DNA from: Candidatus Poribacteria bacterium | Lineage (GTDB): Bacteria; Poribacteria; WGA-4E; PCPOR2b | Assembly (NCBI GenBank): GCA_965207095.1 | Contig: CBDBMC010000001.1 | Location: 74,357 to 138,356 of the forward strand | DNA length: 64,000 bases | Reading direction: 5' to 3' | Position numbers and translations under genes: made by a program | Notes under the pieces: generated by a model | Seen by the model: only the letters and a program-made list of their open reading frames with translations | Told to the model about the DNA's origin: nothing | Databases searched by the model: none | In this document: in pieces, positions 1 to 64,000 of the stretch | How the letters are laid out: every line of letters begins with the position of its first letter | How positions within the stretch are numbered: position 1 is the first letter of the stretch

Positions 1-230
1 CGGTCCTCTTTAGAAAGTTGCTCACATGTCGCCCCGCTGGGGCTTAGGTTGTTTGTTTGTCCTGTATTCTATAAACATGTCGCCCCGCTGGGGCTTTGGG
101 TCTGTTTTAGGAGTAGGTGAAACGTCATCTTTTACCATTCTAAGGGCACAATCAACCGATTTTGAGAGTATTTACCCGTAAAATGATAACTTTCAGAGAT
201 TTGGATTTTTCAAACAGGTTCTTAGCAACT
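1..230. repeat. Composite REP-bearing element, family A (truncated by window edge); REP copies at 26-44 and 76-95
   Basis: About 250-bp unit recurring at 8248, 18132, 51233, 57257 and 62003. It holds two direct GTCGCCCCGCTGGGGC hairpin motifs separated by a conserved 31-nt spacer ending CTATAAAC, flanked by duplicated CTGTTTTAAGAGT..GAAACGGTCATCTT arms. Confidence 0.8.
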
Positions 231-276
231 TGGGTTCGTATAAGTCAAGTTGGGGGATACGAACCCCGCTTCTACT

Positions 277-3200
277 TTAGAATACCATCTTCTGCGTGGC
301 GGAATAGTCTCCTGCGGATAGGTGATAGAAGTAGACCCCGCTTGCTACCCCCTCACCGACGTTGTTTCTGCCATCCCAATAGATTGCTTTTGACCGACCC
401 TCGTAGACCGCTGCAATTCGATGCCCCACGTCGATTGTGCGGACGACCTGACCTGCTCCGTCATAGATGGTCAGGGTAACGAAAGCATCCTCTGCCAACC
501 GATACGGTATCCATGTCTCTGGATTGAACGGATTCGGATAATTTGCTAATAGTTCCGTCTCCGTCGGTATCTCGTAGGCAACCAATTCTGGTAACTGAAT
601 CAAACCCCATTTCACATCTTCAACTGTAACGGTATATCGCAACGGTTGCACACCGATGAGTGGATTGGGAGACCGAGCCGAGATTTCAAGGATATCGCCA
701 ACTGTAGCTGCGCGTCCTGTCTCTATATCAACGATGGCGGACCGATAACCGGCCGCATCGGGTGAGGTAACAGCAGCAACTGCACTGCGGGTTGAAAGGT
801 TCTTGACGGTTACTCGGAAGCTTTCTAACTTTAAGCCTGTTTCTTCGTCAACTATTGAACCGCTCAACCCCAAAATGGGTGTAACAGTATCCACTTCGAT
901 ACCCCGCATTACTACCGGTGACGCGGCAGCCATCGCGGAGGTATTATACCAGCCACTACCGGAGATAGCTACCGTTTCCTCTCGTAAAGTGGTCATGATA
1001 AAGGACTGTCCCCCGATGATTGCTATATCTGCAGAATCGCTTGTGGGATTAATCTGTTTGAACTCCCCGTTGTTATCTTGTGCCATAATCACAAGGACGT
1101 TATCTGCAATCCCTTCAAGAGTAAACAGGTTGCTCACATGGGTTATCCTTGAATCTCTCAACGGCACTCCCACAAGGTTGATACCGGGGTTTAGAGTGAT
1201 GATGCTGTTTCCATCTGTTCCGAGGCTGCTACCGCGCAGACGAAGCGGCACCGGGGTTATCAGATTGGTGATAATCCCCATATCATCAGTCAACTGTCTG
1301 TCAACGGGGGTGCTTCTGTCCGAGGGTTTGAGATAGCCAATCCATTGCTGAGTTTGGGAATTACGGGTGAAAAGGTAGATGACATTATCCTCGCTACCGA
1401 GTGCGTCGTAGAGGTCGCCGACCGATTCGATTGTCCCCGCTACTCCGTCAACCATCCTCACCTTCAACGGAACGTGAATCAAGCTGATACCTGATGGAAG
1501 AGCGAGATCAAATTCGAGTAGTTCAGCAACAGCATGAAAGGTCACAGTTTCAGCAATTCCTTCAACACTCACCCGAACTATGTTTGTGACAGGGTCGTTT
1601 CCAAGGGTCAGGGTACTTCGCGCTAAGCCGTTGGCATCACTGTCTACACTTGTCTCACTCAGCAAGCCTCCGCCTACGCTGGCAAGAAAGGTTACAGTAA
1701 CCCCTTCCATCGGGTCGTCGTACTGGTCGTGGACTTTTACGATGAAGGGTTGCATCAACGTCTCACCGGTCAACCCGATTTGATTATTGCCGGAAACGTA
1801 CTTCAGTGTCGTTGGTATCGGTAGTGGGGGAGTCGCCTCTGCACTAAAGAGTGCTGTTTGGGAAATACCTTCGGCACCGACTTTGACCACGTTCGTTCCT
1901 AGATTCGGTCCCAGCGTGAGGAGACTCTGTGCCCTACCATTGGCATCGGTTGTGGTGTTTGTCACACTGAGCGTACCACCGCCTGCAACAACAGCAAATG
2001 TGACCGAGCGCCCTGCGAGCGGAGAACCGTTTCCGTCCCTCGCTTCAACGACAAACATTTTTGCTAAAGTCTCATTAGGCATACCTTCCTGATTATCGCC
2101 TGAGATTTTCAATAGTTTTGATAGCGCAGATAGCGGCAATTGGTTGTATATGACTTCTGGGTCAAATAATATGGTTGAATCTTGACCCATTATAGCTAGC
2201 GTCATTCCATCAGGTGAAAATATGGGCCGTTTCCGAGCTGCAAAAATTTCAGAATCCAAGGTGGCAACAAATCTAGACGTTCTTGCATCCCAAACACTAA
2301 CCGAGCCACGACTTTCACGACTAGTACTTCTTAAAATCATCATTGAACTATCGGGTAAAAATGCCATAAAATCATTTCTATCAATAGTAGCCATGTCTCG
2401 CGTTATTAGATTCCATACCTTCACTCCTACATTTAATTTATGAAAAACAAGCATTGTTCCATCAGGCGAGAACGCTGCATAAGGACTATCACCGTCCAAG
2501 ATTTCAATGTTTTGTTTTGTGGCTATATCCCACAATCGAACAGTTTTGTCCCGTGATACAGAAGCAAGGGTATTCCCATCCGGCGAATATGTTATATGCC
2601 TAACTCCGTCTAGAGGTCCTCCCAATGTGGCGATAGGCTGCCCTGTTACAACATCCCATAATGTGATTATATGCCTCGTAGCCGATGCAAGCGTCTTTCC
2701 GTCAGGTGAAAACGCCCAATCTGCAACTGATGGATTTTCAATGATACCCGTCTGTGTTTGGGTTGGAACATCCCATAATCTGGTAAACTTTTCCCCACCG
2801 ACACGATACGCAAGTGTTCTCCCGTCCGGTGAAAACGATACAAGCCGAACATGGGAACTAGGCTTTACAGGAATAGTGGCAACATCTCTTCCTGTATTGA
2901 CCTCCCACACTTTTACGCCTCGAGTACCACCCGTTGCAAGCATGGTGCTATCAGGCGAGAACGATATAGGGGTCAATCCTATATGCCCTAAGTCAATAGT
3001 ATTGCCTGTGTTAATATCCCATACCTTTACAATATCATTCTGGGCATCAACAGTAAGAAAGGTCTTTCCATCTGGTGAAAAAACAATAGAGTTCATGTCA
3101 TAAACAGTAGGATCTTCATAAAGTGCAATAATGGACCGCGTTGTTACGTCCCACAAATGAATTGTATCAGGCGGAGAAGCCTCTATCCAAGCGAGTGTCT

Positions 3201-6003
3201 TTCCATCGGGCGAAAAAGCCACAGTCGAGATGCGCTCTGTCCTTCTAATCGTAAGGAGTTCTGTCCCTGTTATGGTATCCCACAATTTTACTGTGGCATC
3301 CCCTCCACCCGATGCAAGTATATTTTCAGTTGGTGAAAATGCGATAGAATTGACACGACCTGCATGCCCAAATGTATTTTTCAATTGACCTGTTAAGACA
3401 TCCCACACTCTTACTAATCCAGCCCACCCAGCACCAGCAATTAGAGCACCATCATGTGACACTGATATGGTATCAATAGTATCTTCAGAGTCCAGCCGTA
3501 CAAGCTCTTGCATTGTCACAATATCCCATAGTATTATTGTCCTTCCATCGGAGGACGCAATAGTTTTTCCATTGGGAGAAAATGCTACATGTCTACCAAT
3601 TCCTCCATCTGAACTAAAAGTAGTAATTTTTTCTTTTGTTACAATACTCCACACCTGATTCTGAATAAGCCCCTCCCGTGAGCTGCCAACAATGGCATTT
3701 CCATCGGGTGAAAATGCGATACTGTTCACAGGATATTGACTAGGAAGCAGCGCAACTTCCCTATAATTTACCGTATCATAAAGCCATATACCAGTACTGC
3801 TTGATACGGCGAGATATTGACCGTTGGACGAAAATGCTGCCGCCCTATCACTCCAGCCAGGACCTCCTTTGCCTATTCGGAATCTTGCTCTAGTTGGCAA
3901 ATTCCACGTTTGATACCTATTGCTTTCTCTTACTTCTTGTGTGCCTTCTAAAATTGTCACAGCTACCTTAGAACTATCCACTTGCTCTGTCGGTTCTTCC
4001 GAAAGGGTAAATTTTCTACGAGAAGATACATCCCCATTTATATCAACGGCTACAATAGAAATATCCTGTTGGGTATTCGTAGAAAGGCTAGTAAAACTGC
4101 TGCCTGGCACATCGCCATCATATTCAAATTTCACAACAACTTCCTTTTCGCCCATCAGGTGACGGCATGCTTTCACTTCCGGCAAACCAGCCGGAGCCAG
4201 TGAGCCTGCTGATGTAACAAAGAAGATAACTTGATGTATCCCTTGCGAATCAGCAACCTTAACTTGAATATCGACACTTTCTGATCCTGCTGGATACGTA
4301 GTTGATGAAGTCGATTTGATCGTTGGGGAACGCCCATTTTCAGTTGGAATATCAGGGTTGAAATAAGGACTTACCGACAAAAAATCAGCACTGCATTTGG
4401 ACAATCTATCTTGATCAGGCCCGTCACTAGGCGCTCGATTGTATCCCGCCCCATACGACATGATATATCCGCCGCTACGGAAATCGTGTTGTAGTCCAAA
4501 CGCGTGACCTATCTCATGAGCAGAGAGTTTATCATACCCCGGTTCGTTAGCCTCTATTCTGTCCTGAAAATGATGCGCAGGGATTAAGAGATTTCCACCA
4601 TTCTTTCCAGAACTCCCTGCATTAGCATTCACGCGGCTATTTCCAACTCCCGTACCAATACCATCAATGCTACTATCGACGACAATAAAGTAGATGTTTT
4701 GCCAAACATCAAATTCTTGTCGGACCTCAGTACGCACAGTGTTACCTGTATCGTCAACATAGTAAATCTCGGACTGTTGCCCATCCACACGATGTACCAC
4801 CGGCTTGCCTTGTGCATCACTTTCAATCTTGAAAGTCATATCATATCCATGCACCTTCATACTCTCGTTATAGAAGACTTGAACTCTGAGAATCTCATCT
4901 TTCATCCGCTGAACCACATTTTCACGATATGGACGGTCATTTGGTAAGAAGTAGATCAGCCGTACCGTGCGCGGTTCGCCGACGTTCCGCCCGCCAGCTA
5001 GAACGTCAACAGTGACTCCTCGATTCTGGAGGGTTGGGATATGGGTGCCGGAGGATGGAGAACTGAGAGGGTTTCCTCGCAGATAGACCATGTCTCCATT
5101 TCCCAATCCCGTATTTGCCACTAATGCTGATATATCCGATATCGAGTTGTCCACAACATACAGCGATGTCAGATTAGTCAAGCCCGAAACCGCTGATATA
5201 TCTGATACCCAGTTATACGGAAAATGCAGGTATGCCAGATTAGTCAAGCCCGAAACCGCCGATATGTCCGATACCAAGTTATACCCAAGATACAGCGATG
5301 TCAGCTTAATCAAGCCCGAAACCGCCGATATGTCCGATACCGAGTTGTTCCTGAGACTCAGGATTGTCAGATTAGTCAAGCCCGAAACCGCCGATATGTC
5401 CGATACCAAGTTATCCTGAAGATTCAGCGATGTCAACTGAGTTAAGTCTCCCAACGCTGATATATCTGATACCGAATTGTTTGAAAAGCCCAATGTTTTC
5501 AGGTGAGTCAAGTCCGAAACCGCCGATATATCTGATATGAAGTTATTCCCAAGATGCAGCAATGTCAGGTTGGTTAACCCCGACAATGATGTGATGTCCG
5601 AAATTGAGTTATTCCCAAGATGCAACGATCTCAGATTAGTCAAGCCCGAAACCGCCGATATATCTGATATGAAGTTCCACCCAAGATACAACGTTCTCAG
5701 GCTGGTTAACCCTGACAATGATGTGATGTCCGAAATCGAGTTGCGCCCAAGATACAGCGATATCAGGTTGATTGCATGTTCCAGCCCGGTCAAATCACTG
5801 ATGTTGGACTCTCTCGCTGTAAGACTTCTCAATGCTGCCATATCTGACGAGGTGATGGGATCACCTGACGCCTTGCCCAATTCCGCCATAATTGCAGCGC
5901 GGAGGTTGGGATCAGGGATGTCTACCGTTTGTGCGGTTGACGTTGACGGAATTGAGAGGAAAATCAACAGGATAAGGGTAAAACGATGAGCCGGTATTGT
6001 CAT
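277..6003 (-). CDS. Giant secreted mosaic protein: signal peptide, internalin-like LRRs, HEIGHAFGLQHD zinc-metalloprotease (metzincin-like) domain, WD40 beta-propeller repeats, Big (bacterial Ig-like) domains, shared DUF module, T9SS C-terminal sorting domain
   Basis: Single 1927-codon ORF; likely start at the internal ATG at 6003 (MTIPAHRFTLILLIFLSIPSTSTA signal) with GGGGAG SD. Motifs LxxLxLxxNxISDIS xN, HEIGHAFGLQHD (DNA at 4505-4519), repeated FSPDG..WD units, NYPNPFNPETWIPY...GVYFY tail (TIGR04183-like). Confidence 0.8.
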   Translation of the reverse strand: MTIPAHRFTLILLIFLSIPSTSTAQTVDIPDPNLRAAIMAELGKASGDPITSSDMAALRSLTARESNISDLTGLEHAINLISLYLGRNSISDITSLSGLTSLRTLYLGWNFISDISAVSGLTNLRSLHLGNNSISDITSLSGLTNLTLLHLGNNFISDISAVSDLTHLKTLGFSNNSVSDISALGDLTQLTSLNLQDNLVSDISAVSGLTNLTILSLRNNSVSDISAVSGLIKLTSLYLGYNLVSDISAVSGLTNLAYLHFPYNWVSDISAVSGLTNLTSLYVVDNSISDISALVANTGLGNGDMVYLRGNPLSSPSSGTHIPTLQNRGVTVDVLAGGRNVGEPRTVRLIYFLPNDRPYRENVVQRMKDEILRVQVFYNESMKVHGYDMTFKIESDAQGKPVVHRVDGQQSEIYYVDDTGNTVRTEVRQEFDVWQNIYFIVVDSSIDGIGTGVGNSRVNANAGSSGKNGGNLLIPAHHFQDRIEANEPGYDKLSAHEIGHAFGLQHDFRSGGYIMSYGAGYNRAPSDGPDQDRLSKCSADFLSVSPYFNPDIPTENGRSPTIKSTSSTTYPAGSESVDIQVKVADSQGIHQVIFFVTSAGSLAPAGLPEVKACRHLMGEKEVVVKFEYDGDVPGSSFTSLSTNTQQDISIVAVDINGDVSSRRKFTLSEEPTEQVDSSKVAVTILEGTQEVRESNRYQTWNLPTRARFRIGKGGPGWSDRAAAFSSNGQYLAVSSSTGIWLYDTVNYREVALLPSQYPVNSIAFSPDGNAIVGSSREGLIQNQVWSIVTKEKITTFSSDGGIGRHVAFSPNGKTIASSDGRTIILWDIVTMQELVRLDSEDTIDTISVSHDGALIAGAGWAGLVRVWDVLTGQLKNTFGHAGRVNSIAFSPTENILASGGGDATVKLWDTITGTELLTIRRTERISTVAFSPDGKTLAWIEASPPDTIHLWDVTTRSIIALYEDPTVYDMNSIVFSPDGKTFLTVDAQNDIVKVWDINTGNTIDLGHIGLTPISFSPDSTMLATGGTRGVKVWEVNTGRDVATIPVKPSSHVRLVSFSPDGRTLAYRVGGEKFTRLWDVPTQTQTGIIENPSVADWAFSPDGKTLASATRHIITLWDVVTGQPIATLGGPLDGVRHITYSPDGNTLASVSRDKTVRLWDIATKQNIEILDGDSPYAAFSPDGTMLVFHKLNVGVKVWNLITRDMATIDRNDFMAFLPDSSMMILRSTSRESRGSVSVWDARTSRFVATLDSEIFAARKRPIFSPDGMTLAIMGQDSTILFDPEVIYNQLPLSALSKLLKISGDNQEGMPNETLAKMFVVEARDGNGSPLAGRSVTFAVVAGGGTLSVTNTTTDANGRAQSLLTLGPNLGTNVVKVGAEGISQTALFSAEATPPLPIPTTLKYVSGNNQIGLTGETLMQPFIVKVHDQYDDPMEGVTVTFLASVGGGLLSETSVDSDANGLARSTLTLGNDPVTNIVRVSVEGIAETVTFHAVAELLEFDLALPSGISLIHVPLKVRMVDGVAGTIESVGDLYDALGSEDNVIYLFTRNSQTQQWIGYLKPSDRSTPVDRQLTDDMGIITNLITPVPLRLRGSSLGTDGNSIITLNPGINLVGVPLRDSRITHVSNLFTLEGIADNVLVIMAQDNNGEFKQINPTSDSADIAIIGGQSFIMTTLREETVAISGSGWYNTSAMAAASPVVMRGIEVDTVTPILGLSGSIVDEETGLKLESFRVTVKNLSTRSAVAAVTSPDAAGYRSAIVDIETGRAATVGDILEISARSPNPLIGVQPLRYTVTVEDVKWGLIQLPELVAYEIPTETELLANYPNPFNPETWIPYRLAEDAFVTLTIYDGAGQVVRTIDVGHRIAAVYEGRSKAIYWDGRNNVGEGVASGVYFYHLSAGDYSATQKMVF

Positions 6004-6294
6004 AGATTTTCTCCCCTGAAGCTGGAAACGTATATGGGACACTGGTATCTTGATGGTCATACCACCTACCCTATCTGGCTTGTGCCTCGCTGCCTCACCT
6101 GCTGACTTTCATTATCCCTACACGCCTAAGCTTTAGTAAGGACGACATGTGTATAAAGCACCAACCCAATGAACCAATAAACTAACAAAGTCCAGTAGGG
6201 TAATATGTAGTAGCTTCCCTTAATATAGGCTACTATAGGCAGTGTATCAGACTATAAACGGCGTGTCAAGTATGCCCTAGATGTTTTCTATCCT

Positions 6295-6322
6295 TGACAA
6301 TTGCGAAATAACATAATACAAT
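6295..6322 (+). promoter_or_regulatory. Putative sigma70-type promoter (TTGACA -16 nt- TACAAT) upstream of aldo-keto reductase gene
   Basis: TTGACA at 6295-6300 and TACAAT at 6317-6322, about 45 nt upstream of the ATG at 6368. Confidence 0.4.
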
Positions 6323-6367
6323 GATGCGCTGAACAATCGCTAACAGCGGAAATAGGGGAGGCTGATC

Positions 6368-7363
6368 ATGGAATATAAAGCGTTTGGGCAAACCGGAATG
6401 CAGGTCTCAGCCATCGGGTTCGGCTGCTGGGAGATGGGCGGCGGTTACGGCTCTATTGAGGAAACAGAAGTCATTGACGCAATCCATCGCGCGCTCGACC
6501 TCGGCATCAACTGCTTCGATACCGCCGAAGCCTACGGCATGGGCAGGTCCGAAGAACTGTTGGCACGCGCGTTGGGAAACCGACGCAAAGATGTTATCGT
6601 CGTCTCAAAGTTCGGGATTAACTACGACAACGACCGTCTGAAAGGACGGGATAGCCGTCGCGAAATGGCACACGCTGCAATCGATCGGCGTTTGAAAGCG
6701 CTGAACACCGACTACCTCGATGTGTATCTGGTGCATTGGCCCGACCGCACCACCCCGTTCGATGAAACAATGGAGGCGTTGGAAGAGATTGTGCAGCAAG
6801 GAAAAGCGAGATTTGTCGGTCTCTCCAATTTCACCAGAGACGAAATCCAGAGGTGCATGGACACACGACGTGTCGATGTTATACAATATGCCTGCAACCT
6901 GTTTGATCGGCGCATGGCAAAATGGATTTTCCCCTACGCCCAAGAAAACGGGATCGGCGTCATGACATACGGCTCGCTCGCTTACGGCATGTTGGCGGGC
7001 GCGTTCACCGAGGAAACAACATTTGAGGATGACGATTGGCGACACAGAGGCGGAAGTAACATGTCGCTAAAGCTGTTTCTGCCGGGGATCTTCCAACGCA
7101 ATGTTCAAGCGGTGAACAAGCTCAAGGAAATTGCGGAAGGGCTTGGGAAAAAGCTGCCGCACCTCGCACTCAATTGGGTAATCTCCAACCCAGCGGTCAG
7201 CGTATCACTCGTTGGGGCAAGACGGGCTTCTGAAGTAGAGGATAACATGGGTGCCATCGGTTGGCAACTGACGGACGATGTGAAGGCGGAAATAGATCGC
7301 GTCTTCGCTGAGTACGAAATTGATACAGCACCTAACAAATGGACTGAACAGATCGATCAATAA
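6368..7363 (+). CDS. Aldo/keto reductase family oxidoreductase
   Basis: 331 aa; GFGCWEMGG...INCFDTAEAYGMGRSEELLARALG...LVHWPD motifs typical of AKRs; SD GGGGAGG upstream. Confidence 0.9.
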   Translation: MEYKAFGQTGMQVSAIGFGCWEMGGGYGSIEETEVIDAIHRALDLGINCFDTAEAYGMGRSEELLARALGNRRKDVIVVSKFGINYDNDRLKGRDSRREMAHAAIDRRLKALNTDYLDVYLVHWPDRTTPFDETMEALEEIVQQGKARFVGLSNFTRDEIQRCMDTRRVDVIQYACNLFDRRMAKWIFPYAQENGIGVMTYGSLAYGMLAGAFTEETTFEDDDWRHRGGSNMSLKLFLPGIFQRNVQAVNKLKEIAEGLGKKLPHLALNWVISNPAVSVSLVGARRASEVEDNMGAIGWQLTDDVKAEIDRVFAEYEIDTAPNKWTEQIDQ

Positions 7364-7393
7364 CCTGAAACGAAGGAGAGAACAGTCGCACAG

Positions 7394-7993
7394 ATGCAAT
7401 CTGCAACCAAATATCGAACAGTTTTAATTTTTGGTGCCCCTGGCACAGGAAAAGGAACGCAAGGCAAAATTCTTAACCAGATTCCGGGATTTGTACATGT
7501 CGCTTGTGGAGAGGTACTCCGCTCCCTAGATCTCCATAGCAGACTCGGCAAAGTTTTCTTAGAATACTCGAGCAAAGGGGAGTTTGTCCCGGACGATATC
7601 GCGATTCAATTATGGCGTGATTATATCGATGATTTGGTGCAGGAGAAGCGATTCCAACCACAGGTGGACTATTTGCTCCTAGATGGTATCCCCCGCAATC
7701 TGCCGCAGGCGCGCGCGATGGATTGTCATATTGATGTGCGTCAGATCATCTATCTGCGATGTCAGGACCCGGAGGTGCTTGTGAAACGTATGAAAAGCCG
7801 GGCACATCGTGAAAAGCGGTTCGACGATGTCAACGAAAAGGTGATTAGACACCGGCTTGAGGAGTATGAGGCGCAGACTGCACCGACCCTGTCCTACTAC
7901 CCACCAGACGTTATTCAAGAGATTGACGCAACCGACACGCCTGTCGGGGTTCTCCAAGAAATTACGAGCGGCCTCCGAAAAGTACTCAGTTGA
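7394..7993 (+). CDS. adk: Adenylate kinase (short type)
   Basis: GAPGTGKGTQ P-loop, LLDGIPRNLPQARAM and RHRLEEYEAQTAPTLSYY match Adk NMP-binding and core motifs. Confidence 0.75.
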   Translation: MQSATKYRTVLIFGAPGTGKGTQGKILNQIPGFVHVACGEVLRSLDLHSRLGKVFLEYSSKGEFVPDDIAIQLWRDYIDDLVQEKRFQPQVDYLLLDGIPRNLPQARAMDCHIDVRQIIYLRCQDPEVLVKRMKSRAHREKRFDDVNEKVIRHRLEEYEAQTAPTLSYYPPDVIQEIDATDTPVGVLQEITSGLRKVLS

Positions 7994-8127
7994 TATGAAT
8001 TTAGGTGGAGATAGGAATATTGTTATTGCTGGAGTATTCGGTGAGGAAAACCGTGCGCGTGGGATATTAACTTTCTCAACGCCCCACCTTATCGCCATTA
8101 CTGATACGATTACAAGCCTTTATCTCT

Positions 8128-8247
8128 AATGAAGATTAAATCGGTAATTTGCTATCGGCACCAACGCGGTCCGATAAATCGAGACCAGGGTTGGAAACCG
8201 CGCCTACCGTGTGTTTCAGGGAAAATCGGGATTACCGATTTAAATAC
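8128..8247. repeat. MITE fragment of the GGTTGGAAACCGC-hairpin family (B/C)
   Basis: Near-identical to 50978-51100 (gaagattaaa..tcggtaatttgctatcg..gcggttggaaaccgcgcctac..gattaccgatttaaatactta). Confidence 0.7.
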
Positions 8248-8497
8248 TTAGAGCCTGTTTTAAAAGTGAAACGGTCATCTTTAGGAAGTTCACATGTCGC
8301 CCCGCTGGGGCTTAGGTTGTTTGTTTGTCCCGTATTCTATAAACATGTCGCCCCGCTGGGGCTAAGAATCTGTTTTAAGAGTACGTGAAACGGTCATCTT
8401 TTGCCATTCTAGAGACACAATCAACCGATTTTGAGAGTATTTACCCGTAAACTGACAACTTTCAGAGATTATTTGGATTTTTCAAACAGGTTCTTAA
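8248..8497. repeat. Composite REP-bearing element, family A; REP copies at 8294-8312 and 8344-8363
   Basis: Same architecture as the copy at 1-230. Confidence 0.85.
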
Positions 8498-8613
8498 ACC
8501 TCATTACAAAGTATCTTCGATGGCAGGTTTTCTTGAATCCGTGTAATCCTCTGATCCGCGCCAATCTGCGATTCAGACAACGAGAGAACCGTCAGCGCGC
8601 TCTACCCAACCCG

Positions 8614-9639
8614 TCAAATTGCAGCAAGCGCCGCCGAGAGTGCCTTGATGTAGCCGACGGAATATGCCAAAGCACCTCCCGCGTCAGAGCCATCTCCCTC
8701 TATCGGGAAGATATGGTCTGGATTCAAACACCCATCAAAACCCACCTCGTTGAGCGCATGGACAATCTTGAACATATTCATGTCGCCGTCGTCCAAGAGC
8801 GTCTCCTCGTAACCCCCCGCGGTTGCCAGACTGCCTCGCACGTTCCGGAAATGAACCATGAAGATCCGCCCCTTGCGTCCGTAGTTCTGAATCTCATCTA
8901 ACACCAACGGGAGTCCACCCGCTTCTGCCCGTGTCCCACAGCAGTACAGATACCCCACATTCGGACTGGGAAACGCATCAATTACCCGATGAAATCCCAA
9001 TGTGCCGAACGGTGTGTCTGGCAGGGGGATATCCGACGGATGGATCGCAAGTTTGATATCGTATGCCTCAGCGATGGGCACCAGCCGCTGGTAGACCCGA
9101 CAGAAATGTCGCCACCAATCGTCCAGTTCCTCACGGCTGGGCGGCTCGTTAGCCGGGAACAGGGACCAGTGGTGAAATCTGTACGCCTTCAGCTCCGCCT
9201 CGCTGCGGGGTTTGGGTTGGTCGCCGGTCAACCAACGGCTGCCCCCACTGCCGAGAAAGCCAGCGCGATGTACGGACCGATAGAAGGTTATCAGGTGATT
9301 GAAGGTGTCCCCTTCAAAGCGTTGCCGGGCAATGGGCATGCCTGCCTCCCCGAATACCCGCATCGCCTGCTCAGTGTTTTCCAACTCTACCTCGCTACCT
9401 TCCTCATCCCCCATAAACCTCTCGGTGATATCGGGCAAGGTCACACGATTGATTCGCAGTCCCCATGAATAGATCTTCTTTTTGATCTTGAGCAGTTCGT
9501 CCAGATCCGGGTAGCCCTGTTCCTTGACGCCGGGGAAAAAGTCGCCGGAACCGAAGTCAACGCAGTCAACCCCCAACTGTGTGATCCGTTTCAGGTAGCT
9601 GTCCGAAAGATTGCCGCAACTTACAGATATGCCAAACAT
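8614..9639 (-). CDS. Mannonate dehydratase (UxuA)-family / xylose-isomerase-like TIM-barrel protein
   Basis: 341 aa; HPSDIPLPDTPFG..., CCGTRAEAG and IFMVHFRNVRG align with UxuA HPDDPP / C.GS / IYFTHLR motifs. The UxuA WRWYG N-terminal motif is absent. Confidence 0.5.
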   Translation of the reverse strand: MFGISVSCGNLSDSYLKRITQLGVDCVDFGSGDFFPGVKEQGYPDLDELLKIKKKIYSWGLRINRVTLPDITERFMGDEEGSEVELENTEQAMRVFGEAGMPIARQRFEGDTFNHLITFYRSVHRAGFLGSGGSRWLTGDQPKPRSEAELKAYRFHHWSLFPANEPPSREELDDWWRHFCRVYQRLVPIAEAYDIKLAIHPSDIPLPDTPFGTLGFHRVIDAFPSPNVGYLYCCGTRAEAGGLPLVLDEIQNYGRKGRIFMVHFRNVRGSLATAGGYEETLLDDGDMNMFKIVHALNEVGFDGCLNPDHIFPIEGDGSDAGGALAYSVGYIKALSAALAAI

Positions 9640-9676
9640 GGTGTTCTCCTTAATGCCACCATTGGTAGAATATTGG

Positions 9677-9997
9677 TCACAATGCTATGACGCGCTCGGT
9701 ATCGTCCCACTGTGGCGATATGTGGATGCTCACCTCACAGTTGAGGCGTTCCAGAAACCGCATCAACCGTTCGACGCTATAGTAAGAAAGCTTGGCGGCT
9801 TTAAGGCGGGCAATTTCAGGTTGTTTCACGCCAAGTAACGCTGCCTCCGCCTGCGTTAGCCGGCGTTCGTCCAGGATACGGAAAATTTCTGCGCCTAACT
9901 GCGCTTTCAACAATTCTTCTTCAGCAACCTCATCAGGAAAGCCTAAATCCTTAAAAATGTTGCTGCTGCCCTGTTCAACCTTGATTTTATTACTCAT
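9677..9997 (-). CDS. HigA-like XRE-family HTH antitoxin
   Basis: 106 aa; NIFKDLGFPDE...LTQAEAALLGVKQPEIARL...LSYYSVERLMRFLERLN pattern of COG5606/HigA2-type antitoxins; start overlaps the stop of an upstream toxin-like remnant (ATGA overlap). Confidence 0.75.
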   Translation of the reverse strand: MSNKIKVEQGSSNIFKDLGFPDEVAEEELLKAQLGAEIFRILDERRLTQAEAALLGVKQPEIARLKAAKLSYYSVERLMRFLERLNCEVSIHISPQWDDTERVIAL

Positions 9998-10097
9998 TCT
10001 CTTCCATCTCCTTTGCTCGCCTTAATCTCCGTTTAATCAAATCAATTTCCTCCCTGATAGGAAGAAACCAGAAACCGGGTCCGTCCCCGCAATCAAT
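9990..10097 (-). pseudogene. 3-prime remnant (about 35 codons) of a RelE/HigB-like toxin gene overlapping the antitoxin start
   Basis: Reading frame ...WFLPIREEIDLIKRRLRRAKEMEENE* ends on the ATGA of the antitoxin; an upstream in-frame TAA leaves no start; a second copy of the same tail is at 11746-11880. Confidence 0.45.
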
Positions 10098-10282
10098 TTA
10101 TAAATTGAATGCACGACATACAGAGTCTAACTATTTCTAGTACGCCGACTGTAATTTTTCGATAGCATCCCCTCACTATAATATATGGCTGTTTACACCG
10201 CAGCTTCAGTAGAGAATCATCTTGAGGAGGTATGAACACGAAGGTAAAAAATTTAGCAAGAAATTCTGAAAATAACCAGAGC

Positions 10283-10311
10283 TTGACAAAACTTCTATCC
10301 CACGTTACAAT
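10283..10311 (+). promoter_or_regulatory. Putative sigma70-type promoter TTGACA-17-TACAAT for the tandem-repeat protein gene
   Basis: TTGACA 10283-10288, TACAAT 10306-10311; AAAGGGG SD before the ATG at 10390. Confidence 0.45.
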
Positions 10312-10389
10312 AAGGGATTATGCTGAAAACATGGTGTTGTCACAGCCACCGCGATTCACATTTCAAAATATAAGAAAGGGGTAATAATA

Positions 10390-11079
10390 ATGCACGAATC
10401 AACCAATCATATCAACGCCGTCCTTGCAGCATCTGCACGTTTAGCCGCAGACTCTGAAAAGCTAACAGAACCCAGCAATCATACCAATGCCGTCCTTGCA
10501 ATATCTGCACGTTTAACCGCAGACTTTGAAAAACTAACAGAACCCAGCAATCATCTCAAGTCCGCTCTTGCAGCATCTGCACGTTTAACCGCAGACTTTG
10601 AAAAACTAACAGAACCCAGCAATCATCTCAAGTCCGCTCTTGCAATATCTGCAGCATGTCTCACCGCAGACCTCGAAAAACTAGGAGAATCCCGTAATCA
10701 TCTCAAGTCCGCTCTTGCAGTATCTGCACGTTTCGCCGCAGACCTTCAGAGACTAAGCGAACCCAGCAATCATCTCAAGTCCGCCCTTGCAGTATCTGCA
10801 GCATGTCTCACCGCAGACCTCGAAAAACTAGGAGAATCCCGTAATCATTTCAAATCTGCCCTTGCAGAATCTGCACGTTTCGCCGCAGACCTTCAGAAAC
10901 TAAGAAACCCCAACAATCATTTCAAATGTGCCCTTGCAGAATCTGCACGTGCCGCTGCGACCTCTGAAAAAGCGCAAGAGCATCGAAACAATTACGTCGA
11001 GACCAACTACAATCGCGACTTAGCTTATCAGGATAAAGAAGAACCTGTGGACATGCCATCGAAGATTATAACAAGGTAG
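10390..11079 (+). CDS. Hypothetical protein built of about 9 tandem 20-aa repeats (EPSNHLKSALAVSARFAADLQKLS)
   Basis: 60-nt period at DNA level over 10405-10960; AT-rich relative to flanks; good promoter and SD. Confidence 0.55.
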   Translation: MHESTNHINAVLAASARLAADSEKLTEPSNHTNAVLAISARLTADFEKLTEPSNHLKSALAASARLTADFEKLTEPSNHLKSALAISAACLTADLEKLGESRNHLKSALAVSARFAADLQRLSEPSNHLKSALAVSAACLTADLEKLGESRNHFKSALAESARFAADLQKLRNPNNHFKCALAESARAAATSEKAQEHRNNYVETNYNRDLAYQDKEEPVDMPSKIITR

Positions 11080-11231
11080 TAATATCTGCTTTGGAATTAG
11101 GTAAGAATCTTATTGGAAACGAGTTAGCTTTTTCTGCAGGAAATCAGGAAACTTCAAGCAACACTACGTATATTGAGCAAATAAACATCACATTTAATAT
11201 TAAACACCTAACCCAGGGAGAAAGCTTTGAA

Positions 11232-11600
11232 ATGAAATCTGAAATATCTAATAGCCAAGTAGGCGTGTTGAACACAGGAGAGATGCAAGCTAAATCAATA
11301 ACTGGAAGCGTCTCCCCTTCGGTTGATCCCAACCAACATCAGATAGCGGAAGCACTCACAAGTTTAACGGAAGCAGTAAAAGCCAGCCAAAACATCTCGT
11401 CACAACAACAAACGGAAATTATAGAGCAATTAGAATTACTTAATGAACAAGCTAAATTAGCACCCTCTGAACGAAAAGTAGGTCTTATCAAGCCTATCTT
11501 ATCCACACTTTCCACTGCTCTCAGTGCAGGAGGCGGAGCAGCTGAGATATGGTCTCAGTGCGGTGATGCAATAAAGATTTTCTTTGGTATTCACGAGTAA
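11232..11600 (+). CDS. Hypothetical S/Q/T-rich protein (start uncertain; may be the frameshifted continuation of the upstream gene)
   Basis: ORF open from 11037; first ATG at 11232 preceded by GGGAG; different frame from 10390-11079. Confidence 0.3.
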   Translation: MKSEISNSQVGVLNTGEMQAKSITGSVSPSVDPNQHQIAEALTSLTEAVKASQNISSQQQTEIIEQLELLNEQAKLAPSERKVGLIKPILSTLSTALSAGGGAAEIWSQCGDAIKIFFGIHE

Positions 11601-11674
11601 AATTCAATCAATTGACGGATCTGCTTGAATCCGCGTCATCTCTTAATCCGTGACAATCCGCGATTCAGACGGTA

Positions 11675-11880
11675 TCTTCATCAAGGCAGTTATATGAAAA
11701 CGTACCTAATGCCGCCATTGAGAGAATATTGCTCATAAGCCGCTCTCCATCTCCTTCGCTCGCCTTAATCTCCGCTTAACCAAGTCAATCTCCTTCTTGG
11801 GTGTACTTATCCCACGTTGAAATTTCTGTCGCATTTCAGCTGCGCCTTCCGATAAAGCCCCGGCGGGGTGACAGGTGTAT
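11675..11880 (-). pseudogene. Second degraded copy of the toxin tail plus first codons of the HigA-like antitoxin
   Basis: ...KKEIDLVKRRLRRAKEMESGL* overlapping ATGA with a 23-codon MSNILSMAAL.. fragment; same DNA as the 9990-10060 junction. Confidence 0.4.
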
Positions 11881-11992
11881 TATACCTCGCCGGTGTCCAC
11901 CCAATCGAAGACGTATTTTGGATTATACAGAAACATCAAAACGCTTCAGAAACTCAAGATTATTGCTACTCTGAAGGTCTGACAAGTGAATG

Positions 11993-12970
11993 ATGTAACT
12001 CTTGATTGTTAATATAACGCAAGTTGCTAGATGTTTATTTAATGATGAGTGTAATCATAGTGGCAATGAGAAACAAAACCACTTTAATCTCAAATCCAGC
12101 GGCAGTCACTGCATGAATAGAACGATGGTAGCCGTTGGGTGCATTAGACCGTTTGTCACCTCCACCCGCTTGCGATACTGATGGTGTAGGTAAACTTGCC
12201 ATCGGTTTATATTGACGCTTACTGTTTTTCTTACGCAACGGTTTGAGCATAATACCGGCTTGGGACAAAGCAGTCCTCAGAATCCCATAATTACAATAGG
12301 CTCTATCTGCATGAACAACCGCTCCCTGAGGCAAATCAAACGGATAACACCGCAACCCCATCACATCACCAAAACTGCCCGGTGTTAAGAAAAACTCAAC
12401 CGGCACACCACGCTCAGTGACCATCAGATGCAGTTTGAGTCCATAGAAGTATCTACGTTTACTGGTTATCTTACCGCGCCACTCTTTACCTTGATACAGT
12501 TTTGCACTAGAGATACGAATTGGGTCACATGCTGGAACGGGATACGAGTCAATAGCATAGATTTGATGTGAGTTTTGTGCTTTACAGTTAGCGGCTATAG
12601 ATTCAAAAAGTATCTGAAACATCGGTGCAATTTGATGGAGTCTGCGGTTGAATCGTGCTTTACTGAGCATATTGGGAATATATCCCTGTTCTTTGAGTAG
12701 GTGTCGTGCCAGCTGTTGATTGCCACCGAACAGTTCTGCTGCCACTAAGGCGGTGGTCATTACTTCTGCGGCAGACATTTTGGTTCGTGGGTCATCTTGA
12801 TATCCGTGTTGAATTAACAGATCGTCACAAAGTGTATAAAATGCTACGATGACTAAGTCCATGGGATTCTCCTGTTTATGAGGTTTGTTGTCGCTAACAA
12901 ATACTCTAACGGAAATTCCATGGATATTCAAATAGCAACTTGCGTTAATATAATGGACGACAGCATCCAA
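11993..12970. mobile_element. IS982-family insertion sequence with about 21-bp imperfect terminal inverted repeats (TTAATATAACGCAAGTTGCTA)
   Basis: Left TIR 12009-12029, right TIR 12933-12953 in inverted orientation; single DDE transposase ORF inside; inserted into the RAYT gene. Confidence 0.75.
12035..12862 (-). CDS. IS982-family DDE transposase
   Basis: 275 aa from ATG 12862; N-terminus MDLVIVAFYTLCDDLL... is the typical IS982 start (ΦΦCxVDDF motif). Confidence 0.75.
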   Translation of the reverse strand: MDLVIVAFYTLCDDLLIQHGYQDDPRTKMSAAEVMTTALVAAELFGGNQQLARHLLKEQGYIPNMLSKARFNRRLHQIAPMFQILFESIAANCKAQNSHQIYAIDSYPVPACDPIRISSAKLYQGKEWRGKITSKRRYFYGLKLHLMVTERGVPVEFFLTPGSFGDVMGLRCYPFDLPQGAVVHADRAYCNYGILRTALSQAGIMLKPLRKKNSKRQYKPMASLPTPSVSQAGGGDKRSNAPNGYHRSIHAVTAAGFEIKVVLFLIATMITLIIK

Positions 12971-13297
12971 CTGAGAATGTACATACGAGAACGCTGCAGT
13001 AAGCCTCCCTGCCATTCAAATCTACCGACAACCGCATCCCTTTCTGTTAATCCATTTTGACGAATTTGTTTTGATATCTCTCACCAAGTCAGAAATCGCA
13101 ATGTCGGGTGTGATACCTACAAGGATATGAAGGTGATCTGGCATTGAATTAATCCGAATTACTGTCTGCTTTTTATGGGTGATAATGCGGGTAACATATT
13201 GGTGAAGTGCCTCTTTGTGCTGTTTGGGAATGAGGGATTGCCTGCCTTTGACAGCAAAAATAATGTGTATGTAAAGTTGGGTATAGGTATCAGCCAT
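12958..13297 (-). pseudogene. REP-associated tyrosine transposase (RAYT / IS200-like Y1 TnpA), frameshifted and truncated by the IS982 insertion
   Basis: MADTYTQLYIHIIFAVKGRQ...MPDHLHILVGI...SSKWINRK then a +1 shift into ...GRFEWQGG (RAYT KFEWQEGYGAFS motif) which runs into the IS982 TIR; REP doublet immediately 5-prime. Confidence 0.7.
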
Positions 13298-13315
13298 GAC
13301 TTTTGTGTGGGTCAC

Positions 13316-13385
13316 CTGTCGCCCCGCTGGGGCTTGGGAGATTTTGTTATCCCGTGTGCTCAATAAACATATCGCCCCGCTGGGG
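13316..13385. repeat. REP doublet (GTCGCCCCGCTGGGGC x2, 34-nt spacer ending AATAAAC) abutting the RAYT 5-prime end
   Basis: Copies at about 13316-13333 and 13367-13385. Confidence 0.85.
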
Positions 13386-13604
13386 CTATGTTGGTTCATT
13401 AGTCCATCAGTTTATTGGTGCAATTAATGAACCTTTGAGGCTACAGCATATTAATTTGAATCCCAAGCATCGGGATGGCGTATGCCTATCACTAACACCT
13501 TGGTTTCTATAGATTCGTGCTCATTCGTGCAGATTCACGGACGCCTTACGCCCTCTTCTTACCTGAACTTCCGTGACGTTGTTTCGTGCAGGATTGGTTC
13601 ACCT

Positions 13605-13672
13605 GTCGCCCCGCTGGGGCTTTCATTACTAGGGGATTTCACTTTTCTATAAACATGCCGCCCCGCTGGGGC
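13605..13672. repeat. REP doublet
   Basis: Copies at about 13605-13621 and 13655-13672, spacer ends CTATAAAC. Confidence 0.85.
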
Positions 13673-13847
13673 TAAATACACTAAAAATTCAGGGGGCAGC
13701 AGCCATCGTAGGGGCTTGGTTTCCAAGCCCATCGGGTTGGGTTACCCAACCCCTACGCCTCTCGCCCTCTCGTTTTTCCGTCTTCTCCGCTTTCCTCCGT
13801 GTTCTCCGTATAATCTTCTCAATCCGCGATTCAGACAAAAAGTCCAG

Positions 13848-15572
13848 CTATTTTCTGTGCCCTGACCGCAATCTTTCGGTTTCCGTCTCGTCCACCGTCC
13901 AACTCTTCCGATCAATCACTACACGGTAGACCGCCCGCGCCCGCTCAAGGCTCACCTTCCCCTCATGCACATCCCGCAGCACCAACTGCGGATCCCGTTC
14001 CGCAGCGGGACCGTATCCACCACCCCCACACGACTGCACCCGCACCATATCCCCCGGCTTCAGTTGGACGGTAACTTTTGAGCCAAGCTTGGTCGCTTCA
14101 GCGTCGGGGTTGAGTGTGTAACGCGCAATCTCTCCGTCCTCGCCGCCGAAAAGCCCCCAAGGTCCCCACTTGTCCCGATCCGCCAAGATAGTGAACGAAA
14201 CCTCATGGTCAAAGCAATAATCCCGCTGCAACCCAAGCCCACCGCGATATTTTCCTGCGCCGTCCGAATCATCGACCAACTCGTAACGGGCGATGTGTAC
14301 CGGGTAATTGATCTCCGTCTCTTCAATGGGTGCGTTCTCGGTGTTCTGCCCGTGACACTGCACCGCATCGGGTCCATCGCTGGCAACGCGCCCACCGTAT
14401 CCGCCAGCCATCGTCTCGTAATAGGCGTACAGCTCACCCGTGCGCGGCGAGGTGCCCCCGAACCCCATCTGGCACATCATCGCTTTTGTTCCGGCTGGAA
14501 TGCGGTCAGGGATGGCGGGCGCAAGCGCTTTGAGCAGGACATCGTTCAGCCGAATCTGCGTCTCCCAGCCACCGACGACAGGGAATGGCGGGGCGCAGTT
14601 GACCACTGTGCCTAGCGGTGCATCTATCTGAACCAACCGGTAGAAACCCGCGTTGACAGGTATATCGGGGTCGATCAGGCTTTTTAGGACATAGGCGCAG
14701 GCGGAAAAGGTCTGGGCATAGGTGGAGTTGACGGGTGCCCGCCGTTGGGGTTCGGAACCGTTCAGATCGAAAAGTACACCATCGTCATTGATGACTAATT
14801 TCCCCACAAGGTGCACCGGCTCATCGGTGTAGCCGTCGTTGTCGACATAGCCGTCGGCGGTGAAGACCCCTTGGGGCAGCTTGGCAATTTCTGCGCGTGT
14901 CCGACGCTCTGTATAGGCGAGCAGTTGGTCGATATAGAAGCTAACCGTTTCGGCTCCCATCCGATCGAGCAGCGCGGTCAACCGGCGCACCCCGGTATTG
15001 TTGGAAGCGACCTGCGCTCGAAAGTCGCCCGCGGTCTCGTGTTTGGATCGGATCTGTGCCAACACAAGCCGAAAAACGTCCGGATCAATCTCCCCGCCCT
15101 CCACCATCTTCACGGCAGAGATGATGACCCCCTCCTGAAAAACCTCACGGAACGCCCCGATACTCGCGGGCGCACCGCCGCCTACGTCCACATGGTGCGC
15201 GAGGTTAGCGACATAGCCGAAAAGTTCGTCCTTGTAATATACGGGTGATATAAGGGTGATGTCGTTGAGGTGGACGCCGCCGAGATAGGGATCGTTGGAG
15301 AGAATCGCGTCGCCGGGACCTAAGTTCTCCGGTCCGTATTCCCGGATAACCCGCGGGACAGACTGAGAGAGAGAGCCGAGATGTACTGGCTGCGTGAATG
15401 ACTGCGCGACAGGCTGCAATTCCCTGTCGAAGAAGGCGCACGAGAAATCGGCGCGGGTCTTGATGTTGGTCGAATAGGCGCTACGGCGGAGTGCGATGGT
15501 CATCTCCTCCGTAGCCTCGATCAGCGCATTACGGATAACTTCAAACTTGATTGGATCGAATGTTGGGCTCAT
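13848..15572 (-). CDS. Hydantoinase B / oxoprolinase-family protein (HyuB-like), paralog 1
   Basis: 574 aa; DPIKFEVIRNALIEATEEMTIALRRSAYSTNIKTRADFSCAFFD...HLGSL matches PF02538. Confidence 0.85.
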   Translation of the reverse strand: MSPTFDPIKFEVIRNALIEATEEMTIALRRSAYSTNIKTRADFSCAFFDRELQPVAQSFTQPVHLGSLSQSVPRVIREYGPENLGPGDAILSNDPYLGGVHLNDITLISPVYYKDELFGYVANLAHHVDVGGGAPASIGAFREVFQEGVIISAVKMVEGGEIDPDVFRLVLAQIRSKHETAGDFRAQVASNNTGVRRLTALLDRMGAETVSFYIDQLLAYTERRTRAEIAKLPQGVFTADGYVDNDGYTDEPVHLVGKLVINDDGVLFDLNGSEPQRRAPVNSTYAQTFSACAYVLKSLIDPDIPVNAGFYRLVQIDAPLGTVVNCAPPFPVVGGWETQIRLNDVLLKALAPAIPDRIPAGTKAMMCQMGFGGTSPRTGELYAYYETMAGGYGGRVASDGPDAVQCHGQNTENAPIEETEINYPVHIARYELVDDSDGAGKYRGGLGLQRDYCFDHEVSFTILADRDKWGPWGLFGGEDGEIARYTLNPDAEATKLGSKVTVQLKPGDMVRVQSCGGGGYGPAAERDPQLVLRDVHEGKVSLERARAVYRVVIDRKSWTVDETETERLRSGHRK

Positions 15573-15595
15573 AATTTCTCTTAACCAAAATTGCT

Positions 15596-15880
15596 AATGT
15601 AGCGCAAACTGTTAGTTTGCGAGATGGATCACAATCTAACAGATTATGCTACAAAAGATCGTTCTCAGGGGATAATTTCTTGAAAACGAGCCTCCCCGAT
15701 GAAAAACGAGTTGAGTTTCACTTTATCTGTCCATAAGCAGGTGGTGTTGGACGGCCGAGCCTCTGCTGGACTTGATAGGGATTTACGTTTAACCGTTCAA
15801 CCCAACCTACGAACTGTTAGTTTGCGATATGGATCACAATCTAACAGGTTGTGGTACAAAAGATCACTGTTATCTTCTTA
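15596..15880. repeat. Two about 65-bp direct repeats (15596-15665, 15812-15880) with nested palindromes GCAAACTGTTAGTTTGC / CTGTTAG..CTAACAG in the 5-prime leader of hyuB paralog 1
   Basis: Seen directly; about 90% identical copies 216 bp apart. Confidence 0.6.
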
Positions 15881-16215
15881 AAGACTTCTCTGATGAAAAA
15901 CTAAGTGCGGTGTCGAGATATGAATCTCGACCTACACACAACAGACCGACAATTACCCCGGTGGTTTAGAACAGATGGAACGGAGATCTCCGTTCCCTAC
16001 GAATGGCTCGGTTCTGTGGACCGGTAGAGGTTTTCATAGTGAACAGCGATCGTTGTTCACTACAACTACCGCAAAATGTCAACACGCTCTAGGTATTGAA
16101 AATCTATCAGTCTTCTCGTAGGGGCGAGCTCTCCTCGCCCATCAACTCCTTCCCTTTCTCCCTAGAGGAACGCGATGTAATAGAGTCTACCAGTTCAATG
16201 AACCAATGAACCAAT

Positions 16216-16701
16216 TCATTCTACTCGGCGAAACGCCAACCGCTCACCGACAAATCCCTCACGCCAGATGCTGGTACACGCCTCCGCCATTTCTTCAAGG
16301 TTTTCCGTAACCTCAGCGAATCGGTTACCGGGGACGGGTCCCATCGTGGGTGAGAAGATTAAATTGTCCCGTCCGTAGAAGATCGCAAGGTCTACCATGC
16401 CCGTGTCGTAGGCAACCTCTCGCACCGATGGAAGGGTAATGGTGCCGGGCGGAAAGTAGAAGTAGAGCAGGTCGCCGGGGATTGGCATAATTGTCGGATT
16501 TTCGAGACCGATTTCGCTCGGTGCGAAAGGTGGGACCAGACAATAAACTTCGTTGCTCGCGTATTTGGCATGAAAGGCATCGTTTTCCTGGGGCAGTGCA
16601 TTCCATACCGCCTCGCACGTCTTCGGTGCCAGGTCGTCAAGCATCCGCGCAACACAACTGACGCCACGTTTTCTAAGGGTCACTTCAATATATCGATCCA
16701 T
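16216..16701 (-). CDS. Hypothetical protein, possibly DUF3830/cyclophilin-like fold
   Basis: 161 aa from MDRYIEVTL; weak family recall only. Confidence 0.4.
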   Translation of the reverse strand: MDRYIEVTLRKRGVSCVARMLDDLAPKTCEAVWNALPQENDAFHAKYASNEVYCLVPPFAPSEIGLENPTIMPIPGDLLYFYFPPGTITLPSVREVAYDTGMVDLAIFYGRDNLIFSPTMGPVPGNRFAEVTENLEEMAEACTSIWREGFVGERLAFRRVE

Positions 16702-16853
16702 TTTAGTCTCCTTGAATTTATATGTTGGTTCATTAGGCTCTGTTGACATTTCATTGTAACCAGTCAATCAAGAGGGTGTGCAGCCGTATGATTCGCCGTA
16801 GGGGTTGGGTCTCCCAACCCTTTGTTCACACGTCAGAGACGATTTCCGGCTTG

Positions 16854-16911
16854 CTGTAGGTCGATTTTCCAAAATCGACGTTTCAGCGTCGAGATGTGAA
16901 TCTCGACCTAT
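16854..16911. repeat. Hairpin element family E (CTGTAGG..GTCGAGATGTGAATCTCGAC..)
   Basis: Related copies at 15908-15935 and 48023-48082. Confidence 0.6.
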
Positions 16912-17059
16912 GCCGTTCCGAGCATCCCGATGAATCGGGACAATCTACAATCAATTCAACCTGTACGGTTTAGGGGATCTAACCCGTATTGTTCAATGGG
17001 CGAGGGAACCTCGCCCCTACGATTACGGATACATCTCATATAAATGTCAACACGCCCTA

Positions 17060-17290
17060 GTACACTGTCAGGCAAGTTTTGTAATTATTATATATTAGGA
17101 CTTACGCCGCTGAAGGGTCAAAGCCCTGTAGTTCGGCGATTTATCGCCGCATCACACTCTTTCCAACGCCCGATGAATCCCCGATTGATCGGGACAGGCG
17201 GGCAACTACAGGCTAAAGTGCGTAAATCCTGTATATGTTACCGTTTGCTTTCAATCAATATACACAACCATAATTTGCCTGACAGTGTAC
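17060..17290. mobile_element. MITE with 16-bp TIRs GTACACTGTCAGGCAA / TTGCCTGACAGTGTAC, flanked by TAG/CTAG
   Basis: Related copies at 21901-22065 and 50718-50949 sharing the right 60 bp; the ORF-track ORF 17044-17301 is an artefact of this element. Confidence 0.75.
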
Positions 17291-17326
17291 CAGTTCATTA
17301 GTTCAAGAGTTCATTAATAAACCAAC

Positions 17327-17370
17327 TTACGCATCACGTTTTACGCATCACGTTTCACGCATCACGTTCC
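17327..17370. repeat. Three tandem 13-mers ACGCATCACGTTT overlapping the 3-prime end of the racemase gene
   Basis: The same ACGCATCACGTT unit occurs at gene 3-prime ends at 32262, 51525, 58520 and 62975. Confidence 0.6.
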
Positions 17371-18086
17371 ACCGCCATCAGTCGTCCTAAATTGGACTGT
17401 GGCGTTAAGTGGTTTGTGAGGCGCAAAGCTTCCCACATCGTCACCTGATTCGCCGTTAGCACCGTTTTGCCAACCGCCGTTTCAAGTTCGGGCAGAAAAT
17501 CGACGGTGTGCAACGCGGTGTCGGGGATAAGCACCGCCTCAGCGTCGGAATGGTCGTTGGCACACGCAAAGCGTAACACCTCGTCGCGTTCAATCAGCGC
17601 GACCTCATCACCGGTCCAGACGCCGAGACATCCCATGTGAACGACCTCAACGCCACCTGTCTCCAGAAAAGAGCGAAAGGCGTTTGACAGTTCTTCAGGG
17701 TAAGTTGCAGCGACAGCAACGCGTTTCAGTCCGAGTGCTTGGCAAGCAGTGAGAAACGCCAACGATGTACTCGATGCCGGTACACCGAGCGCATCGACCA
17801 GATCCTGTGCTTGACGCTGCGCTCCTTCTACACCAAACGCAAAACTCGCACTGGTGCACGCCCATAAACAGACGGCGACGTTGTGAGGACGCAGCTCATC
17901 CGCACCCGCCAACAGGTATTCCCGACTGCCAGTGACAAGGCTCTCGTCGATCCGATGCAGGTTTGGGCTATCGGTATGCACCACCTGAACCTCGACCGGG
18001 GGCTGCAACGCAGCAGCGAGGCGTGGATAGTCGTCCTCCGCGGAGTAAAGGGGGTAGAGGATGCCAATTTTTAGCTTGTTTTCCAT
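17355..18086 (-). CDS. Asp/Glu/hydantoin racemase-family protein (arylmalonate decarboxylase / maleate isomerase-like)
   Basis: 243 aa; IGILYPL...TSASF...KRVAVAATYPEE...GGVEVVHMGCLG two-half Cys-containing fold pattern. Confidence 0.65.
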   Translation of the reverse strand: MENKLKIGILYPLYSAEDDYPRLAAALQPPVEVQVVHTDSPNLHRIDESLVTGSREYLLAGADELRPHNVAVCLWACTSASFAFGVEGAQRQAQDLVDALGVPASSTSLAFLTACQALGLKRVAVAATYPEELSNAFRSFLETGGVEVVHMGCLGVWTGDEVALIERDEVLRFACANDHSDAEAVLIPDTALHTVDFLPELETAVGKTVLTANQVTMWEALRLTNHLTPQSNLGRLMAVERDA

Positions 18087-18131
18087 CTGGTTGTCTCAGT
18101 CAAAGTTAATTATGGTAGATTTTAGAATTAC

Positions 18132-18385
18132 TTAGAGCCTGTTTTAAAAGTGAAACGGTCATCTTTAGGAAGTTGTTCACATGTCGCCCCTCTGGGGCTT
18201 AGGTTGTTTATTTGTCCTGTATTCTATAAACATGTCGCCCCGCTGGGGCTAAGCATCTGTTTTAAGAGTAGATGAAACGGTCATCTTTTGCCATTCTAGG
18301 GGCACAATCAACCGATTTTGAGAGTATTTACCCGTAAAATGACAACTTTCAGAGATTATCCCGATTTATCGGGACAGGTTCTTAG
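18132..18385. repeat. Composite REP-bearing element, family A; REP copies 18181-18200 (variant GCCCCTCTGGGGC) and 18232-18250
   Basis: As other family A copies. Confidence 0.85.
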
Positions 18386-18492
18386 ACATTCCCAACGCAC
18401 AGGTAACCCCCTAAATCGCCCTTTTCAGGGGGACTTTACAAACTGCGGAGCTATTGTAAATATCTACTTATTTCTCTAACTTACCATAAACC

Positions 18493-19338
18493 CTATTCCT
18501 TCCAACCGACCGCCGTAACAGTGGCGTGTGCCATAAAAGCTCCTGGCTGCTCGCCCCATTTTTGCCAAGCGGCGATTATCCGTTGCAGTTCAGAACGATC
18601 TGTCCAACCCAGCCCAATCATCTGCTGCGCTATATGAGATTCACTAAACATCCGTACCCCGTGTTCCGCACGCATTTGTATAGCGTCTTGCGTAGCCACG
18701 GTTGAATACTTTGCAATCGGCTCAACACGAACAAATCCGGCACTGTGAAGCAAACCGCGCTGATGTTTACCGATGGCGGGATCCCCTCCGTTATGTTCAA
18801 CCAACCGCCAGTAAAGCTCATGACCGCGATCCAGCAACGGATCCGAAGGACTGATGAGTGAGCCGCTAAAGTCGGGATGGCTGATACCAATCACACCGCC
18901 GGGACGCAAAAGTCGGTATATTCCCTTGAGAATCTCAAGGGGCTGCCGAAGGTGACTCAACACATTGTGCAGAAACACTGCATCAAATGAGCTATCAGCA
19001 AAAGGGAGACGATAGACATCGGCGCACCCAAAGTGGAGGCTAATTCCTCCACGTTTAGCCGCCTGCAGCCATGCAGACCTATATTCGCTGGGTTCGATAT
19101 CAACCCCCACGACCCGTCCGGGCGCGACAGCCTCCGCCAACCCAACGGTAATACTACCGGGTCCACAACCGCAGTCCAACAGGCGCATACCGGCGCTCAG
19201 ATGAGGTAGGAGAAACCCCGCTTCTTTCGCTGCGGTGCGTCTCTGAAGCTGCTGGATAGTTTGGGGCGAATACCCTAACGTATATCGTTCTTTCGGCTCC
19301 GTACCGCTCGCGGATTCTTGTGATTTGGCCTTTGCCAT
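18493..19338 (-). CDS. Class I SAM-dependent methyltransferase
   Basis: 281 aa; LDCGCGPGSITVGLAEA motif I, acidic motif II VVGVDIE, FDAVFLHNVL. Confidence 0.8.
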   Translation of the reverse strand: MAKAKSQESASGTEPKERYTLGYSPQTIQQLQRRTAAKEAGFLLPHLSAGMRLLDCGCGPGSITVGLAEAVAPGRVVGVDIEPSEYRSAWLQAAKRGGISLHFGCADVYRLPFADSSFDAVFLHNVLSHLRQPLEILKGIYRLLRPGGVIGISHPDFSGSLISPSDPLLDRGHELYWRLVEHNGGDPAIGKHQRGLLHSAGFVRVEPIAKYSTVATQDAIQMRAEHGVRMFSESHIAQQMIGLGWTDRSELQRIIAAWQKWGEQPGAFMAHATVTAVGWKE

Positions 19339-19351
19339 GTGTCTCTTCCCG

Positions 19352-20092
19352 CTATTGGTCCTTCAAATAGTCGTAGACAATCTGTGCGTATCCCTCGGAG
19401 TAGCTGCTCTCCATGTAGAAGGCATCGCCATATTTCAGCGGCGATAGCGGAGTGAGATCACACAACGGGGAAGCGCCGAGGATAATCCTGCCCTGCCCCT
19501 TCGCGGTGAAATGCACCTCTAGATCTTGGGCCGTTTCGGTGCAATCGATTAACTGTTTGATGGCAGGACCCGGACCATCCGCTCGCGGGATAACCTTCAA
19601 CCGCCACGCAGGGGTTAAGGCGGGCATCGCATTGTGGGAAACAACAGTTTCCATGCTGGAACTGATATTTAGCACCGGCACACCGCCGAGCGTGGTCTCC
19701 GTAACCATGCACCGATCCGCTTGCGTCACCTTTAACCCCGCGTACACCTTCGGTGTTCCGTAAATTTCTCTGCCCGCAGCGATACCAGCAGGGCCGTCAT
19801 GAAAGACATGGGAACAGTAAAATCCGGTCTGATCCCTGAAACGGCACTTCATCACAATAAAAGATTCTTGGAAGGGACCATAGTTTGTGCAGAAGGGCAC
19901 CTCTAAGCCCGAAGCCACGCACAGTCCGTCCTCTGCGGCTTCCAGAGGTTCGGGGAGAAAGGCTTGGACGGCGGTGGGATCGGCCTGAAAAAAAACAAAC
20001 TGAAACCGCACATTCCGATAGACCGCTGGCAGCGACGGATAAAAGGGGTTGTCCGCGGGTATATTCCAGCCGTCATCGTGTTTAAGTCCCAT
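19352..20092 (-). CDS. Acetoacetate decarboxylase (ADC)-family protein
   Basis: 246 aa from MGLKHDD; LPEPLE..., GIAAGREIYGTPKVYAG (Lys-containing active-site segment) and C-terminal AQIVYDYLK closely match Adc; start overlaps upstream hyuB paralog by 11 nt. Confidence 0.8.
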   Translation of the reverse strand: MGLKHDDGWNIPADNPFYPSLPAVYRNVRFQFVFFQADPTAVQAFLPEPLEAAEDGLCVASGLEVPFCTNYGPFQESFIVMKCRFRDQTGFYCSHVFHDGPAGIAAGREIYGTPKVYAGLKVTQADRCMVTETTLGGVPVLNISSSMETVVSHNAMPALTPAWRLKVIPRADGPGPAIKQLIDCTETAQDLEVHFTAKGQGRIILGASPLCDLTPLSPLKYGDAFYMESSYSEGYAQIVYDYLKDQ

Positions 20093-21839
20093 GATCAGAA
20101 TCCTCTCCTGCACCGGCGCGCAGCTTCGCAGTCTCCGCTTCATCCACTGTCCATGACTGAGTATCTACCGCAACTTTATAAATCTCTCGCGCCCGTCCAA
20201 GGCTCACCTTGCCCTCGCGCACGTCGCGGCATACCATAGCCGGATCGCGTTCTTCGGGGCGCCCGTAACCGCCACCGCCGCATGTGCGGTAGCTCATGAT
20301 TTCCCCCGGCTTGAGTTGGACGGTCACTTTGGAACTGAGTTCGACAGGATCTGTGTCGGGATTCAGGATGTAGCTTGCCTTGAGACCCGGTTGCCCACCG
20401 AACAGTCCCCACGGTCCCCACCGATCCCGATCTGCCAAGATAGTGAAGGACGGTTCATGGTCGAGAAATTCGTAATCGCGTCGTAGGCCTAGTCCACCGC
20501 GATGCTTGCCCGCACCATCGGAATCATCGACCAGCTCGTAGCGCGTGATCCGCACCGGGTAGTTCGTTTCAGTCTCCTCAATAGGCGCATTCTCGGTGTT
20601 CTGTCCGTGTGTCTGCACGGCGTCGGGACCGTCGCTGGCGATCCGCCCGCCAAATCCACCCGCCATCGTCTCCAAGAAGCAGTAATACTCCCCTGTACGC
20701 GGGTCTGCTCCACCAAAACCGGCGTGGCACATCATGGCTTTCGTACCCGCTGGCACCCGCTCTGGCATCACCGGCGATAGCGCCTTGAACATCACGTCGA
20801 TCAGCCGGGTCTGTGTCTCCCATCCGCCCACGACTGGCGCAGGCGGCAGGCTATTGACCACCAATCCTTCAGGAGCGAGCATCCGCACAAATCCGTAAAA
20901 TCCTGCGTTTGTCGGTATGTCGGGATCGATTAAACACTTGAGGACGTACGCACAGCCGGAGAAGGTCTGGGCATACGTGGAGTTCACCGGTGCTCGCCGT
21001 TGCGGGTCACAGCCGGTGAGATCAAAGAACATACCGTCCTCGTCAACCACCATCTTCGCGACAAGGTGTACCGGTTCATCGGTAAAGCCGTCGGTATCAA
21101 CATAACCGTCGGCGGTGAAGACACCGTGCGGCAGCTTAGCGACCTCTGCCCGGGTCCGCCGCTCTGCATAAGCGATTAGTTCGTCGATGTAGAAAGTAAA
21201 GGTTTCTGCCCCCATCCTATCCATAATCGCGCTTAACCGGCGCATCCCGGTGGTATTCGCCGCCACCTGTGCCCGAAAGTCGCCGCCCGTTTCGCGCTTC
21301 GATCGAATCTGCGATAGCACCAACCGAAAGATGTCGGCCCGCATCTCTCCCCCATGCACCAACTTCACAGGCGGGATGATGACCCCTTCTTGGTAGACCT
21401 CCCGGAACGCGCCGACACTCGCCGGTGCACCGCCACCTACATCGACATGATGGGCGACATTAGCGACATAGCCGAACGGTTCGTCGTTGTAGTAGACAGG
21501 CGTAATCAGGGTGATGTCGTTCAGATGCCCGCCGCCTCCATACGGGTCGTTGACCAAAAGTGTATCGCCCGGTCCGATGTTTTCAGCCCCGTAGTCGCTG
21601 ATAGCCTTCGGGACCAATTCAACCAACGATCCTAAGTGGGTGGGTTGACCGAAGGATTGCACCACCAACCGCAGCTGGCGATCGAAAAATGCACAGGAAA
21701 AGTCCGCACGGGTCTTGATGTTGGTCGAATACGCGCTACGGCGCAGGGCGATAGTCATTTCCTCGGTTGCTTCTAACAACGCATTGCGGATAACTTCAAA
21801 TGTGATTGGATCAACTCGGTCCGGGTTTTGCACTGACAT
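20082..21839 (-). CDS. Hydantoinase B / oxoprolinase-family protein (HyuB-like), paralog 2
   Basis: 585 aa; about 70% identical to paralog 1 by eye. Confidence 0.85.
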   Translation of the reverse strand: MSVQNPDRVDPITFEVIRNALLEATEEMTIALRRSAYSTNIKTRADFSCAFFDRQLRLVVQSFGQPTHLGSLVELVPKAISDYGAENIGPGDTLLVNDPYGGGGHLNDITLITPVYYNDEPFGYVANVAHHVDVGGGAPASVGAFREVYQEGVIIPPVKLVHGGEMRADIFRLVLSQIRSKRETGGDFRAQVAANTTGMRRLSAIMDRMGAETFTFYIDELIAYAERRTRAEVAKLPHGVFTADGYVDTDGFTDEPVHLVAKMVVDEDGMFFDLTGCDPQRRAPVNSTYAQTFSGCAYVLKCLIDPDIPTNAGFYGFVRMLAPEGLVVNSLPPAPVVGGWETQTRLIDVMFKALSPVMPERVPAGTKAMMCHAGFGGADPRTGEYYCFLETMAGGFGGRIASDGPDAVQTHGQNTENAPIEETETNYPVRITRYELVDDSDGAGKHRGGLGLRRDYEFLDHEPSFTILADRDRWGPWGLFGGQPGLKASYILNPDTDPVELSSKVTVQLKPGEIMSYRTCGGGGYGRPEERDPAMVCRDVREGKVSLGRAREIYKVAVDTQSWTVDEAETAKLRAGAGEDSDHGT

Positions 21840-21900
21840 TTCCTCCTACAATCTCGACAAGAACAATTAAGGCGCCCTTTTAACCTAATACAAGTTGCTA

Positions 21901-22065
21901 GTACACTGTCATTTTAGTTTTGGAATTATGACAACACACATTGCGCTCCGCTGGAGCGCAGGGATTGACCGCAGCGACGTTCTATAGACATATCGCTCCA
22001 CTGGAGCGAAAGTTATCGTTTGCTTTCAATCTATATACACAAGCATAATTTACCTGACAGTGTAC
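21901..22065. mobile_element. MITE (GTACACTGTCA... TIR family) carrying a second REP variant doublet GCGCTCCGCTGGAGCGC at 21943-22008
   Basis: TIRs as at 17060/17290; interior replaced by a REP2-type doublet with CTATAGACATATC spacer end; preceded by an IS982-TIR-like CAAGTTGCTAG. Confidence 0.7.
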
Positions 22066-22321
22066 TAGTTGACAAACCTGTAAGTCAAAATTCATGTCTC
22101 GACAACTGCTTATGCCATGATCACAGGTTAGGCAACCTGTGTCTACAAAAGACGGTGATCCTAAAGCAGTAACCTTTGGTGCTAGCTTAGTGAGATTTTT
22201 TTTACATTGTTCAAGTCGCTTTGGATCCCCCCGATAAACCGGGGTAAACTAATTATCGGGGAGTTCATGGGTTCATTAGTCGGTTGGTTGATTTATTCTT
22301 ATGTTCCCCCTTCGGATACAC

Positions 22322-22391
22322 ATGTCGCCCCGCTGGGGCTTGGCTGTATGTGTGATATCCATATTCTATAAACATGTCGCCCCGCTGGGGC
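22322..22391. repeat. REP doublet
   Basis: GTCGCCCCGCTGGGGC at 22322-22340 and 22373-22391. Confidence 0.85.
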
Positions 22392-22554
22392 TAAATGAAC
22401 CGCTGAACCAATAACTTTTACGTTTCACGCATCATGTGTCACGTTATCGACAGCTGCAAACTAGCACCATTGGTTGGTAGGCATATTCCGTATGCCGTAA
22501 CCCGTGTACAAATTACGTCACGACGCAACGCACCCATTAAATTGCACCAATGGG

Positions 22555-23682
22555 TTATGCAAAGCGGGTGGCAGAGAGCGGTCCGGGATCTCGCCCATCC
22601 AACGCGAGCGCCACCATACGCTCGGCAGCGACAAGCCCAATTGAATTGCCGTATCCACTAAATCCGACAGCAAACACGACAGCTGCCTCGTCCGGGAAAG
22701 CCCCAACAGCCACACGGCGATCCGGCGTAAATCCGTGAATGCCGGCCCACTGGCGTTCCACCTGAAACTCAACGCCCGGAAACCATAGCCTCAGATAGTT
22801 CACGAGGTTGACATGTAAGTCCGGCGTTACAGCGTCTTCGGCGGTGTACTCCTGTGCTTCAAAGAAGGCACGCGCTCCTCCGATGAACAGGCGTCCATCC
22901 GGGAATTGTCGAAAGTAATGGTTCTCGGTGATACCCGCAACGTTGATCAAAGGTTCAACCGGTGTCGTTACCGTTATCTGGCCCCGCACGGGCCGCACGA
23001 TCCCGCGCAGATATGGGTGTAGATCACAGCCATAGCCGTTGGTAGCAACATAGACCTTACGACACTGAATATGTGCTCGGCGTCCGCGAACAAGGAGGCA
23101 TTCACCCACCGGCTCAATGGCGTAGACCTCGTTGTGGTCGTAGAGGGTGGCGTCAGCGGATGCGGCAATGGCTTCCGTCAATCGTGCAGGCTGCACCATG
23201 AAGTCGTTTTCGACCTGCATGGTCGCAATGTAACCGGATGACCCGTAGGGATCAGTGTACGAAAAGTCTACCGCAGCACCGTCGGCTTCCAGTTCGCGAG
23301 CCCAGTGCTCCAACTCACGGGCTTCGGCATGGGTCTCCGCGAGATGGGCAGCACCCTCCTCAAGCGGGACGGCAAAATGGTTCGCCAACGAGCGCATTTG
23401 GAGCACGTTTTCGCGCACCATGGTCAGGATCTCGCGGGCGGCTTCCCGTCCCACCTGCTCGATAAGTACTGGATACGGCTCGCGTTGTCCCGTTAAGACA
23501 AATCCAGCATTTCGACCTGACGCCCCAGCAGCCGGGAAACGCGCATCTACGAGCGCGACGTCGCGTCCCCGTTCACGCAGCAGGGTCGCAGTATAAGCGC
23601 CCACGATCCCGGCACCGATAACGACATCATCATGTTCGGCCTGAATGGGTTCAGCTGCTTCCTGCCACACGGATACGGTCAT
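22555..23682 (-). CDS. FAD-dependent oxidoreductase (DAO/glycine-D-amino-acid oxidase family)
   Basis: 375 aa; DDVVIGAGIVGAYTATLL...GRNAGFV N-terminal FAD-binding fold. Confidence 0.8.
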   Translation of the reverse strand: MTVSVWQEAAEPIQAEHDDVVIGAGIVGAYTATLLRERGRDVALVDARFPAAGASGRNAGFVLTGQREPYPVLIEQVGREAAREILTMVRENVLQMRSLANHFAVPLEEGAAHLAETHAEARELEHWARELEADGAAVDFSYTDPYGSSGYIATMQVENDFMVQPARLTEAIAASADATLYDHNEVYAIEPVGECLLVRGRRAHIQCRKVYVATNGYGCDLHPYLRGIVRPVRGQITVTTPVEPLINVAGITENHYFRQFPDGRLFIGGARAFFEAQEYTAEDAVTPDLHVNLVNYLRLWFPGVEFQVERQWAGIHGFTPDRRVAVGAFPDEAAVVFAVGFSGYGNSIGLVAAERMVALALDGRDPGPLSATRFA

Positions 23683-23985
23683 GACTTAATCTCCTAAATG
23701 CAAGGGTCGAGATGGGAACCTACAAATGAATGGAAGTGCTCCAACAGTTATCAAGATTGTAGCACGGTTACCTCAGAAATTAAACCAAAAAGTTCAGGTG
23801 AAAATCAGACGAAAAATAAACACAAAACAGAACGAGATTATGTTATAATTTTCTGTCACGATTATTTAAACTAAGTTGCTATGCACTAAAAATTTATCGG
23901 TTTGTAGGGGTCGGGTGTCCCCGCCCGTCAACCGCTTTACCTTCACCCCAGCAGTAAAAATTACGCTTCCACGAATCTTCTCAAT

Positions 23986-25020
23986 ATGTCAACAGATACC
24001 ACACACAGCGTCGGCATTGTTGCAAACCCAGCATCGGGCAGGGACATTCGTAGACTCGTTGCCCACGGTGCAGTGTTCAACAACGACGAAAAGGTCAACA
24101 TCGTTCGCCGTGTACTGCTGGGACTTGAAGCGGTGGGGGTCGGACGCGTATTTTTCATGCCCGACTCGTTCAGCATTGGTCCCAAGGCACTTGATGGGTT
24201 ACAGACAGACCTCGATGTTACGATCCTTCCTATGCTCAAAACATTCAGCCAAGGCGACTCGACGGAGGCGGCTGCGCTCATGGCAACGGAGGGAGTGGGC
24301 TGCATCGTCACGTTGGGCGGGGACGGTACCAACCGCGCGGTAGCCAAGGGGAGTGGCGAAGTGCCTCTTATGCCGATCTCCACCGGTACAAACAACGTTT
24401 TTCCCACAATGTTAGAGGGGACAATCGCTGGGATAGCAGCCGGCTTAGTAACGTGCGGGTTAGCAGATGAAGCGGTACAACAGGCACCCCGCCTCGACAT
24501 TTTTTGCAAAAAAGCGAACGAGAGCGATCGGGAGAAAGATCTCAACAACACCGAAATACCAGACGACATTGCGTTGGTAGATGCGGCTGTGTATGATGAG
24601 CGATTTGTTGCTTCTCGTGCCATCTGGGATGCAGAAAAAATCAAGGAAGTCATTTTGACCCGTATTGAACCGGGTAGCATTGGTCTGTCGTCAATTGGTG
24701 CCCATGCGCCGATTCAGGTCGCCTCCGCGAAATATGGTCTGTACCTTCGGCTGGGGTCGGGTGGGCAGCCGGTGCTTGCTCCTATCGCCCCTGGCCTCCT
24801 CAGCGAGGTGAACTTGGTGGAGTCTCATCCTTTGGCGCCGGGTGAAACGGTCACCCTCAAACATCAACAGCCGTGTGTGCTTGCCCTTGATGGCGAACGT
24901 GAAATTGAACTGCGTCAAGGTACAACCGTCCAATTAAAACTGAACCCCAACGGTCCACGGGTGGTAGACGCACGCAAGGCTATTGACATTGCCGCACGAA
25001 ACGGTGTGTTTAGTCGATAA
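23986..25020 (+). CDS. ATP-NAD kinase / DAGK-fold family protein (COG3199-like)
   Basis: 344 aa; GIVANPASGR and TLGGDGT signatures. Confidence 0.6.
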   Translation: MSTDTTHSVGIVANPASGRDIRRLVAHGAVFNNDEKVNIVRRVLLGLEAVGVGRVFFMPDSFSIGPKALDGLQTDLDVTILPMLKTFSQGDSTEAAALMATEGVGCIVTLGGDGTNRAVAKGSGEVPLMPISTGTNNVFPTMLEGTIAGIAAGLVTCGLADEAVQQAPRLDIFCKKANESDREKDLNNTEIPDDIALVDAAVYDERFVASRAIWDAEKIKEVILTRIEPGSIGLSSIGAHAPIQVASAKYGLYLRLGSGGQPVLAPIAPGLLSEVNLVESHPLAPGETVTLKHQQPCVLALDGEREIELRQGTTVQLKLNPNGPRVVDARKAIDIAARNGVFSR

Positions 25021-25032
25021 GAGCACCCCACA

Positions 25033-25069
25033 GAAACCGAGTTTTTCGGCAAAACTCGGTTTCTTTGCA
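25033..25069 (+). terminator. Rho-independent terminator hairpin GAAACCGAGTTTT-TCGGC-AAAACTCGGTTTC + TTTGCAT
   Basis: 13-bp perfect stem 13 nt after the stop of 23986-25020. Confidence 0.55.
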
Positions 25070-25114
25070 TGACTGCTTAATTACGAACCCTCTCATGATA
25101 GAGGAAACGAACCT

Positions 25115-26041
25115 ATGCGCTACCGAACATTAGGGCGGACTGGACTTGAAGTATCCGAAATCGGATTGGGCGGGGCAGTCTACGCGGGTACCAGTCATGG
25201 TCCCTTCGACGAGGCGGACGCGGTCACTGCTGTTCGCACATCACTTGAAGCCGGCGTCAACTATATCGACACCTCACGCCACTACGGACCGAGCGAAGCG
25301 ATTATCGGGCGGGCCCTGACGGGCTACACAGGCGATTGTATTATCTGCACAAAACTTTCGCCTCGCCAAGCAGCAACAGCAGCAGAAACGATTGCAGGCG
25401 TCGAAGAAAGTTTGGCAGCGTTGGGCCGTCCCTATGTCGATGTGCTGCTCGCCCATGATATCCAACAGGTTGGGGAAGGTGCGAATGCGGTGGAGACGAT
25501 CCTCCGGCGCGGCGGAATGGTGGACGGATTCCGCCAATTACAGCGGGAGGAACGGGTACGGTTCATTGGGGTGAGCGGACGGCTTGCCGAGGTAACGGCA
25601 GCGGCGCAGACGGAAGAGTTCGATGTCGCTCTTAGTTTTAACCGCTTCAACCTATTGGATTGGAGCGCAGAGGATACACTCCTACCACAAGCGGAGCGTC
25701 ACAACGTCGGTGTAGTAATGGGTGGTGTGTTTTATCAAGGCTTCTTGTCGCTCCCATTGGAACTGGTACTACAACGGGTGGAAAAGGGACTACTATGGGC
25801 GTGGGACTGGACGGAGACACAGCGGGATTCCGTACTAAACCGGCTTGAGAGGTTGCAGAAGTTTGTAGATAATGATCTTGTAGCGTTGCGGCGACTGGCG
25901 ATTCAGTTCGTTTTATCGGAACCACAAGTCAGCGTCATCATTATAGGTATGAAGAACTCAATTGAAGCAACGGAGAATCTATCGGCAGCTGGAGGGGGCA
26001 GTTTAGACGCGGAAACCGTATCACGGCTGAAAGCACTGTGA
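25115..26041 (+). CDS. Aldo/keto reductase family oxidoreductase
   Basis: 308 aa; LGGAVYAG..., VNYIDTSRHYGPSEAIIGRAL. Confidence 0.85.
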   Translation: MRYRTLGRTGLEVSEIGLGGAVYAGTSHGPFDEADAVTAVRTSLEAGVNYIDTSRHYGPSEAIIGRALTGYTGDCIICTKLSPRQAATAAETIAGVEESLAALGRPYVDVLLAHDIQQVGEGANAVETILRRGGMVDGFRQLQREERVRFIGVSGRLAEVTAAAQTEEFDVALSFNRFNLLDWSAEDTLLPQAERHNVGVVMGGVFYQGFLSLPLELVLQRVEKGLLWAWDWTETQRDSVLNRLERLQKFVDNDLVALRRLAIQFVLSEPQVSVIIIGMKNSIEATENLSAAGGGSLDAETVSRLKAL

Positions 26042-26208
26042 GTCGCGTTTAGAAAATGGCAGACACGCTCCCTGCACTCACAGCACGGCAACTCTTATCC
26101 CACTGGGCAACAGATTTTTCTATCAACGAAATTCACCGAGTAAAGTTGGACTTACAGCGGGTGATGAGTTACGTTATAATTTACCCTAACCATTAAAGAA
26201 GAAAATTT

Positions 26209-28038
26209 ATGAAAAAACAGGTTTTGCGTTTTAGTTTGTTCCTTATGATGTGCCTTTCAGTCCCATTAACAGGAGCAGCACAAATAGATATCTCAGTCGT
26301 TCCCAGCTCAAATACGCCTGCGGTAGGTGATGAAGTTGAACTTTCCATTAACGCTGGAGGGTCTAATGTCGCTGGCTATGATTTCAGACTCACCTTTAGC
26401 CCAACCGGACTGGAATTTATAGATATTGCAGATGCGAACTACCTTGGTGACGATGAACACAAACTCCCCTCTAGCCCGACTGAACTGGAGTCTGTAAGTG
26501 ATCCAGACTCCCCCGTGTCAGATGTATATACGATATTTCCTGTAGTTGGGGACGGTTCAGTGAGATTTGCTGCGTTCGCTCTGACGGGTACGGGAGAGGG
26601 TGATGGGACTCTCGCCGTAGCGCGTTTTAAGGTATTAGCCGAAACAGAAACGACGGTCGGACTTGAGCGTGTTGTGATTGGGAGTCGGTCGGTACAGGAA
26701 ATTGCAATCGGTTCGATTGCTGGGGCGACCATTACCCCAACCGCTGCCACGACAGGTAACGTAGAATTCCGCCTGCCGATACCAGCGGGCATCGGTCTGA
26801 TTCATGTCCCCCTGAAGGTGAACGCGGTTAACGGAGTCGCGCGGACGATCACTTCTATCTCCGATCTCTACGACATACTCGGTGGACAAAGCAATGTCAT
26901 CTACCTGTTCACCCGTGACTCCCAAACTCAGCAATGGATTGGTTATCTCAAACCCTCGGACAGAGGCACCGCTGTCGACAGACAGTTGACGGATGATATG
27001 GGGATTATCACCAATTTGATAACCCCGACACCGCTTCGTCTGCGCGGTAGCAGCCTGGGGACAAATGGAAACAGCATCATCACCTTAAACCCCGGTATCA
27101 ACCTTGTGGGAGTGCCGTTGAGAGATTCAAGAATAACAGATGTGAGTGATCTGTTTGCCCTTGAAGGGATTGAAGACAACGTCCTTGTGATTACGGCCCA
27201 AGATAACAACGGGAATGTCAAACCAATTAACCCCACAAGCGCTGCAGATATAGAAATCACCGGGGGACAATCCTTTATCATGGCCGCCTTGCGAAAGGAC
27301 ACAGTTGTTATCGCCGGTGATGCATGGGCTAATCTCCCAGAAGCGGGCGGCGCGCCACCGATAATCAGGAGAGGCATCAAAGTGGATGATGTGACACCTA
27401 TTTTGGCGTTGAGAGGTTCGATTGCTGACCAAGGAAGGAAATTGACCAAGACAAGCTTCCGCGTCATTGTAAAGAATCGCTCAACCGGCAGAAGGGTCAC
27501 CGCTGTAACAGGAGGTGAGTACAACTCTCATTCGGATCCGTGGGGATTAGATGGGGTAGGCTATCAACTCGCCGATGTGGATTTACAGACAGGCCGAGCG
27601 GCTATGATTGGAGATATTCTTGAAGTCTCTGCTCAATCCTCAAATCCGTTAATTGGTGTGGAGCCGTTGCAATACACAGTAACCGCTGAAGATGTAAGGC
27701 AGGGCTGGATTCAGTTGTCAGCGTTACGCGCCTATGAAATACCGGCGGAAACAGCACTGCTACACAACTATCCCAACCCGTTTAATCCGGAAACGTGGAT
27801 TCCGTATCAACTCGCTCATGCTGCTGATGTGACGCTTACCATTTATGACACCAAAGGCATGATGGTCCGCCAATTAGATTTAGGGTATCAGCAGGCAGGA
27901 TATTACACAGATAGGACGCGAGCGGCATATTGGGATGGACGCAACCACTTAGGCGAGGCGGTGGGGAGCGGTATCTATTTCTATCAGCTACGTGCAGGAG
28001 ATTATTCCACCACGCGAAAGATGGTGATTTTAAAATAA
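26209..28038 (+). CDS. Secreted T9SS cargo protein: signal peptide, cohesin/Big-like N-domain, module shared with 277-6003, T9SS C-terminal sorting domain
   Basis: 609 aa; MKKQVLRFSLFLMMCLSVPLTGAAQ signal; about 300-aa module about 75% identical to residues about 1500-1830 of the giant protein; NYPNPFNPETWIPY..KMVILK tail. Confidence 0.8.
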   Translation: MKKQVLRFSLFLMMCLSVPLTGAAQIDISVVPSSNTPAVGDEVELSINAGGSNVAGYDFRLTFSPTGLEFIDIADANYLGDDEHKLPSSPTELESVSDPDSPVSDVYTIFPVVGDGSVRFAAFALTGTGEGDGTLAVARFKVLAETETTVGLERVVIGSRSVQEIAIGSIAGATITPTAATTGNVEFRLPIPAGIGLIHVPLKVNAVNGVARTITSISDLYDILGGQSNVIYLFTRDSQTQQWIGYLKPSDRGTAVDRQLTDDMGIITNLITPTPLRLRGSSLGTNGNSIITLNPGINLVGVPLRDSRITDVSDLFALEGIEDNVLVITAQDNNGNVKPINPTSAADIEITGGQSFIMAALRKDTVVIAGDAWANLPEAGGAPPIIRRGIKVDDVTPILALRGSIADQGRKLTKTSFRVIVKNRSTGRRVTAVTGGEYNSHSDPWGLDGVGYQLADVDLQTGRAAMIGDILEVSAQSSNPLIGVEPLQYTVTAEDVRQGWIQLSALRAYEIPAETALLHNYPNPFNPETWIPYQLAHAADVTLTIYDTKGMMVRQLDLGYQQAGYYTDRTRAAYWDGRNHLGEAVGSGIYFYQLRAGDYSTTRKMVILK

Positions 28039-28073
28039 CTTACTTTTGACCTAACCTTAGGGAGGCAAAATTC

Positions 28074-29849
28074 ATGGATAGATACCCTCTTCATCACTTT
28101 GCGAGGCATACCCTGTGGGGATTAATTCTACTCTTCCTCTTTTGTACAAGTTTCAACCTGAGCCTTGCCACAGGGATCGGTTCTGTATTGAGTCTCGATG
28201 GCGACGGCGACGAAGTCCGTGTTGAAGACGCACCGTCCTTAGTTATCACCAATGAACTAACCATCGAGGCGTGGATTTACCCGTTAGGAGAGGGTTCAGG
28301 TTGGGCTCACACCGGAAGAGAGGGAGGAATTATCGTCAATAAGGAGGGCGAATATGAACTTGGGCGATTTGAGGACGGTAGCATTCGATTCGCTGTTAGC
28401 AATAGGGATCCAGGTTGGAATTGGATTAATACCGAATATGTCGTTCCCGAGGGCACATGGGCCCATCTCGCATTCACCTATTCAGTGCACACACAAATCT
28501 TCCAATTGTTTGCCAATGGGGTACTGGTGTTTTCAAGCCGCGGCATAGGGGAAATTGGGGATATTTATGAGACGCATAATTACTTCAAGATAGGCGCGCG
28601 CCGTGAAGAGGCTCGGAATTTTTTCGATGGGAGGATTGACGAAGTTCGGCTCTGGGACTTTGTCCGCACGGAAGCCGACATCCAAGCCACAATGGACACC
28701 TCGCTTCAGGGAGATGAGGCGGGCCTGGTCGGTTACTGGAACTTCGATGATGGGACAGCCAACGACCGATCCGACCATGGGAATCACGGCATCTTAGTCG
28801 GCAATGCAGAGATCATTGGGAATCTGCCACGACTCTTCTTCTCCACAACCGATCCGATAAACGTACATGATACATTCACACTCGATCTCACGGCCGAAGG
28901 GTTTACCAATTTTGCCGGTTGGGAACTCGATATTGCCTTCGATCCCGCTATTCTCAACGTCATTTCCGTCAGTGAAGGGGATTTTCTTTTAAAGGACGGT
29001 GGACAAACCTTCTTTCAAGCGGGTAACGTCAACAATAGTGTTGGCGAAATTACCGGCTTCGCAGCGGTACACATCGGCGTAGGTGGCGTCAGCGGAACTG
29101 GGCCCCTCCTATCCATAATCTTTGAAGGAAAGGCACTCGGAGAGGGAAATTTAAGGTTACACGACGTGAGGATGGGGGATGCGAGCGGAGCCCCAATTTC
29201 CTTCAGGTTTGCCAGCAGGCTAATTATCGTAGGCAACTCGTGGGATGTCAATAAGGATGGACATATAAACATCTTTGATTTAATTGTAGTCGCCCAGAAC
29301 TTTGGTCAATCCGACCCGCAAGCCGATGTCAACGGGAGTGGAATAGTTGATATCTTCGATCTCGTTGAGGTCGCTCGACGTTTGGGCGAATCTACAGTCG
29401 GCTTAGCTCCCGGCGTAGGAATGAGGCATCTTTCGGGAATCAATTCCGAGACAATTCAGAATTGGATAGATATGGCGCATACAGCAGATGATGGCTCACT
29501 TGCCTTTCAGGAAGGCATCATTAACCTTGAACACCTGTTAGCGGCAATACGCCCAGACCAAACTGCCCTACTTGCGAACTATCCTAATCCGTTCAATCCA
29601 GAGACATGGATACCGTATCAACTCGCCCACGCTGTGGACGTAACATTTACCATCTATGACACTCAAGGCACGCTGGTCCGTCAATTCGATTTAGGACATC
29701 AGCAGGTGGGATATTACACCGATAGGACACGAGCCGCATACTGGGATGGACGCAACCACTTCGGTGAGTCAGTGGGGAGTGGTATCTATTTCTACCAGCT
29801 ACGTGCAGGCGATTATTCCACCACGCGAAAGATGGTCATACTAAAATAG
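28074..29849 (+). CDS. Secreted LamG (concanavalin-like) - cohesin - dockerin - T9SS C-terminal-domain protein
   Basis: 591 aa; LamG_3-like RIDEVRLWD segment, cohesin-like FTLDLTAEGFTNFAGWELDIAFDP, duplicated dockerin Ca-binding repeats DVNKDGHINIFDL / DVNGSGIVDIFDL, tail about 92% identical to that of 26209-28038. Confidence 0.8.
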   Translation: MDRYPLHHFARHTLWGLILLFLFCTSFNLSLATGIGSVLSLDGDGDEVRVEDAPSLVITNELTIEAWIYPLGEGSGWAHTGREGGIIVNKEGEYELGRFEDGSIRFAVSNRDPGWNWINTEYVVPEGTWAHLAFTYSVHTQIFQLFANGVLVFSSRGIGEIGDIYETHNYFKIGARREEARNFFDGRIDEVRLWDFVRTEADIQATMDTSLQGDEAGLVGYWNFDDGTANDRSDHGNHGILVGNAEIIGNLPRLFFSTTDPINVHDTFTLDLTAEGFTNFAGWELDIAFDPAILNVISVSEGDFLLKDGGQTFFQAGNVNNSVGEITGFAAVHIGVGGVSGTGPLLSIIFEGKALGEGNLRLHDVRMGDASGAPISFRFASRLIIVGNSWDVNKDGHINIFDLIVVAQNFGQSDPQADVNGSGIVDIFDLVEVARRLGESTVGLAPGVGMRHLSGINSETIQNWIDMAHTADDGSLAFQEGIINLEHLLAAIRPDQTALLANYPNPFNPETWIPYQLAHAVDVTFTIYDTQGTLVRQFDLGHQQVGYYTDRTRAAYWDGRNHFGESVGSGIYFYQLRAGDYSTTRKMVILK

Positions 29850-29880
29850 CAGGTACTGATGACAACGTAGGATATTACCC

Positions 29881-32175
29881 CTAAAACTCAACCGTCAAAC
29901 CCAGATACGGGACTATGGGCAATTGGTAGAGGTATCGCTCTTCCGTATAGCTCCGATTGTAATCGACATCTAACACATTTTTCCGATTATACGCATTGAG
30001 TAACTCAAGGAAGATGCCCCACCGCCAACGCTGATAGATGAACGACTTGCTGATACGGATGTCCAAACGGTGGAACGGCGGTACCCGTGCCGAGTTGGTT
30101 TCGCCGAAGAGGGGAGTGTAGCGGGGCCGCCCTGTATCGGGATGGCGCATGATCTCCCTACCGACCACCGGCGTGTACGGATTGCCGGTCCGGTATTGCC
30201 ATTTCGCACCGACCTCCCATGTCGGTGTGATCAGATAGCTTGCTGTGAGTGTTGCGACGTGGGGTTGATCAAACGAATAGAGGCGCTCCATATCACCGGG
30301 ACGGTCTTCGCGTTTAGAAACGGAGTAGGCGTAGTTCGCCCAGGTGAAGAATCGGTCGCCGGCGCGATGTTTGAGAGAAATCTCAACGCCGCGCGCATAG
30401 CCCTGTCCTTGGTTAAGGTATCCCACACTCTCGTCACGGGTAATCAAATCCCTAAAATCCTTCTGATAGCCTGCAACCTTGAGCCGTGTTTGGGAACTAA
30501 TTTCCCGCTCTACTTCCAAAATATAGTGCGTCGCAGTACTCTCCTTCACCTCCGGATTTCCGTATCCCGGAATAATTTGCCACGGATAGGGGCTAATCTC
30601 GTATCTGCCGTAGGCAAATCGGAGCTCTGAGCCGCCTGGCATATTGAATTGAAGGCTGCCCCTTGGTCCCACGGAGACGCGATCGGTAAGGTTAAAATAG
30701 TCCAGCCGCAGCCCCAACGTCACGGATAAGAACGCAAACGGATCATACCGGTTCTGGAGATATCCCTCAATAACGTTGAACCGTTCCGCAAAGTCCACAG
30801 AGATCTTTTCCGCAAAAGTGAAAAATTGGGATTCGCTCGCCTGTGGATCCCCTTCATCGGCGCGGCGAGGAAAGTTGGCAGATCCATTCCACTGCGCTGT
30901 CGAAACAAGCACCCCCGATTCGAGCTGATGTTTCGAATTCAAGCGATAGGCGAGATCTTCGCGAACTTCGTATTGGATCGGCTCCAGTCTCAGGAAAAGT
31001 CCTTGACCAAAGCTAAAGGCTTGTAAAAAACTCGCACGCGAGACTGAGAGATGTGATGTGAGACGGTCAGTCAGCGTTGATCTGAGATCTGCAGCCTGCA
31101 CACCAAACCGCCCCTCAAGGTCGAACCGCCCTGCGAGCGTAGGATCATAATCAACATCTTCCAACCCCAACTTAAATCCCATGACATCGCCCGCAGCAAA
31201 CGCCTTAACGTCGAATTGGTGATTTTCAGAGAAGTCGTAGCTGACCTTCGCCTGATAATCCCAGAATCGTGGAAATGCCGTAATCCGGGTAGTTTCCATC
31301 AGGAAGAGGTCAACATAGCTTCGTCGTCCTGCAAGATACCACGACCCACTCCCTCCAATCGGTCCTTCAACCAACCCTTCCGAATAGAGGAGGTTCACGT
31401 TAAATTTGCCGCCTATCCGGTCTTCCCTGCCACGCCGCGAATAGATGTCTATTACGGCTTGTGCGTCCGCCCCAAACTCCGCCCCAAATCCGCCGGCGTA
31501 GACATCAATCCTGTTAAGCACTTCTGAATTGATAGTTGAAACCAGACCACCGAAGTGGTAGGGATAAAAAAGTGGGGCACGATCAAGGTAAAACCGGTTG
31601 TCGTCGGGGGCGCCACCACGGATATAGAGTTGACCGTCAAAATCGCTTGCGACACCGATCCCGGGCAACGCTTGGAGTGCTCGGAGTGCGTCGCCCGCGC
31701 TGCCGGGGATCCGTTTAATCTCCATAACGCCTACGGTCTGCCGTCCGACGGTCGTCGGTATGGAACGTGATCTGACCTCAACCTCATCTAAGATGGTATC
31801 AACTGGGGCAAGATAAATCTCCACCTCCGTCACCTCGCCCGACTTCACCGTGGCGACGTTGTTTTCTTCAAGGAGGCGGTAACCGATAGCGATGACATTC
31901 AACGTATAATCGCCGGGCGCCAGATCCTCGAATCGAAATTCACCCTTATCATCGGTCAGTATCCGCTGCTCCGTTTCGTCCAACCGAACCGTGGCGTCTC
32001 CTAAGGGCTCATCCGTCCCCTGACCGTAGACCCTCCCACGAATCTCCCCATCCATCACGACGGATCGCTGTGAATATGCAGCAGGTAGATACATGAACAG
32101 GACAGATAAAAGGATGGCGGATAGACACCGAACCGGTCCTTTGATACGGTACCAAGAGTTTATTAGTTCACTCAT
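29881..32175 (-). CDS. TonB-dependent outer-membrane receptor with N-terminal carboxypeptidase-regulatory-like domain
   Basis: 764 aa; signal peptide, CarbopepD_reg-like segment (GRVYG..DATVRL..DDKGEFRFEDLAPGDYTL), plug and beta-barrel with C-terminal aromatic residue. Confidence 0.85.
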   Translation of the reverse strand: MSELINSWYRIKGPVRCLSAILLSVLFMYLPAAYSQRSVVMDGEIRGRVYGQGTDEPLGDATVRLDETEQRILTDDKGEFRFEDLAPGDYTLNVIAIGYRLLEENNVATVKSGEVTEVEIYLAPVDTILDEVEVRSRSIPTTVGRQTVGVMEIKRIPGSAGDALRALQALPGIGVASDFDGQLYIRGGAPDDNRFYLDRAPLFYPYHFGGLVSTINSEVLNRIDVYAGGFGAEFGADAQAVIDIYSRRGREDRIGGKFNVNLLYSEGLVEGPIGGSGSWYLAGRRSYVDLFLMETTRITAFPRFWDYQAKVSYDFSENHQFDVKAFAAGDVMGFKLGLEDVDYDPTLAGRFDLEGRFGVQAADLRSTLTDRLTSHLSVSRASFLQAFSFGQGLFLRLEPIQYEVREDLAYRLNSKHQLESGVLVSTAQWNGSANFPRRADEGDPQASESQFFTFAEKISVDFAERFNVIEGYLQNRYDPFAFLSVTLGLRLDYFNLTDRVSVGPRGSLQFNMPGGSELRFAYGRYEISPYPWQIIPGYGNPEVKESTATHYILEVEREISSQTRLKVAGYQKDFRDLITRDESVGYLNQGQGYARGVEISLKHRAGDRFFTWANYAYSVSKREDRPGDMERLYSFDQPHVATLTASYLITPTWEVGAKWQYRTGNPYTPVVGREIMRHPDTGRPRYTPLFGETNSARVPPFHRLDIRISKSFIYQRWRWGIFLELLNAYNRKNVLDVDYNRSYTEERYLYQLPIVPYLGLTVEF

Positions 32176-32255
32176 TCATTAGTCCATTAAAGAAAGATTC
32201 ATTGGCTCAAGCGTTCATTGGTGCGATTAATGAACCGATGTACCAATGAACCAAC

Positions 32256-33161
32256 CTACGCATCACGTTCGAGTCCGTGCAAAATCTCCTCAAACGTCTC
32301 TGCAACAAATACGCCTGCTTCACGCAACGCTTTCACCTTCCCACGAACCGCCCCGCGTCCGCCCTCGACAATTACTCCAGCATGACCGAACCGCACACCC
32401 TCTAAGTCATCAACAAACCTGCCGGACAGAAAGGCAACTATTCGGAGTCGAGACGGCTTCCCCGTCAATCGCGCTGCGAGTTGTTCCTCCGCAGCGCCGC
32501 CCGGCTCACCATATATGACCACAGCATCGGTGGCAGGATCCGCTTCGAGGCGTTCAATCAGGTCCGTAAAATTGGAACCGATGATTGCATCCCCACCCAC
32601 GCCGATGGCGATACTCTGTCCAACACCACGCCCCGTCAAATAGCTGGCGATTTCGGAGGTCATGCCACCGCTGCGGGAAAGCACAGCGACACTGCCCGGC
32701 ATAAAGGAGCGGCGGACATTATCCACACGTCCGCCGATGGTACCGAGCTTGGCAATTCCCGGACGGATCAGTCCAAGTGAATTGGGACCGATGACGGTGC
32801 AACCAACGTGGCGGGCGGCGACTTGCAATTTACTGGTGTCTAACTGCGGAACCCGTTCCGTCATAATCAGACAGAGCTGCATACCGGCAGAGAAGGACTC
32901 GAGGGCGGCATCAAGCACGGCGGGCGGAGGGACAGAAATGACGCTGACAGTCGGGCGATGCTTCTCAACCGCTGCCGCGACCGTGTCGTAGACGGGTATC
33001 CCATGTACGCACTGCCCTCCCTTTCCGGGCGTCACGCCGGCGACGATATGACTCCCGTAAGCGAGCGAATCCTCAACCATATGGCTCGCCTCTCTGCCGG
33101 TGATGCCCTGAACGAGGACACCTGCGTTCGGGTCAAGCAGCATGGGCGCGATTCCTTTCAA
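32256..33161 (-). CDS. sucD: Succinyl-CoA synthetase alpha-subunit-like CoA-binding protein
   Basis: 301 aa; GITGREASHMVEDSL..GSHIVAGVTPGKGG... Confidence 0.75.
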   Translation of the reverse strand: MKGIAPMLLDPNAGVLVQGITGREASHMVEDSLAYGSHIVAGVTPGKGGQCVHGIPVYDTVAAAVEKHRPTVSVISVPPPAVLDAALESFSAGMQLCLIMTERVPQLDTSKLQVAARHVGCTVIGPNSLGLIRPGIAKLGTIGGRVDNVRRSFMPGSVAVLSRSGGMTSEIASYLTGRGVGQSIAIGVGGDAIIGSNFTDLIERLEADPATDAVVIYGEPGGAAEEQLAARLTGKPSRLRIVAFLSGRFVDDLEGVRFGHAGVIVEGGRGAVRGKVKALREAGVFVAETFEEILHGLERDA

Positions 33162-34337
33162 CAGCCAACTGGGCAGCTGTATCTAATGACACCTCACGTC
33201 CGTACACTTCGACGCCGGCTGCCTCCATGATCTCTCGCGCTTCCGCCTCCCAGTTACCGGGAACACGGAAAAGACTGATTGTGTCTGCTGGCTTCCGTCC
33301 CACACCCTCGATACCCATCAGGACACCGCGTGCGATGACGTCCGCACGGGTATTGTTCACCACATTCATGATAACTGCCATCCCTCTAACGCCCGGCTTC
33401 GACAGCAGGAGCGACGTTATGGCGGCAACCTTCTCTTCAGTTGGGTTTCCGCCTACCTCGCAGTAGTTTGCGGGAGAACCGCCGTGCGCCTTAATTGCGT
33501 CGAAAACGGTCAGGCTTGCGCCACCGCCGCCGATCAGCAACGCGAGATCGCCGTCAAATTCGACCACCCGTCCGGCTACACCCCGATGGTCTATCGCATC
33601 AATTTGTTGTGCCTCAAGTTCCAGAGGGGTGGGCGGACGACCCGCCGCGGTCATCGTCAGTTCGCCCAACGGCTCCAACCGTTCCCTCTGTCGATACACC
33701 GCCTCGTCCTCAATCTCCACCCGCGCATCAAGTCCGATAAGTTTTTCGTCCTTGGCGACGACTAGCGGATTGATTTCCATTGTAACCCCATCGCAGGCGA
33801 GAAATGCTTGGGACAACCTTGGTGAAGGAACTTCACCGACCCCCACGAGCGTTTTGCCCGTCAAGCCGACTTCGGCAGCCAGTCCTCTCGCCTTATACGG
33901 CGCAAGTCCCGTCCACGGATCGAACGGCTGCCGTGCGACCTGATTGCCCTGAGTAGATTCAACGTCCACGCCACCGGCAAGACTTAACAGGGCAACGGGC
34001 AGTTTTGCGACCGTATCCCATGTAATACCAACGTAAAACTCATGTTCGTAGTTTAGTTTCGGTTCAATCGAAATGACATCAACGGTTGTACCGCGGAGTT
34101 CCATTCCGAACAAAGCCTCCGCCGCAGCGACGGCTTGATTAACGGTCTCCGCGAACTTCACCGCTCCGACGTTTCCGCGTCCACCGAAAGGGGTCTGCGC
34201 CTTCAGGACAGCGGGCAGCCCGACACGCACTCAACGGTTGATCGCACCTCGTCCATTGAACCTACCGGTGTCGATTTCGTAAAAATTAAGCCGAAATTAG
34301 AGAGTAACTTTTTGCTTTGATGTTCGAGGAGTCTCAT
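33133..34337 (-). CDS. sucC: Succinyl-CoA synthetase beta-subunit-like ATP-grasp protein with an apparent +1 frameshift near 34226
   Basis: N-terminal 45 codons (MRLLEHQSKKLL...VECV) from ATG 34337 are in a different frame from the body (GLPAVLKAQTPFGGRG...); the paralogous fragment at 36440-36596 reads through in frame, pinpointing one extra C. Confidence 0.65.
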
Positions 34338-34443
34338 CGCTTTTCCTTTTGACGGTGGCACCTTGCGTGATTATACCATATTCCGACAAAAGGATGGAGA
34401 GGTTTTGAGTCGTTTTAACCGACTAACGCCACGCTGTGAGCAC

Positions 34444-34487
34444 AAAAAAGCGGTATCATATCCCCTGAAAGAAGACGTGATACCGCT
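34444..34487 (-). terminator. Rho-independent terminator (AGCGGTATCA stem) followed by T-run on minus strand
   Basis: 10-bp stem, TTTTTT after it on the minus strand, 25 nt downstream of the 34513-35535 stop; duplicated at 36704-36747. Confidence 0.6.
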
Positions 34488-34512
34488 AGTTGTATTACTT
34501 CAAGATGACCCT

Positions 34513-35535
34513 CTAGCGCGTAGGAGGCTCATCATTTGGTTCGGAATGGACAGGAGGTTTGCGTCGTTCCCGTTCAAACTGTCGAGCCGCTTCAGGATCC
34601 ATCTCCCTGAAACGACGGAGCCCCTCTTTTGTGCCGTACTGGTCAAAGAGCTGTTTCGCCTGATCTCGTTGTTCCGGCGACAATCCCTCCCAGCCGCTCG
34701 CTTCAACACCTTTAGCAGCTGTCGGTGCAGGCGGTTGGGCGGTGGGCGGTTGGTATACATGCCTATCTTCGTGGTGAACAGGTTCAGTCGTGACTGAGGT
34801 CTTAGGTTCAGGCATTACAGGAGTCTCCTCAGAACGAGCAGGCGGAAAGTCTATATCCCCATCAATGCTTTCTGAAGAAATGCTATCGGGCGCAGGGGTA
34901 TCGGACCAGAGATGCTCAGGTACATTCCCAAAATGATACTCCTTATAACCCGGCGGAGGCCTTACATTCTCCAAATCCTCCTCATACACGATCTCAAAAT
35001 CGTCCTCGTCGAGCCCCTGTGCTTTCTGAGTCTTTCGTATTGCCAACATTAGTCCATGCCCGCCCTCTGGAAATAGGTAGTGTGCCACTTCTAAGCCAGC
35101 AATCTCTTCATCAATTGTCATACGTTCCCGTTTGTATATTTTTCGCATGTATTCGGAGAGCGTATGAACCTGTGGAATGTCTCCAAACATTTGAATCCAT
35201 TGGTCGTGCACAAAATCTGCTTTCTCGTCTGGAGTGAGGGTTTCTGAAGACGTTTTTTCTGCGGAGGCGGTTTGCTCCTGTGGAAGTGTCTTATGCAGGC
35301 GGTCATCAGGAATGAATCTCTCCCCATTCACTTCAACAACCTGCCCTTCAACAAAGTCGTTAGAATCTTCCATTTCATTTACTGATGAGGAGGAATTGTT
35401 AATAGGTTGGTTAACAACCGCAGGTGATTGAGGTAGATTTTCTATAAAGTTCTTTTCTTCCTTGTTTAGGTAGAAAATCCAGCCAGCCACGAAAACGACT
35501 ATCACTGAGAAAAATAGAATAAACTTTCGCATCAA
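34513..35535 (-). CDS. Hypothetical membrane-anchored protein with conserved C-terminal QLFDQYGT.EGLRRFREMDPEAARQFERERR motif
   Basis: 340 aa; N-terminal TM helix; paralog (frameshifted) at 36773-37923. Confidence 0.6.
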   Translation of the reverse strand: MMRKFILFFSVIVVFVAGWIFYLNKEEKNFIENLPQSPAVVNQPINNSSSSVNEMEDSNDFVEGQVVEVNGERFIPDDRLHKTLPQEQTASAEKTSSETLTPDEKADFVHDQWIQMFGDIPQVHTLSEYMRKIYKRERMTIDEEIAGLEVAHYLFPEGGHGLMLAIRKTQKAQGLDEDDFEIVYEEDLENVRPPPGYKEYHFGNVPEHLWSDTPAPDSISSESIDGDIDFPPARSEETPVMPEPKTSVTTEPVHHEDRHVYQPPTAQPPAPTAAKGVEASGWEGLSPEQRDQAKQLFDQYGTKEGLRRFREMDPEAARQFERERRKPPVHSEPNDEPPTR

Positions 35536-35701
35536 AATACCGTCCCTTCTGAAATCGCTTATTTGTGTAATAACAAGGCAAAAAAAATTGTGATTTTCCC
35601 TTATGGCATACTATTCTTGTTTGAAGAAATTACCGCCGTTTTTTTACCAGCCCCTACGGAGATACGAGTAGAGGCTGGGCTGCCTAGTTTGCTAACGATG
35701 C

Positions 35702-35986
35702 TTAAGTATCACAGCTAGCAACGGTAAAAGTTGTATGAATGGTTACCCATGACACGATCTGATAACTGTGACTAGTGTGTCCCGGGTTACCCATTATATG
35801 GTAGTTATAGTAGTGACCATATCCATCGTATACAACTGGCTCAAGGGTGATTCTAGTGTATGAAAGGTTAGCGCAGTAATTGTCGAAGTCATCGTAATAT
35901 TTTACAACATTTTTTACCCTTATCTTCTCGTCTGCTCCTGCTTCAGCCGATTCCGTAAGATATACGACCATTAGGCCGATCATCAT
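35702..35986 (-). CDS. Possible small Tyr/His/Gly-rich protein (weak call)
   Basis: 94 codons in AT-rich segment downstream of D-repeat copy 1; no convincing SD. Confidence 0.2.
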   Translation of the reverse strand: MMIGLMVVYLTESAEAGADEKIRVKNVVKYYDDFDNYCANLSYTRITLEPVVYDGYGHYYNYHIMGNPGHTSHSYQIVSWVTIHTTFTVASCDT

Positions 35987-36117
35987 GACGAGTGAAAGTG
36001 TGCAGAAGAGAAATGTGCCTCCTTTGAATTGTTAAGAATTTTTCCCTTACATCTATTTTGAGGTTGAGTTGCGACTTATTGAAAATCCATGCTTTTCAAC
36101 TCAACCACAATCTCATA

Positions 36118-36376
36118 AGGAGCAATTATCATGCCAAAAGAGACGAAAACCGCCCAAACCCAGTGGGCATCAGGCTTCAAGCACGAAATGTCCAAAAAGT
36201 CGTTGGAGGAAATAACTTGATATTAGTAAATATTGCTAGCAAATTTTACTAATGTTAGTAAATTTTACTAATCCTCTCGCACAAGTTCTAAGGGGGCAGC
36301 CAAAGCCCGTGCATCGCTGGAAACATCTAACATATCTCACAGCCTTGTCGACTTCAACGAGTGCTTGAGATAAGGT
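36118..36376. repeat. About 260-bp repeat family D, copy 1 (palindrome TTAGTAAATTTTACTAA)
   Basis: Copies at 45487-45750 and 47241-47510; the shared small ORF MPKETK..QTQWASGF is not frame-conserved. Confidence 0.8.
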
Positions 36377-36596
36377 GCGGTACAATATCAATTTTTGGGC
36401 AATCATCAACAACAACGGGCAGCTGAGATAACTTCATTCGCCCACCGAAAGGGGGCTGCGCCTTCAGGACAACGGGCAGCCCAACGCACTCAACAACGGC
36501 TCGCACTTCATCCATCGAGTTGACCGGCGTCGATTCCGTAAAAACCAAGCCGAAGTTGGAGAGTAATGTTTTGCTTTGATGTTCGAGGAGTCTCAT
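36354..36596 (-). pseudogene. Duplicated 5-prime fragment of the sucC-like gene fused to repeat-derived sequence
   Basis: MRLLEHQSKTLLSNFGLVFTESTPVNSMDEVRAVVECVGLPVVLKAQPPFGGR then unrelated tail; part of the segmental duplication 36440-37925. Confidence 0.6.
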
Positions 36597-36703
36597 CGCT
36601 TTTCTCTCTGAAGGTAGTATCTTGCGTGATTATACCATATTCCCACGAAAAGATGGGGAGGTTTTGAGTTGTTTCAACCGACTAACGCCACGCTGTGAGC
36701 ACA

Positions 36704-36747
36704 AAAAAAGCGGTATCATATCCCCTGAAAGAAGACGTGATACCGCT
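36704..36747 (-). terminator. Duplicate of the 34444-34487 terminator
   Basis: Identical stem and T-run. Confidence 0.55.
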
Positions 36748-36772
36748 AGTTGTATTACTTTAAGATAACCCT

Positions 36773-37923
36773 CTAGCGCGTAGGAGGCTCATCATTTGGT
36801 TCGGAATGGACAGGAGGTTTGCGTCGTTCCCGTTCAAACTGTCGAGCCGCTTCAGGATCCATCTCCCTGAAACGACGAAGCCCCTCCGCTGTACCGTACT
36901 GGTCAAACAACTGTTTCGCTGTGTCGTAAGAATCAAGCGATAGCCCTTCACCCATGATTGCCGAAGCCGATGGTGGGATCGCCGGGTGAGTGACATCAAC
37001 CCCTGTCTCGCTGCGGCGTGACGGCGTTTCGGGTTGAAATGATGCAGAAACCGGGGCTTCTGAAGCAGTATCTGTATTACCGCCCTCAGAAAAGTTTGAT
37101 ACCCCTGAATACCCACTAGCCGATACTGACTCACTACCTCCTAACACGCTCCGGGTGGAAGTTCTGCACCTTCTAACGCTCCGGGTGGAAGCCCTGCCCT
37201 GCTGCTGCGTAGCATCTTTTGCATCCAACCCGGTACCGCGCCTTCACCGTCATTGGGTAGGAAACTCACCTTCACCGGCGCCTTATCGGATAAGGGCGGG
37301 GGTATCATCTGAGGCTCTAACATCGCAAGTCTATCGTGTATCGTCTCCCCCTCGGTGCCACGCGGCTCAGCCGTCAGATGCGCTGGACGTTCCAATTCTG
37401 AGCGTAAGATAGCATCGCCCTCATCATACTCCTGACCTATAGGAACTATGACTTTATACATGGTGCCATCAGGTCCAATAACCCGCTGCATGATTTGATG
37501 GCGAGATAGCCGTACCTCCTTTTGATGCGTCTTTAGGTATGCCTCCACTGCGGGCGTTCTCTTGCCTGTTATAAACCATTCCTCTACCTCTAAATCTGAT
37601 TGACTCATCTCTTCTTCGGTATGGATTGAAAAACCGGCGATTTTATAGACATATTTACTACTACTATCAGGCTTATGTTCAGAATCAACACCCCCTGACT
37701 GTGGGGCAAGTGCCGACGCCGACTGACCGGCGGAAACTGCTGGGGCGGCTTCGGAAGAATGCACAGACTGGCCCACAACTGAACGATTAAACGCTTCAGT
37801 TTCCGATATAAACGCCTCAAACGCTACATGGTTCCGATAAGCCTTATACCCCAAATAAGTGACACTGAGCAATGCAATAATACTTACACCAATAACGTAA
37901 GGGTTGAAACGATGCTTTAACAT
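36773..37923 (-). pseudogene. Frameshifted paralog of 34513-35535 (two overlapping ORFs 37141-37923 and 36773-37228)
   Basis: N-terminal TM protein frame and conserved C-terminal motif are in different frames; a 28-bp imperfect tandem duplication (ACGCTCCGGGTGGAAG x2) sits at the shift point 37141-37200. Confidence 0.5.
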
Positions 37924-37962
37924 AGGATCACCTTCTATAAATTGAACTTAGGATGTCAACGG

Positions 37963-47240: not shown

Positions 47241-47510
47241 AAGCAATTGTCATGCCAAAAGAAACGAAAAACGCCCAAACCCAGTGGGCATCAGGCTTCA
47301 AGCACGAAATGGTCCAAAAAGTCGTTGATAGCGATTAAAACCCAATTATTAGCAACTGTTACTTAGCAACTATTGCCAAAGTTACCTTGAGCAACTGTTG
47401 CTAACTTTTTTGCACAAGTTCTAAGAGGGAAACTGAAGCCCGTGCATCGCTGGAAACATCCAACATATCCCACCGCCTTGTCGACTTCAACGAGTGCTTG
47501 AGATAGGGTA
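47241..47510. repeat. Repeat family D, copy 3
   Basis: Seen directly. Confidence 0.8.
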
Positions 47511-47559
47511 TAGTGCAAACTGTGCAACTCCCCATTCAGACTATTTTCTTTAGAGTTAA

Positions 47560-47805
47560 ACTATTGGTTTAACTCCTCAAAAATTAAATTTGCATCCTGT
47601 CTATATCCTCCTGTATCCTTTGAAGTATAGGGCTTACACAGTCAACTGTAGGGGTAAGATTACCCCACCCGTGCTTGTCAGAAATCGGTTGCTGTTACGC
47701 GATCTGTTATATGAACCAATTTATTTTCGACAACTTGAAACTATTTGTTTCAAGTTAAAGAATTTAAATTTGCATCCTGTCTGTGTCCCCCTGTATTCTT
47801 TAAGA
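47560..47805. repeat. Two direct about 45-bp repeats (AATTTAAATTTGCATCCTGTCT...) each preceded by a short palindrome
   Basis: 47582-47625 and 47761-47805. Confidence 0.6.
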
Positions 47806-47811
47806 TAACCT

Positions 47812-47950
47812 AAGTTGCTAATTAGCCTGTAGGTCGCCTTTCCACACTCGCCACGAATTAGACTCACTGAAGTCACGAATGCACATGCTAATTAGCCTGT
47901 AGGTCGCCTTTCCACACTCGCCACGAATTAGACTCACTGAAGTCACGAAT
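47812..47950. repeat. 1.8 copies of a 76-bp tandem duplication (CTAATTAGCCTGTAGGTCGCC...)
   Basis: Perfect 63-nt identity between 47812-47874 and 47888-47950. Confidence 0.85.
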
Positions 47951-48017
47951 CGCCCGCTGGGGCTTGGTGCGTGTAGGAATTCACTGCTGCTATAAACATG
48001 TCGCCCCGCTGGGGCTT
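47949..48017. repeat. REP doublet (first copy degenerate)
   Basis: 47949-47965 and 47998-48017. Confidence 0.75.
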
Positions 48018-48022
48018 TAAAA

Positions 48023-48082
48023 CTGTAGGTCGAGATTCACATCTCGACACAAAACCGTCGATTTCGGAAAATCGACCTACAG
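48023..48082. repeat. 60-nt palindromic hairpin element family E (CTGTAGGTCGAG...CGACCTACAG)
   Basis: Seen directly; related to 16854-16911. Confidence 0.7.
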
Positions 48083-48455
48083 AAATGATAGGGGATTAGG
48101 GCCTATTGGTTTGAATGTACCGACGACTAGCAACTTGCGTTAAAATATAGGACTTATGCAGTCAACTGTAGGTGCTCCGTTCCGAGAGTTGTCAACTTGC
48201 ATCTCCCGATTCATCGGGAGAGTCTTCGGAATGGGATTGAAACAGAGAGGAATCTCCCAATCCCGATACATCACTCCGCAACTTCTCATTTCATTTATTG
48301 GCTTATGTTAAAAGTTCGTGCAATAGAAACCGAGTTTTCAAGTCCCGATTCTCGGGATGCTCGGAACGGCAAAAAAACTCGGTTTATAGTGCTCGGTCTA
48401 TCAACTAGCAACTTGCGTTATAGAAAGGAAATGGGAACAGTGGAGAATCTCGCAA

Positions 48456-48594
48456 TTATAGTAGATTTTAGAGTTAATGAGACACTCCAAATCGGCTTGT
48501 CCCGATTCTCGGGATCCCGACAGATCGGGATTGGAAACAGCGCCTACCAGGTGGAGGGCGAAAGCGTCTATTTATTTTTAGAATCCGCCATAAG
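48456..48594. repeat. MITE of the GGTTGGAAACCGC family (ends TAGTAGATTTTAGAGTTAATGAGACAC ... TATTTATTTTTAGAATCCGCCATA)
   Basis: Related copies 50950-51228, 52626-52897, 63021-63370. Confidence 0.7.
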
Positions 48595-48629
48595 AAGGCA
48601 AACTACGTTTACCGAAAAAAGGAAGGTAA

Positions 48630-49601
48630 ATGGATAACCGACGAGCAATTCACCGCAGTCCGCGGACACAAAACCGAGACCTTGTGGGACACAGCCCAGC
48701 CACACAACAGGTGCGAGAACGTATTCGGCAGGCGGTTGACGCAAACGTTGATACGATTCTCCTCACGGGTGAAACCGGCACAGGCAAAGAGGTGGTCGCA
48801 CGGGAAATTCACTTTCAAGGGTCTTCGGAAGAGAATCCATTTATTGCTGTCAACTGTTCGGCGTTTCCAGGGTCGCTGGTTGAAAGTGAACTCTTTGGCC
48901 ACGTCAAAGGAGCCTACACCGATGCGACAGCGGATAGGGCAGGCTACTTTGAGATGGCAGATAACGGCACGCTTCTTCTGGATGAAGTTGCTGACCTCCC
49001 CCTCCACACACAAGCAAAGCTACTTCGGGTCGTCGATACGCGGACACTGATGCGGGTTGGCGGCACTCAAGAGATCTCTTTCCAGGAACGGATTATCAGT
49101 GCATTTAACAGAGATCCTGTATCCCTTGTCGAATCTGGGCAGTTCCGCAACGATCTATTCCATCGCCTGAACGTTTTTCCTATCCACCTGACACCGCTTC
49201 GAGACCGTCAGGAGGATATCCTACCGTTAGCAGATCATTTTCTGGAAGCATACACCGCCAGAAGTGGACGCAGCTTCGACACCTTTTCGGAGGGGGCACA
49301 ATCGACCCTTCTGGATTATCAATACCCTGGCAATGTGCGTGAGTTGCGGAATATCGTTGATCGCACTGCCGCTCTTTGTCCGCTAAAGGTTTCGCTGATA
49401 GGAGCTGAACATCTTGATATTCAAGGAGAAGTATTGGAAGAGATACCGTTGCAATCTGACCAATCAGCGGACGAGAATGAACAAGAGCGAATCTTGCGGG
49501 CACTGAAAGCAACCCGATGGAATCGTCGTCAAGCCGCAAAAAATCTCGGTATCCCCTACTCCACCTTCCGCGCAAAGATGAAAAGGTTGGGAATTTCGTA
49601 G
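48630..49601 (+). CDS. Sigma-54-dependent transcriptional activator lacking an N-terminal sensor domain (AAA+ sigma54-interaction domain + Fis-type HTH), with GAYTDA in place of GAFTGA
   Basis: 323 aa; GETGTGKE Walker A, ESELFGHVKGAYTDA, C-terminal NRRQAAKNLGIPYSTFRAKMKRLG HTH; AGGAAGG SD. Confidence 0.85.
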   Translation: MDNRRAIHRSPRTQNRDLVGHSPATQQVRERIRQAVDANVDTILLTGETGTGKEVVAREIHFQGSSEENPFIAVNCSAFPGSLVESELFGHVKGAYTDATADRAGYFEMADNGTLLLDEVADLPLHTQAKLLRVVDTRTLMRVGGTQEISFQERIISAFNRDPVSLVESGQFRNDLFHRLNVFPIHLTPLRDRQEDILPLADHFLEAYTARSGRSFDTFSEGAQSTLLDYQYPGNVRELRNIVDRTAALCPLKVSLIGAEHLDIQGEVLEEIPLQSDQSADENEQERILRALKATRWNRRQAAKNLGIPYSTFRAKMKRLGIS

Positions 49602-49645
49602 GTGCAGGGACTCAAGATCCATGATGTCGTTTTGACGGTTTGGAT

Positions 49646-50512
49646 CTATTTGTCGGATACAAGCTGCAGGGTACGCCGGGCGCGTTCCACCACGGGCAGA
49701 TCAACCATCTGACCATCGACGGCAACCGCACCGGCGCCGGCGGTTTCCGCTGCCTCAAAGGCTTCTACCACGCGCTCGGCATGCGTAATCTCCGCATCGG
49801 TTGGATGGAAAACTTTTGCTACGACCTCAATCTGGGCGGGGTGGATCAACGCCTTGCCGGTAAACCCAAGATCACGGGCAAGCCGCGTGTCTTGTTCTAA
49901 TCCTGCCGGATTCCGAATATCGAGATAGACCCGATCTATGGCTTGCAACCCTTCGCTGGCGGCAGCGACGACGAGCGCAGACCGGGCGTAAAGGAAATCT
50001 CCGGCTTCGGCTTGGCGGACGTTAAACAATCCCAGATCCATCGCAAAGTCCTCCGCACCGAACATCAATCCGACAAGTCTGGGACTGGCTGCTGCAATTG
50101 CGGGCGCCTGAATCAACCCGCGAGCACTCTCAATGGTGGCAAGCAGCCGAACACTGCCCTGTTCCAGTCCCACTTGGGCCTCGCGCGCCTCCAGAATCGC
50201 ACTGACTTGAGCCACGTCTTCGGGGCAATTCACCTTAGTCAGTGTGAGTCCATCGAGACCGGGACGAATCACCGCCGGAAGGTCTACTTCTATCTCTTTA
50301 GTCCCGGCGGGATGAATACGAACAAAACGGAGCATTCCACCCGATGGGCGATCAAGCGTTTCAGGCATCATGGCGCGGGCGGTATTCTTTTCGGCGGGCG
50401 GCACCCCGTCTTCCAGATCGAACATGGCGACATCCAGTTTTAGTTGGTAGGCTTTATCAATCATCCGCCTCTGATGTCCGGGTACGAACATCCAAGACCG
50501 CATAATTCGCAT
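49646..50512 (-). CDS. HpcH/HpaI aldolase / citrate lyase beta (CitE)-family protein
   Basis: 288 aa; MFVPGHQRRMIDKA...DLEDGV... Confidence 0.75.
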   Translation of the reverse strand: MRIMRSWMFVPGHQRRMIDKAYQLKLDVAMFDLEDGVPPAEKNTARAMMPETLDRPSGGMLRFVRIHPAGTKEIEVDLPAVIRPGLDGLTLTKVNCPEDVAQVSAILEAREAQVGLEQGSVRLLATIESARGLIQAPAIAAASPRLVGLMFGAEDFAMDLGLFNVRQAEAGDFLYARSALVVAAASEGLQAIDRVYLDIRNPAGLEQDTRLARDLGFTGKALIHPAQIEVVAKVFHPTDAEITHAERVVEAFEAAETAGAGAVAVDGQMVDLPVVERARRTLQLVSDK

Positions 50513-50717
50513 AAAACACCCCTCCTTAATTCACTTCACGTTTGACGCTTCATTCTTCCGCCGATCCATGTCAATCTACACGAACAAGAAATCACTCCTG
50601 CCAAAAAAGGGTGCCACAGGAACCGACCCAATACGCAGTCAACCCCCTAAATCCCCTTGTCAGGGGGACTTTGCACACTTCCCGAAGGGTTGAGTGATTA
50701 GAATTATAGTGGACCCT

Positions 50718-50949
50718 AGTACTCAATCAGATAAGTTCTGCAATTATTATATATTAGGACTTACGCCGCTGAAGGGGCAAAGCCCTGTAGTTCGGCGATT
50801 TATCGCCGCATGACACTATTTCCACCGCCCGATGAATCCCCGATAAATCGGGACAGGCGGGCAACTACAGGCTAAAGTGCGTAAATCCTGTATATGTTAC
50901 CGTTTGCTTTCAATCAATATACACAACCATAATTTGCCTGACAGTGTAC
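50718..50949. mobile_element. MITE of the GTACACTGTCA family with degraded left TIR
   Basis: Right 200 bp about 95% identical to 17090-17290. Confidence 0.7.
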
Positions 50950-51228
50950 TAGATTAATGAGACACGCCAAATCGGTGCGGTTTCATGAAGATTAAAAAAA
51001 CAGTTCGGTAATTTGCTATCGACACCAGCGCGGTTGGAAACCGCGCCTACTGTATGTTTCGAAGAAAATCGGAATTACCGATTTAAATACTTAAATTTCC
51101 TCCAACCGCACCTACCGGGTTGCACTGAATGCCGTGAGGGGCGAAACCGAACAGCATAGGCGCAGTTGGAAACAGCGCCTACCAAACACGGAAGCGAAAG
51201 TATCTATTTATTTTTATGATTCACTATG
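50950..51228. repeat. MITE(s) of the GGTTGGAAACCGC family
   Basis: Contains the 8128-8247-like segment 50978-51100. Confidence 0.7.
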
Positions 51229-51232
51229 TCTC

Positions 51233-51485
51233 TAAGAGCCTGTTTTAAAAGTAAAACGGTCATCCTTAGAAAGGTGTTCACATGTCGCCCCGCTGGGGCT
51301 TGGGTTGTTTGTTTATCCTGATTCTATAAACATGTCGCCCCGCTGGGGCTAAGAGTCTGTTTTAAGAGTAGGTGAAACGGTCATCTTTTGCCATTCTAGG
51401 AGCACAATCAGCCGATTTTGAGAGTATTTGCCCGTAAAATGAGAACTTTCAGAGATTATCCCGATTCATCGGGACAGGCTCTAAT
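51233..51485. repeat. Composite REP-bearing element, family A; REP copies 51292-51310 and 51342-51360
   Basis: As other family A copies. Confidence 0.85.
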
Positions 51486-51524
51486 ACAGTATAGTTCCTT
51501 AATAAGCCGATGAAGAAATGGCTT

Positions 51525-52613
51525 TCACGCATTACGTTTCACGTTCAGATGCATGGCTTCACCCTCAAGCAGGAAACTGCGAATATCGTAGCGCCCGGGG
51601 TACTGTACAGGCAGCTGTCCAGCTTCGACCATCAGATCGAGTGGGTTCGCACGGGTTTGCATCGGTAGACGGACCACCTCGTGGCAGCGTGCAGATTCAT
51701 AGGCGCCCATCATCATGTGCATCGTCCACAAGCCGTTTTCTGCTTGGTTACGATGGATACAACGTCCTTCGATCCACTCAACTAACTCCTGCGCCTGAGC
51801 GGCAGCCGCATCCACCCCCTCAACCTCTACGTCCCGCCAGCCATCCGTCTCAGCATTGAAGTAGCGTATCCAACCGTCGTCGAAATCGATCATCCCGTCT
51901 GTTCCCTGTACAAACGCCCACTTGTTTTCAGAAACGACGTCTGTCTGGAATGTGGCCTGCACTCCGCCCTCAAACAGTAGGAATCCCGCTACGCAATCCT
52001 CACTACGCACACTGCGTTCGTACCGGTCGGTCTTCCGCTCCACCTGACCAAAGACCCACTCCACCTTGGGGTCGCCCAGAATGTAACGCATACAGTCAAA
52101 CCCGTGACTCGTTGCATTGAGCAACCCGGTCAGACGGGTGTGTGATATCCGTGCGGGCTTGCCGATTGCACCCGATGCAATCAGATTTTTCGCCTCCGTC
52201 CACGCCGTAAGAAATCGACGTTGAAAACCGATCGCCAATTTAACCTGATTGCGCTGACAAGCAATCATCATCGCTTCAGCCTCGCCCAGATTGGTCGCCA
52301 TCGGCTTCTCGCAAAGGATAGCTTGGGGCTGACGTGCGGCAGCGGCGATTGTCATTTCCGCGTGAAGGGGGTGCCAGGTGCACACGCTCACGATGTCAGG
52401 TCTCTCAACGTCGAGCATCTGCCGGTAATCGGCGTAGTAGTTAGGAATGCCGTTTCGATCGGCGAAACCCGCCGCCTTCGCTTCTACCGTGTCTGCACAC
52501 GCGACCAGCGCGGTCGCTTCGGTCCGATTATAACCGGAGGCGTGGCTGTTAGCGATACTCCCGCAGCCGATGATCGCAGCACGGTAACCCGCTGATTTCT
52601 GATCGGTCATCAT
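51525..52613 (-). CDS. Gfo/Idh/MocA-family NAD(P)-dependent oxidoreductase
   Basis: 362 aa; AIIGCGSIANSHA Rossmann start. Confidence 0.85.
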   Translation of the reverse strand: MMTDQKSAGYRAAIIGCGSIANSHASGYNRTEATALVACADTVEAKAAGFADRNGIPNYYADYRQMLDVERPDIVSVCTWHPLHAEMTIAAAARQPQAILCEKPMATNLGEAEAMMIACQRNQVKLAIGFQRRFLTAWTEAKNLIASGAIGKPARISHTRLTGLLNATSHGFDCMRYILGDPKVEWVFGQVERKTDRYERSVRSEDCVAGFLLFEGGVQATFQTDVVSENKWAFVQGTDGMIDFDDGWIRYFNAETDGWRDVEVEGVDAAAAQAQELVEWIEGRCIHRNQAENGLWTMHMMMGAYESARCHEVVRLPMQTRANPLDLMVEAGQLPVQYPGRYDIRSFLLEGEAMHLNVKRNA

Positions 52614-52625
52614 TTGTGCTCCATT

Positions 52626-52897
52626 TATAGTAGATCTTAGAATTAATCAGACACGCCAAATCCCGACTTGTCGAGTCCCGTTCCGAGGATCCCCCCGATA
52701 AATCGGGGTAAACTGTATCGGGAGATGCCGATAAATCGGCACCGGTGCGGTTAGAAACCGCACCTACCGGGTTGGAGTGAATGCGGTTGGAAACCGCATC
52801 TACTGGGCCTGGGGAAAATATAGAATTACCGAATTATTTTCTGAAACCTCATGAAACCGCACCTACCGGGGACGGAAGTGTAGATTTATTTTTAGGA
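52626..52897. repeat. MITE of the GGTTGGAAACCGC family, followed by an IS982-TIR-like CTAGCAACTTGCGTTA at 52907-52922
   Basis: Seen directly. Confidence 0.7.
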
Positions 52898-52928
52898 TCC
52901 ACCATAGTTTATCAACTAGCAACTTGCG

Positions 52929-54665
52929 TTAATCTATGAGTCCCAAAGTTCTCACACGGTCGCGTATCCCTTCACATAGCCCTGGATGGAACTGTAGCTG
53001 ACCGTCAGGCCCAAGATGCTGCCCATCATACATCGCTGCGGTCTCATAGAGCGTGTACCCGGCGAGTCCTCCGAAACGGTAGATATACTCCAACAGATTA
53101 GCGTGTACGCCTCCGTCGCGGCTATGTCCGACCGCTTTGCTCAGATGCACAGGCACATTGGTATCAGCAGCTTCCCGCAGCATTTCCAACGTGAGCGCGT
53201 CGTTGAGCATCCGCTCGGGCATCCAGCCACGTCCAAACAGCGTGGCTTCGTCCGCTAGCCCAGTATGTAGCCAACTCCGCCAGTTAAACGTGATGTTGCC
53301 GGGACGGGTGCGCCAGCGTCCCTGACAGGCGTCGGGTCGAAACGATTCCATCTCCGCATGAACCTGCATCTGTTTACCGGCTGCCGACAAGCGCTGCTTT
53401 GTCGCTCGTAGGAACTGATCGAAGAATTCGCCTCGTAGCGCCCCGAGCAACGCTGGGTCGTACGGTTCTATGTCTGGATTGACGTCGTATCGCCGCTGGT
53501 ACTCCCGCGTCACAGGTTCATTGAAACCGTAGATCTCCGGCGTATTGGTCCAGCTGCTATGGCAGGAGATGCGAACGTCCAATCCATCAACACCCGCCGC
53601 GATGCACGCGCCGACCCAACTCAACCAGTAGGATTGCACCTCTGGATACGCTTCACAGAGAGAACCGGAGAAATACTCGTTTCGTCCCCTCGCAATGGCA
53701 ATCGCCCCGTCGTTGGAATCCCCCGCAGACGGATCTGATGAAACCGAAGGTTGATTGTTAACATCAAGACATACAATGGCATCGCCGAGTCCTGCATCGT
53801 ACTCAAGGTCACCGGTGCGGAAGTTCCGTAGGGGTCTCCAAACCGCCTTGTGACTGGCGACGACAATCGGTATCGGCTGACCGTCGGGACCAAACGCCCG
53901 TACCATCTCCATGGCGGTGTTGCGGAAGCTGCCATTTCTGTCCTCAAAATTGGTGGTGATTACAATAAAGGGATCAAGCAGATTCAGTCCACTCAGGTTG
54001 AGGGCTCGCACCGCCTCTCCCTTCGATGTGACTGCGTCGCCGTCCAGCTCAAACACATCTCGTGGACAGGTTTCAACAGATTCGGTCAAGGCAAAGGTCA
54101 GGTCTTGCTTTTGGTAGCCGTTGTTATCGTCACTCGTCCAAATTTCGATATTTTCTGGCCCGATACGGACGGGTGCCATGTCCTTTTGGCGAAGTTGGAT
54201 GCGCTCAATCGGAATTTTCTCCAGACCTATCGGTGTGGCTGCGCTCCGTCCTCGCACCCGCATTTCCGGACGCGCCATGACCCAGGGATCGACTTTGCAG
54301 ACCCCACCAATACATGGCAAACCGGGTACAGCCATCATCTCAGGGCTATCTTTAGGATTGGCGTGACTTGCGCCGGTTTCGTACGGCTTGATGGTGGCGT
54401 AAAATTCCATGCCCCGTTCATGGGCTAGGCGGCATCCAACAGCTAAGGGTTCCCCCAAATTTGCAAGGGTCTGGCGAGTCGCTTCCGATTTGTCGGCGAA
54501 ATTTTCCCACATCCCTTTTTGGTAGTAGTTCCAGTACACCCGACGGACGCCCATCCAGTGGAGGCGATCTATTAAGTTTTCCACTAGATCGGCCGTAAAC
54601 ACCAAACGATTGCAGTCGTCCGGGAAGTCAACCAGAGCAGAGAGCAAAAATCGATCGTTTTTCAC
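52929..54665 (-). CDS. Hypothetical protein (possibly glycoside-hydrolase-like TIM barrel; unassigned)
   Basis: 578-codon ORF with uniform coding character; no family motif recognised. Confidence 0.55.
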   Translation of the reverse strand: MKNDRFLLSALVDFPDDCNRLVFTADLVENLIDRLHWMGVRRVYWNYYQKGMWENFADKSEATRQTLANLGEPLAVGCRLAHERGMEFYATIKPYETGASHANPKDSPEMMAVPGLPCIGGVCKVDPWVMARPEMRVRGRSAATPIGLEKIPIERIQLRQKDMAPVRIGPENIEIWTSDDNNGYQKQDLTFALTESVETCPRDVFELDGDAVTSKGEAVRALNLSGLNLLDPFIVITTNFEDRNGSFRNTAMEMVRAFGPDGQPIPIVVASHKAVWRPLRNFRTGDLEYDAGLGDAIVCLDVNNQPSVSSDPSAGDSNDGAIAIARGRNEYFSGSLCEAYPEVQSYWLSWVGACIAAGVDGLDVRISCHSSWTNTPEIYGFNEPVTREYQRRYDVNPDIEPYDPALLGALRGEFFDQFLRATKQRLSAAGKQMQVHAEMESFRPDACQGRWRTRPGNITFNWRSWLHTGLADEATLFGRGWMPERMLNDALTLEMLREAADTNVPVHLSKAVGHSRDGGVHANLLEYIYRFGGLAGYTLYETAAMYDGQHLGPDGQLQFHPGLCEGIRDRVRTLGLID

Positions 54666-54733
54666 CGTCCCCTCCTTGCTATTTTACGAGATAAAATGTG
54701 GGTAGCAGTTTAGCGGATCTCGTCTTCACGCCT

Positions 54734-55564
54734 TCACTCATACGGAATCGCGTCGTTGAAAATCTGTGTCCGCTTCATAATTCGTCGCTCAGTCGGTGGG
54801 AATCCCGCCCGCCGATGCATGGTACACCGGTTGTCCCATATAATTAGGTCGCCAACTTCCCAATCGTGCGTCCAGACAAAACGTTCCTGCGACATGTGCT
54901 CGAAGAGCGTCGCAAGCAGCTCGCGGCTCTCCGATTCGCCAACGCCCACGATGTGCCGTGTCAGGTGGGGACCCACGTAGAGCGCTTTGCGCCCTGTGTC
55001 GGGGTGCGTACAAACGACAGGATGGTCGATCAGTTCCGGAGGATTCTGGCTTTCGACATGATGTCGATGGACAGCACGCATCCCTTTGATCCGTGCCTTA
55101 AGGTCTGTGTCAAGTCCCTCATAGGCGGCATAGCAGTTGCACCACTGCGTGGCACCGCCCGTAGAAGGAAGTTCGACAGCATAGATGATGGAGAGCGTTC
55201 CGGGCTTCCGTAGATATGACAGATCGGAGTGGAAGGGGATCTCGTCGTTTCCGAGTGCTCCGATGGGTTGACCGTCCTTCTCTACATTGGAAACGAAGAA
55301 AATCTCTTTGACCGGACGCGGAAGTTGCCTACGGACATGCTCGACCGCTTGACCGAAGTAGTTGGTGAAACGGACCTGATCCTCGTCGCTAATGTGTTGT
55401 CGGCGAAAGAGAAGAACAGAGTGCGTTAGCAACGCCTGATGAAGTCCCTGGATTGTATCTTCGGGCAACGGGTGTGCTAGGTCTATTCCCCGAACCTCTG
55501 CCCCAAGGGGGCCACCGGTGGGGATCACCTGCATTTGATCAGTACTGTTTGGGGTGATGGTCAT
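54734..55564 (-). CDS. TauD/TfdA-family Fe(II)/2-oxoglutarate dioxygenase
   Basis: 276 aa; IPFHSDLSY (HxD) and distal His in AVHRHH. Confidence 0.8.
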   Translation of the reverse strand: MTITPNSTDQMQVIPTGGPLGAEVRGIDLAHPLPEDTIQGLHQALLTHSVLLFRRQHISDEDQVRFTNYFGQAVEHVRRQLPRPVKEIFFVSNVEKDGQPIGALGNDEIPFHSDLSYLRKPGTLSIIYAVELPSTGGATQWCNCYAAYEGLDTDLKARIKGMRAVHRHHVESQNPPELIDHPVVCTHPDTGRKALYVGPHLTRHIVGVGESESRELLATLFEHMSQERFVWTHDWEVGDLIIWDNRCTMHRRAGFPPTERRIMKRTQIFNDAIPYE

Positions 55565-55737
55565 CTGAACTTCCCTCTATGTTTTTTTCTTAGTGCGGTT
55601 TTTCTCTACGGGAGCGTCTATGCGCTTTTGGTGCGAGCTGGCGAGGCTGTGTAGTTCATTGGTTCAAGAGTTCATCAGTGCAGTAATAGACCAAGAAAAT
55701 GGAACTATAACCCTATTGTTTTCAAGTCTCACACATC

Positions 55738-56103
55738 TCATTCCACTTCCGAAACTTTTACCTTCTCAACTTCATTCGAGATTAGCCACTCCAAAAAGTC
55801 TTCCTGCTCCTCGGTGATCTCAATTTCGGCTTGGTTTTGATCGTCTAACGGGGAGGTCACGTAGAACACTCCGTCGTCATACAGTTCAGATGTAAGCTCA
55901 AGCGGGAAGAAAAACGCATTTGGATCGCCGCTATGTTCCCATTGACGGGCACTGGCGCCCTCGGTGAAGTAGTGGAGCTGCCCGCGCAGCGTTTGTGAGA
56001 TTTCGTACGGTTCAAGCGTCGATTTGTCTATAGCAGATGCAAGATATTTAGCCATATTATCTTTTCCTATCAATTTGTATGCAATTACAAAGGTGGTTTT
56101 CAA
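55738..56103 (-). CDS. Small acidic hypothetical protein translationally coupled to the GIY-YIG gene
   Basis: 121 aa; ATGA overlap with upstream gene; C-terminal EIEITEEQEDFLEWL acidic tail. Confidence 0.45.
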   Translation of the reverse strand: MKTTFVIAYKLIGKDNMAKYLASAIDKSTLEPYEISQTLRGQLHYFTEGASARQWEHSGDPNAFFFPLELTSELYDDGVFYVTSPLDDQNQAEIEITEEQEDFLEWLISNEVEKVKVSEVE

Positions 56104-56942
56104 TTCAGATTCAACCCAAACGCTCTCGAACCGAGTTTATTCTTCCATACGTTTTCATGTGCTATGACTTCCCTACGAGATAAACTTGTAGAAACTGTCT
56201 GCAGTATCGTAAAAGAAAAGTTAGCAGCATACTCATTACCACGCTCGCTCAATAGTTCTTGAAGTTTTGCATTTCCTCCGTGACCATCTTGGGTATATCT
56301 TGTCCATCTGCCTATGATACCATTTTTCCCATACGCTGAACCAACATATTGATTACCTGTTGTCGTATCAACTATCAGATATACCCCTGCAACCGCTGAC
56401 AACATAGTGTGCCACACTCGGTTAGAATCCGGGCCATCGACTATTCGACTCAGTTCATCAAACTTTAGAATAAAGTCAAGATAGCCCGGAAAGGAGCCAA
56501 CATATCCGCCCGGTAGAACCTCAACCACTGCTTTTTTCGTGAGCCATTGACCCCAAGACTGTGTTGCCTTACCCCACTCGATAACGACTCGGTTCTCTAA
56601 GTCCTCAAAGCCAGCAACCTTCTCCAGTTTGTAGAAATAACGAGTGCCTTCGACAATTTGAGGATAAGGGTAGTTTTCTGGCAGATGTCTACGCTTCAAC
56701 CGTTCTTCATCTTTGACTTTATACACACCAATGAACTTTGCCTTAGTTCTCTCCACTCCAACAAAAGAAACAATATAATCGCAGCAGCTAAAAACCTGTT
56801 CACTTTGGCATTGCTGATAAAACTCCAATTGTGCTTTGGTCATCTCACTTATGAGATAATCGCCATGGTCTGTGTGCCTTACTAGCTTAGTTGATTTCTT
56901 CGTGTCCAATCCTCTGATTTTTAGAAGTTCTACGATATTCAT
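56100..56942 (-). CDS. GIY-YIG nuclease-domain protein with about 170-aa N-terminal domain of unknown family
   Basis: 280 aa from ATG 56942 (GGGGGAG SD); GVYLIVDTTTGNQYVGSAYGKNGIIGRWTRYTQDGHGGN...FSFTILQ matches GIY-(10-11)-YIG, catalytic Arg and Asn; AT-rich. Confidence 0.7.
   Translation of the reverse strand: MNIVELLKIRGLDTKKSTKLVRHTDHGDYLISEMTKAQLEFYQQCQSEQVFSCCDYIVSFVGVERTKAKFIGVYKVKDEERLKRRHLPENYPYPQIVEGTRYFYKLEKVAGFEDLENRVVIEWGKATQSWGQWLTKKAVVEVLPGGYVGSFPGYLDFILKFDELSRIVDGPDSNRVWHTMLSAVAGVYLIVDTTTGNQYVGSAYGKNGIIGRWTRYTQDGHGGNAKLQELLSERGNEYAANFSFTILQTVSTSLSRREVIAHENVWKNKLGSRAFGLNLN

Positions 56943-64000: not shown

Follow-up and report, generated by a model that had tools for sequence, protein, structure and literature searches.

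The window, the whole 64-kb stretch of DNA analysed here, contains six copies of an intergenic repeat, family A, all on the + strand (c1 to c6; Table 1). By multiple alignment, the copies share a unit of about 246 bp, range in size from 196 to 247 bp and lie very close to the positions at which an earlier note on this DNA had placed six copies of a composite element. Those coordinates were near-exact overall, except at the end of c5, which had been set at 57526, about 20 nt too far (refined end, 57505); comparison of the window with itself by repeat search recovers family A at the same places. A central 18-mer, CCGATTTTGAGAGTATTT, is invariant in all copies while the ends vary, and by exact count it occurs six times in the window, always on the + strand, against 0.06 occurrences expected. 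Pairwise identity among the copies is 86-94%, each having private substitutions and unique flanks.

Every copy has stops in all frames and no coding potential, and the only ORFs associated with family A are spurious read-outs into the flanks. Two of these, at 162-479 and 8431-8901, had already been suspected of being spurious; both start at a TTG within the conserved core, and we discount them because they overlap larger genes on the opposite strand. The earlier description is extended here by four features: inverted repeats at the termini, target-site duplications of 3 bp, a neighbouring Y1 pseudogene and the occurrence of the REP doublet beyond this genome.

Architecture of the family A element

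The alignment bears out the proposed layout of the element, with an arm, a REP, a 23-nt spacer followed by CTATAAACATGTC, a second REP, a duplicated arm and a tail of about 90 nt, given in Table 1 for the focal copy, c2. The REPs are located about 40 nt and 130 nt from the element ends and form a head-to-tail doublet, CAYATGTC-GCCCCGCTGGGGC followed after about 23 nt by CTATAAACATGTC-GCCCCGCTGGGGC. The right end holds a sub-terminal hairpin that is kept in two alternative sequence forms. A compensatory change at this hairpin in c3 and c4 was considered and rejected; a swap to the palindrome CCGATTTATCGG, which has 15 copies elsewhere in the window, is the more likely event.

Table 1. Family A copies, parts of the focal copy, solo REP doublets, the Y1 pseudogene and the junctions enlarged in the window
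Feature	Position	Strand	Remarks
c1	1-221	+	left part cut by window start; TTA next at 222-224
c2, focal complete MITE, 243 bp	8251-8493	+	flanks TTA/TTA
c3, 247 bp	18135-18381	+	flanks TTA/TTA; present in L120, absent from L121
c4, 246 bp	51236-51481	+	flanks TAA/TAA
c5, 246 bp	57260-57505	+	flanks TTA/TTA; L020 site empty
c6, 196 bp, one REP only	62007-62202	+	flanks TAA/TAA
c2 left target-site duplication, TTA	8248-8250	.	matches right copy
c2 outer left arm, GAGCCTGTTTTAAAAGTGAAACGGTCATCTTT	8251-8282	+	with next ~12 nt, ~45-nt imperfect inverted repeat of right end
c2 REP-a, CACATGTC-GCCCCGCTGGGGC-TT	8291-8313	+	5-bp G+C stem, 3-nt loop
c2 REP-b with conserved prefix, CTATAAACATGTC-GCCCCGCTGGGGC-T	8337-8363	+	the 25-mer found in 97 metagenome contigs
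c2 inner duplicated arm, GAATCTGTTTTAAGAGTACGTGAAACGGTCATCTTT	8366-8401	+	first five bases degenerate among copies
c2 tail	8402-8493	+	about 90 nt
c2 tail, invariant core CCGATTTTGAGAGTATTT	8425-8442	+	exact 18-mer
c2 tail, sub-terminal hairpin TTTGGATTTTTCAAA	8472-8486	+	within tail
c2 tail, right terminal inverted repeat ...AAACAGGTTC	8478-8493	+	within tail
c2 right target-site duplication, TTA	8494-8496	.	matches left copy
Solo doublet	13313-13388 (REPs 13321/13374)	+	upstream of Y1 pseudogene
Solo doublet	13600-13677 (REPs 13608/13660)	+	same geometry, unrelated spacer
Solo doublet	21937-22012 (REPs 21945/21995)	+	same geometry, unrelated spacer
Solo doublet	22319-22396 (REPs 22327/22379)	+	same geometry, unrelated spacer
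Solo doublet	47943-48020 (REPs about 47950/48003)	+	same geometry, unrelated spacer
Solo doublet	57006-57081 (REPs 57014/65)	+	same geometry, unrelated spacer
Solo doublet	57097-57172 (REPs 57105/55)	+	same geometry, unrelated spacer
IS200/IS605-family Y1 (HUH) transposase pseudogene	13022-13297	-	Pfam Y1_Tnp E = 1e-20
Methyltransferase-Amdase junction (c3)			29 bp in relatives, 406 bp in window
GFO-HpcH junction (c4)			28 bp in relatives, 1012 bp in window
474-aa to 251-aa gene junction (c6)			41 bp in relatives, 890 bp in window

The REP doublet inside and outside family A

The hairpin of the doublet, GTCGCCCCGCTGGGGC, has 22 matches in the window against 0.5 expected, 20 of them on the + strand. 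Seven solo doublets lie outside family A with a period of 49-53 nt, in line with the earlier report of doublets that keep the geometry with unrelated spacers; the spacer sequence is conserved only among the family A copies. One solo doublet (13313-13388) is found directly upstream of the Y1 transposase gene, and an inverted REP (11857-11872) downstream, such that the gene is flanked by the same REPs. We call this gene a pseudogene because its frame is shifted and an IS982-family insertion sequence (~12006-12957) interrupts it; a C-terminal remnant, YINNQELHH, persists beyond the insertion.

The hairpin has the generic properties of a REP, namely a short extragenic G+C palindrome in many copies and a Y1 gene flanked by the repeat. 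It is without the terminal GTAG or CGTC tetranucleotide, being preceded by CA(C/T)(A/C)TGTC or TATAAACATGTC and followed by TT or TA; a different repeat of the window, ...GGAAACNGCGCCTAC, does carry a GTAG tag. The Y1 transposases score 62-63 bits against the NCBIfam IS200/IS605 model NF033573 (cut-off 55) and 25-38 bits, below the cut-off of 80, against the RAYT model NF047646.

The doublet is common beyond this genome. A metagenome scan with the 25-mer TATARACATRTCGCCCCGCTGGGGC (REP-b) matched 97 contigs, drawn from many environments, against a chance expectation of far less than one. Among the 70 matches listed, nearly all comprise an upstream hairpin, CATGCC-GCCCC/GCTCC-NNN-GGGGC/GGAGC-TT, about 26 variable nucleotides and the conserved REP-b. 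The period is again 49-53 nt, with tandem arrays of up to seven units, and full-length Y1 transposase homologues adjoin such REP arrays in two loci, L043 and L090, where they too are flanked by the repeat. The arms and tail of family A are absent from the metagenome loci bearing the 25-mer, which indicates that the doublet is widespread and Y1-associated, whereas the backbone of the element is lineage-specific. A full-text literature search for the REP core sequence gave nothing relevant.

Searches for the backbone gave a consistent picture. Scanned for the exact 18-mer, 185,579 species-representative genomes yielded 17 single matches, the number expected by chance, with similarity stopping at 19-30 nt; one of these, upstream of a TnpB-like ORF in Lyngbya PCC 8106, was considered and judged to be chance. 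A backbone 21-mer had no match in the JGI metagenomes, viral contigs gave two chance matches only, and blastn against plasmids and phages gave none. An nhmmer profile of the inner arm and tail (arm2 + tail), run against 122 loci, matched only the orthologous c3 site of L120, a strain 99.6% identical to the window. The earlier note's condition that copies be restricted to this contig is thus answered only in part: among the data searched, the backbone was found in the window and at that one L120 site and nowhere else.

Inverted ends, target-site duplications and empty sites

Family A starts with GAGCCTGTTTTAA and finishes with TTCAAACAGGTTC, the left GAGCCTGTTT... pairing with the right ...AAACAGGTTC. 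These terminal inverted repeats are imperfect, extend over about 45 bp and begin 5'-GAG(C/A)CTGT. When the left 45 nt or so are aligned to the reverse complement of the right end, 32-35 of 43-46 positions align, and the inner arm aligns worse. Four of the five copies retain the outer GAGCCTG end; c6 reads GAGCTTG.

The trinucleotides that flank the element on the left and right are identical in all five complete copies, being TTA on both sides in three and TAA on both sides in two. Because the same trinucleotide occurs on both sides, we read it as a direct duplication; extension of the inverted repeat would place TTA on one side and TAA on the other. If the right trinucleotide belonged to the element, the left/right match would arise by chance with p about 0.04. 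A 2-bp TA duplication of the IS630/mariner type was also considered and rejected, as it would need asymmetric ends that are inconsistent between copies.

Orthologous sites without the element were found for two copies. In L020, a syntenic 928-kb contig with about 84% nucleotide identity to the window, the c5 site is empty and holds a single TTA (tatctgTTTAatccggcgattcagaca versus tatctgTTTA[246 bp]TTAatccgtgattcagaca in the window). The c3 site is empty in L121 (95.6% nucleotide identity), with one TAA on the opposite strand (gggaatgtcTAAgtagcg versus TAA[c3]TAAgtaatt), and is filled in L120, which was assembled independently. Family A insertion is polymorphic among close relatives. The two empty sites therefore show that the REP doublet enters T(T/A)A targets together with the rest of the composite, as a single unit. 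Together with the terminal inverted repeats, the five matching duplications and a spacer conserved only among the element copies, they uphold the earlier proposal that the REP doublet resides in a larger MITE spreading as a unit. Family A is thus very probably a MITE that moves as a whole, with the REP doublet as passenger and a 3-bp TWA duplication at each insertion.

The same data bear on whether the copies are real. An assembly or collapsed-repeat artefact could be imagined in that the source organism is uncultured and the sequence probably a metagenome assembly, a circumstance that lends it no specific support; the copies, however, diverge by 6-14% with copy-specific substitutions, each has unique flanks and its own duplication, and c3 is reproduced in the independent L120 assembly. 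We regard an artefact as vanishingly unlikely, which answers the doubt that the earlier note had raised about its own copies.

Probable mechanism and candidate transposase

Family A is very probably a non-autonomous DNA transposon of about 246 bp. Its insertions target T(T/A)A, and the three target bases end up duplicated. Its inverted ends and short duplication of fixed length point to cut-and-paste by a DDE transposase, which would act in trans. The REP doublet is, on this reading, passenger DNA, copied each time the MITE moves.

GAG termini characterise the IS1031 group, and TTA/TAA duplications characterise the eukaryotic Tourist/PIF-Harbinger MITEs. Family A shows the 3-bp TNA target duplication of the IS1031/IS427 type, as TTA or TAA; within the IS5 family, the IS1031 group is described as typically using a three-nucleotide target (PMC2516522). 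The likeliest source of the transposase may accordingly be sought, with about even confidence, in an enzyme of the IS5 family (IS1031/IS427-like, a type that corresponds in bacteria to PIF/Harbinger-Tourist), an assignment that is indirect because no partner element was found. An autonomous partner with GAGCCTGTTT ends occurs neither in the window nor in about 50 kb of relatives, where the element and its end motif are both absent, and the end motif has no further occurrence in the window with up to three mismatches allowed. Ten further ORFs of the window contain no transposase domain, and a DDE insertion sequence in L020 does not have the family A end motif. The window's only DDE gene, that of the IS982-family insertion sequence, was rejected as a partner, since its ends, TTAATATAACGCAAGTTGCTA, are unrelated.

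Strand orientation and possible single-strand transposition

All 19 oriented repeats of three families in the window are on the + strand (family A 6/6, solo doublets 7/7, GTAG-type REPs 6/6), with genes on both strands. GC skew is negative across almost the whole window, which may therefore lie on a single replichore. Both observations would suit a composite mobilised as single-stranded DNA by an IS200-like Y1 (RAYT/TIRYT-like) transposase acting on the internal REPs or on sub-terminal hairpins, with T(T/A)A as a target or cleavage motif and not a duplication; so would the Y1 (pseudo)gene flanked by the same REP and the retention of the right-end hairpin in two sequence forms. The position of the REPs, well inside the element, argues against such a route, as do the ends, true inverted repeats without counterpart in IS200/IS605 elements. 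Furthermore, the flanking trinucleotide co-varies between left and right in 5/5 copies and is present just once in the empty sites, and the backbone is absent from all 97 other REP-bearing loci. HUH/Y1 transposition is not known to make a target duplication. We consider Y1-driven mobilisation of the composite very unlikely and retain DDE cut-and-paste as the preferred reading.

The uniform orientation across three repeat families counts against this preference. DDE cut-and-paste does not predict six of six copies in the same orientation (two-sided p about 0.03), and uniform orientation is the pattern expected of single-strand, replication-coupled transposition.

It is conceivable, though rather unlikely, that the head-to-tail doublet is an undescribed cross-lineage class of Y1-dependent repeat, that family A is a dual-substrate hitch-hiker whose REP cargo dictates its orientation, or both. 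The candidate class would have the form CAYRTG(T/C)C-GCCCC-NNN-GGGGC, about 26 nt, then TATAAACATGTC-GCCCCGCTGGGGC, with a period of 49-53 nt and tandem arrays possible, and would be distinct from GTAG/CGTC REPs and from inverted REPINs. As a hitch-hiker, a DDE-mobilised MITE would spread a Y1-type REP cargo, and the cargo or replication-strand constraints would set the orientation of the MITE.

Effects on host genes

Three copies, c3, c4 and c6, are found at gene junctions that are far shorter in relatives (Table 1), and at each family A is one of several stacked repeat families. Relative to their operons, c6 lies in sense and c3 and c4 in antisense orientation. We read the copies as selfish insertions into intergenic DNA, formerly tight operon junctions included, and no host function need be invoked to account for them. 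The terminus of c6 had been thought to supply the AAGGAGG ribosome-binding site of gene 62219-62974, a claim that does not hold: the GGAGG resides outside the element, and L020, which is without the element, has AAGGAG there. The copy sits directly in front of the native GGAGG, and what adjoins this motif is just the AA of the duplicated TAA target.

A host-selected functional module, such as a small RNA gene, an mRNA-stabilising or terminator cassette or a promoter, was weighed against this reading. The invariance of the central 18-mer amid variable ends would fit such a role, as would the single orientation of all copies and the presence of several copies inside former operons whose downstream genes are not obviously lost. 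RNA folding, which the earlier note had proposed as a check, cuts both ways: family A is modestly stabler than shuffled sequence (z = -2.3 to -2.5, about -2.4), but none of 75 predicted pairs shows a compensatory change (RNAalifold). Family A has no Rfam match even at E up to 5; the window as a whole has no match at gathering score in Rfam 15, with only chance-level eukaryotic matches at E above 1 around c5. In or around c5, there is no terminator-like site and only weak promoter-like sites. Moreover, the element stands sense to one operon and antisense to two, its presence/absence polymorphism and target duplications denote arrival by transposition, and it is absent from close relatives that retain the same genes. 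A host-selected module is highly improbable on this evidence, and we keep to selfish insertion.

A possible origin of the composite

The inner arm repeats 37 nt of the outer left end. Decay has turned its first five bases into GAATC, GCATC, GAGTC, GCGTC or GGGTC, differently from copy to copy, whereas four of five copies keep the outer GAGCC, as would be expected were the outer end the only one to serve in transposition. Directly before the inner arm stands ...GGGGCTAA or ...GGGGCTTA; solo doublets for their part typically end in ...GGGGCTAAAT, which places a TAA target exactly where the inner arm begins. A short ancestral MITE, consisting of the inner arm and tail, might thus have inserted at the TAA that normally comes after a REP doublet; if another left end on the upstream side of that doublet later took over as the terminus in use, the result would be a miniature composite transposon carrying the doublet as its cargo. 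We put forward this scenario tentatively, as the most economical origin and with less than even confidence, because no short form without the doublet was seen either in the end-motif search of the window or with the nhmmer profile across 122 loci. The earlier note had spoken of the doublet being captured into the MITE. The doublet does sit inside it, but the direction of capture is conjectural, insertion or rearrangement into a master copy being equally possible. The single REP of c6 could reflect loss of the other by recombination between the direct REPs or an older one-REP form, and the flanks fit both.

Relation to known elements and significance

Family A resembles the IS5-derived MITEs (IS1031/IS427; Tourist/PIF-Harbinger) in being under 300 bp and non-coding, with GAG/GG ends and a 3-bp TTA/TAA (TNA) duplication, and also in its AT-rich intergenic targets, many dispersed copies and presence/absence polymorphism among strains. 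It differs from them in its duplicated left end, its REP hairpin cargo and its single orientation, and in that no cognate transposase or full-length IS was found. Apart from its uncommon passenger, family A belongs to a known kind of MITE family and is an ordinary example of bacterial mobile DNA.

The closest precedent is provided by the REP dimers embedded in longer palindromic or TIR repeats of Anabaena variabilis (GTAG-15) and Halothiobacillus neapolitanus (CGTC-1) (Di Nocera et al. 2013, PMC3733652). There too, a REP dimer lies in a longer unit with complementary ends, and the combined unit is repeated. Those dimers are GTAG- or CGTC-tagged and mostly head-to-head, whereas that of family A has a CATG(T/C)C tag and is head-to-tail, an arrangement reported to be rare (Di Nocera et al. 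2013, PMC3733652). The host repeat of family A further differs in having a duplicated arm, a 90-nt tail, and documented target duplications and empty sites.

The doublets share with REPIN/REP-RAYT systems (Bertels & Rainey 2011) and TIRtrons the short G+C hairpins, intergenic location and fixed spacing, and in both cases repeats in inverted orientation lie on either side of a single-gene Y1 (HUH) transposase. Reverse-complemented, the REP of family A reads GGGG(C/T)GAC and so resembles the motif GGGGWSAS of TIRtron/TIRYT repeats (Di Nocera 2013, PMC3733652). REPINs, however, are inverted doublets that form one long hairpin, whereas the units here are direct and head-to-tail, with the prefix on the same side of both and in tandem arrays of up to seven, their palindromic cores still being able to pair with each other in predicted folds; by score, the transposase here is a generic IS200/IS605 enzyme and not a canonical RAYT. 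Like E. coli BIMEs and pneumococcal BOX elements, family A is a modular repeat combining a hairpin with other conserved modules, although none of the E. coli BIME motifs is present in it. Like composite transposons, it holds cargo between two copies of a transposon end; unlike them, it is miniature, with a 95-nt cargo and one left end that is only a 37-nt fragment.

For annotation, family A accounts for spurious ORFs and for the growth of intergenic regions from about 30 bp to about 1 kb in an uncultured lineage, and its insertions provide strain-level presence/absence markers. The identical REP-b 25-mer in 97 metagenome contigs, an incidental finding, may be of more general interest. Should the uniform orientation extend genome-wide, family A could be used to test whether an otherwise orientation-neutral transposon comes under replication-strand constraints from its REP cargo. 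At the level of sequence, the element is a clean example of a DDE-type MITE that carries a Y1/REP-type repeat.

Strain-variable segments and transposase remnants

Comparison of the window with a strain at 99.6% identity (L120) revealed a strain-variable island. In the window, the island comprises two repeat-rich ORFs, a Y1 transposase pseudogene, an IS982-family element and REP doublets; in L120, three different genes are present instead, one for an HTH protein and the others ORFs of 483 and 154 aa. The Y1 pseudogene bears a frameshift and is split by the IS982-family element. IS-end fragments related to this element also occur at 48128-48168 and 52917-52957. Variation extends to the REPs themselves, with a single REP at the 13.6-kb locus in L121, a relative at 95.6% identity, versus a doublet in the window. 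A 1.4-kb segment holding a 289-aa ORF is absent from another relative, L020; the C-terminus of this ORF gave a weak Pfam match (E = 0.004) and a match to TIGR01453 (E = 1e-8) that falls below the cut-off.

Other repeats in the window

We observed a second REP class, of a GTAG-tagged type, with the motif GCGC(A/G)GTTGGAAAC(A/C)GCGCCTAC. Its six copies (0.03 expected) are all on the + strand, and three of them lie 44-77 nt upstream of copies c2, c4 and c6 of family A, the MITE with an internal REP doublet. Further MITE-like families have ends AGGACTTACGC...GCGTAAGTCCT and contain the palindrome CCGATTTATCGG, of which the window holds 15 copies where 0.7 are expected. Copies c3 and c4 of family A carry this palindrome in place of the right sub-terminal hairpin. 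Repeat family B has inverted ends, and one of its copies adjoins the left duplication of c2.

Two in-frame tandem repeats lie within ORFs, the larger of which, of 1927 aa, is similar to a relative's surface proteins of the cohesin/dockerin type. Three dispersed repeats have matches in the flanks of an L020 insertion sequence of the DDE type (DDE_5/DDE_Tnp_1) and probably represent remnants of IS ends or a further MITE family.

Coordinates of repeats and associated features (window positions unless a locus is named)
Feature	Position	Strand	Remark
Strain-variable island	9682-13850; L120 5538-8625		
REP flanking Y1 pseudogene	11857-11872	-	
IS982-family insertion sequence	about 12006-12957		ends TTAATATAACGCAAGTTGCTA
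IS200/IS605-family Y1 transposase pseudogene	13022-13297	-	flanks are REPs of the family A doublet type
289-aa ORF	56100-56969	-	C-terminus weakly similar to GIY-YIG / group I intron endonucleases
GTAG-type REPs	8193-8207, 48533-48547, 51036-51050, 51168-51182, 61916-61930, 63232-63246	+	motif occurrences
MITE-like families with CCGATTTATCGG	50745-50890, 61405-61620, 61630-61860		plus 15 sites
Repeat family B	8140-8247, 50990-51093		...CGGTAATTTGCTATCG...GGTTGGAAACCGCGCCTAC...ATTACCGATTTAAATACTTA
Tandem repeat, 66 nt	4991-5818		9 or more units, in ORF 277-6060
Tandem repeat, 72/147 nt	10363-10971		in ORF 10390-11079
Dispersed repeat pair	34225-34659 / 36484-36919		
Dispersed repeats	36101-36385, 45489-45755, 47236-47566		match L020 element flanks
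DDE insertion sequence	L020 14060-15313		
REP-b metagenome loci	L060 580-900; L023 550-840; L090 127-2040		examples

Occurrence beyond the window

Lyngbya sp. PCC 8106 has a 20-nt stretch matching the family A core (L014 5616-5635), with a TnpB-like ORF about 130 nt downstream. As no similarity continues past the 20 nt and the total of genome matches equals chance expectation, this match is presumably a coincidence.

The REP-b 25-mer, which spans the second hairpin of the doublet and its conserved prefix, occurs in identical form on 97 metagenome contigs (L023-L119). At these loci it is nearly always part of a head-to-tail doublet with a period of 49-53 nt, and some loci carry up to 7 units in tandem. 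In several lineages, the 25-mer forms the centre of longer composite repeats that are the lineage's own.

Follow-up and report, generated by a model that had tools for sequence, protein, structure and literature searches.

An IS982-family element interrupts an IS200-like Y1 transposase gene flanked by dispersed mini-hairpins in a Poribacteria-like genome

What becomes of a population of repeats when the enzyme presumed to move it is lost? This question is raised by a locus within a 64-kb stretch of DNA (64,000 nucleotides, here called the window) from a sponge-symbiont-like, Poribacteria-like genome, in which an insertion sequence (IS) lies inside a Y1/HUH transposase gene that stands beside a doublet of REP hairpins. 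The initial annotation read the locus as a REP/RAYT system whose mobilising enzyme had been inactivated while the REPs remained numerous. The Y1 copy in the source genome is dead, and an IS982-family element inactivated it (Table 1); disruption of a REP-associated transposase gene by one mobile element is an ordinary event. The interrupted gene is best described as a domesticated IS200-like gene of a kind that probably spreads the neighbouring hairpins, and the persistence of these is considered below.

Table 1 Features of the locus and of the hairpin repeats in the window.
Feature	Position	Strand	Details
Y1/HUH pseudogene (IS200-like, TnpAY1 subclass 1.2 type)	11880..13297	-	Pfam PF01797, 86 bits
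Y1 pseudogene pieces	5' = 12953-13297; 3' = 11880-12016	-	IS between
IS982-family insertion sequence, 929 bp	12017..12945	-	NCBIfam NF033520, 137.9 bits (cutoff 130)
IS982 TIRs, 13 bp, perfect	12017-12029 and 12933-12945		ACGCAAGTTGCTA; inverted-repeat search
Target duplication TAATATA, left	12010..12016	.	7-bp direct repeat
Target duplication TAATATA, right	12946..12952	.	minus strand TAT ATT A
IS transposase ORF, 275 aa, open	12035..12862	-	alignment to 273-aa homologs P0122, P0125, P0131, P0140, P0192
Degenerate single REP, Y1 3' end	11855..11879 (inverted REP at 11857-11869)	-	sense to Y1 gene
REP doublet just 5' of Y1 start codon	13312..13388	+	antisense to Y1 gene
Second REP doublet, Y1 gene/hyuB interval	13599..13674	+
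Free-standing REP doublet	22318..22392	+
REP doublet, first unit degenerate	47942..48016	+	GCCC-GCTGGGGC
Three-unit REP array	57005..57119	+	stems GCCCC (4-nt loop), GCCCC, variant GCTCC/GGAGC
MITE-like copy, clipped by window start	1-222	+	REP doublet 22..95
MITE-like copy	8250..8494	+	REP doublet 8290-8363; TIR AGAGCCTGTTTTAAAA / TTTTCAAACAGGTTCT, 88% complementary
MITE-like copy	18134..18382	+	REP doublet 18177-18250
MITE-like copy	51235..51482	+	REP doublet 51278-51350
MITE-like copy	57259..57506	+	REP doublet 57302-57375
Shorter MITE-like copy	62006..62203	+	single REP unit GCCCCGCCGGGGC, 62058-62070

The annotated IS982-family element was confirmed by its profile score, and close homologs of its transposase carry the NCBI name IS982 family transposase. 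Its ends had been described as 21-nt TIRs, which resolved into the 13-bp TIR and the adjoining 7-bp direct TAATATA duplication. The TIRs begin with AC, as is usual for the IS982 family, and the 7-bp duplication fits the family's range of 3-9 bp (ISfinder description). Read on the minus strand, the right-hand copy of the duplication spells out the codon for the catalytic Tyr, that for Ile and a single additional base of the Y1 gene, the catalytic Tyr having been assigned via alignment to the KYIESQ motif of ISDra2 TnpA. The annotated inactivation by a second mobile element is upheld, with the insertion falling on the catalytic codons.

The Y1 gene itself, located between hyuB and downstream genes, was compared with two orthologs that are both intact and syntenic, P0002/L001 and P0004/L126, which served as references for placing the IS and the smaller insertions. 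As annotated, it is a Pfam Y1_Tnp gene on the minus strand in which HLHILV and SSKWIN share a frame and FEWQGG lies in another. The proposed truncation was rejected: the gene is interrupted, and its reading resumes past the IS with NNQELHH..., from 12016 down to a stop at 11880. In place of a single +1 frameshift, DNA alignment to the orthologs located extra bases at 13034, 12998-13000 (2 nt), 11984-11985, 11968, 11961 and 11933, a surplus of 8 nt over six insertion events. Removal of the IS, of one TAATATA copy and of these 8 nt yields an intact 157-aa ORF, the single TAATATA copy retained bringing ...DAVVHYINNQELHH back in frame. The repaired ORF carries DHLH, FEWQ and YINNQELHH and shows normal synonymous/non-synonymous ratios without stop codons. 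No second Y1 gene was found in the window, and no tnpB was found near the Y1 gene.

The IS shares about 99.6% identity with the intact copy in L129, from which it differs by 3 substitutions and 7 inserted bases. The L129 copy is an independent insertion with identical ends and the same TAATATA duplication, suggesting target specificity. No other copy is present in the window, where only a 22-nt match resembling an IS end was seen (52912-52933). An intact IS transposase, as indicated by 273-275-aa homologs with 100% query coverage, was overturned by residue-level alignment. Protein alignment and DNA alignment to L129 place the ORF out of frame at ~12125-12202, where the conserved WQVYLHHQYRKRVEVTN segment (R-x3-E) is replaced over about 27 aa, with a further local frame shift at 12272-12281. 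The IS transposase counts as defective only on condition that these extra bases are genuine.

The repeats were then defined across the 64-kb window. The 15-mer core CGCCCCGCTGGGGCT has 18 matches when one mismatch is allowed and 20 when two are, where 0.15 would be expected in either case. Counting degenerate units, there are 21 hairpin units on the plus strand in 11 arrays, mostly as head-to-tail pairs with a period of 50-53 bp, as well as a single degenerate copy in inverted orientation where the Y1 gene ends (3'); all are intergenic. The ten further repeat loci of the initial annotation are borne out by these arrays, but its 16-nt hairpin is not: the hairpin proper measures 13 nt, with a 5-bp stem and a 3-nt loop, within the unit consensus 5'-CTAyAAAnA-TGTC-[5-bp GC stem]-[3-4-nt loop]-[stem]-T. 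The annotated doublet beside the Y1 gene was likewise recovered, with units TCACCTGTC-GCCCCGCTGGGGC-T and AAACATATC-GCCCCGCTGGGGC-T spaced 53 nt apart, and the same arrangement occurs beside intact orthologs and paralogs. The degenerate copy at the opposite end, TACACCTGTC-ACCCCGCCGGGGC-T, has 2 changes relative to the core and matches the intact 3' REP of L001. For the second doublet, at 13599-13674, an empty/filled-site comparison with L001 and L126 met intergenic DNA that was too diverged, and what these relatives have there looks like a decayed remnant. In a weak test, given that local GC skew follows gene orientation, REP orientation was uncorrelated with that skew (23 versus 30 of the 53 that were informative, in 54 Poribacteria 8-kb tiles). 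Of the 21 plus-strand units, 11 are housed in a MITE-like composite repeat of 245-250 bp, for which no target duplication was resolved at the flanks of its copies.

By its sequence, the Y1 protein is an IS200-like protein of the TnpAY1 subclass 1.2 type and not a curated RAYT. It scores 71.4 bits against NF033573 (IS200/IS605 transposase; cutoff 55), while with the curated RAYT model NF047646 (REP_Tyr_transpos; cutoff 80) its intact ortholog P0002 reaches 31.0 bits. The nearest solved structures in a PDB search are ISDra2 and IS608 TnpA (2XM3, 2A6M; E = 9e-16 for ISDra2 TnpA), and E. coli TnpAREP was not matched in that search. In alignment A3, D54, H55, H57, W95, Q96, Y115, Q119, H122 and H123 are invariant, and the homologs, of 149-157 aa, share a conserved tail (F128, E131, L136, Y143, Y147, F149). 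The Tyr motif is YI(K/N)NQE(A/L)HH, with Y, Q and HH invariant, rather than the Y-x3-NP of RAYT/class 2 TnpAY1 (Quentin, Siguier, Chandler & Fichant 2018, PMC6006769), and the hairpin carries the tag (T/G)(G/A)(T/C)C after A rather than GT[AG]G at its 5' foot. Judged by the published motif signature, Y-x3-Q-x2-HH, WQ, a DHxH HUH and the conserved tail point to subclass 1.2, whose members are described as ~148 aa long, the C-terminal ~30 aa forming a conserved tail, and which is found mainly in Cyanobacteria and Bacteroidetes and listed as 'REP: no' (Quentin 2018, PMC6006769). Hairpins flanking genes of this type contradict that description but not the membership. The REP/RAYT reading of the initial annotation accordingly stands for the arrangement (an inverted, dispersed hairpin, a conserved site and no tnpB) and fails for the curated RAYT model. 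The annotation had also considered that the protein might align better with an IS200/IS605 TnpA accompanied by tnpB; the better score was found (71 versus 31 bits), but tnpB was absent.

The association of gene and hairpin extends well beyond the window. Intact 157-aa orthologs occupy the same hyuB-adjacent site on eight contigs (L001-L007, L126) from four samples, and this site is common to genomes 11-15% apart at the DNA level. Of the paralogs that the annotation suggested looking for, one relative's contig carries three, at 89-90% protein identity and each flanked by the same hairpin; the window has none, and cluster listings showed none on the source contig. Orthologs and paralogs alike show the same inverted layout, antisense upstream and sense downstream. 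Upstream of an identical protein allele the REP array comprises 2 to 8 units, depending on the strain, a change that need not be enzyme-driven, since slippage or recombination could alter copy number. Further afield, an exact 18-mer adjoins homologs of 37-52% identity on Hymenobacter, Spirosomataceae, Gimesia and Acidimicrobiia contigs. Across 80 metagenome loci, tagged hairpins were found 86 times in the expected orientation versus 28 times in the opposite one, whereas as controls 35.6 kb of CDS yielded 0 and shuffles 0.18; 41 of the 80 loci lacked a hairpin under the strict definition. Two positions that the search left unconstrained also show conservation: -5 is A in 90% and +1 is T in 96%. 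When units were picked by the 5' box alone, the stem covaried, with 98.7% of cells paired and compensatory change in 3 of 5 pairs, a level reached by 0 of 500 shuffles. A gene lying between inverted copies of a dispersed hairpin, as in RAYT systems, is thus seen in the window, at orthologs and paralogs, in other phyla and at metagenome loci; judged from the relatives' contigs, the gene is also RAYT-like in its low copy number, its fixed chromosomal site and its want of near-identical duplicates.

We consider it likely that the locus is REPtron-like and lost its function recently, and that paralogs and MITE-like carriage explain the remaining REPs. If it behaves like IS608/ISDra2 TnpA and E. 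coli TnpAREP, the enzyme, as the putative mover of the repeats, would recognise the hairpin and its conserved 5' tag on single-stranded DNA, and would then cut and rejoin at the hairpin such that units are copied or amplified. The IS982-family element entered the 7-bp target TAT-ATT-A over the catalytic Tyr and Ile codons, disabling this Y1 copy; the six small insertions also present in the gene as assembled may be assembly errors. The puzzle of numerous REPs without an enzyme then dissolves. The REPs probably remain because the inactivation, to judge from the sequence, looks recent, because paralogs of the same specificity, known from relatives only, are probably located elsewhere in the genome, and because about half of the local units ride a MITE-like element that could be spread by another route.

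How the small insertions are to be read bears on this history. All 15 small-indel bases at the locus are insertions, with 0 deletions (Y1 gene, 8; IS, 7); most lie outside homopolymers, and they are grouped at either end of the IS, in the stretches 11933-12281 and 12998-13034, with none in 12282-12945. Fifteen insertions with almost no substitution decay imply either very recent damage or a local assembly artefact. It is a serious possibility, if not the one we favour, that only the IS insertion is real and that the 15 bases stem from local consensus errors made in assembling a metagenome from long reads, a strain-variable IS having left few supporting reads; the Y1 gene would then lack true frameshifts and the IS transposase would be intact. 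The uniform direction of the indels, their mostly non-homopolymer context and their confinement to the two stretches are all consistent with such errors, as are the 3 substitutions set against 7 inserted bases relative to L129 and the absence of stop codons and of excess non-synonymous change from the insertion-free Y1 gene. Natural decay of bacterial pseudogenes is deletion-biased, which we also count on this side. Conversely, long ORFs nearby are unbroken, and where ORFs lie in adjacent pairs each is a complete gene of its own, indicating that errors are not general in the assembly. Of the four insertion clusters, three total multiples of 3 and leave the ORF open (chance about 1 in 10), a hint of real mutations filtered by selection, and an identical sequence stands in the public record (P0121, 100% identical).

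The link between enzyme and repeats could also be read differently. Were the Y1 gene an autonomous IS200-family copy hit by a second IS, with the flanking hairpins as its own LE/RE and the dispersed hairpins unrelated or solo ends, its top family match to NF033573, its nearest structures, its class 1 Y-x3-Q motif and the three copies on one relative's contig would all be accommodated. This is very unlikely given the shared hyuB-adjacent site in genomes 11-15% apart, the 89-90% identity of same-contig paralogs where IS copies are typically roughly 99% identical (Quentin 2018, Table 1, PMC6006769), the mutually inverted hairpins, unlike IS200/IS605 ends, the absence of tnpB, and the excess of units over genes (21 versus one in 64 kb). 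We regard as very improbable the proposal that the hairpins serve the host in regulation, as terminators or mRNA stabilisers, or are mere parts of the MITE-like repeat, possibly spread by a DDE transposase, and lie beside the Y1 gene by coincidence. The wholly intergenic placement of the units and the 11 of 21 within the MITE-like repeat would suit it, but the association with one gene family recurs across phyla under a fixed orientation rule and is missing from shuffles and CDS. Moreover, the conserved 5' box and 3' T exceed the needs of a simple terminator, no T-run follows the hairpin, and Rfam returned zero families in the whole window.

Beyond the REPtron-like locus itself, we lean, with some reserve, towards the view that subclass 1.2 is a second, class-1 lineage of REP-associated enzymes with a pan-phylum mini-REP, whose head-to-tail arrays expand beside the gene. 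The proposed mini-REP comprises the box CTAyAAAnA and the tag TGTC, then a covarying GC stem of 5 bp around a loop of 3-4 nt, and a 3' T; we found no prior description in the literature of these hairpin sequences, or of RAYT in these phyla. An IS200-like Y1 clade classified as REP-free appears to own a conserved, covarying mini-hairpin in Poribacteria, Bacteroidota, Planctomycetota and Actinobacteriota. If this is true, subclass 1.2 gains a function and an assayable substrate, for which single-stranded TATAAACATGTCGCCCCGCTGGGGCT is a candidate, and REP-type domestication arose or persisted outside the Y-x3-NP RAYT clade. The REP/RAYT concept would be widened to class 1 enzymes, to very short hairpins and to head-to-tail arrays. 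Because intact and broken alleles share the locus and array length varies among strains, it offers natural material on the fate of REP populations once one enzyme copy is lost.

Compared with known systems, the inserted element resembles the IS982 family in its transposase score above the NF033520 cutoff, its length of about 0.93 kb and its single ORF, and departs from it in that the transposase of the window copy, as assembled, is frame-shifted across the R-x3-E segment. The Y1 protein is closest in sequence and structure to IS200/IS605 TnpA (IS608, ISDra2; subclass 1.1), sharing the HUH and Y-x3-Q motifs and, presumably, action on single-stranded DNA hairpins. Unlike IS200/IS605 elements, its gene is not multi-copy or near-identical, is syntenic across species and lies between inverted hairpins, and the hairpins here are implied to exceed the genes hundreds-fold. 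CGTC-tagged palindromic repeats likewise bear a (C/T)GTC tag at one palindrome end, and no dedicated transposase was found for them (Di Nocera et al. 2013, PMC3733652). Their 8-9-bp stems starting with A/T pairs, 4-5-nt loops, CCA tail and mostly head-to-head dimers (PMC3733652) mark them as a different family by stem length, stem composition and dimer type. Compared by description only, the clade resembles 'IS200 Group 3', which is RAYT-like, without duplicates, off plasmids and flanked by 16-mers abundant in the replicon, and whose repeat itself was not described (Bertels, Gallie & Rainey 2017, PMC5581495).

With subclass 1.2 as published (PMC6006769), the genes share the DH[IV]H-like HUH, WQ and YIKNQ..HH motifs, a length of about 150 aa that includes a conserved C-terminal tail of some 30 aa, a low copy number and non-IS behaviour. 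They differ in the cognate mini-hairpins that flank them and in their occurrence in Poribacteria, Planctomycetota, Actinobacteriota and other lineages. The E. coli-type REPtron (TnpAREP/RAYT, class 2, e.g. subclass 2.2) offers the parallel of a low-copy, vertically inherited chromosomal Y1/HUH gene without tnpB, flanked by inverted copies of a dispersed intergenic hairpin and with arrays beside it. By contrast, the protein described here is class 1 (Y-x3-Q-x2-HH, not Y-x3-NP) and fails the curated RAYT model, its hairpin is tiny (a 5-bp stem and a 3-4-nt loop) with a 5' tag of A-TGTC in place of GT[AG]G, and its units run head-to-tail with a 50-53-bp period where the E. coli type forms inverted REPIN/BIME pairs.

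On the minus strand, a Y1 transposase ORF starts at 13297 and stops at 13022, reading MADTYTQLYIHIIFAVKGRQ...MPDHLHILVG...SSKWINRKG; translation then continues as FEWQGG in another frame and returns to the first frame as AFSYVHSQLDAVVHYIN. The joined translation matched the whole Pfam Y1_Tnp domain (PF01797, 86 bits), confirming the ORF and, in the sequence as assembled, the first frameshift (at FEWQGG) described in the initial annotation. The gene had also been called truncated. However, coding resumes beyond the inserted IS982-family element, from 12016 downward (NNQELHH, QTFR, LEFLKRFDV and YNPKYVFDW over three frames), and the gene is therefore interrupted. Its best protein matches are 157 aa long. 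Relative to three intact coding sequences it carries 42-49 substitutions, eight inserted bases (13034, 12998-13000 (2 nt), 11984-11985, 11968, 11961 and 11933) and no deletions. When these eight bases were taken out together with the IS and one of the two flanking duplicates, what remained was an uninterrupted 157-aa ORF with all family motifs, the stop in its usual position, and synonymous and non-synonymous counts resembling those that separate intact paralogs; the pseudogene thus spans 11880-13297.

The 21-nt terminal repeat originally assigned to the IS combines the true 13-bp TIR with a 7-bp direct duplication, TAATATA. The duplicated target, TAT ATT A on the coding strand, covers the Tyr and Ile codons of the Y-x3-Q motif and one further base; in alignment, the Tyr falls at the catalytic tyrosine region of ISDra2 TnpA (KYIESQ). 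Close homologs of the IS transposase in Candidatus Poribacteria carry the name IS982 family transposase. An independent, intact copy on metagenome contig L129 has identical ends and TAATATA on either side, which suggests a target preference. Compared with that copy, the window IS has three substitutions, seven inserted bases (12280-12281, 12272, 12202, 12142, 12125 and 12031) and no deletions; because of the insertions, ~27 transposase residues are out of frame as assembled, in place of the conserved WQVYLHHQYRKRVEVTN segment common to all homologs. Solo sequences like the IS right end (TAGCAACTTG(C/G)GT) were seen in the window (223-234 and 52912-52933) and on contigs L127 (~2090-2125), L128 (~2090-2115) and L129 (~497-516): one lies beside a MITE-like copy, one abuts the intact IS in L129, and others are downstream of Y1 paralogs, immediately past their 3' REPs. 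In L127, a right-end-like and a left-end-like sequence are 7 nt apart; the pair may be a footprint of excision or else a miniature derivative.

Features of the interrupted Y1 locus and of the MITE-like repeat copies (window positions)
Feature	Position	Strand	Remarks
IS982-family element	12017-12945		929 bp; perfect 13-bp TIRs ACGCAAGTTGCTA / TAGCAACTTGCGT
Direct repeat flanking IS	12010-12016 and 12946-12952		TAATATA, 7 bp
IS transposase ORF	12035-12862	minus	275 aa; NF033520, 137.9 bits (curated cutoff 130)
Degenerate REP at Y1 3' end	11857-11869	minus	single minus-strand unit in the window
MITE-like copies with REP doublet	1-222, 8250-8494, 18134-18382, 51235-51482, 57259-57506	+	
MITE-like copy with single REP unit	62006-62203	+	

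Across the Y1 gene and the IS, 15 bases are inserted and none deleted relative to intact references, mostly outside homopolymers, and all fall within 11933-12281 and 12998-13034, two clusters at the IS ends, with essentially no accompanying substitution decay. Pseudogene decay is deletion-biased, and this pattern is not like it. It could come from a consensus error confined to an IS junction that varies among strains; the remainder of the window has long intact ORFs, with neighbouring ORF pairs representing complete genes. Three of four insertion clusters bring the frame back, mildly favouring real mutations. From the insertion-only pattern and the intact ORFs elsewhere we therefore rate an artefact at somewhat below an even chance, the remaining weight going to very recent real mutations. 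The reality of the IS insertion is independent of this question. Since the IS is ~99.6% identical to its intact copy and the gene lacks substitution decay, the damage appears to be recent.

The gene for P0002, an intact 157-aa Y1 ortholog, follows directly downstream of hyuB on seven contigs from three samples, matching the window, and a second ortholog, P0004, occupies the same hyuB-adjacent place on a 3.56-Mb contig from a fourth; flanking genes show 85-89% DNA identity to the window. Although the seven contigs (L001-L007) encode an identical protein, they carry 2, 3, 3, 2, 3, 8 and 4 tandem REP units, respectively, right upstream of the Y1 start (~2590-3000; array period 51-52 bp; TRF period 51, 7.4 copies, 96% matches). 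This shows that the array beside the intact gene changes rapidly, by strain, with the enzyme or slippage as candidate causes. One relative's contig has three Y1 paralogs at 89-90% protein identity, far from IS-like identity, each flanked by the hairpin seen in the window, so further copies are likely beyond the window. Between the HTH_37 and Y1 genes, a 363-aa gene of relatives is missing (window 10052-11800 versus L001 3480-5280) and two ORFs stand in its place, one of which (10390-11079) is made up of tandem repeats of 72/147 nt, with SNHLKSALA.SAR..ADLEKL as the encoded unit and TRF scores reaching 708. A 66/132-nt tandem array (5129-5770, up to 8.5 copies, 70-85% matches) lies within a 1927-aa ORF at 277-6060. 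Two same-strand Hydantoinase_B paralogs (13848-15572 and 20082-21839) are separated by 4.5 kb, and a few hundred bases past the 3' end of each lies a REP doublet.

In the window, CGCCCCGCTGGGGCT occurs 18 times at 0-1 mismatch versus 0.15 expected, and, with degenerate units included, 21 plus-strand REP units form 11 arrays: nine of two units (50-53 nt apart), one of three and one single. A minus-strand label for the unit at 62057 was rejected, as its flanks show the plus strand. Within a doublet, (T/A)CAC(A/C)TGTC stands before the first unit, and TATAAACATGTC or a close variant before the second. Each hairpin has a 5-bp stem and a 3-nt loop (-4.8 kcal/mol as DNA) and is nearly palindromic, so that two head-to-tail units can pair together (-12.4 kcal/mol). 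As ssDNA, doublets such as 8290-8363 and 13312-13388 can form a 12-bp interrupted stem around the spacer (-12.4 and -14.1 kcal/mol, z ~-2.4), resembling a REPIN, although the units are in direct orientation. All 21 units outside the Y1 3' flank share one orientation (TGTC-hairpin-T on the plus strand) while genes lie on both strands, and cumulative GC skew declines steadily over the 64 kb. The uniform orientation may reflect a bias towards one replication strand, as IS200/IS605 elements show; in 8-kb tiles of other genomes, a crude test gave no link between REP orientation and local GC skew. The degenerate first unit of the doublet at 47951 directly adjoins a perfect tandem duplication of 70 nt (47816-47950; 1.9 copies, 100% identical), and just downstream is a 12-nt inverted repeat, CTGTAGGTCGA... 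/ ...TCGACCTACAG (~48024-48082).

Six copies of a MITE-like repeat (198-249 bp, 91-98% identity to consensus), which has imperfect TIRs AGAGCCTGTTTTAAAA / TTTTCAAACAGGTTCT and an internally duplicated left end, contain 11 of the 21 units; these units may have multiplied as its passengers. The full element seems specific to the window's genome, other Poribacteria loci having only the doublet core in common with it. The earlier inference of a REP population left without its enzyme fails, given the recent damage, the paralogs in a relative and the units inside the MITE-like repeat.

Several lines of evidence say that the hairpin is tied to the Y1 gene family. The orthologs and the three paralogs of one contig have at least two antisense units (GCCCCAGCGGGGC-GACAGGTG) upstream of the gene and one or two sense units downstream. 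An exact 18-mer scan of species-representative genomes matched chiefly Poribacteria MAGs, with further matches in Hymenobacter, Spirosomataceae, Planctomycetota, Acidobacteriota and others; by our own arithmetic ~17 matches are expected by chance in the collection, so single matches prove little. At seven of these loci, including Acidimicrobiia, Spirosomataceae and Gimesia contigs, a Y1 homolog (37-78% identity) adjoins the match in the Poribacteria layout, often with variant stems close by. Among 80 metagenome loci chosen by protein similarity alone (47-63% identity), hairpins ([TG][GA][TC]C, a 5-bp GC-rich stem and a 3-4-nt loop) in the expected orientation numbered 37 upstream (antisense) and 49 downstream (sense), versus 16 and 12 in the opposite orientation, 0 within 35.6 kb of coding sequence and a mean of 0.18 in shuffled flanks; 39 loci had at least one in the expected orientation and 22 had them on both sides. 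Conservation extended beyond the search pattern, with A at -5 in 90% of units, T at +1 in 96% and an A-rich box, CTAyAAAnA, and 22 of 26 units picked by the 5' box alone had a perfect 5-bp stem. In 15 distinct units 98.7% of stem cells pair, with loop length set per unit to its best-pairing value (a mild bias), and no shuffle or slid register approached this; three of the five pairs show compensatory changes, the middle one varying as U-A, C-G, G-C and A-U.

The initial annotation, which viewed the locus as a REP/RAYT system inactivated by an IS982 insertion, was thus largely correct in observation and partly supported in interpretation: the inactivation and the REP/RAYT-like arrangement hold, but the enzyme is of IS200-like subclass 1.2 and not a canonical RAYT. 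Against the IS200/IS605 model an intact ortholog scores 71 bits, above the cutoff of 55, and its 31 bits against the curated RAYT model fall short of the 80 required. This is the better fit to IS200/IS605 that had been named as evidence against a RAYT; the tnpB companion named with it is absent from the Y1 locus in the window and in the relatives examined. In a search of solved structures with the Y1 protein, ISDra2, IS608 and Sulfolobus TnpA came out nearest, and E. coli TnpAREP was not detected. Although the Y1 locus would work like a REPtron, its enzyme, judged by sequence, falls outside the RAYT clade and in TnpAY1 subclass 1.2, with which its length and the motifs DHLH, FEWQ and YIKNQEAHH agree. 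That subclass lies near IS200 transposases, is without IS properties, occurs mostly in Cyanobacteria and Bacteroidetes and is scored "REP: no" (Quentin et al. 2018, PMC6006769); the REP search of that study demanded a GT[AG]G foot, so the mini-hairpins described here would escape it. The broader result, and the part worth following up, is that a subclass reported without REPs has a conserved mini-REP linked to it. The same clade may be the "IS200 Group 3" of Bertels et al. (2017, PMC5581495), a group noted for lacking duplicates and plasmid copies and for having flanking 16-mers that are abundant.

Follow-up and report, generated by a model that had tools for sequence, protein, structure and literature searches.

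Two hydantoinase-B paralogs interleaved with an ADC-like, AMDase-like and DUF3830 gene trio in a Poribacteria sponge symbiont: a putative split lactam or hydantoin hydrolase

Seven genes, all located on the minus strand, form a cluster within a 64-kb window (the whole stretch of DNA analysed) from a Poribacteria sponge symbiont, in the order DAO, HyuB2, ADC-like, SAM-dependent methyltransferase, AMDase-like, DUF3830, and HyuB1 (Table 1). The Pfam scan agrees with a previous reading of the letters alone (hereafter the sequence-only reading), which had recognized two HyuB paralogs on one strand with a SAM methyltransferase, a racemase-superfamily protein, DUF3830, and an FAD oxidoreductase. The ADC open reading frame spans 19352-20143, and its true start is most likely the ATG at 20092, giving 246 aa, while the DUF3830 frame spans 16216-16767 and most likely starts at ATG 16701 (161 aa), upstream of which lies an RBS-like AAGGAG. 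The HyuB2 stop codon at 20084-20082 and the ADC start at 20092 produce the 11-nt overlap described previously, and the ADC peptides LPEPLE and AQIVYDYLK were both found. No substrate-indicating transporter or regulator is present in the cluster. Where MITEs had been reported, the gaps hold two related MITE-like elements with terminal inverted repeats, and also REP-like doublets; the REP-like 20-mer occurs in 20 copies in the window (expected number, 0). Between the genes of the window, repeat insertions measuring 400-700 bp could have broken co-transcription. Repeats and transposases are abundant in Poribacteria genomes.

Table 1. Genes and repeat elements of the cluster, with positions in the window.
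Feature	Position	Strand	Length	Pfam match or location
DAO-family FAD-dependent amine/amino-acid oxidoreductase	22555-23682	-	375 aa	DAO, 144 bits
REP-like doublet	22320-22391			DAO/HyuB2 spacer (repeat-filled, 21898-22391)
MITE-like element, terminal inverted repeats	21898-22068			DAO/HyuB2 spacer
HyuB2, hydantoinase-B/oxoprolinase beta (metal) subunit paralog	20082-21839	-	585 aa	PF02538, 587 bits, profile 1-519/519
ADC-superfamily (beta-cone) Schiff-base enzyme	19352-20092	-	246 aa	ADC, 118 bits
Class I SAM-dependent methyltransferase	18493-19338	-	281 aa	Methyltransf_11/31/25
REP-like doublet	18179-18249			methyltransferase/AMDase-like gap
AMDase/EutA-like Asp/Glu-racemase superfamily member	17355-18086	-	243 aa	Amdase, 82 bits
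MITE-like element, 25-nt terminal inverted repeats	17057-17293			between AMDase-like gene and DUF3830
DUF3830 cyclophilin-like protein	16216-16701	-	161 aa	DUF3830, 178 bits
HyuB1, second hydantoinase-B/oxoprolinase beta subunit paralog	13848-15572	-	574 aa	PF02538, 583 bits, full length
REP-like doublet	13601-13672			intergenic gap

HyuB1 and HyuB2 share an amino acid identity of 75%. By similarity to PDB entries, both are far closer to the fused N-methylhydantoinase (PDB 7hk5; 320-325 bits, HyuB2 325), and then to caprolactamase CapB (226-240 bits, HyuB2 240), than to acetophenone carboxylase (98-104 bits only) or acetone carboxylase (46-59 bits only). The argument of the sequence-only reading that acetone carboxylases, as HyuAB homologs, run opposite to an acetoacetate decarboxylase is not supported by these scores. 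JGI labels relatives N-methylhydantoinase A/B. HyuB1 residues D42, H101, D104, and H126 align to CapB D41, H99, D102, and H124, and the HyuB2 tetrad, assigned by motif and from the HyuB1-CapB alignment, is D46/H105/D108/H130; judged from these alignments, the Asp-His-Asp-His metal site is kept in both proteins. In caprolactamase, mutating the tetrad abolishes activity, and the ATP site is located in CapA, not in CapB (PMC8453981). On the NCBIfam CapB profile, the two proteins score 295-306 bits, far below the equivalog cut-off of 1000, and therefore they are not caprolactamase orthologues. Both carry Asp at the position of the acetone carboxylase gating Glu89.

No Hydantoinase_A domain was detected by Pfam in any large ORF of the window, and tblastn of the window with three HyuA proteins gave a best E value of 0.4, so the earlier statement that the window lacks hyuA stands. 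The gene was likewise not found within 10 kb of the cluster in 19 related loci. However, the view of HyuBs without a HyuA partner does not extend to the relatives. In a sister lineage (L002/L053), hyuA is located directly downstream of HyuB1, and HyuA proteins are encoded on contigs of 6,255,843, 6,153,685, 6,785,377, and 5,943,281 bp, lengths equal to those of four chromosomes with window-like clusters. On the near-identical, complete 6,153,685-bp chromosome, hyuA lies in a locus at 220,701-242,800 and the cluster in a locus at 2,864,045-2,884,782, which would put an intact hyuA about 2.6 Mb from the cluster, assuming that the ENA contig and the GenBank chromosome, matched by their equal length, share a coordinate system. 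The HyuA of this chromosome has retained the DIGGTFTD, DMGGT, and GADPGP motifs and shares 87% identity with the cluster-linked HyuA. The distant hyuA of this Poribacteria lineage sits downstream of a DAO-PhyH-PhyH operon. Judging from relatives that are 92-95% identical across the cluster, HyuA is most likely merely separated from the cluster and still encoded in the organism.

HyuB-HyuB-HyuA operons, for which no prior characterization was found, occur in an 8.08-Mb genome (L063) and at 25 of the 83 other HyuB loci examined. With such operons recurring, one A gene accompanied by two B paralogs is regarded as the normal make-up of the subfamily. Its members from soil and other metagenomes and from the 8.08-Mb genome are tightly related (64-79% identical), and the first B and the second B fall into separate sister clades in soil lineages. 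These operons resemble the window cluster in having two B genes, one A gene, and often a DAO-family oxidase nearby, but they are contiguous whereas the window cluster is split, and their companions differ, comprising a different DAO, an enolase-superfamily (MR_MLE) gene, S15 and M20 hydrolases, and a GntR regulator. The DAO-HyuB-HyuA linkage is recurrent, and the DAO of the environmental loci resembles N-methyltryptophan and sarcosine oxidases.

The Poribacteria cluster was found at 21 related loci, and 20 related clusters are complete. HyuB is paired with ADC at all 21 loci, so the pairing is not specific to one contig; it was seen at none of the 83 other HyuB loci. Every complete cluster keeps both HyuB genes and the DAO gene (20/20), in an interleaved arrangement that spans two lineages about 85% identical with different internal gene orders (L002 versus the window). 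Within the window lineage, the overlap between HyuB2 and ADC is also conserved. The window DAO reaches no NCBIfam cut-off, its best matches being pipecolate oxidase, MnmC, and ThiO, and it is not orthologous to the DAO of the environmental HyuB-HyuA loci. The methyltransferase is a variable accessory gene: it is present in the window, in half of the complete clusters (10/20), and in the two truncated loci L016 and L018, missing for example from a locus of 94% identity (L001), and 67-82% identical where neighboring genes are 90-96% identical.

The ADC-like protein has the ADC fold, as confirmed by its AF2 model (pLDDT 88), which matches CvADC (3bgt) at a TM score of 0.84 and 25% identity. It shares the beta-cone fold (TM 0.77-0.84) and the equivalents of the Schiff-base Lys115 and of Glu76 with the ADC superfamily (CvADC 3BGT, CaADC 3BH2, Sbi00515, MppR, Swit_4259), and K115 and E76 are invariant in 44 homologues. 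Identity is just 25% to true ADCs and 15-20% to the non-decarboxylases Sbi00515, MppR, and Swit_4259. Glu61, Arg29, and Lys116 have roles in true acetoacetate decarboxylases. In the alignment, the equivalents of Glu61 and Lys116 are Ser and Val, and the Arg29 position aligns to Val, with an Arg at the next residue that is not conserved in the family. These replacements, together with a score of 93 bits on the NCBIfam ADC profile (cut-off 150), set the protein apart from true acetoacetate decarboxylases.

The AMDase-like protein scores 99 bits on NCBIfam EutA (cut-off 318) and 77 bits on arylmalonate decarboxylase (cut-off 225). In the alignment to AMDase (3ixl), position 74 is an invariant Cys (WACTS) and position 188 an invariant Asp (PDTALHT), which places a Cys/Asp pair at both catalytic positions. 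DUF3830 matches the structure of an uncharacterized protein, 3KOP, at E = 1.5e-50. Outside the Poribacteria, 17 loci carry the ADC-like, AMDase-like, and DUF3830 genes together without HyuB, next to sulfatase, HAD, PhyH, and kinase genes; they belong to Latescibacterota, Gemmatimonadota, and unclassified symbiont genomes. The trio, which was seen mostly in genomes with a sponge or coral symbiont label, is an independent, uncharacterized module apart from HyuB, to which the ADC gene is assigned since the trio exists without HyuB and ADC is missing from the 83 other HyuB loci.

HyuB1 and HyuB2 are therefore read as the metal subunits of a split ATP-dependent lactam or hydantoin hydrolase, with HyuA encoded elsewhere and with symbiont-specific accessory enzymes (probability roughly 0.7). 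Within the wider family compared (bacterial HyuA/HyuB, OplA/OplB, and N-methylhydantoinase), the caprolactamase CapAB of Pseudomonas jessenii (PDB 6YRA) offers a full-length alignment to HyuB, the common metal tetrad, an A subunit comparable to the relatives' HyuA with its three ATP-binding motifs, and an expected chemistry of ATP-dependent opening of a stable cyclic amide. CapAB has a single beta subunit, whereas the window encodes two diverged paralogs, with unrelated enzyme genes between them and no adjacent alpha gene. By analogy with the A-B-B-A tetramer of caprolactamase and its B-B dimer core, the core is probably a HyuB1/HyuB2 heterodimer with HyuA on its flanks; alternatively, the two paralogs could be separate enzymes using a common HyuA. 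Acetophenone carboxylase (Apc) and acetone carboxylase (Acx) belong to the same superfamily and have a HyuB-homologous metal subunit, and Apc provides an example of a complex that combines paralogous subunits (PMC8453981). However, Apc duplicates the ATP-binding HyuA-like subunit (alpha, alpha') and the window duplicates HyuB, Acx has its gating Glu where the window HyuBs have Asp, and no homologue of the small gamma subunit was identified in this comparison.

Another parallel comes from agropinic-acid catabolism on octopine-type Ti plasmids, which involves the AgaE oxidase and the hydantoinase-like AgaF/AgaG proteins: an enzyme of HyuA/HyuB type opens the lactam ring of an N-substituted pyroglutamate, after which the resulting secondary amine is cleaved by a DAO-family oxidase. 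This logic matches the recurrent DAO-HyuB-HyuA linkage. HyuB2 shares no more than 46% identity with the plasmid HyuB homologues, and we know of no ADC, AMDase-like, or DUF3830 genes in that system.

It is conceivable, though unlikely, that the cluster juxtaposes two unrelated modules, the trio, with DAO and methyltransferase, having landed between the HyuB genes by rearrangement, with a different substrate and an incidental overlap. The HyuB-free trio in other phyla, the absence of ADC, AMDase, and DUF3830 genes from all 83 environmental HyuB loci, an ADC paralog (72-76% identical) in a sulfatase/GFO_IDH_MocA/PhyH/Kelch cluster of other Poribacteria, and the repeat- and transposase-rich genomes are consistent with it. 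However, interleaving kept across two lineages despite reordering argues for selection holding the genes together, the conserved overlap speaks against coincidence, and DUF3830 adjoins a cyclic amidohydrolase, dihydropyrimidinase, on an unrelated Azospirillum plasmid. A creatinine/N-methylhydantoin route, as proposed for sponge symbionts generally, with HyuA/B as N-methylhydantoinase and DAO as sarcosine oxidase, is improbable. Its appeal lies in the annotation of the best solved match, the JGI name, the sarcosine oxidase-like environmental DAO, and a creatininase-family gene adjoining a 75% identical HyuB in a Chloroflexi contig; yet the identity to the solved enzyme is modest, the JGI name is generic, the window DAO is unrelated to the environmental one and under every sarcosine-oxidase cut-off, no creatinine deaminase or N-carbamoylsarcosine amidase was found among the scanned window ORFs, the known pathway has no place for the ADC-like protein or DUF3830, and N-methylhydantoin is achiral, leaving no role for a racemase-superfamily enzyme. 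The HyuA-independent, HyuB-only carboxylation/decarboxylation cycle suggested by the sequence-only reading, akin to acetone carboxylase and coupled to acetoacetate decarboxylase, draws on the missing local hyuA, the HyuB2-ADC translational coupling, and the bicarbonate requirement of caprolactamase, which links the hydrolase branch to carboxyl chemistry (PMC8453981), but is very improbable and largely refuted by the intact hyuA on the relatives' same chromosomes, the ATP site solely in the A subunit of solved homologues, the low acetone carboxylase alpha scores, the Asp at Glu89, and the residues of the ADC-like protein. Of the uncharacterized pathway hinted at there, ring opening is plausible and the carboxylase link is not supported.

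In a split hydrolase of this kind, HyuA would phosphorylate the cyclic amide with ATP, and the HyuB1/HyuB2 metal site would hydrolyse the activated ring to an amino or N-substituted acid, from which DAO may generate an imine or keto acid. The ADC-like enzyme may then act on the carbonyl via a lysine Schiff base, by decarboxylation or by C-C cleavage/dehydration, and the AMDase-like protein may set stereochemistry or remove a second carboxylate. Gene order suggests that hydrolase and trio are functionally coupled. The cluster may have originated in Poribacteria when the trio came between two HyuB genes, with a lineage-specific DAO and sometimes a methyltransferase being added, and its substrate is probably a host- or symbiont-derived N-heterocycle.

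The minus-strand cluster comprises seven genes (table below), including two Hydantoinase_B paralogs, HyuB1 and HyuB2, that share 75% identity. Its content, as described by the sequence-only reading, was confirmed in every detail by Pfam and by the sequence itself, as were the peptides quoted there and the 11-nt overlap of HyuB2 with the ADC gene, whose start lies at 20092 while the HyuB2 stop occupies 20084-20082. Scans for cluster promoters and terminators performed no better than on shuffled sequence.

Genes of the minus-strand cluster as assigned with Pfam
Feature	Coordinates	Strand	Length or profile match
DAO-family FAD oxidoreductase	22555-23682	-	375 aa
HyuB2 (Hydantoinase_B)	20082-21839	-	PF02538, 586.9 bits, profile 1-519/519
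ADC-family protein	19352-20092	-	246 aa
SAM methyltransferase	18493-19338	-	281 aa
Amdase-family protein (Asp/Glu-racemase superfamily)	17355-18086	-	243 aa
DUF3830	16216-16701	-	161 aa
HyuB1 (Hydantoinase_B)	13848-15572	-	PF02538, 583.5 bits, profile 1-518/519

The spacers of the cluster contain MITE-like elements with terminal inverted repeats and REP-like doublets of a palindromic 20-mer, GCCCCAGCGGGGCGACATGT, whose 20 copies in the window compare with an expectation of 0. The doublets, whose members lie about 51 bp apart, are found for example at 13314-13386, 13601-13672, 24-94, 8292-8362, 51280-51349, and 57304-57374. A short ORF of an IS200-type Y1 transposase (Pfam Y1_Tnp; 13022-13399, minus strand) lies among them, adjoined by a DDE transposase at 12035-13015, and the doublets together with the Y1_Tnp ORF resemble a family of REP elements accompanied by a RAYT-type transposase. 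Elsewhere in the window, 26209-29849 (plus strand) and 277-6060 (minus strand) hold two adjacent secreted proteins with cohesin, dockerin, FlgD-Ig, and Por_Secre_tail domains and a 1927-aa ORF, and relatives carry LRR/cadherin/cohesin-dockerin giants at the corresponding place. Two overlapping genes at 32256-34230 (minus strand), one with CoA_binding/Ligase_CoA domains and the other with ATP-grasp_2 and an ATP-citrate-lyase citrate-binding domain, could encode an ATP-citrate lyase-like or citryl-CoA synthetase-like enzyme.

By sequence comparison, both HyuB proteins belong to the hydrolase branch of their family. The Asp-His-Asp-His metal-binding tetrad defined for CapB, the metal subunit of caprolactamase (D41/H99/D102/H124; PMC8453981), aligns to D42/H101/D104/H126 of HyuB1, and the tetrad of HyuB2 was assigned from motif and spacing as D46/H105/D108/H130. 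Among solved structures, HyuB1 and HyuB2 matched the fused N-methylhydantoinase with 320-325 bits, CapB with 226-240 bits, acetophenone carboxylase with 98-104 bits, and acetone carboxylase alpha with 46-59 bits. NCBIfam provided no equivalog for either protein, with scores of 295-306 bits for CapB against a cut-off of 1000 and of 94-113 bits for ApcD against a cut-off of 1500. Both proteins carry an Asp in the RADFS motif where the acetone carboxylase XaAc-alpha has its gating/metal Glu89. An identity as acetone or acetophenone carboxylase subunits was rejected, since both proteins are far closer to N-methylhydantoinase and miss the ApcD cut-off.

The absence of hyuA, the gene for the ATP-binding partner subunit, from the window also stood: the large ORFs carry no Hydantoinase_A domain, tblastn of the window with three HyuA proteins detected no remnant (best E = 0.4), and an adjacent or fused partner for either HyuB is absent, as domain or remnant, across the 64 kb. 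One 699-aa ORF at 43281-45380 (minus strand) has the length of HyuA yet is unrelated, with a glutaredoxin domain as its only domain match and no tblastn match to HyuA.

L002 and L053, which represent a sister lineage within Poribacteria at about 85% identity, have the gene order HyuB2-ADC-DAO-AMDase-DUF3830-HyuB1, with hyuA (699 aa) and a GFO_IDH_MocA gene directly after it. When L002 HyuA was used as query and the members of 90%-identity clusters were listed, full-length HyuA was present in clusters represented by proteins with 87-88% identity to the query. The contigs bearing it, of 6255843, 6153685, 6785377, and 5943281 bp, were matched, on equal length in bp, with the chromosomes bearing the window-like clusters L004, L009, L008, and L042. 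On the 6,153,685-bp chromosome, the hyuA locus (220,701-242,800) and the cluster locus (2,864,045-2,884,782) lie about 2.6 Mb apart, the coordinates of the two records being assumed to be shared. The relocated hyuA has a conserved context, ValRS/DAO/122-aa protein/PhyH/PhyH/HyuA and then a BCCT or MFS transporter, and its product retains all three motifs by which CapA, the ATP subunit of caprolactamase, binds ATP (PMC8453981). Because window-like relatives show this distant gene and the window is collinear with and 94% identical to the related locus L001 (flanked by aldo-keto reductase, NAD-kinase-like, UxuA-like, and adenylate kinase genes), the source genome of the window very likely encodes a distant hyuA as well. 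In the loci L057-L060 of window-like Poribacteria (e.g., L060:5505-14227), the lone hyuA ends this DAO/122-aa/PhyH/PhyH set beside valyl-tRNA synthetase, and the transporter after it is of the BCCT (betaine-type) or MFS kind; NCBIfam assigned no name to either the 122-aa protein or the PhyH proteins of the hyuA locus.

The occurrence of HyuB without HyuA is thus explained by gene relocation together with the normal make-up of the subfamily, in which two B paralogs and one A are habitual. An 8.08-Mb genome carries HyuB-HyuB-HyuA within one operon, and a metagenome scan with HyuB2 as query yielded 80 loci at 58-74% identity. At least two HyuB genes are present in 47 of the 83 mapped loci and a contiguous B-B-A arrangement in 25 of the 83, often within a longer A-B-(DAO-MR_MLE)-B-B-A array. 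An unbootstrapped neighbour-joining tree of HyuB places the first and the second B of soil-lineage operons in separate sister clades, and the HyuB pairs of Poribacteria, of the 8.08-Mb genome, and of the metagenome contig L068 appear to have arisen separately, which points to repeated and retained duplication of B. Caprolactamase is an A-B-B-A tetramer with a B-B dimer at its core and an ATP site in A only (PMC8453981). Given the recurrent two-B operons and this structure, the simplest reading would be a core made of a B1/B2 heterodimer with HyuA on both sides. Apc was ruled out as a precedent for two HyuB subunits per HyuA, the HyuA-like subunit being the duplicated one in that enzyme (PMC8453981).

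The metagenome contigs (L068-L147; e.g., L085, L110, and L129) recurrently contain the super-operon HyuA-HyuB-DAO-MR_MLE-HyuB-HyuB-HyuA, often with S15 (CocE/NonD), M20, and GntR genes nearby; the HyuB of its A-B unit falls into a distant clade of its own in the neighbour-joining tree, and no description of this arrangement was found. The HyuB proteins of Poribacteria, Latescibacteria, Chloroflexi, and the 8.08-Mb genome (L061, L062, L063, L002, and the window) are 72-79% mutually identical in a star-like pattern, with 74-89% identity for the corresponding HyuA proteins among the matches listed. Such identity across phyla reflects either unusually high conservation or lateral transfer. Among the matches listed, the closest relatives of HyuB2 are 93-95% identical, and the named ones at 74-78% identity include Candidatus Poribacteria MAGs.

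The ADC-like protein retains part of the acetoacetate decarboxylase active site. K115 and E76, which align to the FPKK and YSES motifs of the true acetoacetate decarboxylase CvADC, are invariant in 44 homologues; E61 is replaced by Ser and both K116 and R29 by Val, and the Arg immediately after the R29 position is not conserved. Its AF2 model (pLDDT 88) has a beta-cone fold and matches CvADC with a TM score of 0.84; the sequence identity is 25% with CvADC and 15-20% with Sbi00515, MppR, and Swit_4259. It scored 93 bits to NCBIfam NF002614 against a cut-off of 150. The absence of equivalents of Arg29, Glu61, and Lys116 and the score below the family cut-off argue against a true acetoacetate decarboxylase (EC 4.1.1.4), and the protein is best described as a putative lysine Schiff-base enzyme.

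The AMDase-like protein is neither a typical arylmalonate decarboxylase (AMDase) nor a typical two-thiol racemase, because it has an invariant Cys (WACTS) at the site of AMDase Gly74 and an invariant Asp (PDTALHT) at that of the catalytic Cys188. These residues and the missed family cut-off (77 bits against 225, the second-highest NCBIfam score) argue against an arylmalonate decarboxylase. Two-thiol racemases and isomerases, including hydantoin racemase and maleate isomerase, were rejected on the same residues, as only the first Cys is present and the second site is Asp. The highest NCBIfam score was to EutA of ectoine utilisation (TIGR02990), at 99 bits against a cut-off of 318; this assignment was likewise discarded, the cluster genes having no match to EutB, C, D, or E. 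The Pfam search of the protein gave no match to PF01177. The DUF3830 protein, a member of a cyclophilin-like family, matches PF12903 over profile positions 1-143/143 (178 bits) and, among structures, only the uncharacterised 3KOP (E = 1.5e-50), and no paper mentioning DUF3830 was found in the literature search. Near the ADC-DUF3830 pair of locus L024, a 533-aa and a 699-aa ORF were considered as distant HyuB and HyuA and proved to be Wzi-like and NAD synthase/CN_hydrolase, respectively.

Plasmid searches for cultured relatives returned HyuB2 homologues at up to 46% identity, ADC homologues at up to 34% (Martelella, beside a TetR regulator and a betaine-binding protein), and DUF3830 homologues at up to 36%; the last follow a dihydropyrimidinase gene on Azospirillum plasmids and are coupled to an FAD oxidoreductase in Caballeronia. 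These contexts are suggestive, without pinpointing the substrate.

A survey with the ADC protein as query and one genome per species recovered 54 loci from Poribacteria, Latescibacterota, Gemmatimonadota, Acidobacteriota, and an unclassified 3.7-3.9 Mb lineage, mostly in sponge- or coral-associated MAGs as judged from isolate names. Mapping the window proteins onto these loci revealed three patterns: the whole cluster, ADC alone, and a trio of ADC-like, AMDase-like, and DUF3830 genes alone. The complete set of DAO, HyuB2, ADC, AMDase-like, DUF3830, and HyuB1 was present in 20 related loci, all Poribacteria, with a further fragment in the truncated Poribacteria locus L016, and the HyuB2/ADC overlap is kept across the window lineage. 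The trio without HyuB within 10 kb occurred in 17 loci of non-Poribacteria phyla, with sulfatase, HAD, PhyH, kinase-like, and inositol-monophosphatase-like genes (named from representative sequences rather than by family search) upstream and divergent. Among the best 120 matches to HyuB2 and to HyuA, none was on a contig equal in length to one of the trio-only contigs. The ADC gene also occurs without the trio, in one case as a Poribacteria paralog, 72-76% identical, in a cluster (L031:5489-16013; also L034, L035, and L037-L039) with a sulfatase, GFO_IDH_MocA, two PhyH, Kelch/NanM-like, and DUF6772 genes. A role of this ADC subfamily in the breakdown of sulfated sugars or related compounds is thus also conceivable.

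These patterns show that the HyuB-ADC pairing, first seen on the window contig, extends to related Poribacteria loci; it is real and conserved, but specific to Poribacteria, and the steadier partners of the ADC gene are the AMDase-like and DUF3830 genes. They also bear on the main rival explanation, in which hydrolase and trio adjoin each other but act independently: the 17 trio-only loci speak for it, as do the 83 other mapped HyuB loci, none of which contains the accessory genes of the window, and the retained overlap and the 20 complete clusters speak against it. The DAO linked with HyuB-HyuA elsewhere is unrelated to that of the window. The methyltransferase gene is present in 10 of the 20 complete clusters and in the truncated loci L016 and L018; even among close relatives (L001, L003-L018) some have it and others lack it. 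Its identity between loci is 67-82%, compared with 90-96% for the genes beside it, and it is either fast-evolving or separately acquired.

In the most likely mechanism, HyuA would activate a cyclic amide with ATP, and the HyuB1/B2 core would hydrolyse it at the metal site. The DAO would oxidise the released amine, the ADC-like enzyme would process the resulting carbonyl compound via a Schiff base, and the AMDase-like enzyme would racemise or decarboxylate. The HyuB subfamily is accompanied elsewhere by a secondary-amine-oxidase-like DAO, MR_MLE, S15 and M20 hydrolases, and a creatininase-family gene, and this company suggests amino-acid-derived lactams, hydantoins, or cyclic peptides as substrate. 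A dedicated symbiont pathway for an N-heterocycle, in which a HyuA-HyuB1-HyuB2 heteromer opens the ring, the translationally coupled ADC-fold enzyme takes the product directly, and the AMDase-like and DUF3830 proteins help, is a tentative and rather unlikely reading, to which we give a probability of roughly 0.15. The heterocycle of such a pathway would be stable and host- or community-derived, with a 5-substituted hydantoin, an N-substituted pyroglutamate, and a proline-containing diketopiperazine as candidates. It may be speculated that the MR_MLE epimerase-like, S15 X-Pro-peptidase-like, and M20 companions are compatible with a cyclic-dipeptide substrate; to our knowledge, no ring-opening enzyme is known for proline-containing diketopiperazines. 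The HyuA-less carboxylation/decarboxylation system proposed by the sequence-only reading, with HyuB acting beside an acetoacetate decarboxylase, found no support, given the trans-encoded HyuA in relatives and the position of the HyuBs on the hydrolase branch.

Literature searches found no paper linking hydantoinase to Poribacteria, to acetoacetate decarboxylase, or to agropinic acid, and none linking diketopiperazine to oxoprolinase. The cluster findings overturn no current knowledge, and their modest novelty is the Poribacteria-specific interleaving of hydrolase genes with an uncharacterised trio, mostly in symbiont genomes. They also indicate that an apparently orphan HyuB is no evidence for HyuA-independent chemistry, as the A gene may sit megabases off. 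A second target is offered by the HyuB-HyuB-HyuA operons, which are highly conserved, and by the longer arrays from soils; these too appear uncharacterised. Were the symbiont-pathway reading true, it would provide the first function for DUF3830 and for this ADC subfamily. The trio itself is small and well defined and is carried mostly by genomes labelled as sponge or coral symbionts, from Poribacteria, Latescibacterota, Gemmatimonadota, and the unclassified lineage of about 3.8 Mb, which makes it a reasonable target for asking which host metabolites these symbionts consume.

Follow-up and report, generated by a model that had tools for sequence, protein, structure and literature searches.

The NtrC enhancer at glnAp2 is built from 17-bp dyads: several dimer sites lie side by side upstream of a sigma-54 promoter, and the active oligomer nucleates on them. 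In the textbook arrangement, the paired DNA-binding domains of enhancer-binding proteins sit on upstream activating sequences and loop to sigma-54; the source that sets this out also covers the general principle behind NtrC-type enhancers and describes the PspF-pspA architecture of Escherichia coli (PMC7175178). The paralogous activators HrpR and HrpS act together at hrpL in Pseudomonas syringae (PMC3105312). Putative mobile promoters are defined as segments of at least 50 nt with at least 80% identity that lie upstream of coding sequences not homologous to each other, within a single genome (Matus-Garcia et al. 2012, PMC3488235). A literature search for rpoN or sigma-54 regulation in Poribacteria returned nothing.

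The window analyzed here, a 64-kb stretch of DNA from a Candidatus Poribacteria bacterium, contains three copies of a repeat of ~270-300 bp. Each copy is probably a complete sigma-54-dependent promoter-enhancer module, with the product of the adjacent activator gene or a paralogue acting on it, as judged from the sequence. A sigma-54 promoter with an enhancer is a known kind of switch; here it is found in an unstudied phylum, with palindromes that exist in two discrete forms and can be swapped. Three dimer sites, a -24/-12 core and a divergent activator gene are, by analogy, the standard layout of an enhancer-binding-protein system (PMC7175178).

The locus resembles pspF-pspA in that the activator has no domains other than AAA+ and a C-terminal HTH, its gene diverges from the sigma-54 promoter and the upstream activating sites are ~100 bp or more from the -24/-12 core. 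It differs in having three dyads instead of two sites, variable secreted-protein targets and no PspA-like gene. The 17-bp dyad geometry, the multiple adjacent dimer sites and the Fis-type HTH of the activator are shared with NtrC/glnAp2, but the half-site in the window is TTAGYAAN rather than TGCACC, two of the dyads overlap and the activator is without a receiver domain. HrpR/HrpS are likewise sensor-less sigma-54 activators over secretion-related genes, whereas there is one activator gene in the window locus. Homologous upstream regions before non-homologous genes are the feature shared with putative mobile promoters (PMC3488235), from which the window unit is set apart by its length (~270 bp), its full enhancer, its place beside its activator and its local spread, through tandem duplication and gene conversion in place of dispersal.

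A profile search of the window located copy 1 at 36103-36390, copy 2 at 45478-45763 and copy 3 at 47226-47528, all on the minus strand and each with E < 1e-90. These extents are slightly wider than those given in the initial annotation, which had correctly placed three repeats at 36.1, 45.5 and 47.2 kb. The copies share the 21-mer GATGCCCACTGGGTTTGGGCG without a single difference, against a chance expectation of 0.00. With up to three mismatches allowed, TTAGCAACNGTTGCTAA has six matches, all within copies 2 and 3 (0.21 expected). The variant palindrome reported for copy 1 is real: TTAGTAAANTTTACTAA has three matches, all inside that copy (0.19 expected). Each copy lies 5′ of minus-strand genes whose translations begin with signal peptides or membrane anchors, as had been described. 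Copy 1 does sit at a duplication junction, where it adjoins a duplication (34.2-34.7 / 36.5-36.9 kb, families D11 and D12) that comprises the sucC 5′ end and the tail of the gene for a 340-aa protein.

The minus-strand end of every window copy is TTGGCATG-N4-TTGC, a sigma-54-type -24/-12 motif. The pattern TGGCAYG-N4-TTGCW has only three matches in 64 kb, all exact, and these are the three copies. The GG and GC doublets are 10 bp apart, as in TGGCAC-N5-TTGCW, and the form found in all three window copies is TGGCATG-N4-TTGCT. The core occupies 36121-36136 in copy 1 (TGGCATGATAATTGCT, GG-N10-GC), 45490-45505 in copy 2 (TGGCATGTTAATTGCT) and 47242-47257 in copy 3 (TGGCATGACAATTGCT), in each case on the minus strand. 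Transcription would start at ~36110, ~45479 and ~47231, respectively, and the predicted copy 3 start is ~49 nt ahead of a conserved ATG at 47182 (MKTVLEVL...). Homology between the copies ceases immediately 3′ of TTGC, and a boundary right after TTGGCATG-N4-TTGCT is where the conservation of a promoter should end. The initial annotation had named a sigma-54 activator as a candidate regulator, and this part of it stands, but the invariant -24/-12 core had been overlooked. No ORF with an RpoN box was found in the window or in 17 loci.

Read along the promoter strand, the repeat consists of an upstream module (~105-120 nt), a central cassette (~90 bp) that is class-specific and carries the dyads, a spacer (~86 bp), the core and a leader. 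Each enhancer has three 17-bp dyads of 8-1-8 form that amount to six TTAGYAAN half-sites in alternating orientation. The dyads lie 96-130 bp upstream of the core, and a position ~80-150 bp or more from the core is the one looked for in a sigma-54 system. Their centers are at approximately -122, -135 and -154 from the predicted start, taking the C of TTGC as -12. The two proximal dyads overlap by 3-4 bp and jointly form a 30-31-bp palindrome. The class A enhancer of copy 1 (36223-36271, minus strand) is composed of a proximal (36223-36239), a middle (36236-36252) and a distal dyad (36255-36271), the last of which is the perfect palindrome TTAGTAAA-N-TTTACTAA, the type to which the copy 1 dyads belong. 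Copies 2 and 3 have dyads of the TTAGCAAC-N-GTTGCTAA type. The class B enhancer of copy 2 (45593-45642, minus strand) has dyads at 45593-45609, 45607-45623 and 45626-45642, with a perfect match to this form in the third. The class B enhancer of copy 3 (47349-47404, minus strand) has dyads at 47349-47365, 47363-47379 and 47388-47404, and its distal dyad is disrupted by a 6-bp insertion. The palindrome had been counted two to three times in copies 2 and 3; it is present there, but every copy has three 17-bp dyads. The description of the palindromes as perfect applies only to those starting at 45626 and 36255, and copy 3 has no perfect dyad.

The spacer of copy 1 (36137-36222, minus strand, ~86 bp) holds GATGCCCACTGGGTTTGGGCG and TCAACGAC-TTTTT, and the invariant spacer blocks are TCAACGA and AAGCC-N-GAT. 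The spacer may have a role in DNA bending or act as an IHF-like site. A search by eye for an IHF site gave partial matches to WATCAANNNNTTR at most, and this candidate was set aside. An inverted repeat, GCCCA-N7-TGGGC, followed by a T-run just upstream of -24 scores as terminator-like; it was rejected because its stem is uncompensated in L006b, L008, L009 and L011. The upstream modules, all on the minus strand, are at 36272-36390 in copy 1 (~105-120 nt, CCTTATCTCAAGCACTCGTTGAAGTCGACAAGG...GTGC), 45643-45763 in copy 2 and 47405-47528 in copy 3. The copy 1 module meets the duplicated sucC 5′ fragment at its upstream edge. In activator-adjacent copies from other loci the homology runs further upstream, to about position 47543 of the window.

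A gene for a sigma-54 enhancer-binding protein is located at 48630-49601 on the plus strand, divergent from copy 3. Its 323-aa product has an AAA+ sigma-54 interaction domain (residues 18-186; Pfam PF00158, 5.6e-62), a lid and a Fis-type HTH (residues 283-320; PF02954, 5.3e-11), and is without an N-terminal sensory domain. The L1 loop of the window protein is GAYTDA, compared with GAFTGA, and the loops of its orthologues include GAFTDA, GAFTNA and GAFTGA. There are more than 70 orthologues of 321-327 aa with 73-98% identity, and nearly all have a GAFTGA-type loop. The sister group consists of receiver-domain proteins of 430-457 aa, the 444-457-aa members of which are 70-75% identical; the window holds no second gene of the activator family. 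The 323-aa protein falls below every NCBIfam equivalog cut-off, including those of the PspF models TIGR02974 (263.5 versus 443.55) and NF008622 (231.3 versus 529), although it aligns end to end with PspF models. It therefore has the domain architecture of PspF, yet is not PspF. Pfam and NCBIfam searches found no PspA-like gene near the activator. No sigma-70-like promoter was found in the copy 3 element or its upstream module, and L009 has only weak 9-of-12 sigma-70 matches, of which the plus-strand match is outside the element, ~85 nt before the activator start.

The genes behind the three copies are unrelated at their first position. Copy 1 is followed on the minus strand (34513-35986) by a 94-aa Tyr/His-rich ORF (35702-35986, start codon uncertain) and the gene for the 340-aa protein, which carries a C-terminal YGTxEGLRRFREMDPEAA motif. 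Neither has a Pfam or NCBIfam match, and a homologue of the 94-aa ORF with 58% identity follows a class A copy in L016. The operon behind copy 2 (36773-45380, minus strand) encodes a 699-aa UshA-like/glutaredoxin/multi-TM fusion, two paralogous Cys-rich proteins of 154 and 152 aa, a 247-aa product, a C39-peptidase/DUF1573 protein of 836 aa, an FGE-sulfatase, a 260-aa product and a fragment of 151 aa. The entire operon is syntenic in L012, where a class A copy precedes it and the activator gene is its immediate neighbor. The genes behind copy 3 (46014-47215, minus strand) encode a membrane-anchored protein of 269 aa and a secreted one of 126 aa. The first proteins behind the copies (94, 699 and 269 aa) have no mutual BLASTP match, and with unrelated first genes the copies come within the definition of putative mobile promoters (PMC3488235). 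A simple arrangement is found in L004, which has the activator, one element, a 267-aa gene, a 340-aa gene and sucC. In the window, copy 1 comes immediately after a sucC 5′ fragment (36354-36596), which fits tandem duplication of a unit made up of the element, its genes and the sucC 5′ end, followed by gene turnover.

The genomic contexts of 12 activator orthologues yielded 13 loci, of which L009 and L010 duplicate each other. The common neighborhood is a citE-like gene, the activator, divergent hypothetical genes, sucC, sucD and a TonB-dependent receptor, and the interval from the activator to sucC varies greatly. The profile search detected the element in each of the loci. A copy lies just upstream of the activator on the divergent strand in 12 of the 13 loci fetched via an intact activator, and in L002 and L003 activator-gene fragments adjoin the element. 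The full sample is 21 copies from 16 Poribacteria loci, which are not independent observations because they are related by descent and gene conversion. There are 1-3 copies per locus and nearly all of them adjoin the activator. A strict pattern scan (CCCACTGGGTTTGGG-N14-18-TGGCAYG) of one genome per species and a metagenome collection recovered true copies solely in three Candidatus Poribacteria chromosomes (L002-L004), one match each, and no true copy in the metagenome collection. The fourth match of the genome scan and the single metagenome match (L001 and L005) are chance occurrences in coding DNA. The strict pattern misses ~40% of copies, so the per-genome copy numbers are lower bounds.

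The two features on which the initial annotation had staked its proposal, position relative to genes and palindrome conservation, both recur in this sample: all 21 copies point to a same-strand gene starting ~30-500 nt downstream, and dyads are present in 19. The core in these copies is TGG[C/T]A[C/T]G-NN-AATTGC, in its fuller form TTGGCAYG-NN-AATTGC, and varies by single bases only, in two copies (TGGCACG in L012, which is canonical, and TGGTATG in L018). With the T of TGGCA as the reference, the dyads begin at -136/-137, -117/-118 and -103/-104 in all dyad-bearing copies except window copy 3, where insertions give -147/-122/-108 as opposed to -136/-117/-104. A conserved leader follows the core in 16 of the 21 copies and opens with a GGTTGAA-N3-TTCAACC hairpin that is conserved with little covariation. 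The copies without dyads, in L015 and at 11778 in L018, retain the core plus leader or the spacer plus core, which indicates that dyads are not indispensable for core retention. The upstream module is absent or replaced in L003, L015 and L018.

Sequence identity was compared over 66 genome pairs. The mean was 0.84 for the spacer and core, 0.73 for the 4-fold synonymous sites of the activator gene, 0.71 for the upstream module and 0.74 for the central cassette, where the values are bimodal by class. The higher identity of the spacer and core than of the 4-fold sites indicates purifying selection on this segment. The upstream module is neutral between genomes, so its 0.84-0.90 identity among the window copies derives from recent duplication or gene conversion and not from function. 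A conserved ORF, an Rfam family and a sigma-70 promoter were all sought in the upstream module, and none was found.

The dyad-bearing copies belong to two classes. Class A (11 copies) has four TTAGTAA and two GCAA-type half-sites and is represented beyond window copy 1 in L002, L004, L006b, L007, L011, L012, L013 and L016 (two copies). Class B (8 copies) has six TTAGCAA/GGCAA-type half-sites. The classes differ at one common half-site position, in four of the six half-sites. Both arms of the palindromes change jointly, as the initial annotation had claimed: among 14 distinct sequences the two mirror pairs that switch are CG in 8, TA in 6 and mismatched in none. One, 5/13, belongs to the distal palindrome, and the other, 31/53, to the outer arms of the proximal one. 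Both correspond to half-site position 5, and they switch together in the same copies with no intermediates. Complementarity of the mirror cells in the 14 distinct sequences is 95.5%, compared with 15-55% when the partners are slid.

The class difference is confined to the middle of the element. Central cassette identity is 0.843 within and 0.674 between classes, whereas spacer and core identity is independent of class (0.850 within versus 0.851 between). Window copy 1 (A) and copy 3 (B) are 0.90 identical in the upstream module, 0.60 in the central cassette and 0.92 in the spacer and core; copy 1 and the class A copy of L002 are 0.71, 0.97 and 0.87 identical in the same segments. Spacer and core identity between window copies is 0.89-0.92. 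Both classes occur within single-activator loci, the window and L006. The copy 2 operon has class B in the window and class A in L012, and orthologues of the copy 3 gene are found behind class B (L009 and L006a), class A (L007 and L004) and enhancer-less (L015) copies. Over 47543-49470, identity among the window, L006 and L007 is ~100%, yet the element and the codons of the activator DNA-binding domain differ, which shows that both recombine as modules. On these comparisons, the persistence of the classes across genomes inside recombining flanks favors recognition by a putative protein rather than a hairpin. A shared protein recognition code predicts that two palindromes change in parallel at the homologous position, and a hairpin needs no such change. 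The proposal of a dimeric regulator site is supported by the dyads upstream of the core, their common half-site consensus and the linked gene for a Fis-HTH activator.

The identity of that protein is the point on which the nearest alternative turns. The promoter core could be a sigma-54 core as proposed, with the dyads serving as operators for another protein, such as a paralogue (for example from the 444-aa receiver-domain group) or a repressor, and with different readers for A and B; this is unlikely. The palindrome class does not follow the DNA-binding domain of the adjacent activator, which is unclustered by class (permutation p = 0.19; p = 0.64 for the AAA+ control), and this comparison does not demonstrate the suggested co-evolution of a regulator with its operator. 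The protein either accepts both classes or shares the task with a paralogue elsewhere that reads one of them. The coexistence of A and B in the one-activator loci is in line with a second reader, as are the several close activator paralogues per Poribacteria genome (e.g., P0038 and P0094; the 444-457-aa group). A further point in its favor is the PYST[L/F] position, the only one of the recognition helix with a trend: all four loci with a PYSTL activator have class A beside it, and PYSTF activators accompany class B in 5 or 6 cases and class A in 3, a trend with a hand-computed Fisher p of ~0.05-0.07, uncorrected for phylogeny. However, the 323/327-aa activator is the sole regulator gene consistently linked to the element, no second one is conserved in the locus and 17-bp dyads at -120 to -155 are the geometry that such activators use.

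It is very unlikely that the palindromes function as a cruciform or hairpin, or as a weak intrinsic terminator on the activator strand. Their single-strand folds are more stable than shuffled sequences (z = -3.2 and -3.7), the high complementarity of the arms is what a stem would also maintain, and the class B distal palindrome with its TTTTTT is terminator-like on the plus strand (L009). The separate palindromes nevertheless share one half-site consensus and are changed at the matching position in the same copies, and going from B (-15.2 kcal/mol) to A (-8.6 kcal/mol) costs the fold ~6.6 kcal/mol of stability. The arms are separated by 1 nt, the stems are AT-rich, class A has no T-run and there is no converging gene, whereas a Rho-independent terminator would have a GC-rich stem, a loop of 3-8 nt, a T-run and a place where a transcription unit ends. 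The dyads are upstream of the predicted start, so the module's own promoter would not transcribe them. The structural hairpin that the initial annotation had offered as its second option is disfavored on these grounds, and protein-binding sites of a sigma-54 enhancer remain the preferred reading of the dyads.

The ~270-bp unit might instead be a mobile or IS-derived repeat, such as a MITE or a solo terminal repeat, with no regulatory role and only incidental proximity to genes, but this is highly improbable. MITE-like repeats are abundant in the window. A DDE transposase gene at 12035-13015 is bracketed by inverted TAGCAACTTGCGTTA repeats, and solo TAGCAACTTGCGTTA copies are found at 48128, 48406 and 52917. 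The dyad arm shares the 8-mer TAGCAACT with the 15-bp terminal inverted repeat of the DDE element, and the leader segment in many copies resembles the terminal repeat of this element. The likeness to an IS982 terminal inverted repeat noted earlier is thus weakly true, but nothing matches beyond the 8 nt. The alignments show neither terminal inverted repeats nor target duplications at the ends of the unit. There are 1-3 copies, almost always at one locus, and the strict scans gave one per genome in three Poribacteria genomes. The unit is oriented toward a gene in every copy, and selection has acted on its spacer and core. A small peptide or non-coding RNA as the product of the element has the least to recommend it of all, for although short ORFs overlie all three window copies on both strands and AGAGGGAAAC lies ahead of a plus-strand 19-codon GTG...TGA frame, that frame starts with GTA in L002 and an insertion interrupts it, an indel in copy 3 breaks the plus-strand MPKETK... 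frame, the minus-strand frame is stopped in copy 1, the ORF-bearing upstream module is neutral, and Rfam gave no match (E up to 1) across 35.5-48.7 kb and tRNAs only in five related loci.

A mechanism for the proposed sigma-54 module would begin with sigma-54 RNA polymerase bound to the TTGGCATG-N4-TTGC core as a closed complex. Dimers of the sensor-less activator, or of a paralogue, would occupy the three 17-bp dyads, which would be enough to nucleate a hexamer. The ~86-bp spacer would allow DNA looping that brings the ATPase ring into contact with sigma-54, and the promoter would open. We infer sigma-54 usage, the start site, the dyad-binding protein, hexamer assembly and looping. On the evolutionary side, the module was probably copied within the hypervariable citE-like/sucCD locus by tandem duplication and recombination, and this copying placed unrelated small secreted/membrane-protein cassettes under one control logic. 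Gene conversion probably shifts the A and B enhancer classes between copies, with the conserved flanks as homology arms.

Classes A and B may also differ functionally. In a stronger form of this idea, which we regard as doubtful, the classes would be distinct 'regulatory alleles' for different DNA-binding domains or for homo- and hetero-oligomers, and would provide rewiring and an integron-like, recombinase-free diversification of cassettes. If so, gene conversion would re-match secreted-protein cassettes to activators in a sponge symbiont, and the repeated module would be a homology substrate for shuffling, duplicating and deleting cassettes. The mixture of two half-site types in class A brings to mind the paired HrpR/HrpS activators, and a hetero-oligomer at this locus is pure speculation by that analogy.

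For Poribacteria, an uncultivated phylum of sponge symbionts, the analysis gives a concrete account of sigma-54 control that can be tested. Its parts are a sensor-less activator, a probable operator code (TTAGYAAN in 8-1-8 dyads), a defined promoter and a variable secreted/membrane-protein regulon. The regulon includes the operon for Cys-rich peptides, a C39 peptidase and thiol-redox functions, which are plausible host- or community-interaction factors. The locus is also a clean natural case of promoter-enhancer reuse in which the flanks are homogenized within genomes and two operator forms are found across genomes. If the A and B forms differ functionally, this would be regulatory rewiring by enhancer swapping; if not, it would be an ordinary sigma-54 regulon with a duplicated promoter.

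The L003 copy, one of those with a replaced upstream module, raised the separate possibility that the upstream module is left over from the activator gene. At GATGCAC the module gives way to antisense codons for ...RSDLFHRLN... of a truncated activator. The idea was rejected, and the L003 arrangement is read, from its sequence, as a probable ~1.7-kb deletion and not as homology. Weak profile matches within intact activator genes trace to the L003 row of the profile.

The AAA+ domain of the sigma-54 activator genes is ~100% identical among the window and the Poribacteria loci L006 and L007. The last ~130 nucleotides of the gene, which encode the HTH (49470–49601 in the window), diverge sharply among the same three genes to give the variants FRAKMKRL, FRYKMGKL, and LRYKMERLGISQMRD. 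Judged from the sequences, this pattern looks like DNA-binding-domain swapping through recombination. A truncated activator gene in a further locus (L003, 4554–5093, plus strand) consists of only the lid plus HTH half, is preceded by the SD-like sequence AAGGGGGAAACC and a GTG, and is fused directly to the upstream region of the element. The truncated gene may be either a pseudogene or the source of a DNA-binding-only protein able to compete at the dyads.

All three dyads are lost from two copies of the element (L015, 9790–9885; L018, 11705–11837), which keep the core promoter and leader, or the spacer and core. Such naturally enhancer-less copies offer useful controls on the need for the dyads. 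The leader is a conserved 5′ segment that follows the −12 element (36040–36120 in the window, minus strand) and is also found in other loci, with a count of 16 of the 21 copies. It consists of a hairpin, GGTTGAA-N3-TTCAACC, followed by GGAAAAAGCATGGATTTTC. The leader shows little covariation and has no Rfam match. In many loci it continues as a longer segment that contains TTAGCATA-N13-TATGCTAA; part of this segment, TAGCAACTTGGATTAGCATA, is similar to the IS terminal repeat bracketing the window's transposase gene.

A hypervariable island extends from the activator/citE-like genes to sucCD (34.4–48.6 kb in the window), and the same island is hypervariable in L004, L006–L009, and L011–L018. 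Its genes encode small hypothetical secreted or membrane proteins that differ in every Poribacteria locus compared, with a separate copy of the promoter module for each set of genes. Many island proteins share the C-terminal motif YG(T/P)EEGLRR(F/L)REMDPEAA. The operon downstream of copy 2 of the element (36773–45380, minus strand) is fully syntenic between the window and L012. Among its several genes are two that encode paralogous Cys-rich proteins of 152 and 154 residues, both with a stretch resembling a double-glycine leader (LDMEEMSQIAGG / ...AGAG). The operon also encodes an 836-residue C39-peptidase/DUF1573 protein without an ABC-transporter domain, a 699-residue UshA-like/glutaredoxin/multi-TM fusion, and an FGE-sulfatase. 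The operon is possibly a system for peptide maturation and export.

The sucC-like gene (33133–34361, minus strand) is split into two overlapping ORFs (34203–34361 and 33133–34230) in the window; in L004 and other loci it is unbroken and encodes 399 residues. The split reflects either a frameshift or an error in sequencing. A duplicate 5′ piece of the gene lies at 36354–36596.

The ~1.1 kb from copy 3 to the activator gene (47540–48600) consists of nested short repeats, among them a 65-nucleotide perfect tandem duplication (47816–47880 and 47886–47950) and members of the GTCGCCCCGCTGGGGC hairpin-pair family. None of these repeats is present in L009, which has only ~200 bp at that place. A DDE transposase gene (PF13612), in the stretch 12015–13015, is flanked on both sides by inverted 15-mers, TAGCAACTTGCGTTA. 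Solo copies of the 15-mer with unrelated flanks occur at 48128, 48406, and 52917, two of the three being situated in the interval from copy 3 to the activator gene.

The window also contains a MITE-like family in which CATGTCGCCCCGCTGGGGCTT occurs twice, ~50 nucleotides apart (25–98, 8293–8366, 13315–13388, 13600–13677, 18180–18253, 22319–22396, 47946–48019, 51281–51354, 57008–57081, and 57305–57378). These pairs are often nested inside a longer ~240-nucleotide repeat with five to six copies in the window (1–201, 8245–8483, 18132–18370, 51232–51470, 57257–57495, and 61953–62191). A giant 1927-residue eukaryote-like repeat protein (LRR, WD40, and Big_1) is encoded at 277–6060 on the minus strand. 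Its gene contains a tandem array with a 66-nucleotide period (4991–5818), and a second tandem array lies at 10363–10971.

Follow-up and report, generated by a model that had tools for sequence, protein, structure and literature searches.

A conserved gene for a probable sigma-54 activator of Poribacteria without a sensor domain lies beside a reused, predicted enhancer-promoter cassette

The stretch of DNA analysed here (64,000 nt of a Candidatus Poribacteria genome assembly; "the window") carries a gene for an enhancer-binding protein (EBP) of 323 aa. Its ATG is preceded by a good Shine-Dalgarno sequence (AGGAAGG), and its recognizable parts are the following:

48630..49601, forward strand: EBP gene, sensor-less, 323 aa (open reading frame plus Pfam PF00158, PF25601 and PF02954)
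48768..48791, forward strand: Walker A GETGTGKE, residues 47-54, aligned with GESGVGKE of NtrC4
48909..48926, forward strand: L1 sigma-54-contact loop GAYTDA, residues 94-99 (G94-A99), in place of GAFTGA
48972..48989, forward strand: Walker B LLLDEV, residues 115-120
49098..49109, forward strand: sensor I region SAFN, residues 157-160, from the alignment to LAATN of NtrC4
49143..49169, forward strand: arginine-finger segment FRNDLFHRL, residues 172-180
49329..49352, forward strand: sensor II segment GNVRELRN, residues 234-241
49476..49589, forward strand: Fis-type helix-turn-helix (HTH_8) with recognition helix PYSTFRAKMKRL at 49554-49589

The Pfam search recognized the AAA+ sigma-54 interaction domain (Sigma54_activat, residues 18-186, E-value 5.6e-62, 208.8 bits against a cut-off of 20.2, model positions 1-168 of 168), its lid (AAA_lid_14, residues 191-263) and the HTH (HTH_8, residues 283-320), and nothing else. 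A first-pass annotation had described a sensor-less sigma-54 activator with PspF/HrpRS-like architecture, which these three modules confirm. No domain N-terminal of the AAA+ part and no match to PF00072 were found with Pfam, nor did tblastn detect a receiver-domain remnant anywhere in the window; the N-terminal receiver with a phospho-acceptor aspartate that marks NtrC-type proteins is missing. Walker A, Walker B, the arginine fingers and sensor II including its arginine are intact when aligned to NtrC4 and FleQ. The closest solved relative is Aquifex NtrC4 (4l4u, E-value 2.3e-71, residues 8-322), and NtrC-family response regulators are the nearest sequence family, from which the EBP differs by the missing receiver, the GAYTDA loop and SAFN instead of AATN. 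Scores for all 25 listed NCBIfam models of named EBP equivalogs (NorR, NifA, RtcR, PrdR, AtoC, ZraR and others) fell below the cut-off, the best being NorR with 301 against 476, covering the central and HTH parts only. An exact-sequence look-up returned no identical database record of the protein. About 75 sensor-less Poribacteria orthologs of 74-98% identity share the loop family GA[F/Y]T[D/N]A, all with an MDN start, while the recognition helix is hypervariable among them. Based on these results, we conclude that the gene is an intact, conserved sigma-54 activator of the sponge symbionts Poribacteria which has lost its signal-receiving domain.

The loop had been noticed in the first-pass annotation, and GAYTDA is indeed present, but its true span is 48909-48926, 2 nt to the right of the coordinates given there (48907-48924). 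The Tyr and Thr contacts are retained and the glycine at position 5 is replaced by aspartate. The change from F to Y was correctly considered tolerable, since the HrpS loop always reads GAYTGA (PMC3105312) and F and Y interchange between orthologs which are 90-98% identical. In contrast, the supposed rarity of G to D was not borne out: about 15% of the 125 nearest representatives of 50% clusters have a GAFTDA, GAFTNA or GAFTSA loop, D, N or S occupies position 5 in 8 of about 70 unrelated EBPs from the fetched loci, and the working variants of Desulfovibrio vulgaris include GAFTDA and GAYTDA (PMC4641369). Two single-component EBPs of D. vulgaris Hildenborough, DVU2275 (GAYTDA) and DVU2106 (GAFTDA), have loops as in the EBP family and are regarded as functional, their regulons being known or predicted (PMC4641369); they come from a lineage unrelated to the Poribacteria EBP and are likened to it by loop and single-component design. 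Thus, GAYTDA, already known from DVU2275, is an ordinary natural variant, typical of the EBP family, and needs no special explanation.

It had further been suggested that the loop could mark a loss of function or be a sequencing error for GAFTGA; similarly, the open reading frame might be the pseudogene of a truncated response regulator. A probable frameshift elsewhere in the assembly, in a sucC-like gene, could be taken as a hint of such an artefact. Nevertheless, 27 independent 90%-identity clusters, drawn from many samples, share GAYTDA, about 75 clusters retain an architecture of 321-327 aa with MDN start, and an upstream receiver remnant is absent. Since dN/dS of the EBP gene against six orthologs is 0.23-0.34, far under 1, the loop is neither a sequencing error nor a sign of decay. 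Loss of function is very unlikely also in view of the intact cognate promoters and dyads adjoining the gene (see below), and we regard artefact or decay as vanishingly improbable.

The first-pass annotation also drew attention to a dense "repeat jungle" upstream of the gene and proposed a search for sigma-54 promoters, in particular 5' of a peptide operon. Such a promoter was found there (45490-45505), and another one beside the EBP gene (47242-47257); both belong to copies of an enhancer-promoter cassette:

47242..47530, reverse strand: cassette copy 1, divergent from the EBP gene (a 301-nt query matches the window copies and ortholog loci)
47242..47257, reverse strand: sigma-54 -24/-12 promoter TGGCATGACAATTGCT of cassette 1 (pattern scan)
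47270..47292, reverse strand: conserved hairpin plus T-run, terminator-like, just 5' of the -24 element
47316..47330, reverse strand: conserved A/T block between dyads and promoter, IHF-like core TATCAACGACTTTTT (by consensus resemblance only)
47349..47404, reverse strand: three 17-bp dyads of the type TTAGCAAC-N-GTTGCTAA (47349-47365, 47363-47379, 47388-47404), candidate EBP binding sites
45490..45745, reverse strand: cassette copy 2, dyad class as in copy 1, promoter TGGCATGTTAATTGCT at 45490-45505
36115..36376, reverse strand: cassette copy 3, with dyads of another class (TTAGTAAA-N-TTTACTAA) and hybrids, GTAAA-class sites at 36223-36271 and promoter at 36121-36136

The cassette of about 290 bp is found in three copies in the window and at 16 of 17 ortholog loci; a conserved copy divergent from the EBP gene is seen in L001-L005, L007, L026 and L082-L091. 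In the window, TGGCATG-N4-TTGCT matches three times (47242-47257, 45490-45505 and 36121-36136) against 0.07 expected, and the dyads match eight times against 0.02 expected, all within cassettes. GG and GC of the promoter are kept in 27 of 28 cassettes from 20 loci (L006 reads TGGTATG), and the register of the dyads relative to the promoter is fixed in the 28 cassettes. Dyad centres lie approximately 122, 136 and 155 bp 5' of the expected start, and the dyads are located 95-160 bp 5' of the adjacent promoter. The promoter of cassette 1 is near-consensus, with -24 GG and -12 GC, and lies about 1.4 kb upstream of the EBP gene on the opposite strand; its adjacency points to control by the EBP, whose Fis-type HTH would find candidate cognate sites in the dyads upstream of it. 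As judged from sequence, a canonical sigma-54 control region, divergent in its transcription from the EBP gene, forms the left edge of the "repeat jungle"; this had been missed in the first-pass annotation. A small ORF over the distal block of the cassette was considered and rejected, as an 11-nt indel breaks its frame in four copies. Scanning a metagenome for the cassette core gave no match, and the sole match of a further metagenome scan, L081, lacks a sigma-54 promoter and was considered fortuitous.

Downstream of the cassettes, the following genes are found:

46406..47215, reverse strand: first gene behind cassette 1, a 269-aa membrane-anchored protein of no known family
46014..46394, reverse strand: second gene behind cassette 1, a 126-aa protein with signal peptide
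36773..45380, reverse strand: gene string behind cassette 2
34513..35986, reverse strand: cargo of cassette 3, two genes

Homologs of the 269-aa protein also lie behind cassettes in L001, L002, L004 and L026. The string behind cassette 2 comprises a 699-aa UshA-like/glutaredoxin/membrane protein, two Cys-rich precursors of 152-154 aa (42159-43161), an 836-aa protein with Peptidase_C39 and DUF1573 (38809-41319), an FGE-sulfatase-like protein (37963-38799), a 247-aa membrane-anchored protein and two other ORFs. Behind cassette 3, a secreted Tyr/His-rich peptide of 94 aa (35702-35986) and a membrane-anchored protein of 340 aa (34513-35535) are encoded. Neither Pfam nor NCBIfam assigned the cargo proteins to a family. 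Cassette copies in front of non-homologous genes are 73-88% identical. One predicted control unit is reused before unrelated genes, which encode small secreted Cys/His-rich proteins and membrane-anchored proteins or form a peptide-maturation operon. As a side observation, the sucC-like gene near 34230-34350 contains at least one probable frameshift in the assembly of the window.

Matus-Garcia et al. (2012) reportedly described putative mobile promoters, i.e., homologous promoter regions before unrelated genes. The cassettes resemble these in being similar units before non-homologous genes; however, they comprise a full sigma-54 enhancer, bend site and promoter, and are linked to a single activator family specific to the lineage. 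Neither transposition machinery nor target-site duplications were detected at the cassettes.

More unusual than the loop, and overlooked in the first-pass annotation, is the sensor I residue. Phe159 (49104-49106) replaces a near-invariant threonine (T148 in PspF), whereas Asn160 is retained, so that the Thr-Asn pair of bacterial EBPs is broken (SAFN). Phe, Leu or Val replaces the threonine throughout the clade, in 112 of 113 members against none of about 270 EBPs outside, and the change is common to sensor-less and receiver-bearing members. Among 150 EBPs outside the clade, this position holds T in 138, S in 11 and A in 1, and T or S was present in 119 of 120 EBPs in the nearest-relative survey. 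Together with Leu163 to Pro, Arg66 to Ser and Pro188 to Thr, the change of Thr159 to Phe forms a set of clade-specific departures at residues which are 80-92% conserved in 150 outgroup EBPs. According to its title, a study by Schumacher et al. (2007, J Biol Chem 282:9825) is said to show for PspF that the sensor I threonine couples hydrolysis to restructuring of the sigma-54-RNA polymerase complex. As this threonine is absent, normal activator mechanics are only assumed for the clade; the phenylalanine makes standard mechanics less certain but does not call family descent into question.

These four departures, and a hydrophobic sensor I residue that none of the approximately 270 outside EBPs shows, would also fit a protein which occupies the dyads but, with threonine lost and loop altered, is unable to remodel the sigma-54 holoenzyme, acting as a repressor, an anti-activator or a sigma-54-independent regulator instead. 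EBP-like proteins working without sigma-54 do exist, namely TyrR, VpsR and the NtrC of Rhodobacter. However, such relatives typically drop GAFTGA, whereas Phe or Tyr together with Thr is kept in essentially all members of the clade, and Walker A and B, arginine fingers and sensor II are under purifying selection. Moreover, the sensor I change is clade-wide and, if inactivating, would leave 28 well-kept, dyad-bearing sigma-54 promoters without an activator. We therefore consider a non-activating DNA binder quite improbable.

Instead, the protein is likely a working activator dependent on sigma-54, belonging to a subfamily specific to Poribacteria that descended from an NtrC-type response regulator whose receiver was lost. 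Three dimers would bind the three dyads through their Fis-type HTH, in the manner of NorR-type triple enhancers, and form a hexamer, which the IHF-like bend would carry to the closed complex of the sigma-54 holoenzyme; ATP hydrolysis, acting via the GAYTDA loop with its retained Tyr and Thr, would then open the promoter. NorR-type enhancers likewise have three close dyads 5' of a sigma-54 promoter, a layout which is thought to nucleate one hexamer. On the other hand, the TTAGCAAC-N-GTTGCTAA dyads differ from NorR sites, sites 2 and 3 have 3 bp in common, and NorR has a GAF sensor domain, which is absent from the EBP. An RpoN box was not found in the six-frame translation of the window, and a literature search on Poribacteria with sigma-54 or RpoN found nothing relevant.

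PspF is similar to the EBP in consisting of an AAA+ sigma-54 domain and a C-terminal HTH without a cis-acting sensor, and solved PspF chains are matched with E-values of approximately 4e-53. Nevertheless, the EBP is no PspF ortholog, scoring 263.5 against a cut-off of 443.55 for TIGR02974 and 231.3 against 529 for NF008622. A neighbouring pspABC is missing, and none of the 42 window ORFs of at least 120 aa scanned with Pfam contains PspA_IM30. Further, the EBP has Ser where PspF has a conserved Arg beside the PspA-contact tryptophan (which we take to be Trp56), lacks the sensor I threonine of PspF, and has secreted peptides rather than psp genes as candidate targets.

HrpR and HrpS of Pseudomonas syringae are sensor-less as well, HrpS also having Tyr in its loop, and are controlled by their synthesis and by trans-acting proteins instead of a sensor domain (PMC3105312). 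They form a tandem, co-dependent pair; in contrast, the EBP is single, and its nearest paralogs are distant and bear receiver domains. No tandem sensor-less paralog was found: tblastn of the EBP protein against the window matches only itself, and the ortholog loci are likewise single-copy. No analogues of HrpV or HrpG were recognised at the locus. The closest paralogs (P0075-P0112, L008, L009), with 71-75% identity, retain the receiver (REC-AAA+-HTH), and pairs of both types occur in one genome (L003/L008 in OY762266; L002/L009 in OZ220744), megabases apart. The receiver-bearing paralog is an orphan with no adjacent kinase, and each paralog has its own cassette nearby.

Two dyad classes, GCAAC and GTAAA, are present in the window. 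Cassettes 1 and 2 hold one half-site type, while one cassette class contains hybrid dyads (TTAGTAAA..TTGCTAG and CTAGCAAT..TTACTAA) at fixed positions. In 13 of 15 loci, the type of recognition helix corresponds to the dyad class found in the neighbouring cassette, an association confounded by shared ancestry. The exceptions, L001 and L089, rule out a strict one-to-one pairing of helix and dyad class, but the statistical association remains. The two classes are probably read by different paralogs, and the PYSTF-type helix of the EBP would match the GCAAC dyads in cassettes 1 and 2; cassette 3 may belong to another protein due to its different dyad class.

Alternatively, the EBP could form obligate mixed rings with one or more receiver-bearing paralogs, similar to HrpR/HrpS, with the signal entering through the paralog and both half-site codes, including the hybrids, being read by the two HTH types. 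The coexistence of both types in the same genomes, the hybrid dyads, the common sensor I substitution and the Tyr in the HrpS loop are consistent with this. However, the large distance between the paralogs, the single EBP gene in the window, the separate cassette near each paralog, the uniform half-sites of cassettes 1 and 2 and the missing kinase beside the receiver paralog argue against it, making mixed rings unlikely.

The definition of the cassette as a sigma-54 control region, its reuse, and the clade-wide replacement at sensor I are new here. For uncultivated sponge symbionts, the locus offers what appears to be a complete circuit defined by its sequence, i.e., activator, three dyads, bend site and sigma-54 promoter, which could be reconstructed in E. 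coli. The cassette promoter is usable for listing which lineage-specific secreted peptides and membrane proteins form a regulon. A clade with a bulky hydrophobic residue at sensor I under purifying selection represents a natural experiment on the coupling of hydrolysis and sigma-54 remodelling, and two dyad classes with a fast-changing recognition helix form a small system for the divergence of activator-enhancer specificity after duplication. A bolder and, in our estimate, rather doubtful proposal is that this Poribacteria-specific clade works without the PspF-type sensor I threonine (Phe, Leu or Val there, Leu163 to Pro, Gly to Asp or Asn at the loop tip), controlling a portable two-code cassette that has spread before fast-evolving secreted Cys-rich peptides and their membrane partners. 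If true, the path coupling hydrolysis to remodelling would have to be rewired, or sensor-less and receiver-bearing proteins would have to form obligatory mixed rings.

As a sensor domain is missing from the EBP, its output is most likely governed by the amount of activator made or, alternatively, by a trans-acting factor. The former would possibly depend on the long region upstream of the gene, whose 1.1 kb of dense repeats, noted in the first-pass annotation, are real:

47542..47830, forward strand: two conserved units of about 110 nt (47542-47652 and 47722-47830), candidate control elements of the EBP gene
47808..48139, strand not assigned: insertion specific to the window, composed of dispersed short repeats and missing from L001, L002 and L004

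Each unit consists of a dyad with 10-bp arms followed by promoter-like TTGCA-N17-TGTAT..TTT, and is 88-93% identical to L001, L002 and L004, compared to approximately 70-80% at synonymous sites. As an Rfam search of 45300-48700 gave no match at E-values up to 1, the units are assigned to no known RNA family. Matches to the sigma-70 consensus in the upstream region were no more frequent than in shuffled sequence, and we therefore claim no promoter for the EBP gene. The insertion contains a 70-nt tandem duplication, a REP-like GTCGCCCCGCTGGGGCTT pair and a hairpin (48024-48085), and its repeats recur at many other intergenic sites.

The open reading frame at 48630-49601 (plus strand) encodes a 323-aa enhancer-binding protein (EBP), in which Pfam recognizes no domain N-terminal of the sigma-54 interaction domain:

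Residues 18-186, sigma-54 interaction domain (Pfam, full-length, E 5.6e-62)
Residues 191-263, AAA+ lid (Pfam)
Residues 283-320, Fis-type HTH (Pfam)
48909-48926, plus strand, L1 loop G94-A-Y-T-D-A99 (EBP translation)

Since the Pfam domains, the loop sequence and the intact catalytic motifs (Walker A, Walker B, arginine fingers and sensor II) agree, the first-pass annotation was correct in describing a sensor-less activator with a GAYTDA loop, which lies, however, 2 bases further right than first placed. A strong Shine-Dalgarno sequence is found ahead of the ATG, and the MDN start recurs in all orthologs. When the receiver domains of the closest paralogs were used as tblastn queries, no receiver-domain remnant was detected in the window. 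Among solved structures, the closest are those of NtrC-family activators (Aquifex NtrC4, E 2.3e-71, then FleQ, NtrC1, ZraR and PspF); in NCBIfam, the protein stays below every equivalog cut-off, including both PspF models.

By its related loci, the window belongs to Candidatus Poribacteria, which are sponge symbionts. Orthologs with 77-90% identity occur in seven closed MAGs of ~5-7 Mb, the nearest relative beyond the phylum shares only 49% identity, and the entire Poribacteria-specific clade amounts to two representatives among ~180,000 EBP-like clusters (library clustered at 50% identity). About 75 of the 120 best database relatives are sensor-less with 321-327 aa; some are called with longer N-termini. 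GAFTDA is the loop in 54 of these 120, GAYTDA in 27 and GAFTNA in 13, with Phe and Tyr interchanging between near-identical relatives. Replacement of Gly by Asp had been considered rare, but outside the clade Asp, Asn or Ser occupies loop position 5 in 19/125 AAA+ domains (~15%; taken from the nearest 148 cluster representatives) and, in the fetched related loci, in 8 of ~70 unrelated EBPs. In D. vulgaris, DVU2275 carries exactly GAYTDA and DVU2106 GAFTDA, and such variants are considered compatible with activation (PMC4641369). Sequencing error and loss of function were set aside, as the loop recurs in relatives and dN/dS, calculated pairwise with six orthologs, is 0.23-0.34. We conclude that the activator is genuinely sensor-less and that GAYTDA is an ordinary natural variant of its loop.

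One feature that makes the locus notable is a near-invariant catalytic-site residue that is replaced clade-wide. In the alignment with NtrC4, ISAFNRD of the EBP lies over LAATNRN, which puts Phe159 at the position of the sensor I threonine (PspF T148). This threonine is reportedly, going by the title of the 2007 work of Schumacher et al., involved in coupling hydrolysis to restructuring of sigma-54-RNAP. In independent samples from outside the clade, the residue is Thr in 69/69 EBPs and Thr or Ser in 119/120, with no hydrophobic residue in the sample of 120. Set against 150 outgroup EBPs, 113 clade members show four clade-specific changes at residues that are 80-92% conserved:

Arg66 to Ser or Leu
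Thr159 to Phe (96 of the 113 members), Leu (13) or Val (2)
Leu163 to Pro (113/113)
Pro188 to Thr

Receiver-bearing relatives with 60-64% identity combine GAFTGA with AATN, within the clade, receiver-bearing members (P0075 and P0112, for example) show GAFTGA with SAFN or SAIN, further clade members GAFT[D/N]A with SA[L/V]N, and the sensor-less branch GA[F/Y]T[D/N]A with SAFN. Read from these intermediates, the likely order of changes leads from GAFTGA/AATN to GAFTGA with SAFN or SAIN, then to Asp or Asn in the loop and finally to the sensor-less branch.

A weighted scan for TGGCAC-N5-TTGC returned three near-perfect sites (0.07 expected), all on the minus strand and each terminating a ~290-bp cassette:

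47242-47530, minus strand, cassette 1, sigma-54 promoter at 47242-47257
45490-45745, minus strand, cassette 2, sigma-54 promoter at 45490-45505
36115-36376, minus strand, cassette 3, sigma-54 promoter at 36121-36136

The three copies are 81-88% identical and consist, along the direction of transcription, of a ~100-nt conserved block, three 17-bp dyads, an A/T block carrying an IHF-like core (TCAACGAC-TTTTT), a short hairpin plus T-run and the -24/-12 elements. The dyad pattern TTAGYAAH-N-DTTRCTAA has 8 matches (0.02 expected), confined to the cassettes. In 28 cassettes from 20 loci, the dyad starts keep constant offsets relative to the promoter (-136, -117 and -103), which puts the predicted dyad centres ~155, 136 and 122 bp ahead of the expected start, the classical enhancer position. 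The dyads fall into two classes, TTAGCAAC-N-GTTGCTAA and TTAGTAAA-N-TTTACTAA, of which the second includes fixed hybrid sites. The block distal to the dyads is kept between the copies (47420-47530, 45650-45745 and 36290-36376, minus strand); an alternative distal block, in which an 11-nt insertion generates the palindrome GATAAAAGTTATC, was seen in four ortholog copies. The terminator-like hairpin (GCCCA-N7-TGGGC, then the T-run) directly precedes every -24 (47270-47292, 45520-45540 and 36151-36171, minus strand) and could shield the promoter against read-through; its stem is broken in about half of the ortholog copies. In ortholog locus L087 (4864-5001), only ~120 nt separate the sigma-54 promoter from the EBP start codon and no dyads are recognizable upstream, the enhancer part being missing or replaced. 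In locus L008 (4006-4920), an IS4/IS5-family transposase gene (4124-4903) sits inside the dyad region of a cassette near a receiver-bearing paralog and splits the two dyad matches (4096 and 4920).

A cassette is found 0.1-1.5 kb upstream of the EBP ortholog, in divergent orientation, in 16/17 distinct loci; the exception is L006, a rearranged region with cassettes on the opposite side of the ortholog. One flank is syntenic and comprises a TonB-dependent receptor-like gene (CarboxypepD_reg and Plug domains) and a sucD/sucC-like operon, followed by a variable island of cassette-driven genes and the EBP gene, beyond which a convergent string of HpcH/CitE, GFO/IDH/MocA and TauD genes is again syntenic. 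An acidic protein of 104-121 aa without any family (55738-56103, minus strand; L006 9253-9576) is 87-94% identical across genomes, better conserved than the EBP, and adjoins the EBP gene even in L006. A 483-nt direct repeat (90% identical; 36439-36919 and 34178-34659), a copy of the 5′ end of the sucC-like ATP-grasp gene plus its upstream region, lies on either side of the cassette-3 module; its downstream copy is apparently frameshifted near 34230-34350. L001 likewise has sucC 5′ fragments of this kind between its island genes, which suggests that the island grows by recombination at the sucC-like repeat.

The fastest-changing stretch of the EBP is the HTH recognition helix. The 98%-identical ortholog P0001 differs at 7 residues, 4 of them in the HTH and 3 of these in the recognition helix (A315Y, K318G and R319K; within residues 305-319, 49542-49586), which hints at diversifying change in DNA reading. 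PYSTF-type helices adjoin GCAAC-class dyads in 8/10 loci and PYSTL-type helices GTAAA-class dyads in 5/5; this pairing would fit direct reading of the dyads by the EBPs, although ancestry confounds it and there are two exceptions.

An intact, selected ATPase-HTH protein has as its neighbour a complete sigma-54 enhancer-promoter unit, copies of which stand before secreted-protein genes. Cassette 1 precedes genes for a 269-aa membrane-anchored and a 126-aa secreted protein, cassette 3 those for a secreted peptide of 94 aa, rich in Tyr and His, and a membrane-anchored protein of 340 aa. Behind cassette 2, whose promoter (45490-45505) answers the suggestion to look for a sigma-54 site upstream of the peptide operon, follow a 699-aa UshA-like/glutaredoxin/membrane protein, two paralogous Cys-rich precursors of 152-154 aa (42159-43161) whose leader LDMEEMSQIAGAG is double-glycine-like, a coiled-coil protein anchored in the membrane, a Peptidase_C39+DUF1573 protein of 836 aa (38809-41319) and an FGE-like enzyme. 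The precursors join an N-terminal Sec-like hydrophobic segment to the double-glycine-type leader (LDMEEMSQIAGAG/GGS). ABC-transporter domains are absent from the nearby Peptidase_C39 protein, which carries Ig-like DUF1573 domains, an unusual pairing for leader cleavage. Cargo in other genomes comprises small Cys-rich proteins (65-150 aa) that carry signal peptides, and mutually unrelated partner membrane proteins; neither the small Cys-rich proteins nor their membrane partners have a family in Pfam/NCBIfam.

This wiring of a reusable cassette to variable secreted peptides is the second notable feature of the locus and, together with the clade-wide sensor I replacement, makes it a clear-cut case of a sigma-54 circuit specific to one lineage. 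In the working we propose, dimers on the three dyads would nucleate a hexamer, a DNA bend would carry it to the closed complex, and the GAYTDA loop, with Tyr and Thr retained, would contact sigma-54. A purely DNA-binding, non-activating role is less likely, since the sensor I change is common to the whole clade and yet the accompanying sigma-54 promoters are well kept. As a sensor domain is absent, the input to the activator is probably its own amount or a partner. Of the window ORFs of at least 120 aa that were scanned against Pfam, none encodes a kinase, a PspA-like protein, a second EBP or rpoN. Receiver-bearing paralogs (71-75% identity) exist megabases away in the same genomes, as orphans with their own hybrid-dyad cassettes, and could form a mixed ring with the sensor-less EBP as in HrpR/HrpS; we give this low probability. 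The HrpS loop is always GAYTGA (PMC3105312).

How much activator is made may depend on conserved units within the long upstream region. Cassette 1 forms the left edge of the repeat-rich 1.1 kb and is directed away from the EBP gene; the remainder consists of two ~110-nt units, a 330-nt insertion and further dispersed palindromes. The ~110-nt units (47542-47652 and 47722-47830), between cassette and EBP gene, number two here and three in relatives (L001 8735-9505, L002 8907-9554, L004 8797-9496), to which they are 88-93% identical, compared with roughly 70-80% at synonymous sites. Each has a dyad with 10-bp arms, then an invariant TTGCA-N17-TGTAT..TTT; the arms are 97.5% paired and compensatory, both sides having changed in 5/10 pairs. 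Rfam gave no match for these units. The insertion (47808-48139) is specific to the window and made of dispersed short repeats. A REP-like element, GTCGCCCCGCTGGGGCTT, has 20 copies in the 64 kb (0 expected), 19 on the plus strand, mostly intergenic and paired ~51 nt apart, for example:

28-96, 8296-8364, 13318-13388, 13605-13674 and 18183-18251, REP-like GTCGCCCCGCTGGGGCTT
22324-22393, 48000-48017, 51284-51351 and 57308-57376, REP-like GTCGCCCCGCTGGGGCTT

Elsewhere in the window, a eukaryote-like repeat protein of 1927 aa (277-6060, minus strand), a type reported from sponge symbionts, contains leucine-rich repeats together with WD40 beta-propellers and bacterial Ig-like domains.

Follow-up and report, generated by a model that had tools for sequence, protein, structure and literature searches.

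The question raised by this locus is whether a nuclease gene and the small gene behind it form a two-component defence module, or whether the nuclease is a defence system in its own right and, in that case, what it recognizes. The locus lies in a stretch of 64,000 nucleotides from a Candidatus Poribacteria bacterium (the window, that is, the whole stretch of DNA that was analysed), in which two co-directional minus-strand open reading frames span positions 55738–56969. An earlier note made from the sequence had described them as an AT-rich islet bracketed by REP or MITE repeats, in which a GIY-YIG nuclease is translationally coupled to an acidic, DNA-mimic-like protein. Both open reading frames proved real. 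Our best explanation, judged from sequence, is that the larger one encodes a functional orthologue of UzuA, which would be a one-gene cargo lodged in the interval that separates a dioxygenase gene of the PhyH family from a small resident gene. We give this explanation a probability of about 0.6, a figure that covers the whole of it: the Uzume orthology, a mechanism in which a reader domain directs a nuclease, and the unrelated small gene.

Gene starts and composition

The features of the locus are the following.

57305–57378, plus strand: second REP-like hairpin doublet, inside a tandem unit of about 120 nt (57257–57291 and 57375–57413)
57008–57081, plus strand: REP-like hairpin doublet with GCCCC-NNN-GGGGC cores, a dispersed genome-wide repeat outside the cassette
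56943–56983, minus strand: about 40 nt 5' of uzuA that travel with the gene, with the ribosome-binding site GGGGGAGAG; left edge of the shared cassette
56100–56942, minus strand: uzuA, 280-aa Uzume defence gene, complete, stop codon at 56100–56102 (PADLOC UzuA match, start alignment)
56469–56942, minus strand: N-terminal domain of UzuA, about residues 1–158, a predicted PUA-like reader resembling the CMoRE sensor
56394–56468, minus strand: two-helix linker, about residues 159–183 (DSSP on models)
56103–56393, minus strand: GIY-YIG nuclease domain, the C-terminus of UzuA, about residues 184–280
56056–56099, minus strand: 44-nt spacer from the uzuA stop to the ATG of the small gene, holding the small gene's own leader ataggaaaagataat
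55738–56055, minus strand: resident acidic protein of 105 aa, a neighbour of the defence system and not a component (homologue starts, co-occurrence)

The start of uzuA is the ATG at 56942, with GGGGGAGAG ahead of it, and the MNI.ELL encoded there opens every aligned homologue, which gives the 280 residues already proposed for the large protein. The small gene starts at the ATG at 56055, where MAKY or MTKY begins in 44 of 44 homologue clusters, all of them with proteins of 100–108 aa. Because the homologue starts map to this ATG, the product is 105 aa long, 44 nt separate the two genes and there is no coupling by overlap; the 4-nt overlap inferred previously needs a TTG at 56103 (121 aa, TTGA overlap). 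The leader motif of the small gene, taggaNaaNataa-ATG, is common to sites that carry uzuA and to several that do not.

GC3 is 0.388 for uzuA (GC 0.423), 0.547 for the small gene and 0.59–0.62 for the flanking genes, and compositional foreignness is limited to uzuA. The AT-rich islet is thus retained for uzuA, which is anomalous, and abandoned for the small gene, which is close to the flanks. The pair is neighboured by PhyH, TauD and MR_MLE genes; no methyltransferase was found among the PhyH, small-protein, TauD and MR_MLE neighbours of uzuA, in agreement with the initial view that a classical restriction–modification system is unlikely.

A UzuA protein with an intact nuclease core

The 280-aa protein matches the PADLOC UzuA profile PDLC03973 with E 2.2e-90, its residues 1–280 aligning with positions 3–278 of 278, and a second UzuA model, PDLC03974, with E 1.1e-50. 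It is almost certainly a member of the UzuA family, the sole component of Uzume, and the full-length match bears out the suggestion, made before any comparison with defence-system models, that the nuclease could be an anti-phage defence gene. Uzume (UzuA) is reportedly a single-gene anti-phage system of Millman et al. 2022; the text of the Millman preprint names Uzume nowhere. A 2024 survey lists it among the systems of one gene and notes its homology to GIY-YIG proteins, and reviews of 2025–26 list its mechanism as unknown; no published mechanism was found in the literature searched.

The C-terminal domain has the GIY-YIG fold with all its catalytic residues, which align with those of I-TevI (Y188 with Y6, Y199 with Y17, R212 with R27, E263 with E75 and N278 with N90), and it is I-TevI-like rather than UvrC-like. 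In a profile search of PDB sequences I-TevI was the sole match, in this domain. The Pfam model PF01541 gives this sequence 18.0 bits for a cut-off of 22.6, and is matched by 26 of 27 family members (best E 5e-6). The gene itself is intact and under purifying selection: it has no internal stop, and its dN/dS against four orthologues at the same locus is 0.20–0.38. A pseudogene is ruled out by the intact open reading frame and these ratios of 0.2–0.4.

Homologues of UzuA fall into 1,879 clusters (E<=1e-3), a lower bound counted at 90% identity, and occur on 420 plasmids, including those of Klebsiella, Enterobacter and Bacillus. The copies inspected on Bacillus plasmids, to which the Poribacteria protein is 39–46% identical, are standalone genes, and the plasmid homologues are consistent with one report in which plasmids carry most of the Uzume systems of the B. 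cereus group. The gene has no regular companion elsewhere: in 96 UzuA loci of other lineages (80 metagenomic and 16 on viral contigs), no neighbour family is present at more than 4 loci, a ParB-methylase-like neighbour is present at only 4, and the downstream open reading frames are heterogeneous in length and charge.

The distribution of the family has two further aspects. UzuA relatives are present on 16 viral contigs (L137–L152, from IMG/VR) and in two records of Klebsiella phages or phage-plasmids (MK422451.1 and CP058330.1; 29% identity), and therefore some copies are phage- or prophage-borne; PHROG 26160, annotated as 'unknown function', corresponds to the UzuA family. Some alleles are mosaic: the homologue P0020 is the same as P0010 over the N-terminal two thirds and has a divergent C-terminal nuclease segment in common with P0016 (columns ~240–324 of our alignment A2), a sequence pattern that points to intragenic recombination.

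A predicted reader domain and what it may read

The approximately 175 residues ahead of the catalytic core are, as had been noticed, devoid of annotation in Pfam, NCBIfam or PHROG models, where the only family found for the N-domain is PHROG 26160, and profile searches of Pfam and of PDB sequences tie it to no reader family at the sequence level. The AlphaFold models, with 27 sequences behind the predicted N-domain, are confident, the pLDDT being 88.5 for the whole protein and 84.8 when the N-domain is modelled by itself; DSSP places the linker helices at residues 161–169 and 175–182, which have a lower pLDDT in the N-domain-only model. When the predicted N-domain is compared with known structures by Foldseek, the top ranks are held by four CMoRE entries, followed by YTH-dsDNA(6mA) and ASCH domains. 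The statistics are modest (E 2.8e-3, TM 0.42) and the structural alignment with CMoRE has 13% identity; the best match by two methods is nonetheless the same, the 5hm-dCTP-binding domain of this type IV enzyme. The N-domain is therefore predicted to be PUA-like, with the 5hmC-binding domain of CMoRE as its nearest structural counterpart, and a reader of modified DNA, which the earlier note had raised as a possibility, is the best-supported reading of the modelled fold. No homing-endonuclease DNA-binding fold was present among its structural matches.

A second observation comes from the company that this domain keeps. A phmmer search with the N-domain against 1.84 billion representatives yielded 619 clusters (at 50% identity), mostly proteins of about 280 aa that combine it with GIY-YIG. 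In some relatives (P0235, P0251 and P0312; N-domain match E 1e-17 to 1e-23) an HNH domain takes the place of GIY-YIG; that of P0235 matches VcaM4I (E 5e-22) and that of P0312 E. coli McrA, or EcoKMcrA (E 7e-22). VcaM4I and McrA are modification-dependent enzymes. Eleven residues are invariant across these architectures (K19, R22, H23, Y42, Q43, Q46, F60, Y104, W123, G124 and W130), and from their conservation they may plausibly line a base pocket and touch the DNA. Other proteins join an N-domain of the UzuA type to a C-terminal region without Pfam match (P0271, 803 aa; P0275, 322 aa; P0297, 381 aa) or carry it behind a DUF3489 segment (P0289, 306 aa), and these four may hold further effector or regulatory modules on the same reader.

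The mechanism that we propose for UzuA is the following. The PUA-like N-domain would recognize a base modification in the DNA of an infecting phage; the base would probably be flipped out into an aromatic pocket, with Y42, Y104, W123 and W130 as candidate residues, and the I-TevI-like GIY-YIG domain would then cut the modified DNA. Host DNA would lack the modification, so that neither a methyltransferase nor an immunity protein would be needed. Such a type IV, modification-dependent mechanism has, in our estimation, a slightly better than even chance of being correct; the CMoRE-like fold of the model and the fusion of the N-domain to HNH modules of the VcaM4I and McrA types argue for it, and the protein has two marks of a type IV enzyme, fusion of a reader (here the predicted PUA-like domain) to a nuclease and no cognate methyltransferase.

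The main rival leaves UzuA as a defence nuclease and changes what it senses. PUA-like domains (YTH, ASCH, PUA) often bind RNA, and the ligand of the modelled N-domain could be RNA or something else; the infection cue might be a nucleotide, a phage protein or an RNA that is modified or structured, and in response the GIY-YIG domain would break down nucleic acid without discrimination, in the manner of abortive infection, or target a DNA structure. We consider this unlikely, if by no means far-fetched, on three grounds: the best structural match by both methods is a domain that binds 5hm-dCTP in a type IV enzyme, the HNH modules onto which the N-domain has been swapped are specifically those of the type IV enzymes VcaM4I and McrA, and the protein architecture lacks any regulatory or partner component.

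If, on the other hand, UzuA is a modification-dependent enzyme, the consequences go beyond this locus. Uzume may, with odds that we would put at even, be a large and widespread type IV family. Its reader would then represent a PUA-like domain that had not been classified before, structurally similar to the 5hmC sensor in CMoRE, though N-terminal and unrelated to that sensor in sequence, and one that can be exchanged between GIY-YIG nucleases and HNH nucleases of the VcaM4I and McrA types. Connecting UzuA specifically to a CMoRE-like sensor and to type IV restriction may be new. It would provide Uzume with a mechanistic hypothesis, a type IV enzyme made of reader and nuclease in which the reader moves between GIY-YIG and HNH effectors, and would explain why Uzume needs no partner. 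It would also add a new family of modified-base readers, potential epigenetic tools of the kind that AbaSI, MspJI and CMoRE already provide, and would imply that phages of sponge symbionts carry hypermodified DNA.

History of the site

At least 19 Poribacteria loci share this syntenic site, some with UzuA and some without it. Homology among the UzuA-bearing loci L001, L013 and L024 starts at intergenic positions 685–689, which correspond to about 56983 in the window, so that the shared cassette consists of about 40 nt upstream plus the gene; no terminal repeats, integrase or transposase were found at this cassette. One empty locus, L016, from a sister lineage, is L024 minus a clean deletion of 919 nt (intergenic positions 1–542 of L016 against 1–1502 of L024): its scar retains the 40 upstream nucleotides and the first 29 nt of the uzuA coding sequence, with 98.5% identity to the breakpoint. 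Synonymous divergence adds to this picture. The dS of uzuA against L001, L002 and L013 is 0.22–0.38 and that of TauD/PhyH 0.60–0.75, so that for three of the four loci uzuA is 2–3 times below its flanks, with a dN/dS above theirs, whereas the allele of L024 matches the flanks in age (dS 0.63, dN 0.24); in L013 the dS of the small gene is also low (0.39). UzuA would have resided at this site for a long time, with repeated loss by deletion, and the low dS of uzuA suggests that alleles have been exchanged among Poribacteria lineages by homologous recombination. The horizontal acquisition first proposed from low GC and flanking REP doublets is supported by the GC3 of uzuA and by its presence or absence among close relatives.

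Two candidate features of the site were rejected. A 14-nt direct repeat (56057–56070 and 57406–57419), considered as a boundary, overlaps the end of a MITE-like unit and is probably a chance match, and a hotspot for multiple cargoes was discarded, as empty sites carry only short, unsupported open reading frames.

The same observations could be claimed by a selfish element. If uzuA were a free-standing, Seg-like GIY-YIG homing endonuclease, it would cut the empty site between the PhyH and small genes and be copied into it by repair, which would account for the occupation of the same site in several species, and the uzuA dS to three of the four other alleles, low relative to the flanks, would reflect lateral spread from lineage to lineage into the same locus. 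This is very unlikely. The domain order is opposite to that of GIY-YIG homing enzymes, NUMOD, IENR1 and helix–turn–helix modules are absent and the N-domain is predicted to be PUA-like, the score with TIGR01453 (35.3, with only the catalytic part covered) is below the cut-off of 56.05, the family is present in many unrelated plasmid and chromosome contexts, and an anti-phage phenotype is what defines it (PADLOC UzuA). Occurrence at the same site is explained by descent together with deletion and homologous recombination, and we retain UzuA as a defence gene.

The small acidic protein

The last alternative is the one from which the study of this locus started, a two-gene module in which the acidic protein would be a translationally coupled, DNA-mimicking immunity protein or antitoxin. 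The genes are indeed adjacent and co-directional, no terminator-like site was found in the 44-nt spacer between them, the small protein is acidic, and the genes occur together in four related loci (L001, L002, L013 and L024). Their distributions, however, are independent. The small protein is found in 47 species (one genome scanned per species), mostly Candidatus Poribacteria with a few Isosphaeraceae/Planctomycetota and Latescibacterota, and adjoins UzuA in only two of them (L013 and L024, by tblastn), plus the metagenome loci L001 and L002. In the other 45 species it occurs without UzuA: at least 14 have the identical synteny (PhyH divergent from the small gene, which is followed by TauD in the same direction) with an intergenic gap of 215–954 nt and no UzuA, and distant homologues are in unrelated contexts, with AnmK as neighbour or flanked by HslVU-like genes and an epimerase. 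In the reverse direction, a homologue of the small protein was found in 0 of the 96 UzuA loci elsewhere (tblastn at E<=10 and an HMM of alignment A1), where the downstream open reading frames vary. In addition, the start at 56055 removes the overlap, the small gene has a dN/dS (0.06–0.11) and a GC3 like those of the flanking genes, it lies 417 nt from UzuA in L024, and L016 kept it after losing UzuA.

With neither co-occurrence across lineages nor coupling, a nuclease/DNA-mimic pair is scarcely tenable here: the small protein is very probably not a partner of UzuA, and the proposed pair, whose own author had named non-conservation of the small gene with the nuclease as the observation that would overturn it, does not exist. 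The small gene is an unrelated resident core gene, and UzuA inserted immediately 5' of it; that they probably share a transcript would be an accident of position.

The small protein forms a family of its own, without counterpart in Pfam, PDB sequences, PADLOC, NCBIfam or PHROGs. Its invariant motifs, common to the protein of the window (55738–56055, minus strand) and those of L003–L056, include YFT.G and GVFY..SPLDD.N.AE.E.T.EQED.L.WL. This acidic family was seen only in Poribacteria, Isosphaeraceae/Planctomycetota and Latescibacterota, and the AnmK neighbour is limited to one clade.

The surrounding DNA

The hairpin motif TCGCCCCGCTGGGGCTT is present in 20 copies in the window (0.01 expected), 18 of the 20 on the plus strand and mostly in doublets about 51 nt apart, for example at 29–96, 8297–8364, 13319–13388, 13606–13674, 18184–18251, 22325–22393, 51285–51351 and 57063–57376. 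Near uzuA, hairpins lie at 57008–57081, at about 57101–57120 and at 57305–57378, all on the PhyH side; the gap from the small gene to TauD has none. In 16 of 17 other Poribacteria loci with the same synteny, and in the distant locus L028, the orthologous intergenic region lacks the hairpin, L002 being the only locus checked that has it, with one core. Because they are one-sided near uzuA and absent from most orthologous sites, these repeats are a lineage-specific REP/MITE-like family that neither brackets nor mobilizes uzuA, contrary to what the first description of the islet had assumed, and the expansion of the family in this lineage appears to be recent.

Three other regions of the window are low in GC. 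Eukaryote-like repeat proteins are often reported in sponge symbionts, and the window encodes one at 277–6060 (minus strand), a protein of 1927 aa that has LRR, Big_1 and WD40 beta-propeller repeats and lies in a low-GC stretch (about 0.43–0.45). The stretch 9450–13000 (GC 0.41–0.45) holds an antitoxin-like HTH_37 protein (9677–9997), two unannotated open reading frames and a DDE transposase (12035–13015), and is probably another mobile islet; its proteins gave no PADLOC match. The lowest GC of the window (0.39) is at 34513–35535 (minus strand), in an open reading frame of 340 aa without Pfam or PADLOC match.

Comparison with known systems

A parallel for the mechanism proposed here is CMoRE (PD-T4-3), a GIY-YIG type IV enzyme dependent on 5hmC/ghmC. 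It has been characterized by experiment, and its binding of 5hm-dCTP, which is SRA-like, resides in the C-terminal domain (PMC12923530; PDB 9u75). [quoted passage not shown] UzuA differs on each of these points: its putative sensor is N-terminal, the third tyrosine of the GIYxY-YIG motif is missing (GVYLI, in GVYLIVD), and residues 184–280 contain no run of four acidic residues for an autoinhibitory loop. Moreover, its nuclease domain is I-TevI-like and not UvrC-like, sequence similarity is absent and the PD-T4-3 HMM in PADLOC gives no match. UzuA is therefore not a member of the CMoRE family.

In layout, UzuA resembles the type IV enzymes that combine a PUA-type reader with HNH (VcaM4I/TspA15I, EcoKMcrA and TagI; PMC6765204), with which it would share an N-terminal PUA-like reader, as modelled, followed by a small C-terminal nuclease. 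Fusions of EVE and GIY-YIG domains were earlier predicted to be type IV enzymes (PMC7641849). As in these fusions and in the PUA-reader HNH enzymes, a methyltransferase is absent, and the N-domain of UzuA has HNH relatives of its own (E ~1e-22). The GIY-YIG homing endonucleases I-TevI and Seg differ from UzuA: the order of domains is reversed, the homing-type DNA-binding modules are lacking, and uzuA occupies a chromosomal intergenic site and not an intron, an intein or a phage genome, so that the homing-type N-domain in an intron or intein context that the earlier note had considered as an alternative is not what we find.

The comparison with Uzume itself reveals no structural difference. The protein described here has the size of about 280 aa, the layout of an unannotated N-domain followed by GIY-YIG, the full-length profile match and the standalone occurrence without conserved partner that characterize this system. 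What sets it apart is its setting: it is an orthologue in a sponge symbiont of the Poribacteria, known here from its sequence, and it is found in a metabolic neighbourhood and not in a defence island. Uzume, a known one-gene defence system, is thereby placed in a new host phylum.
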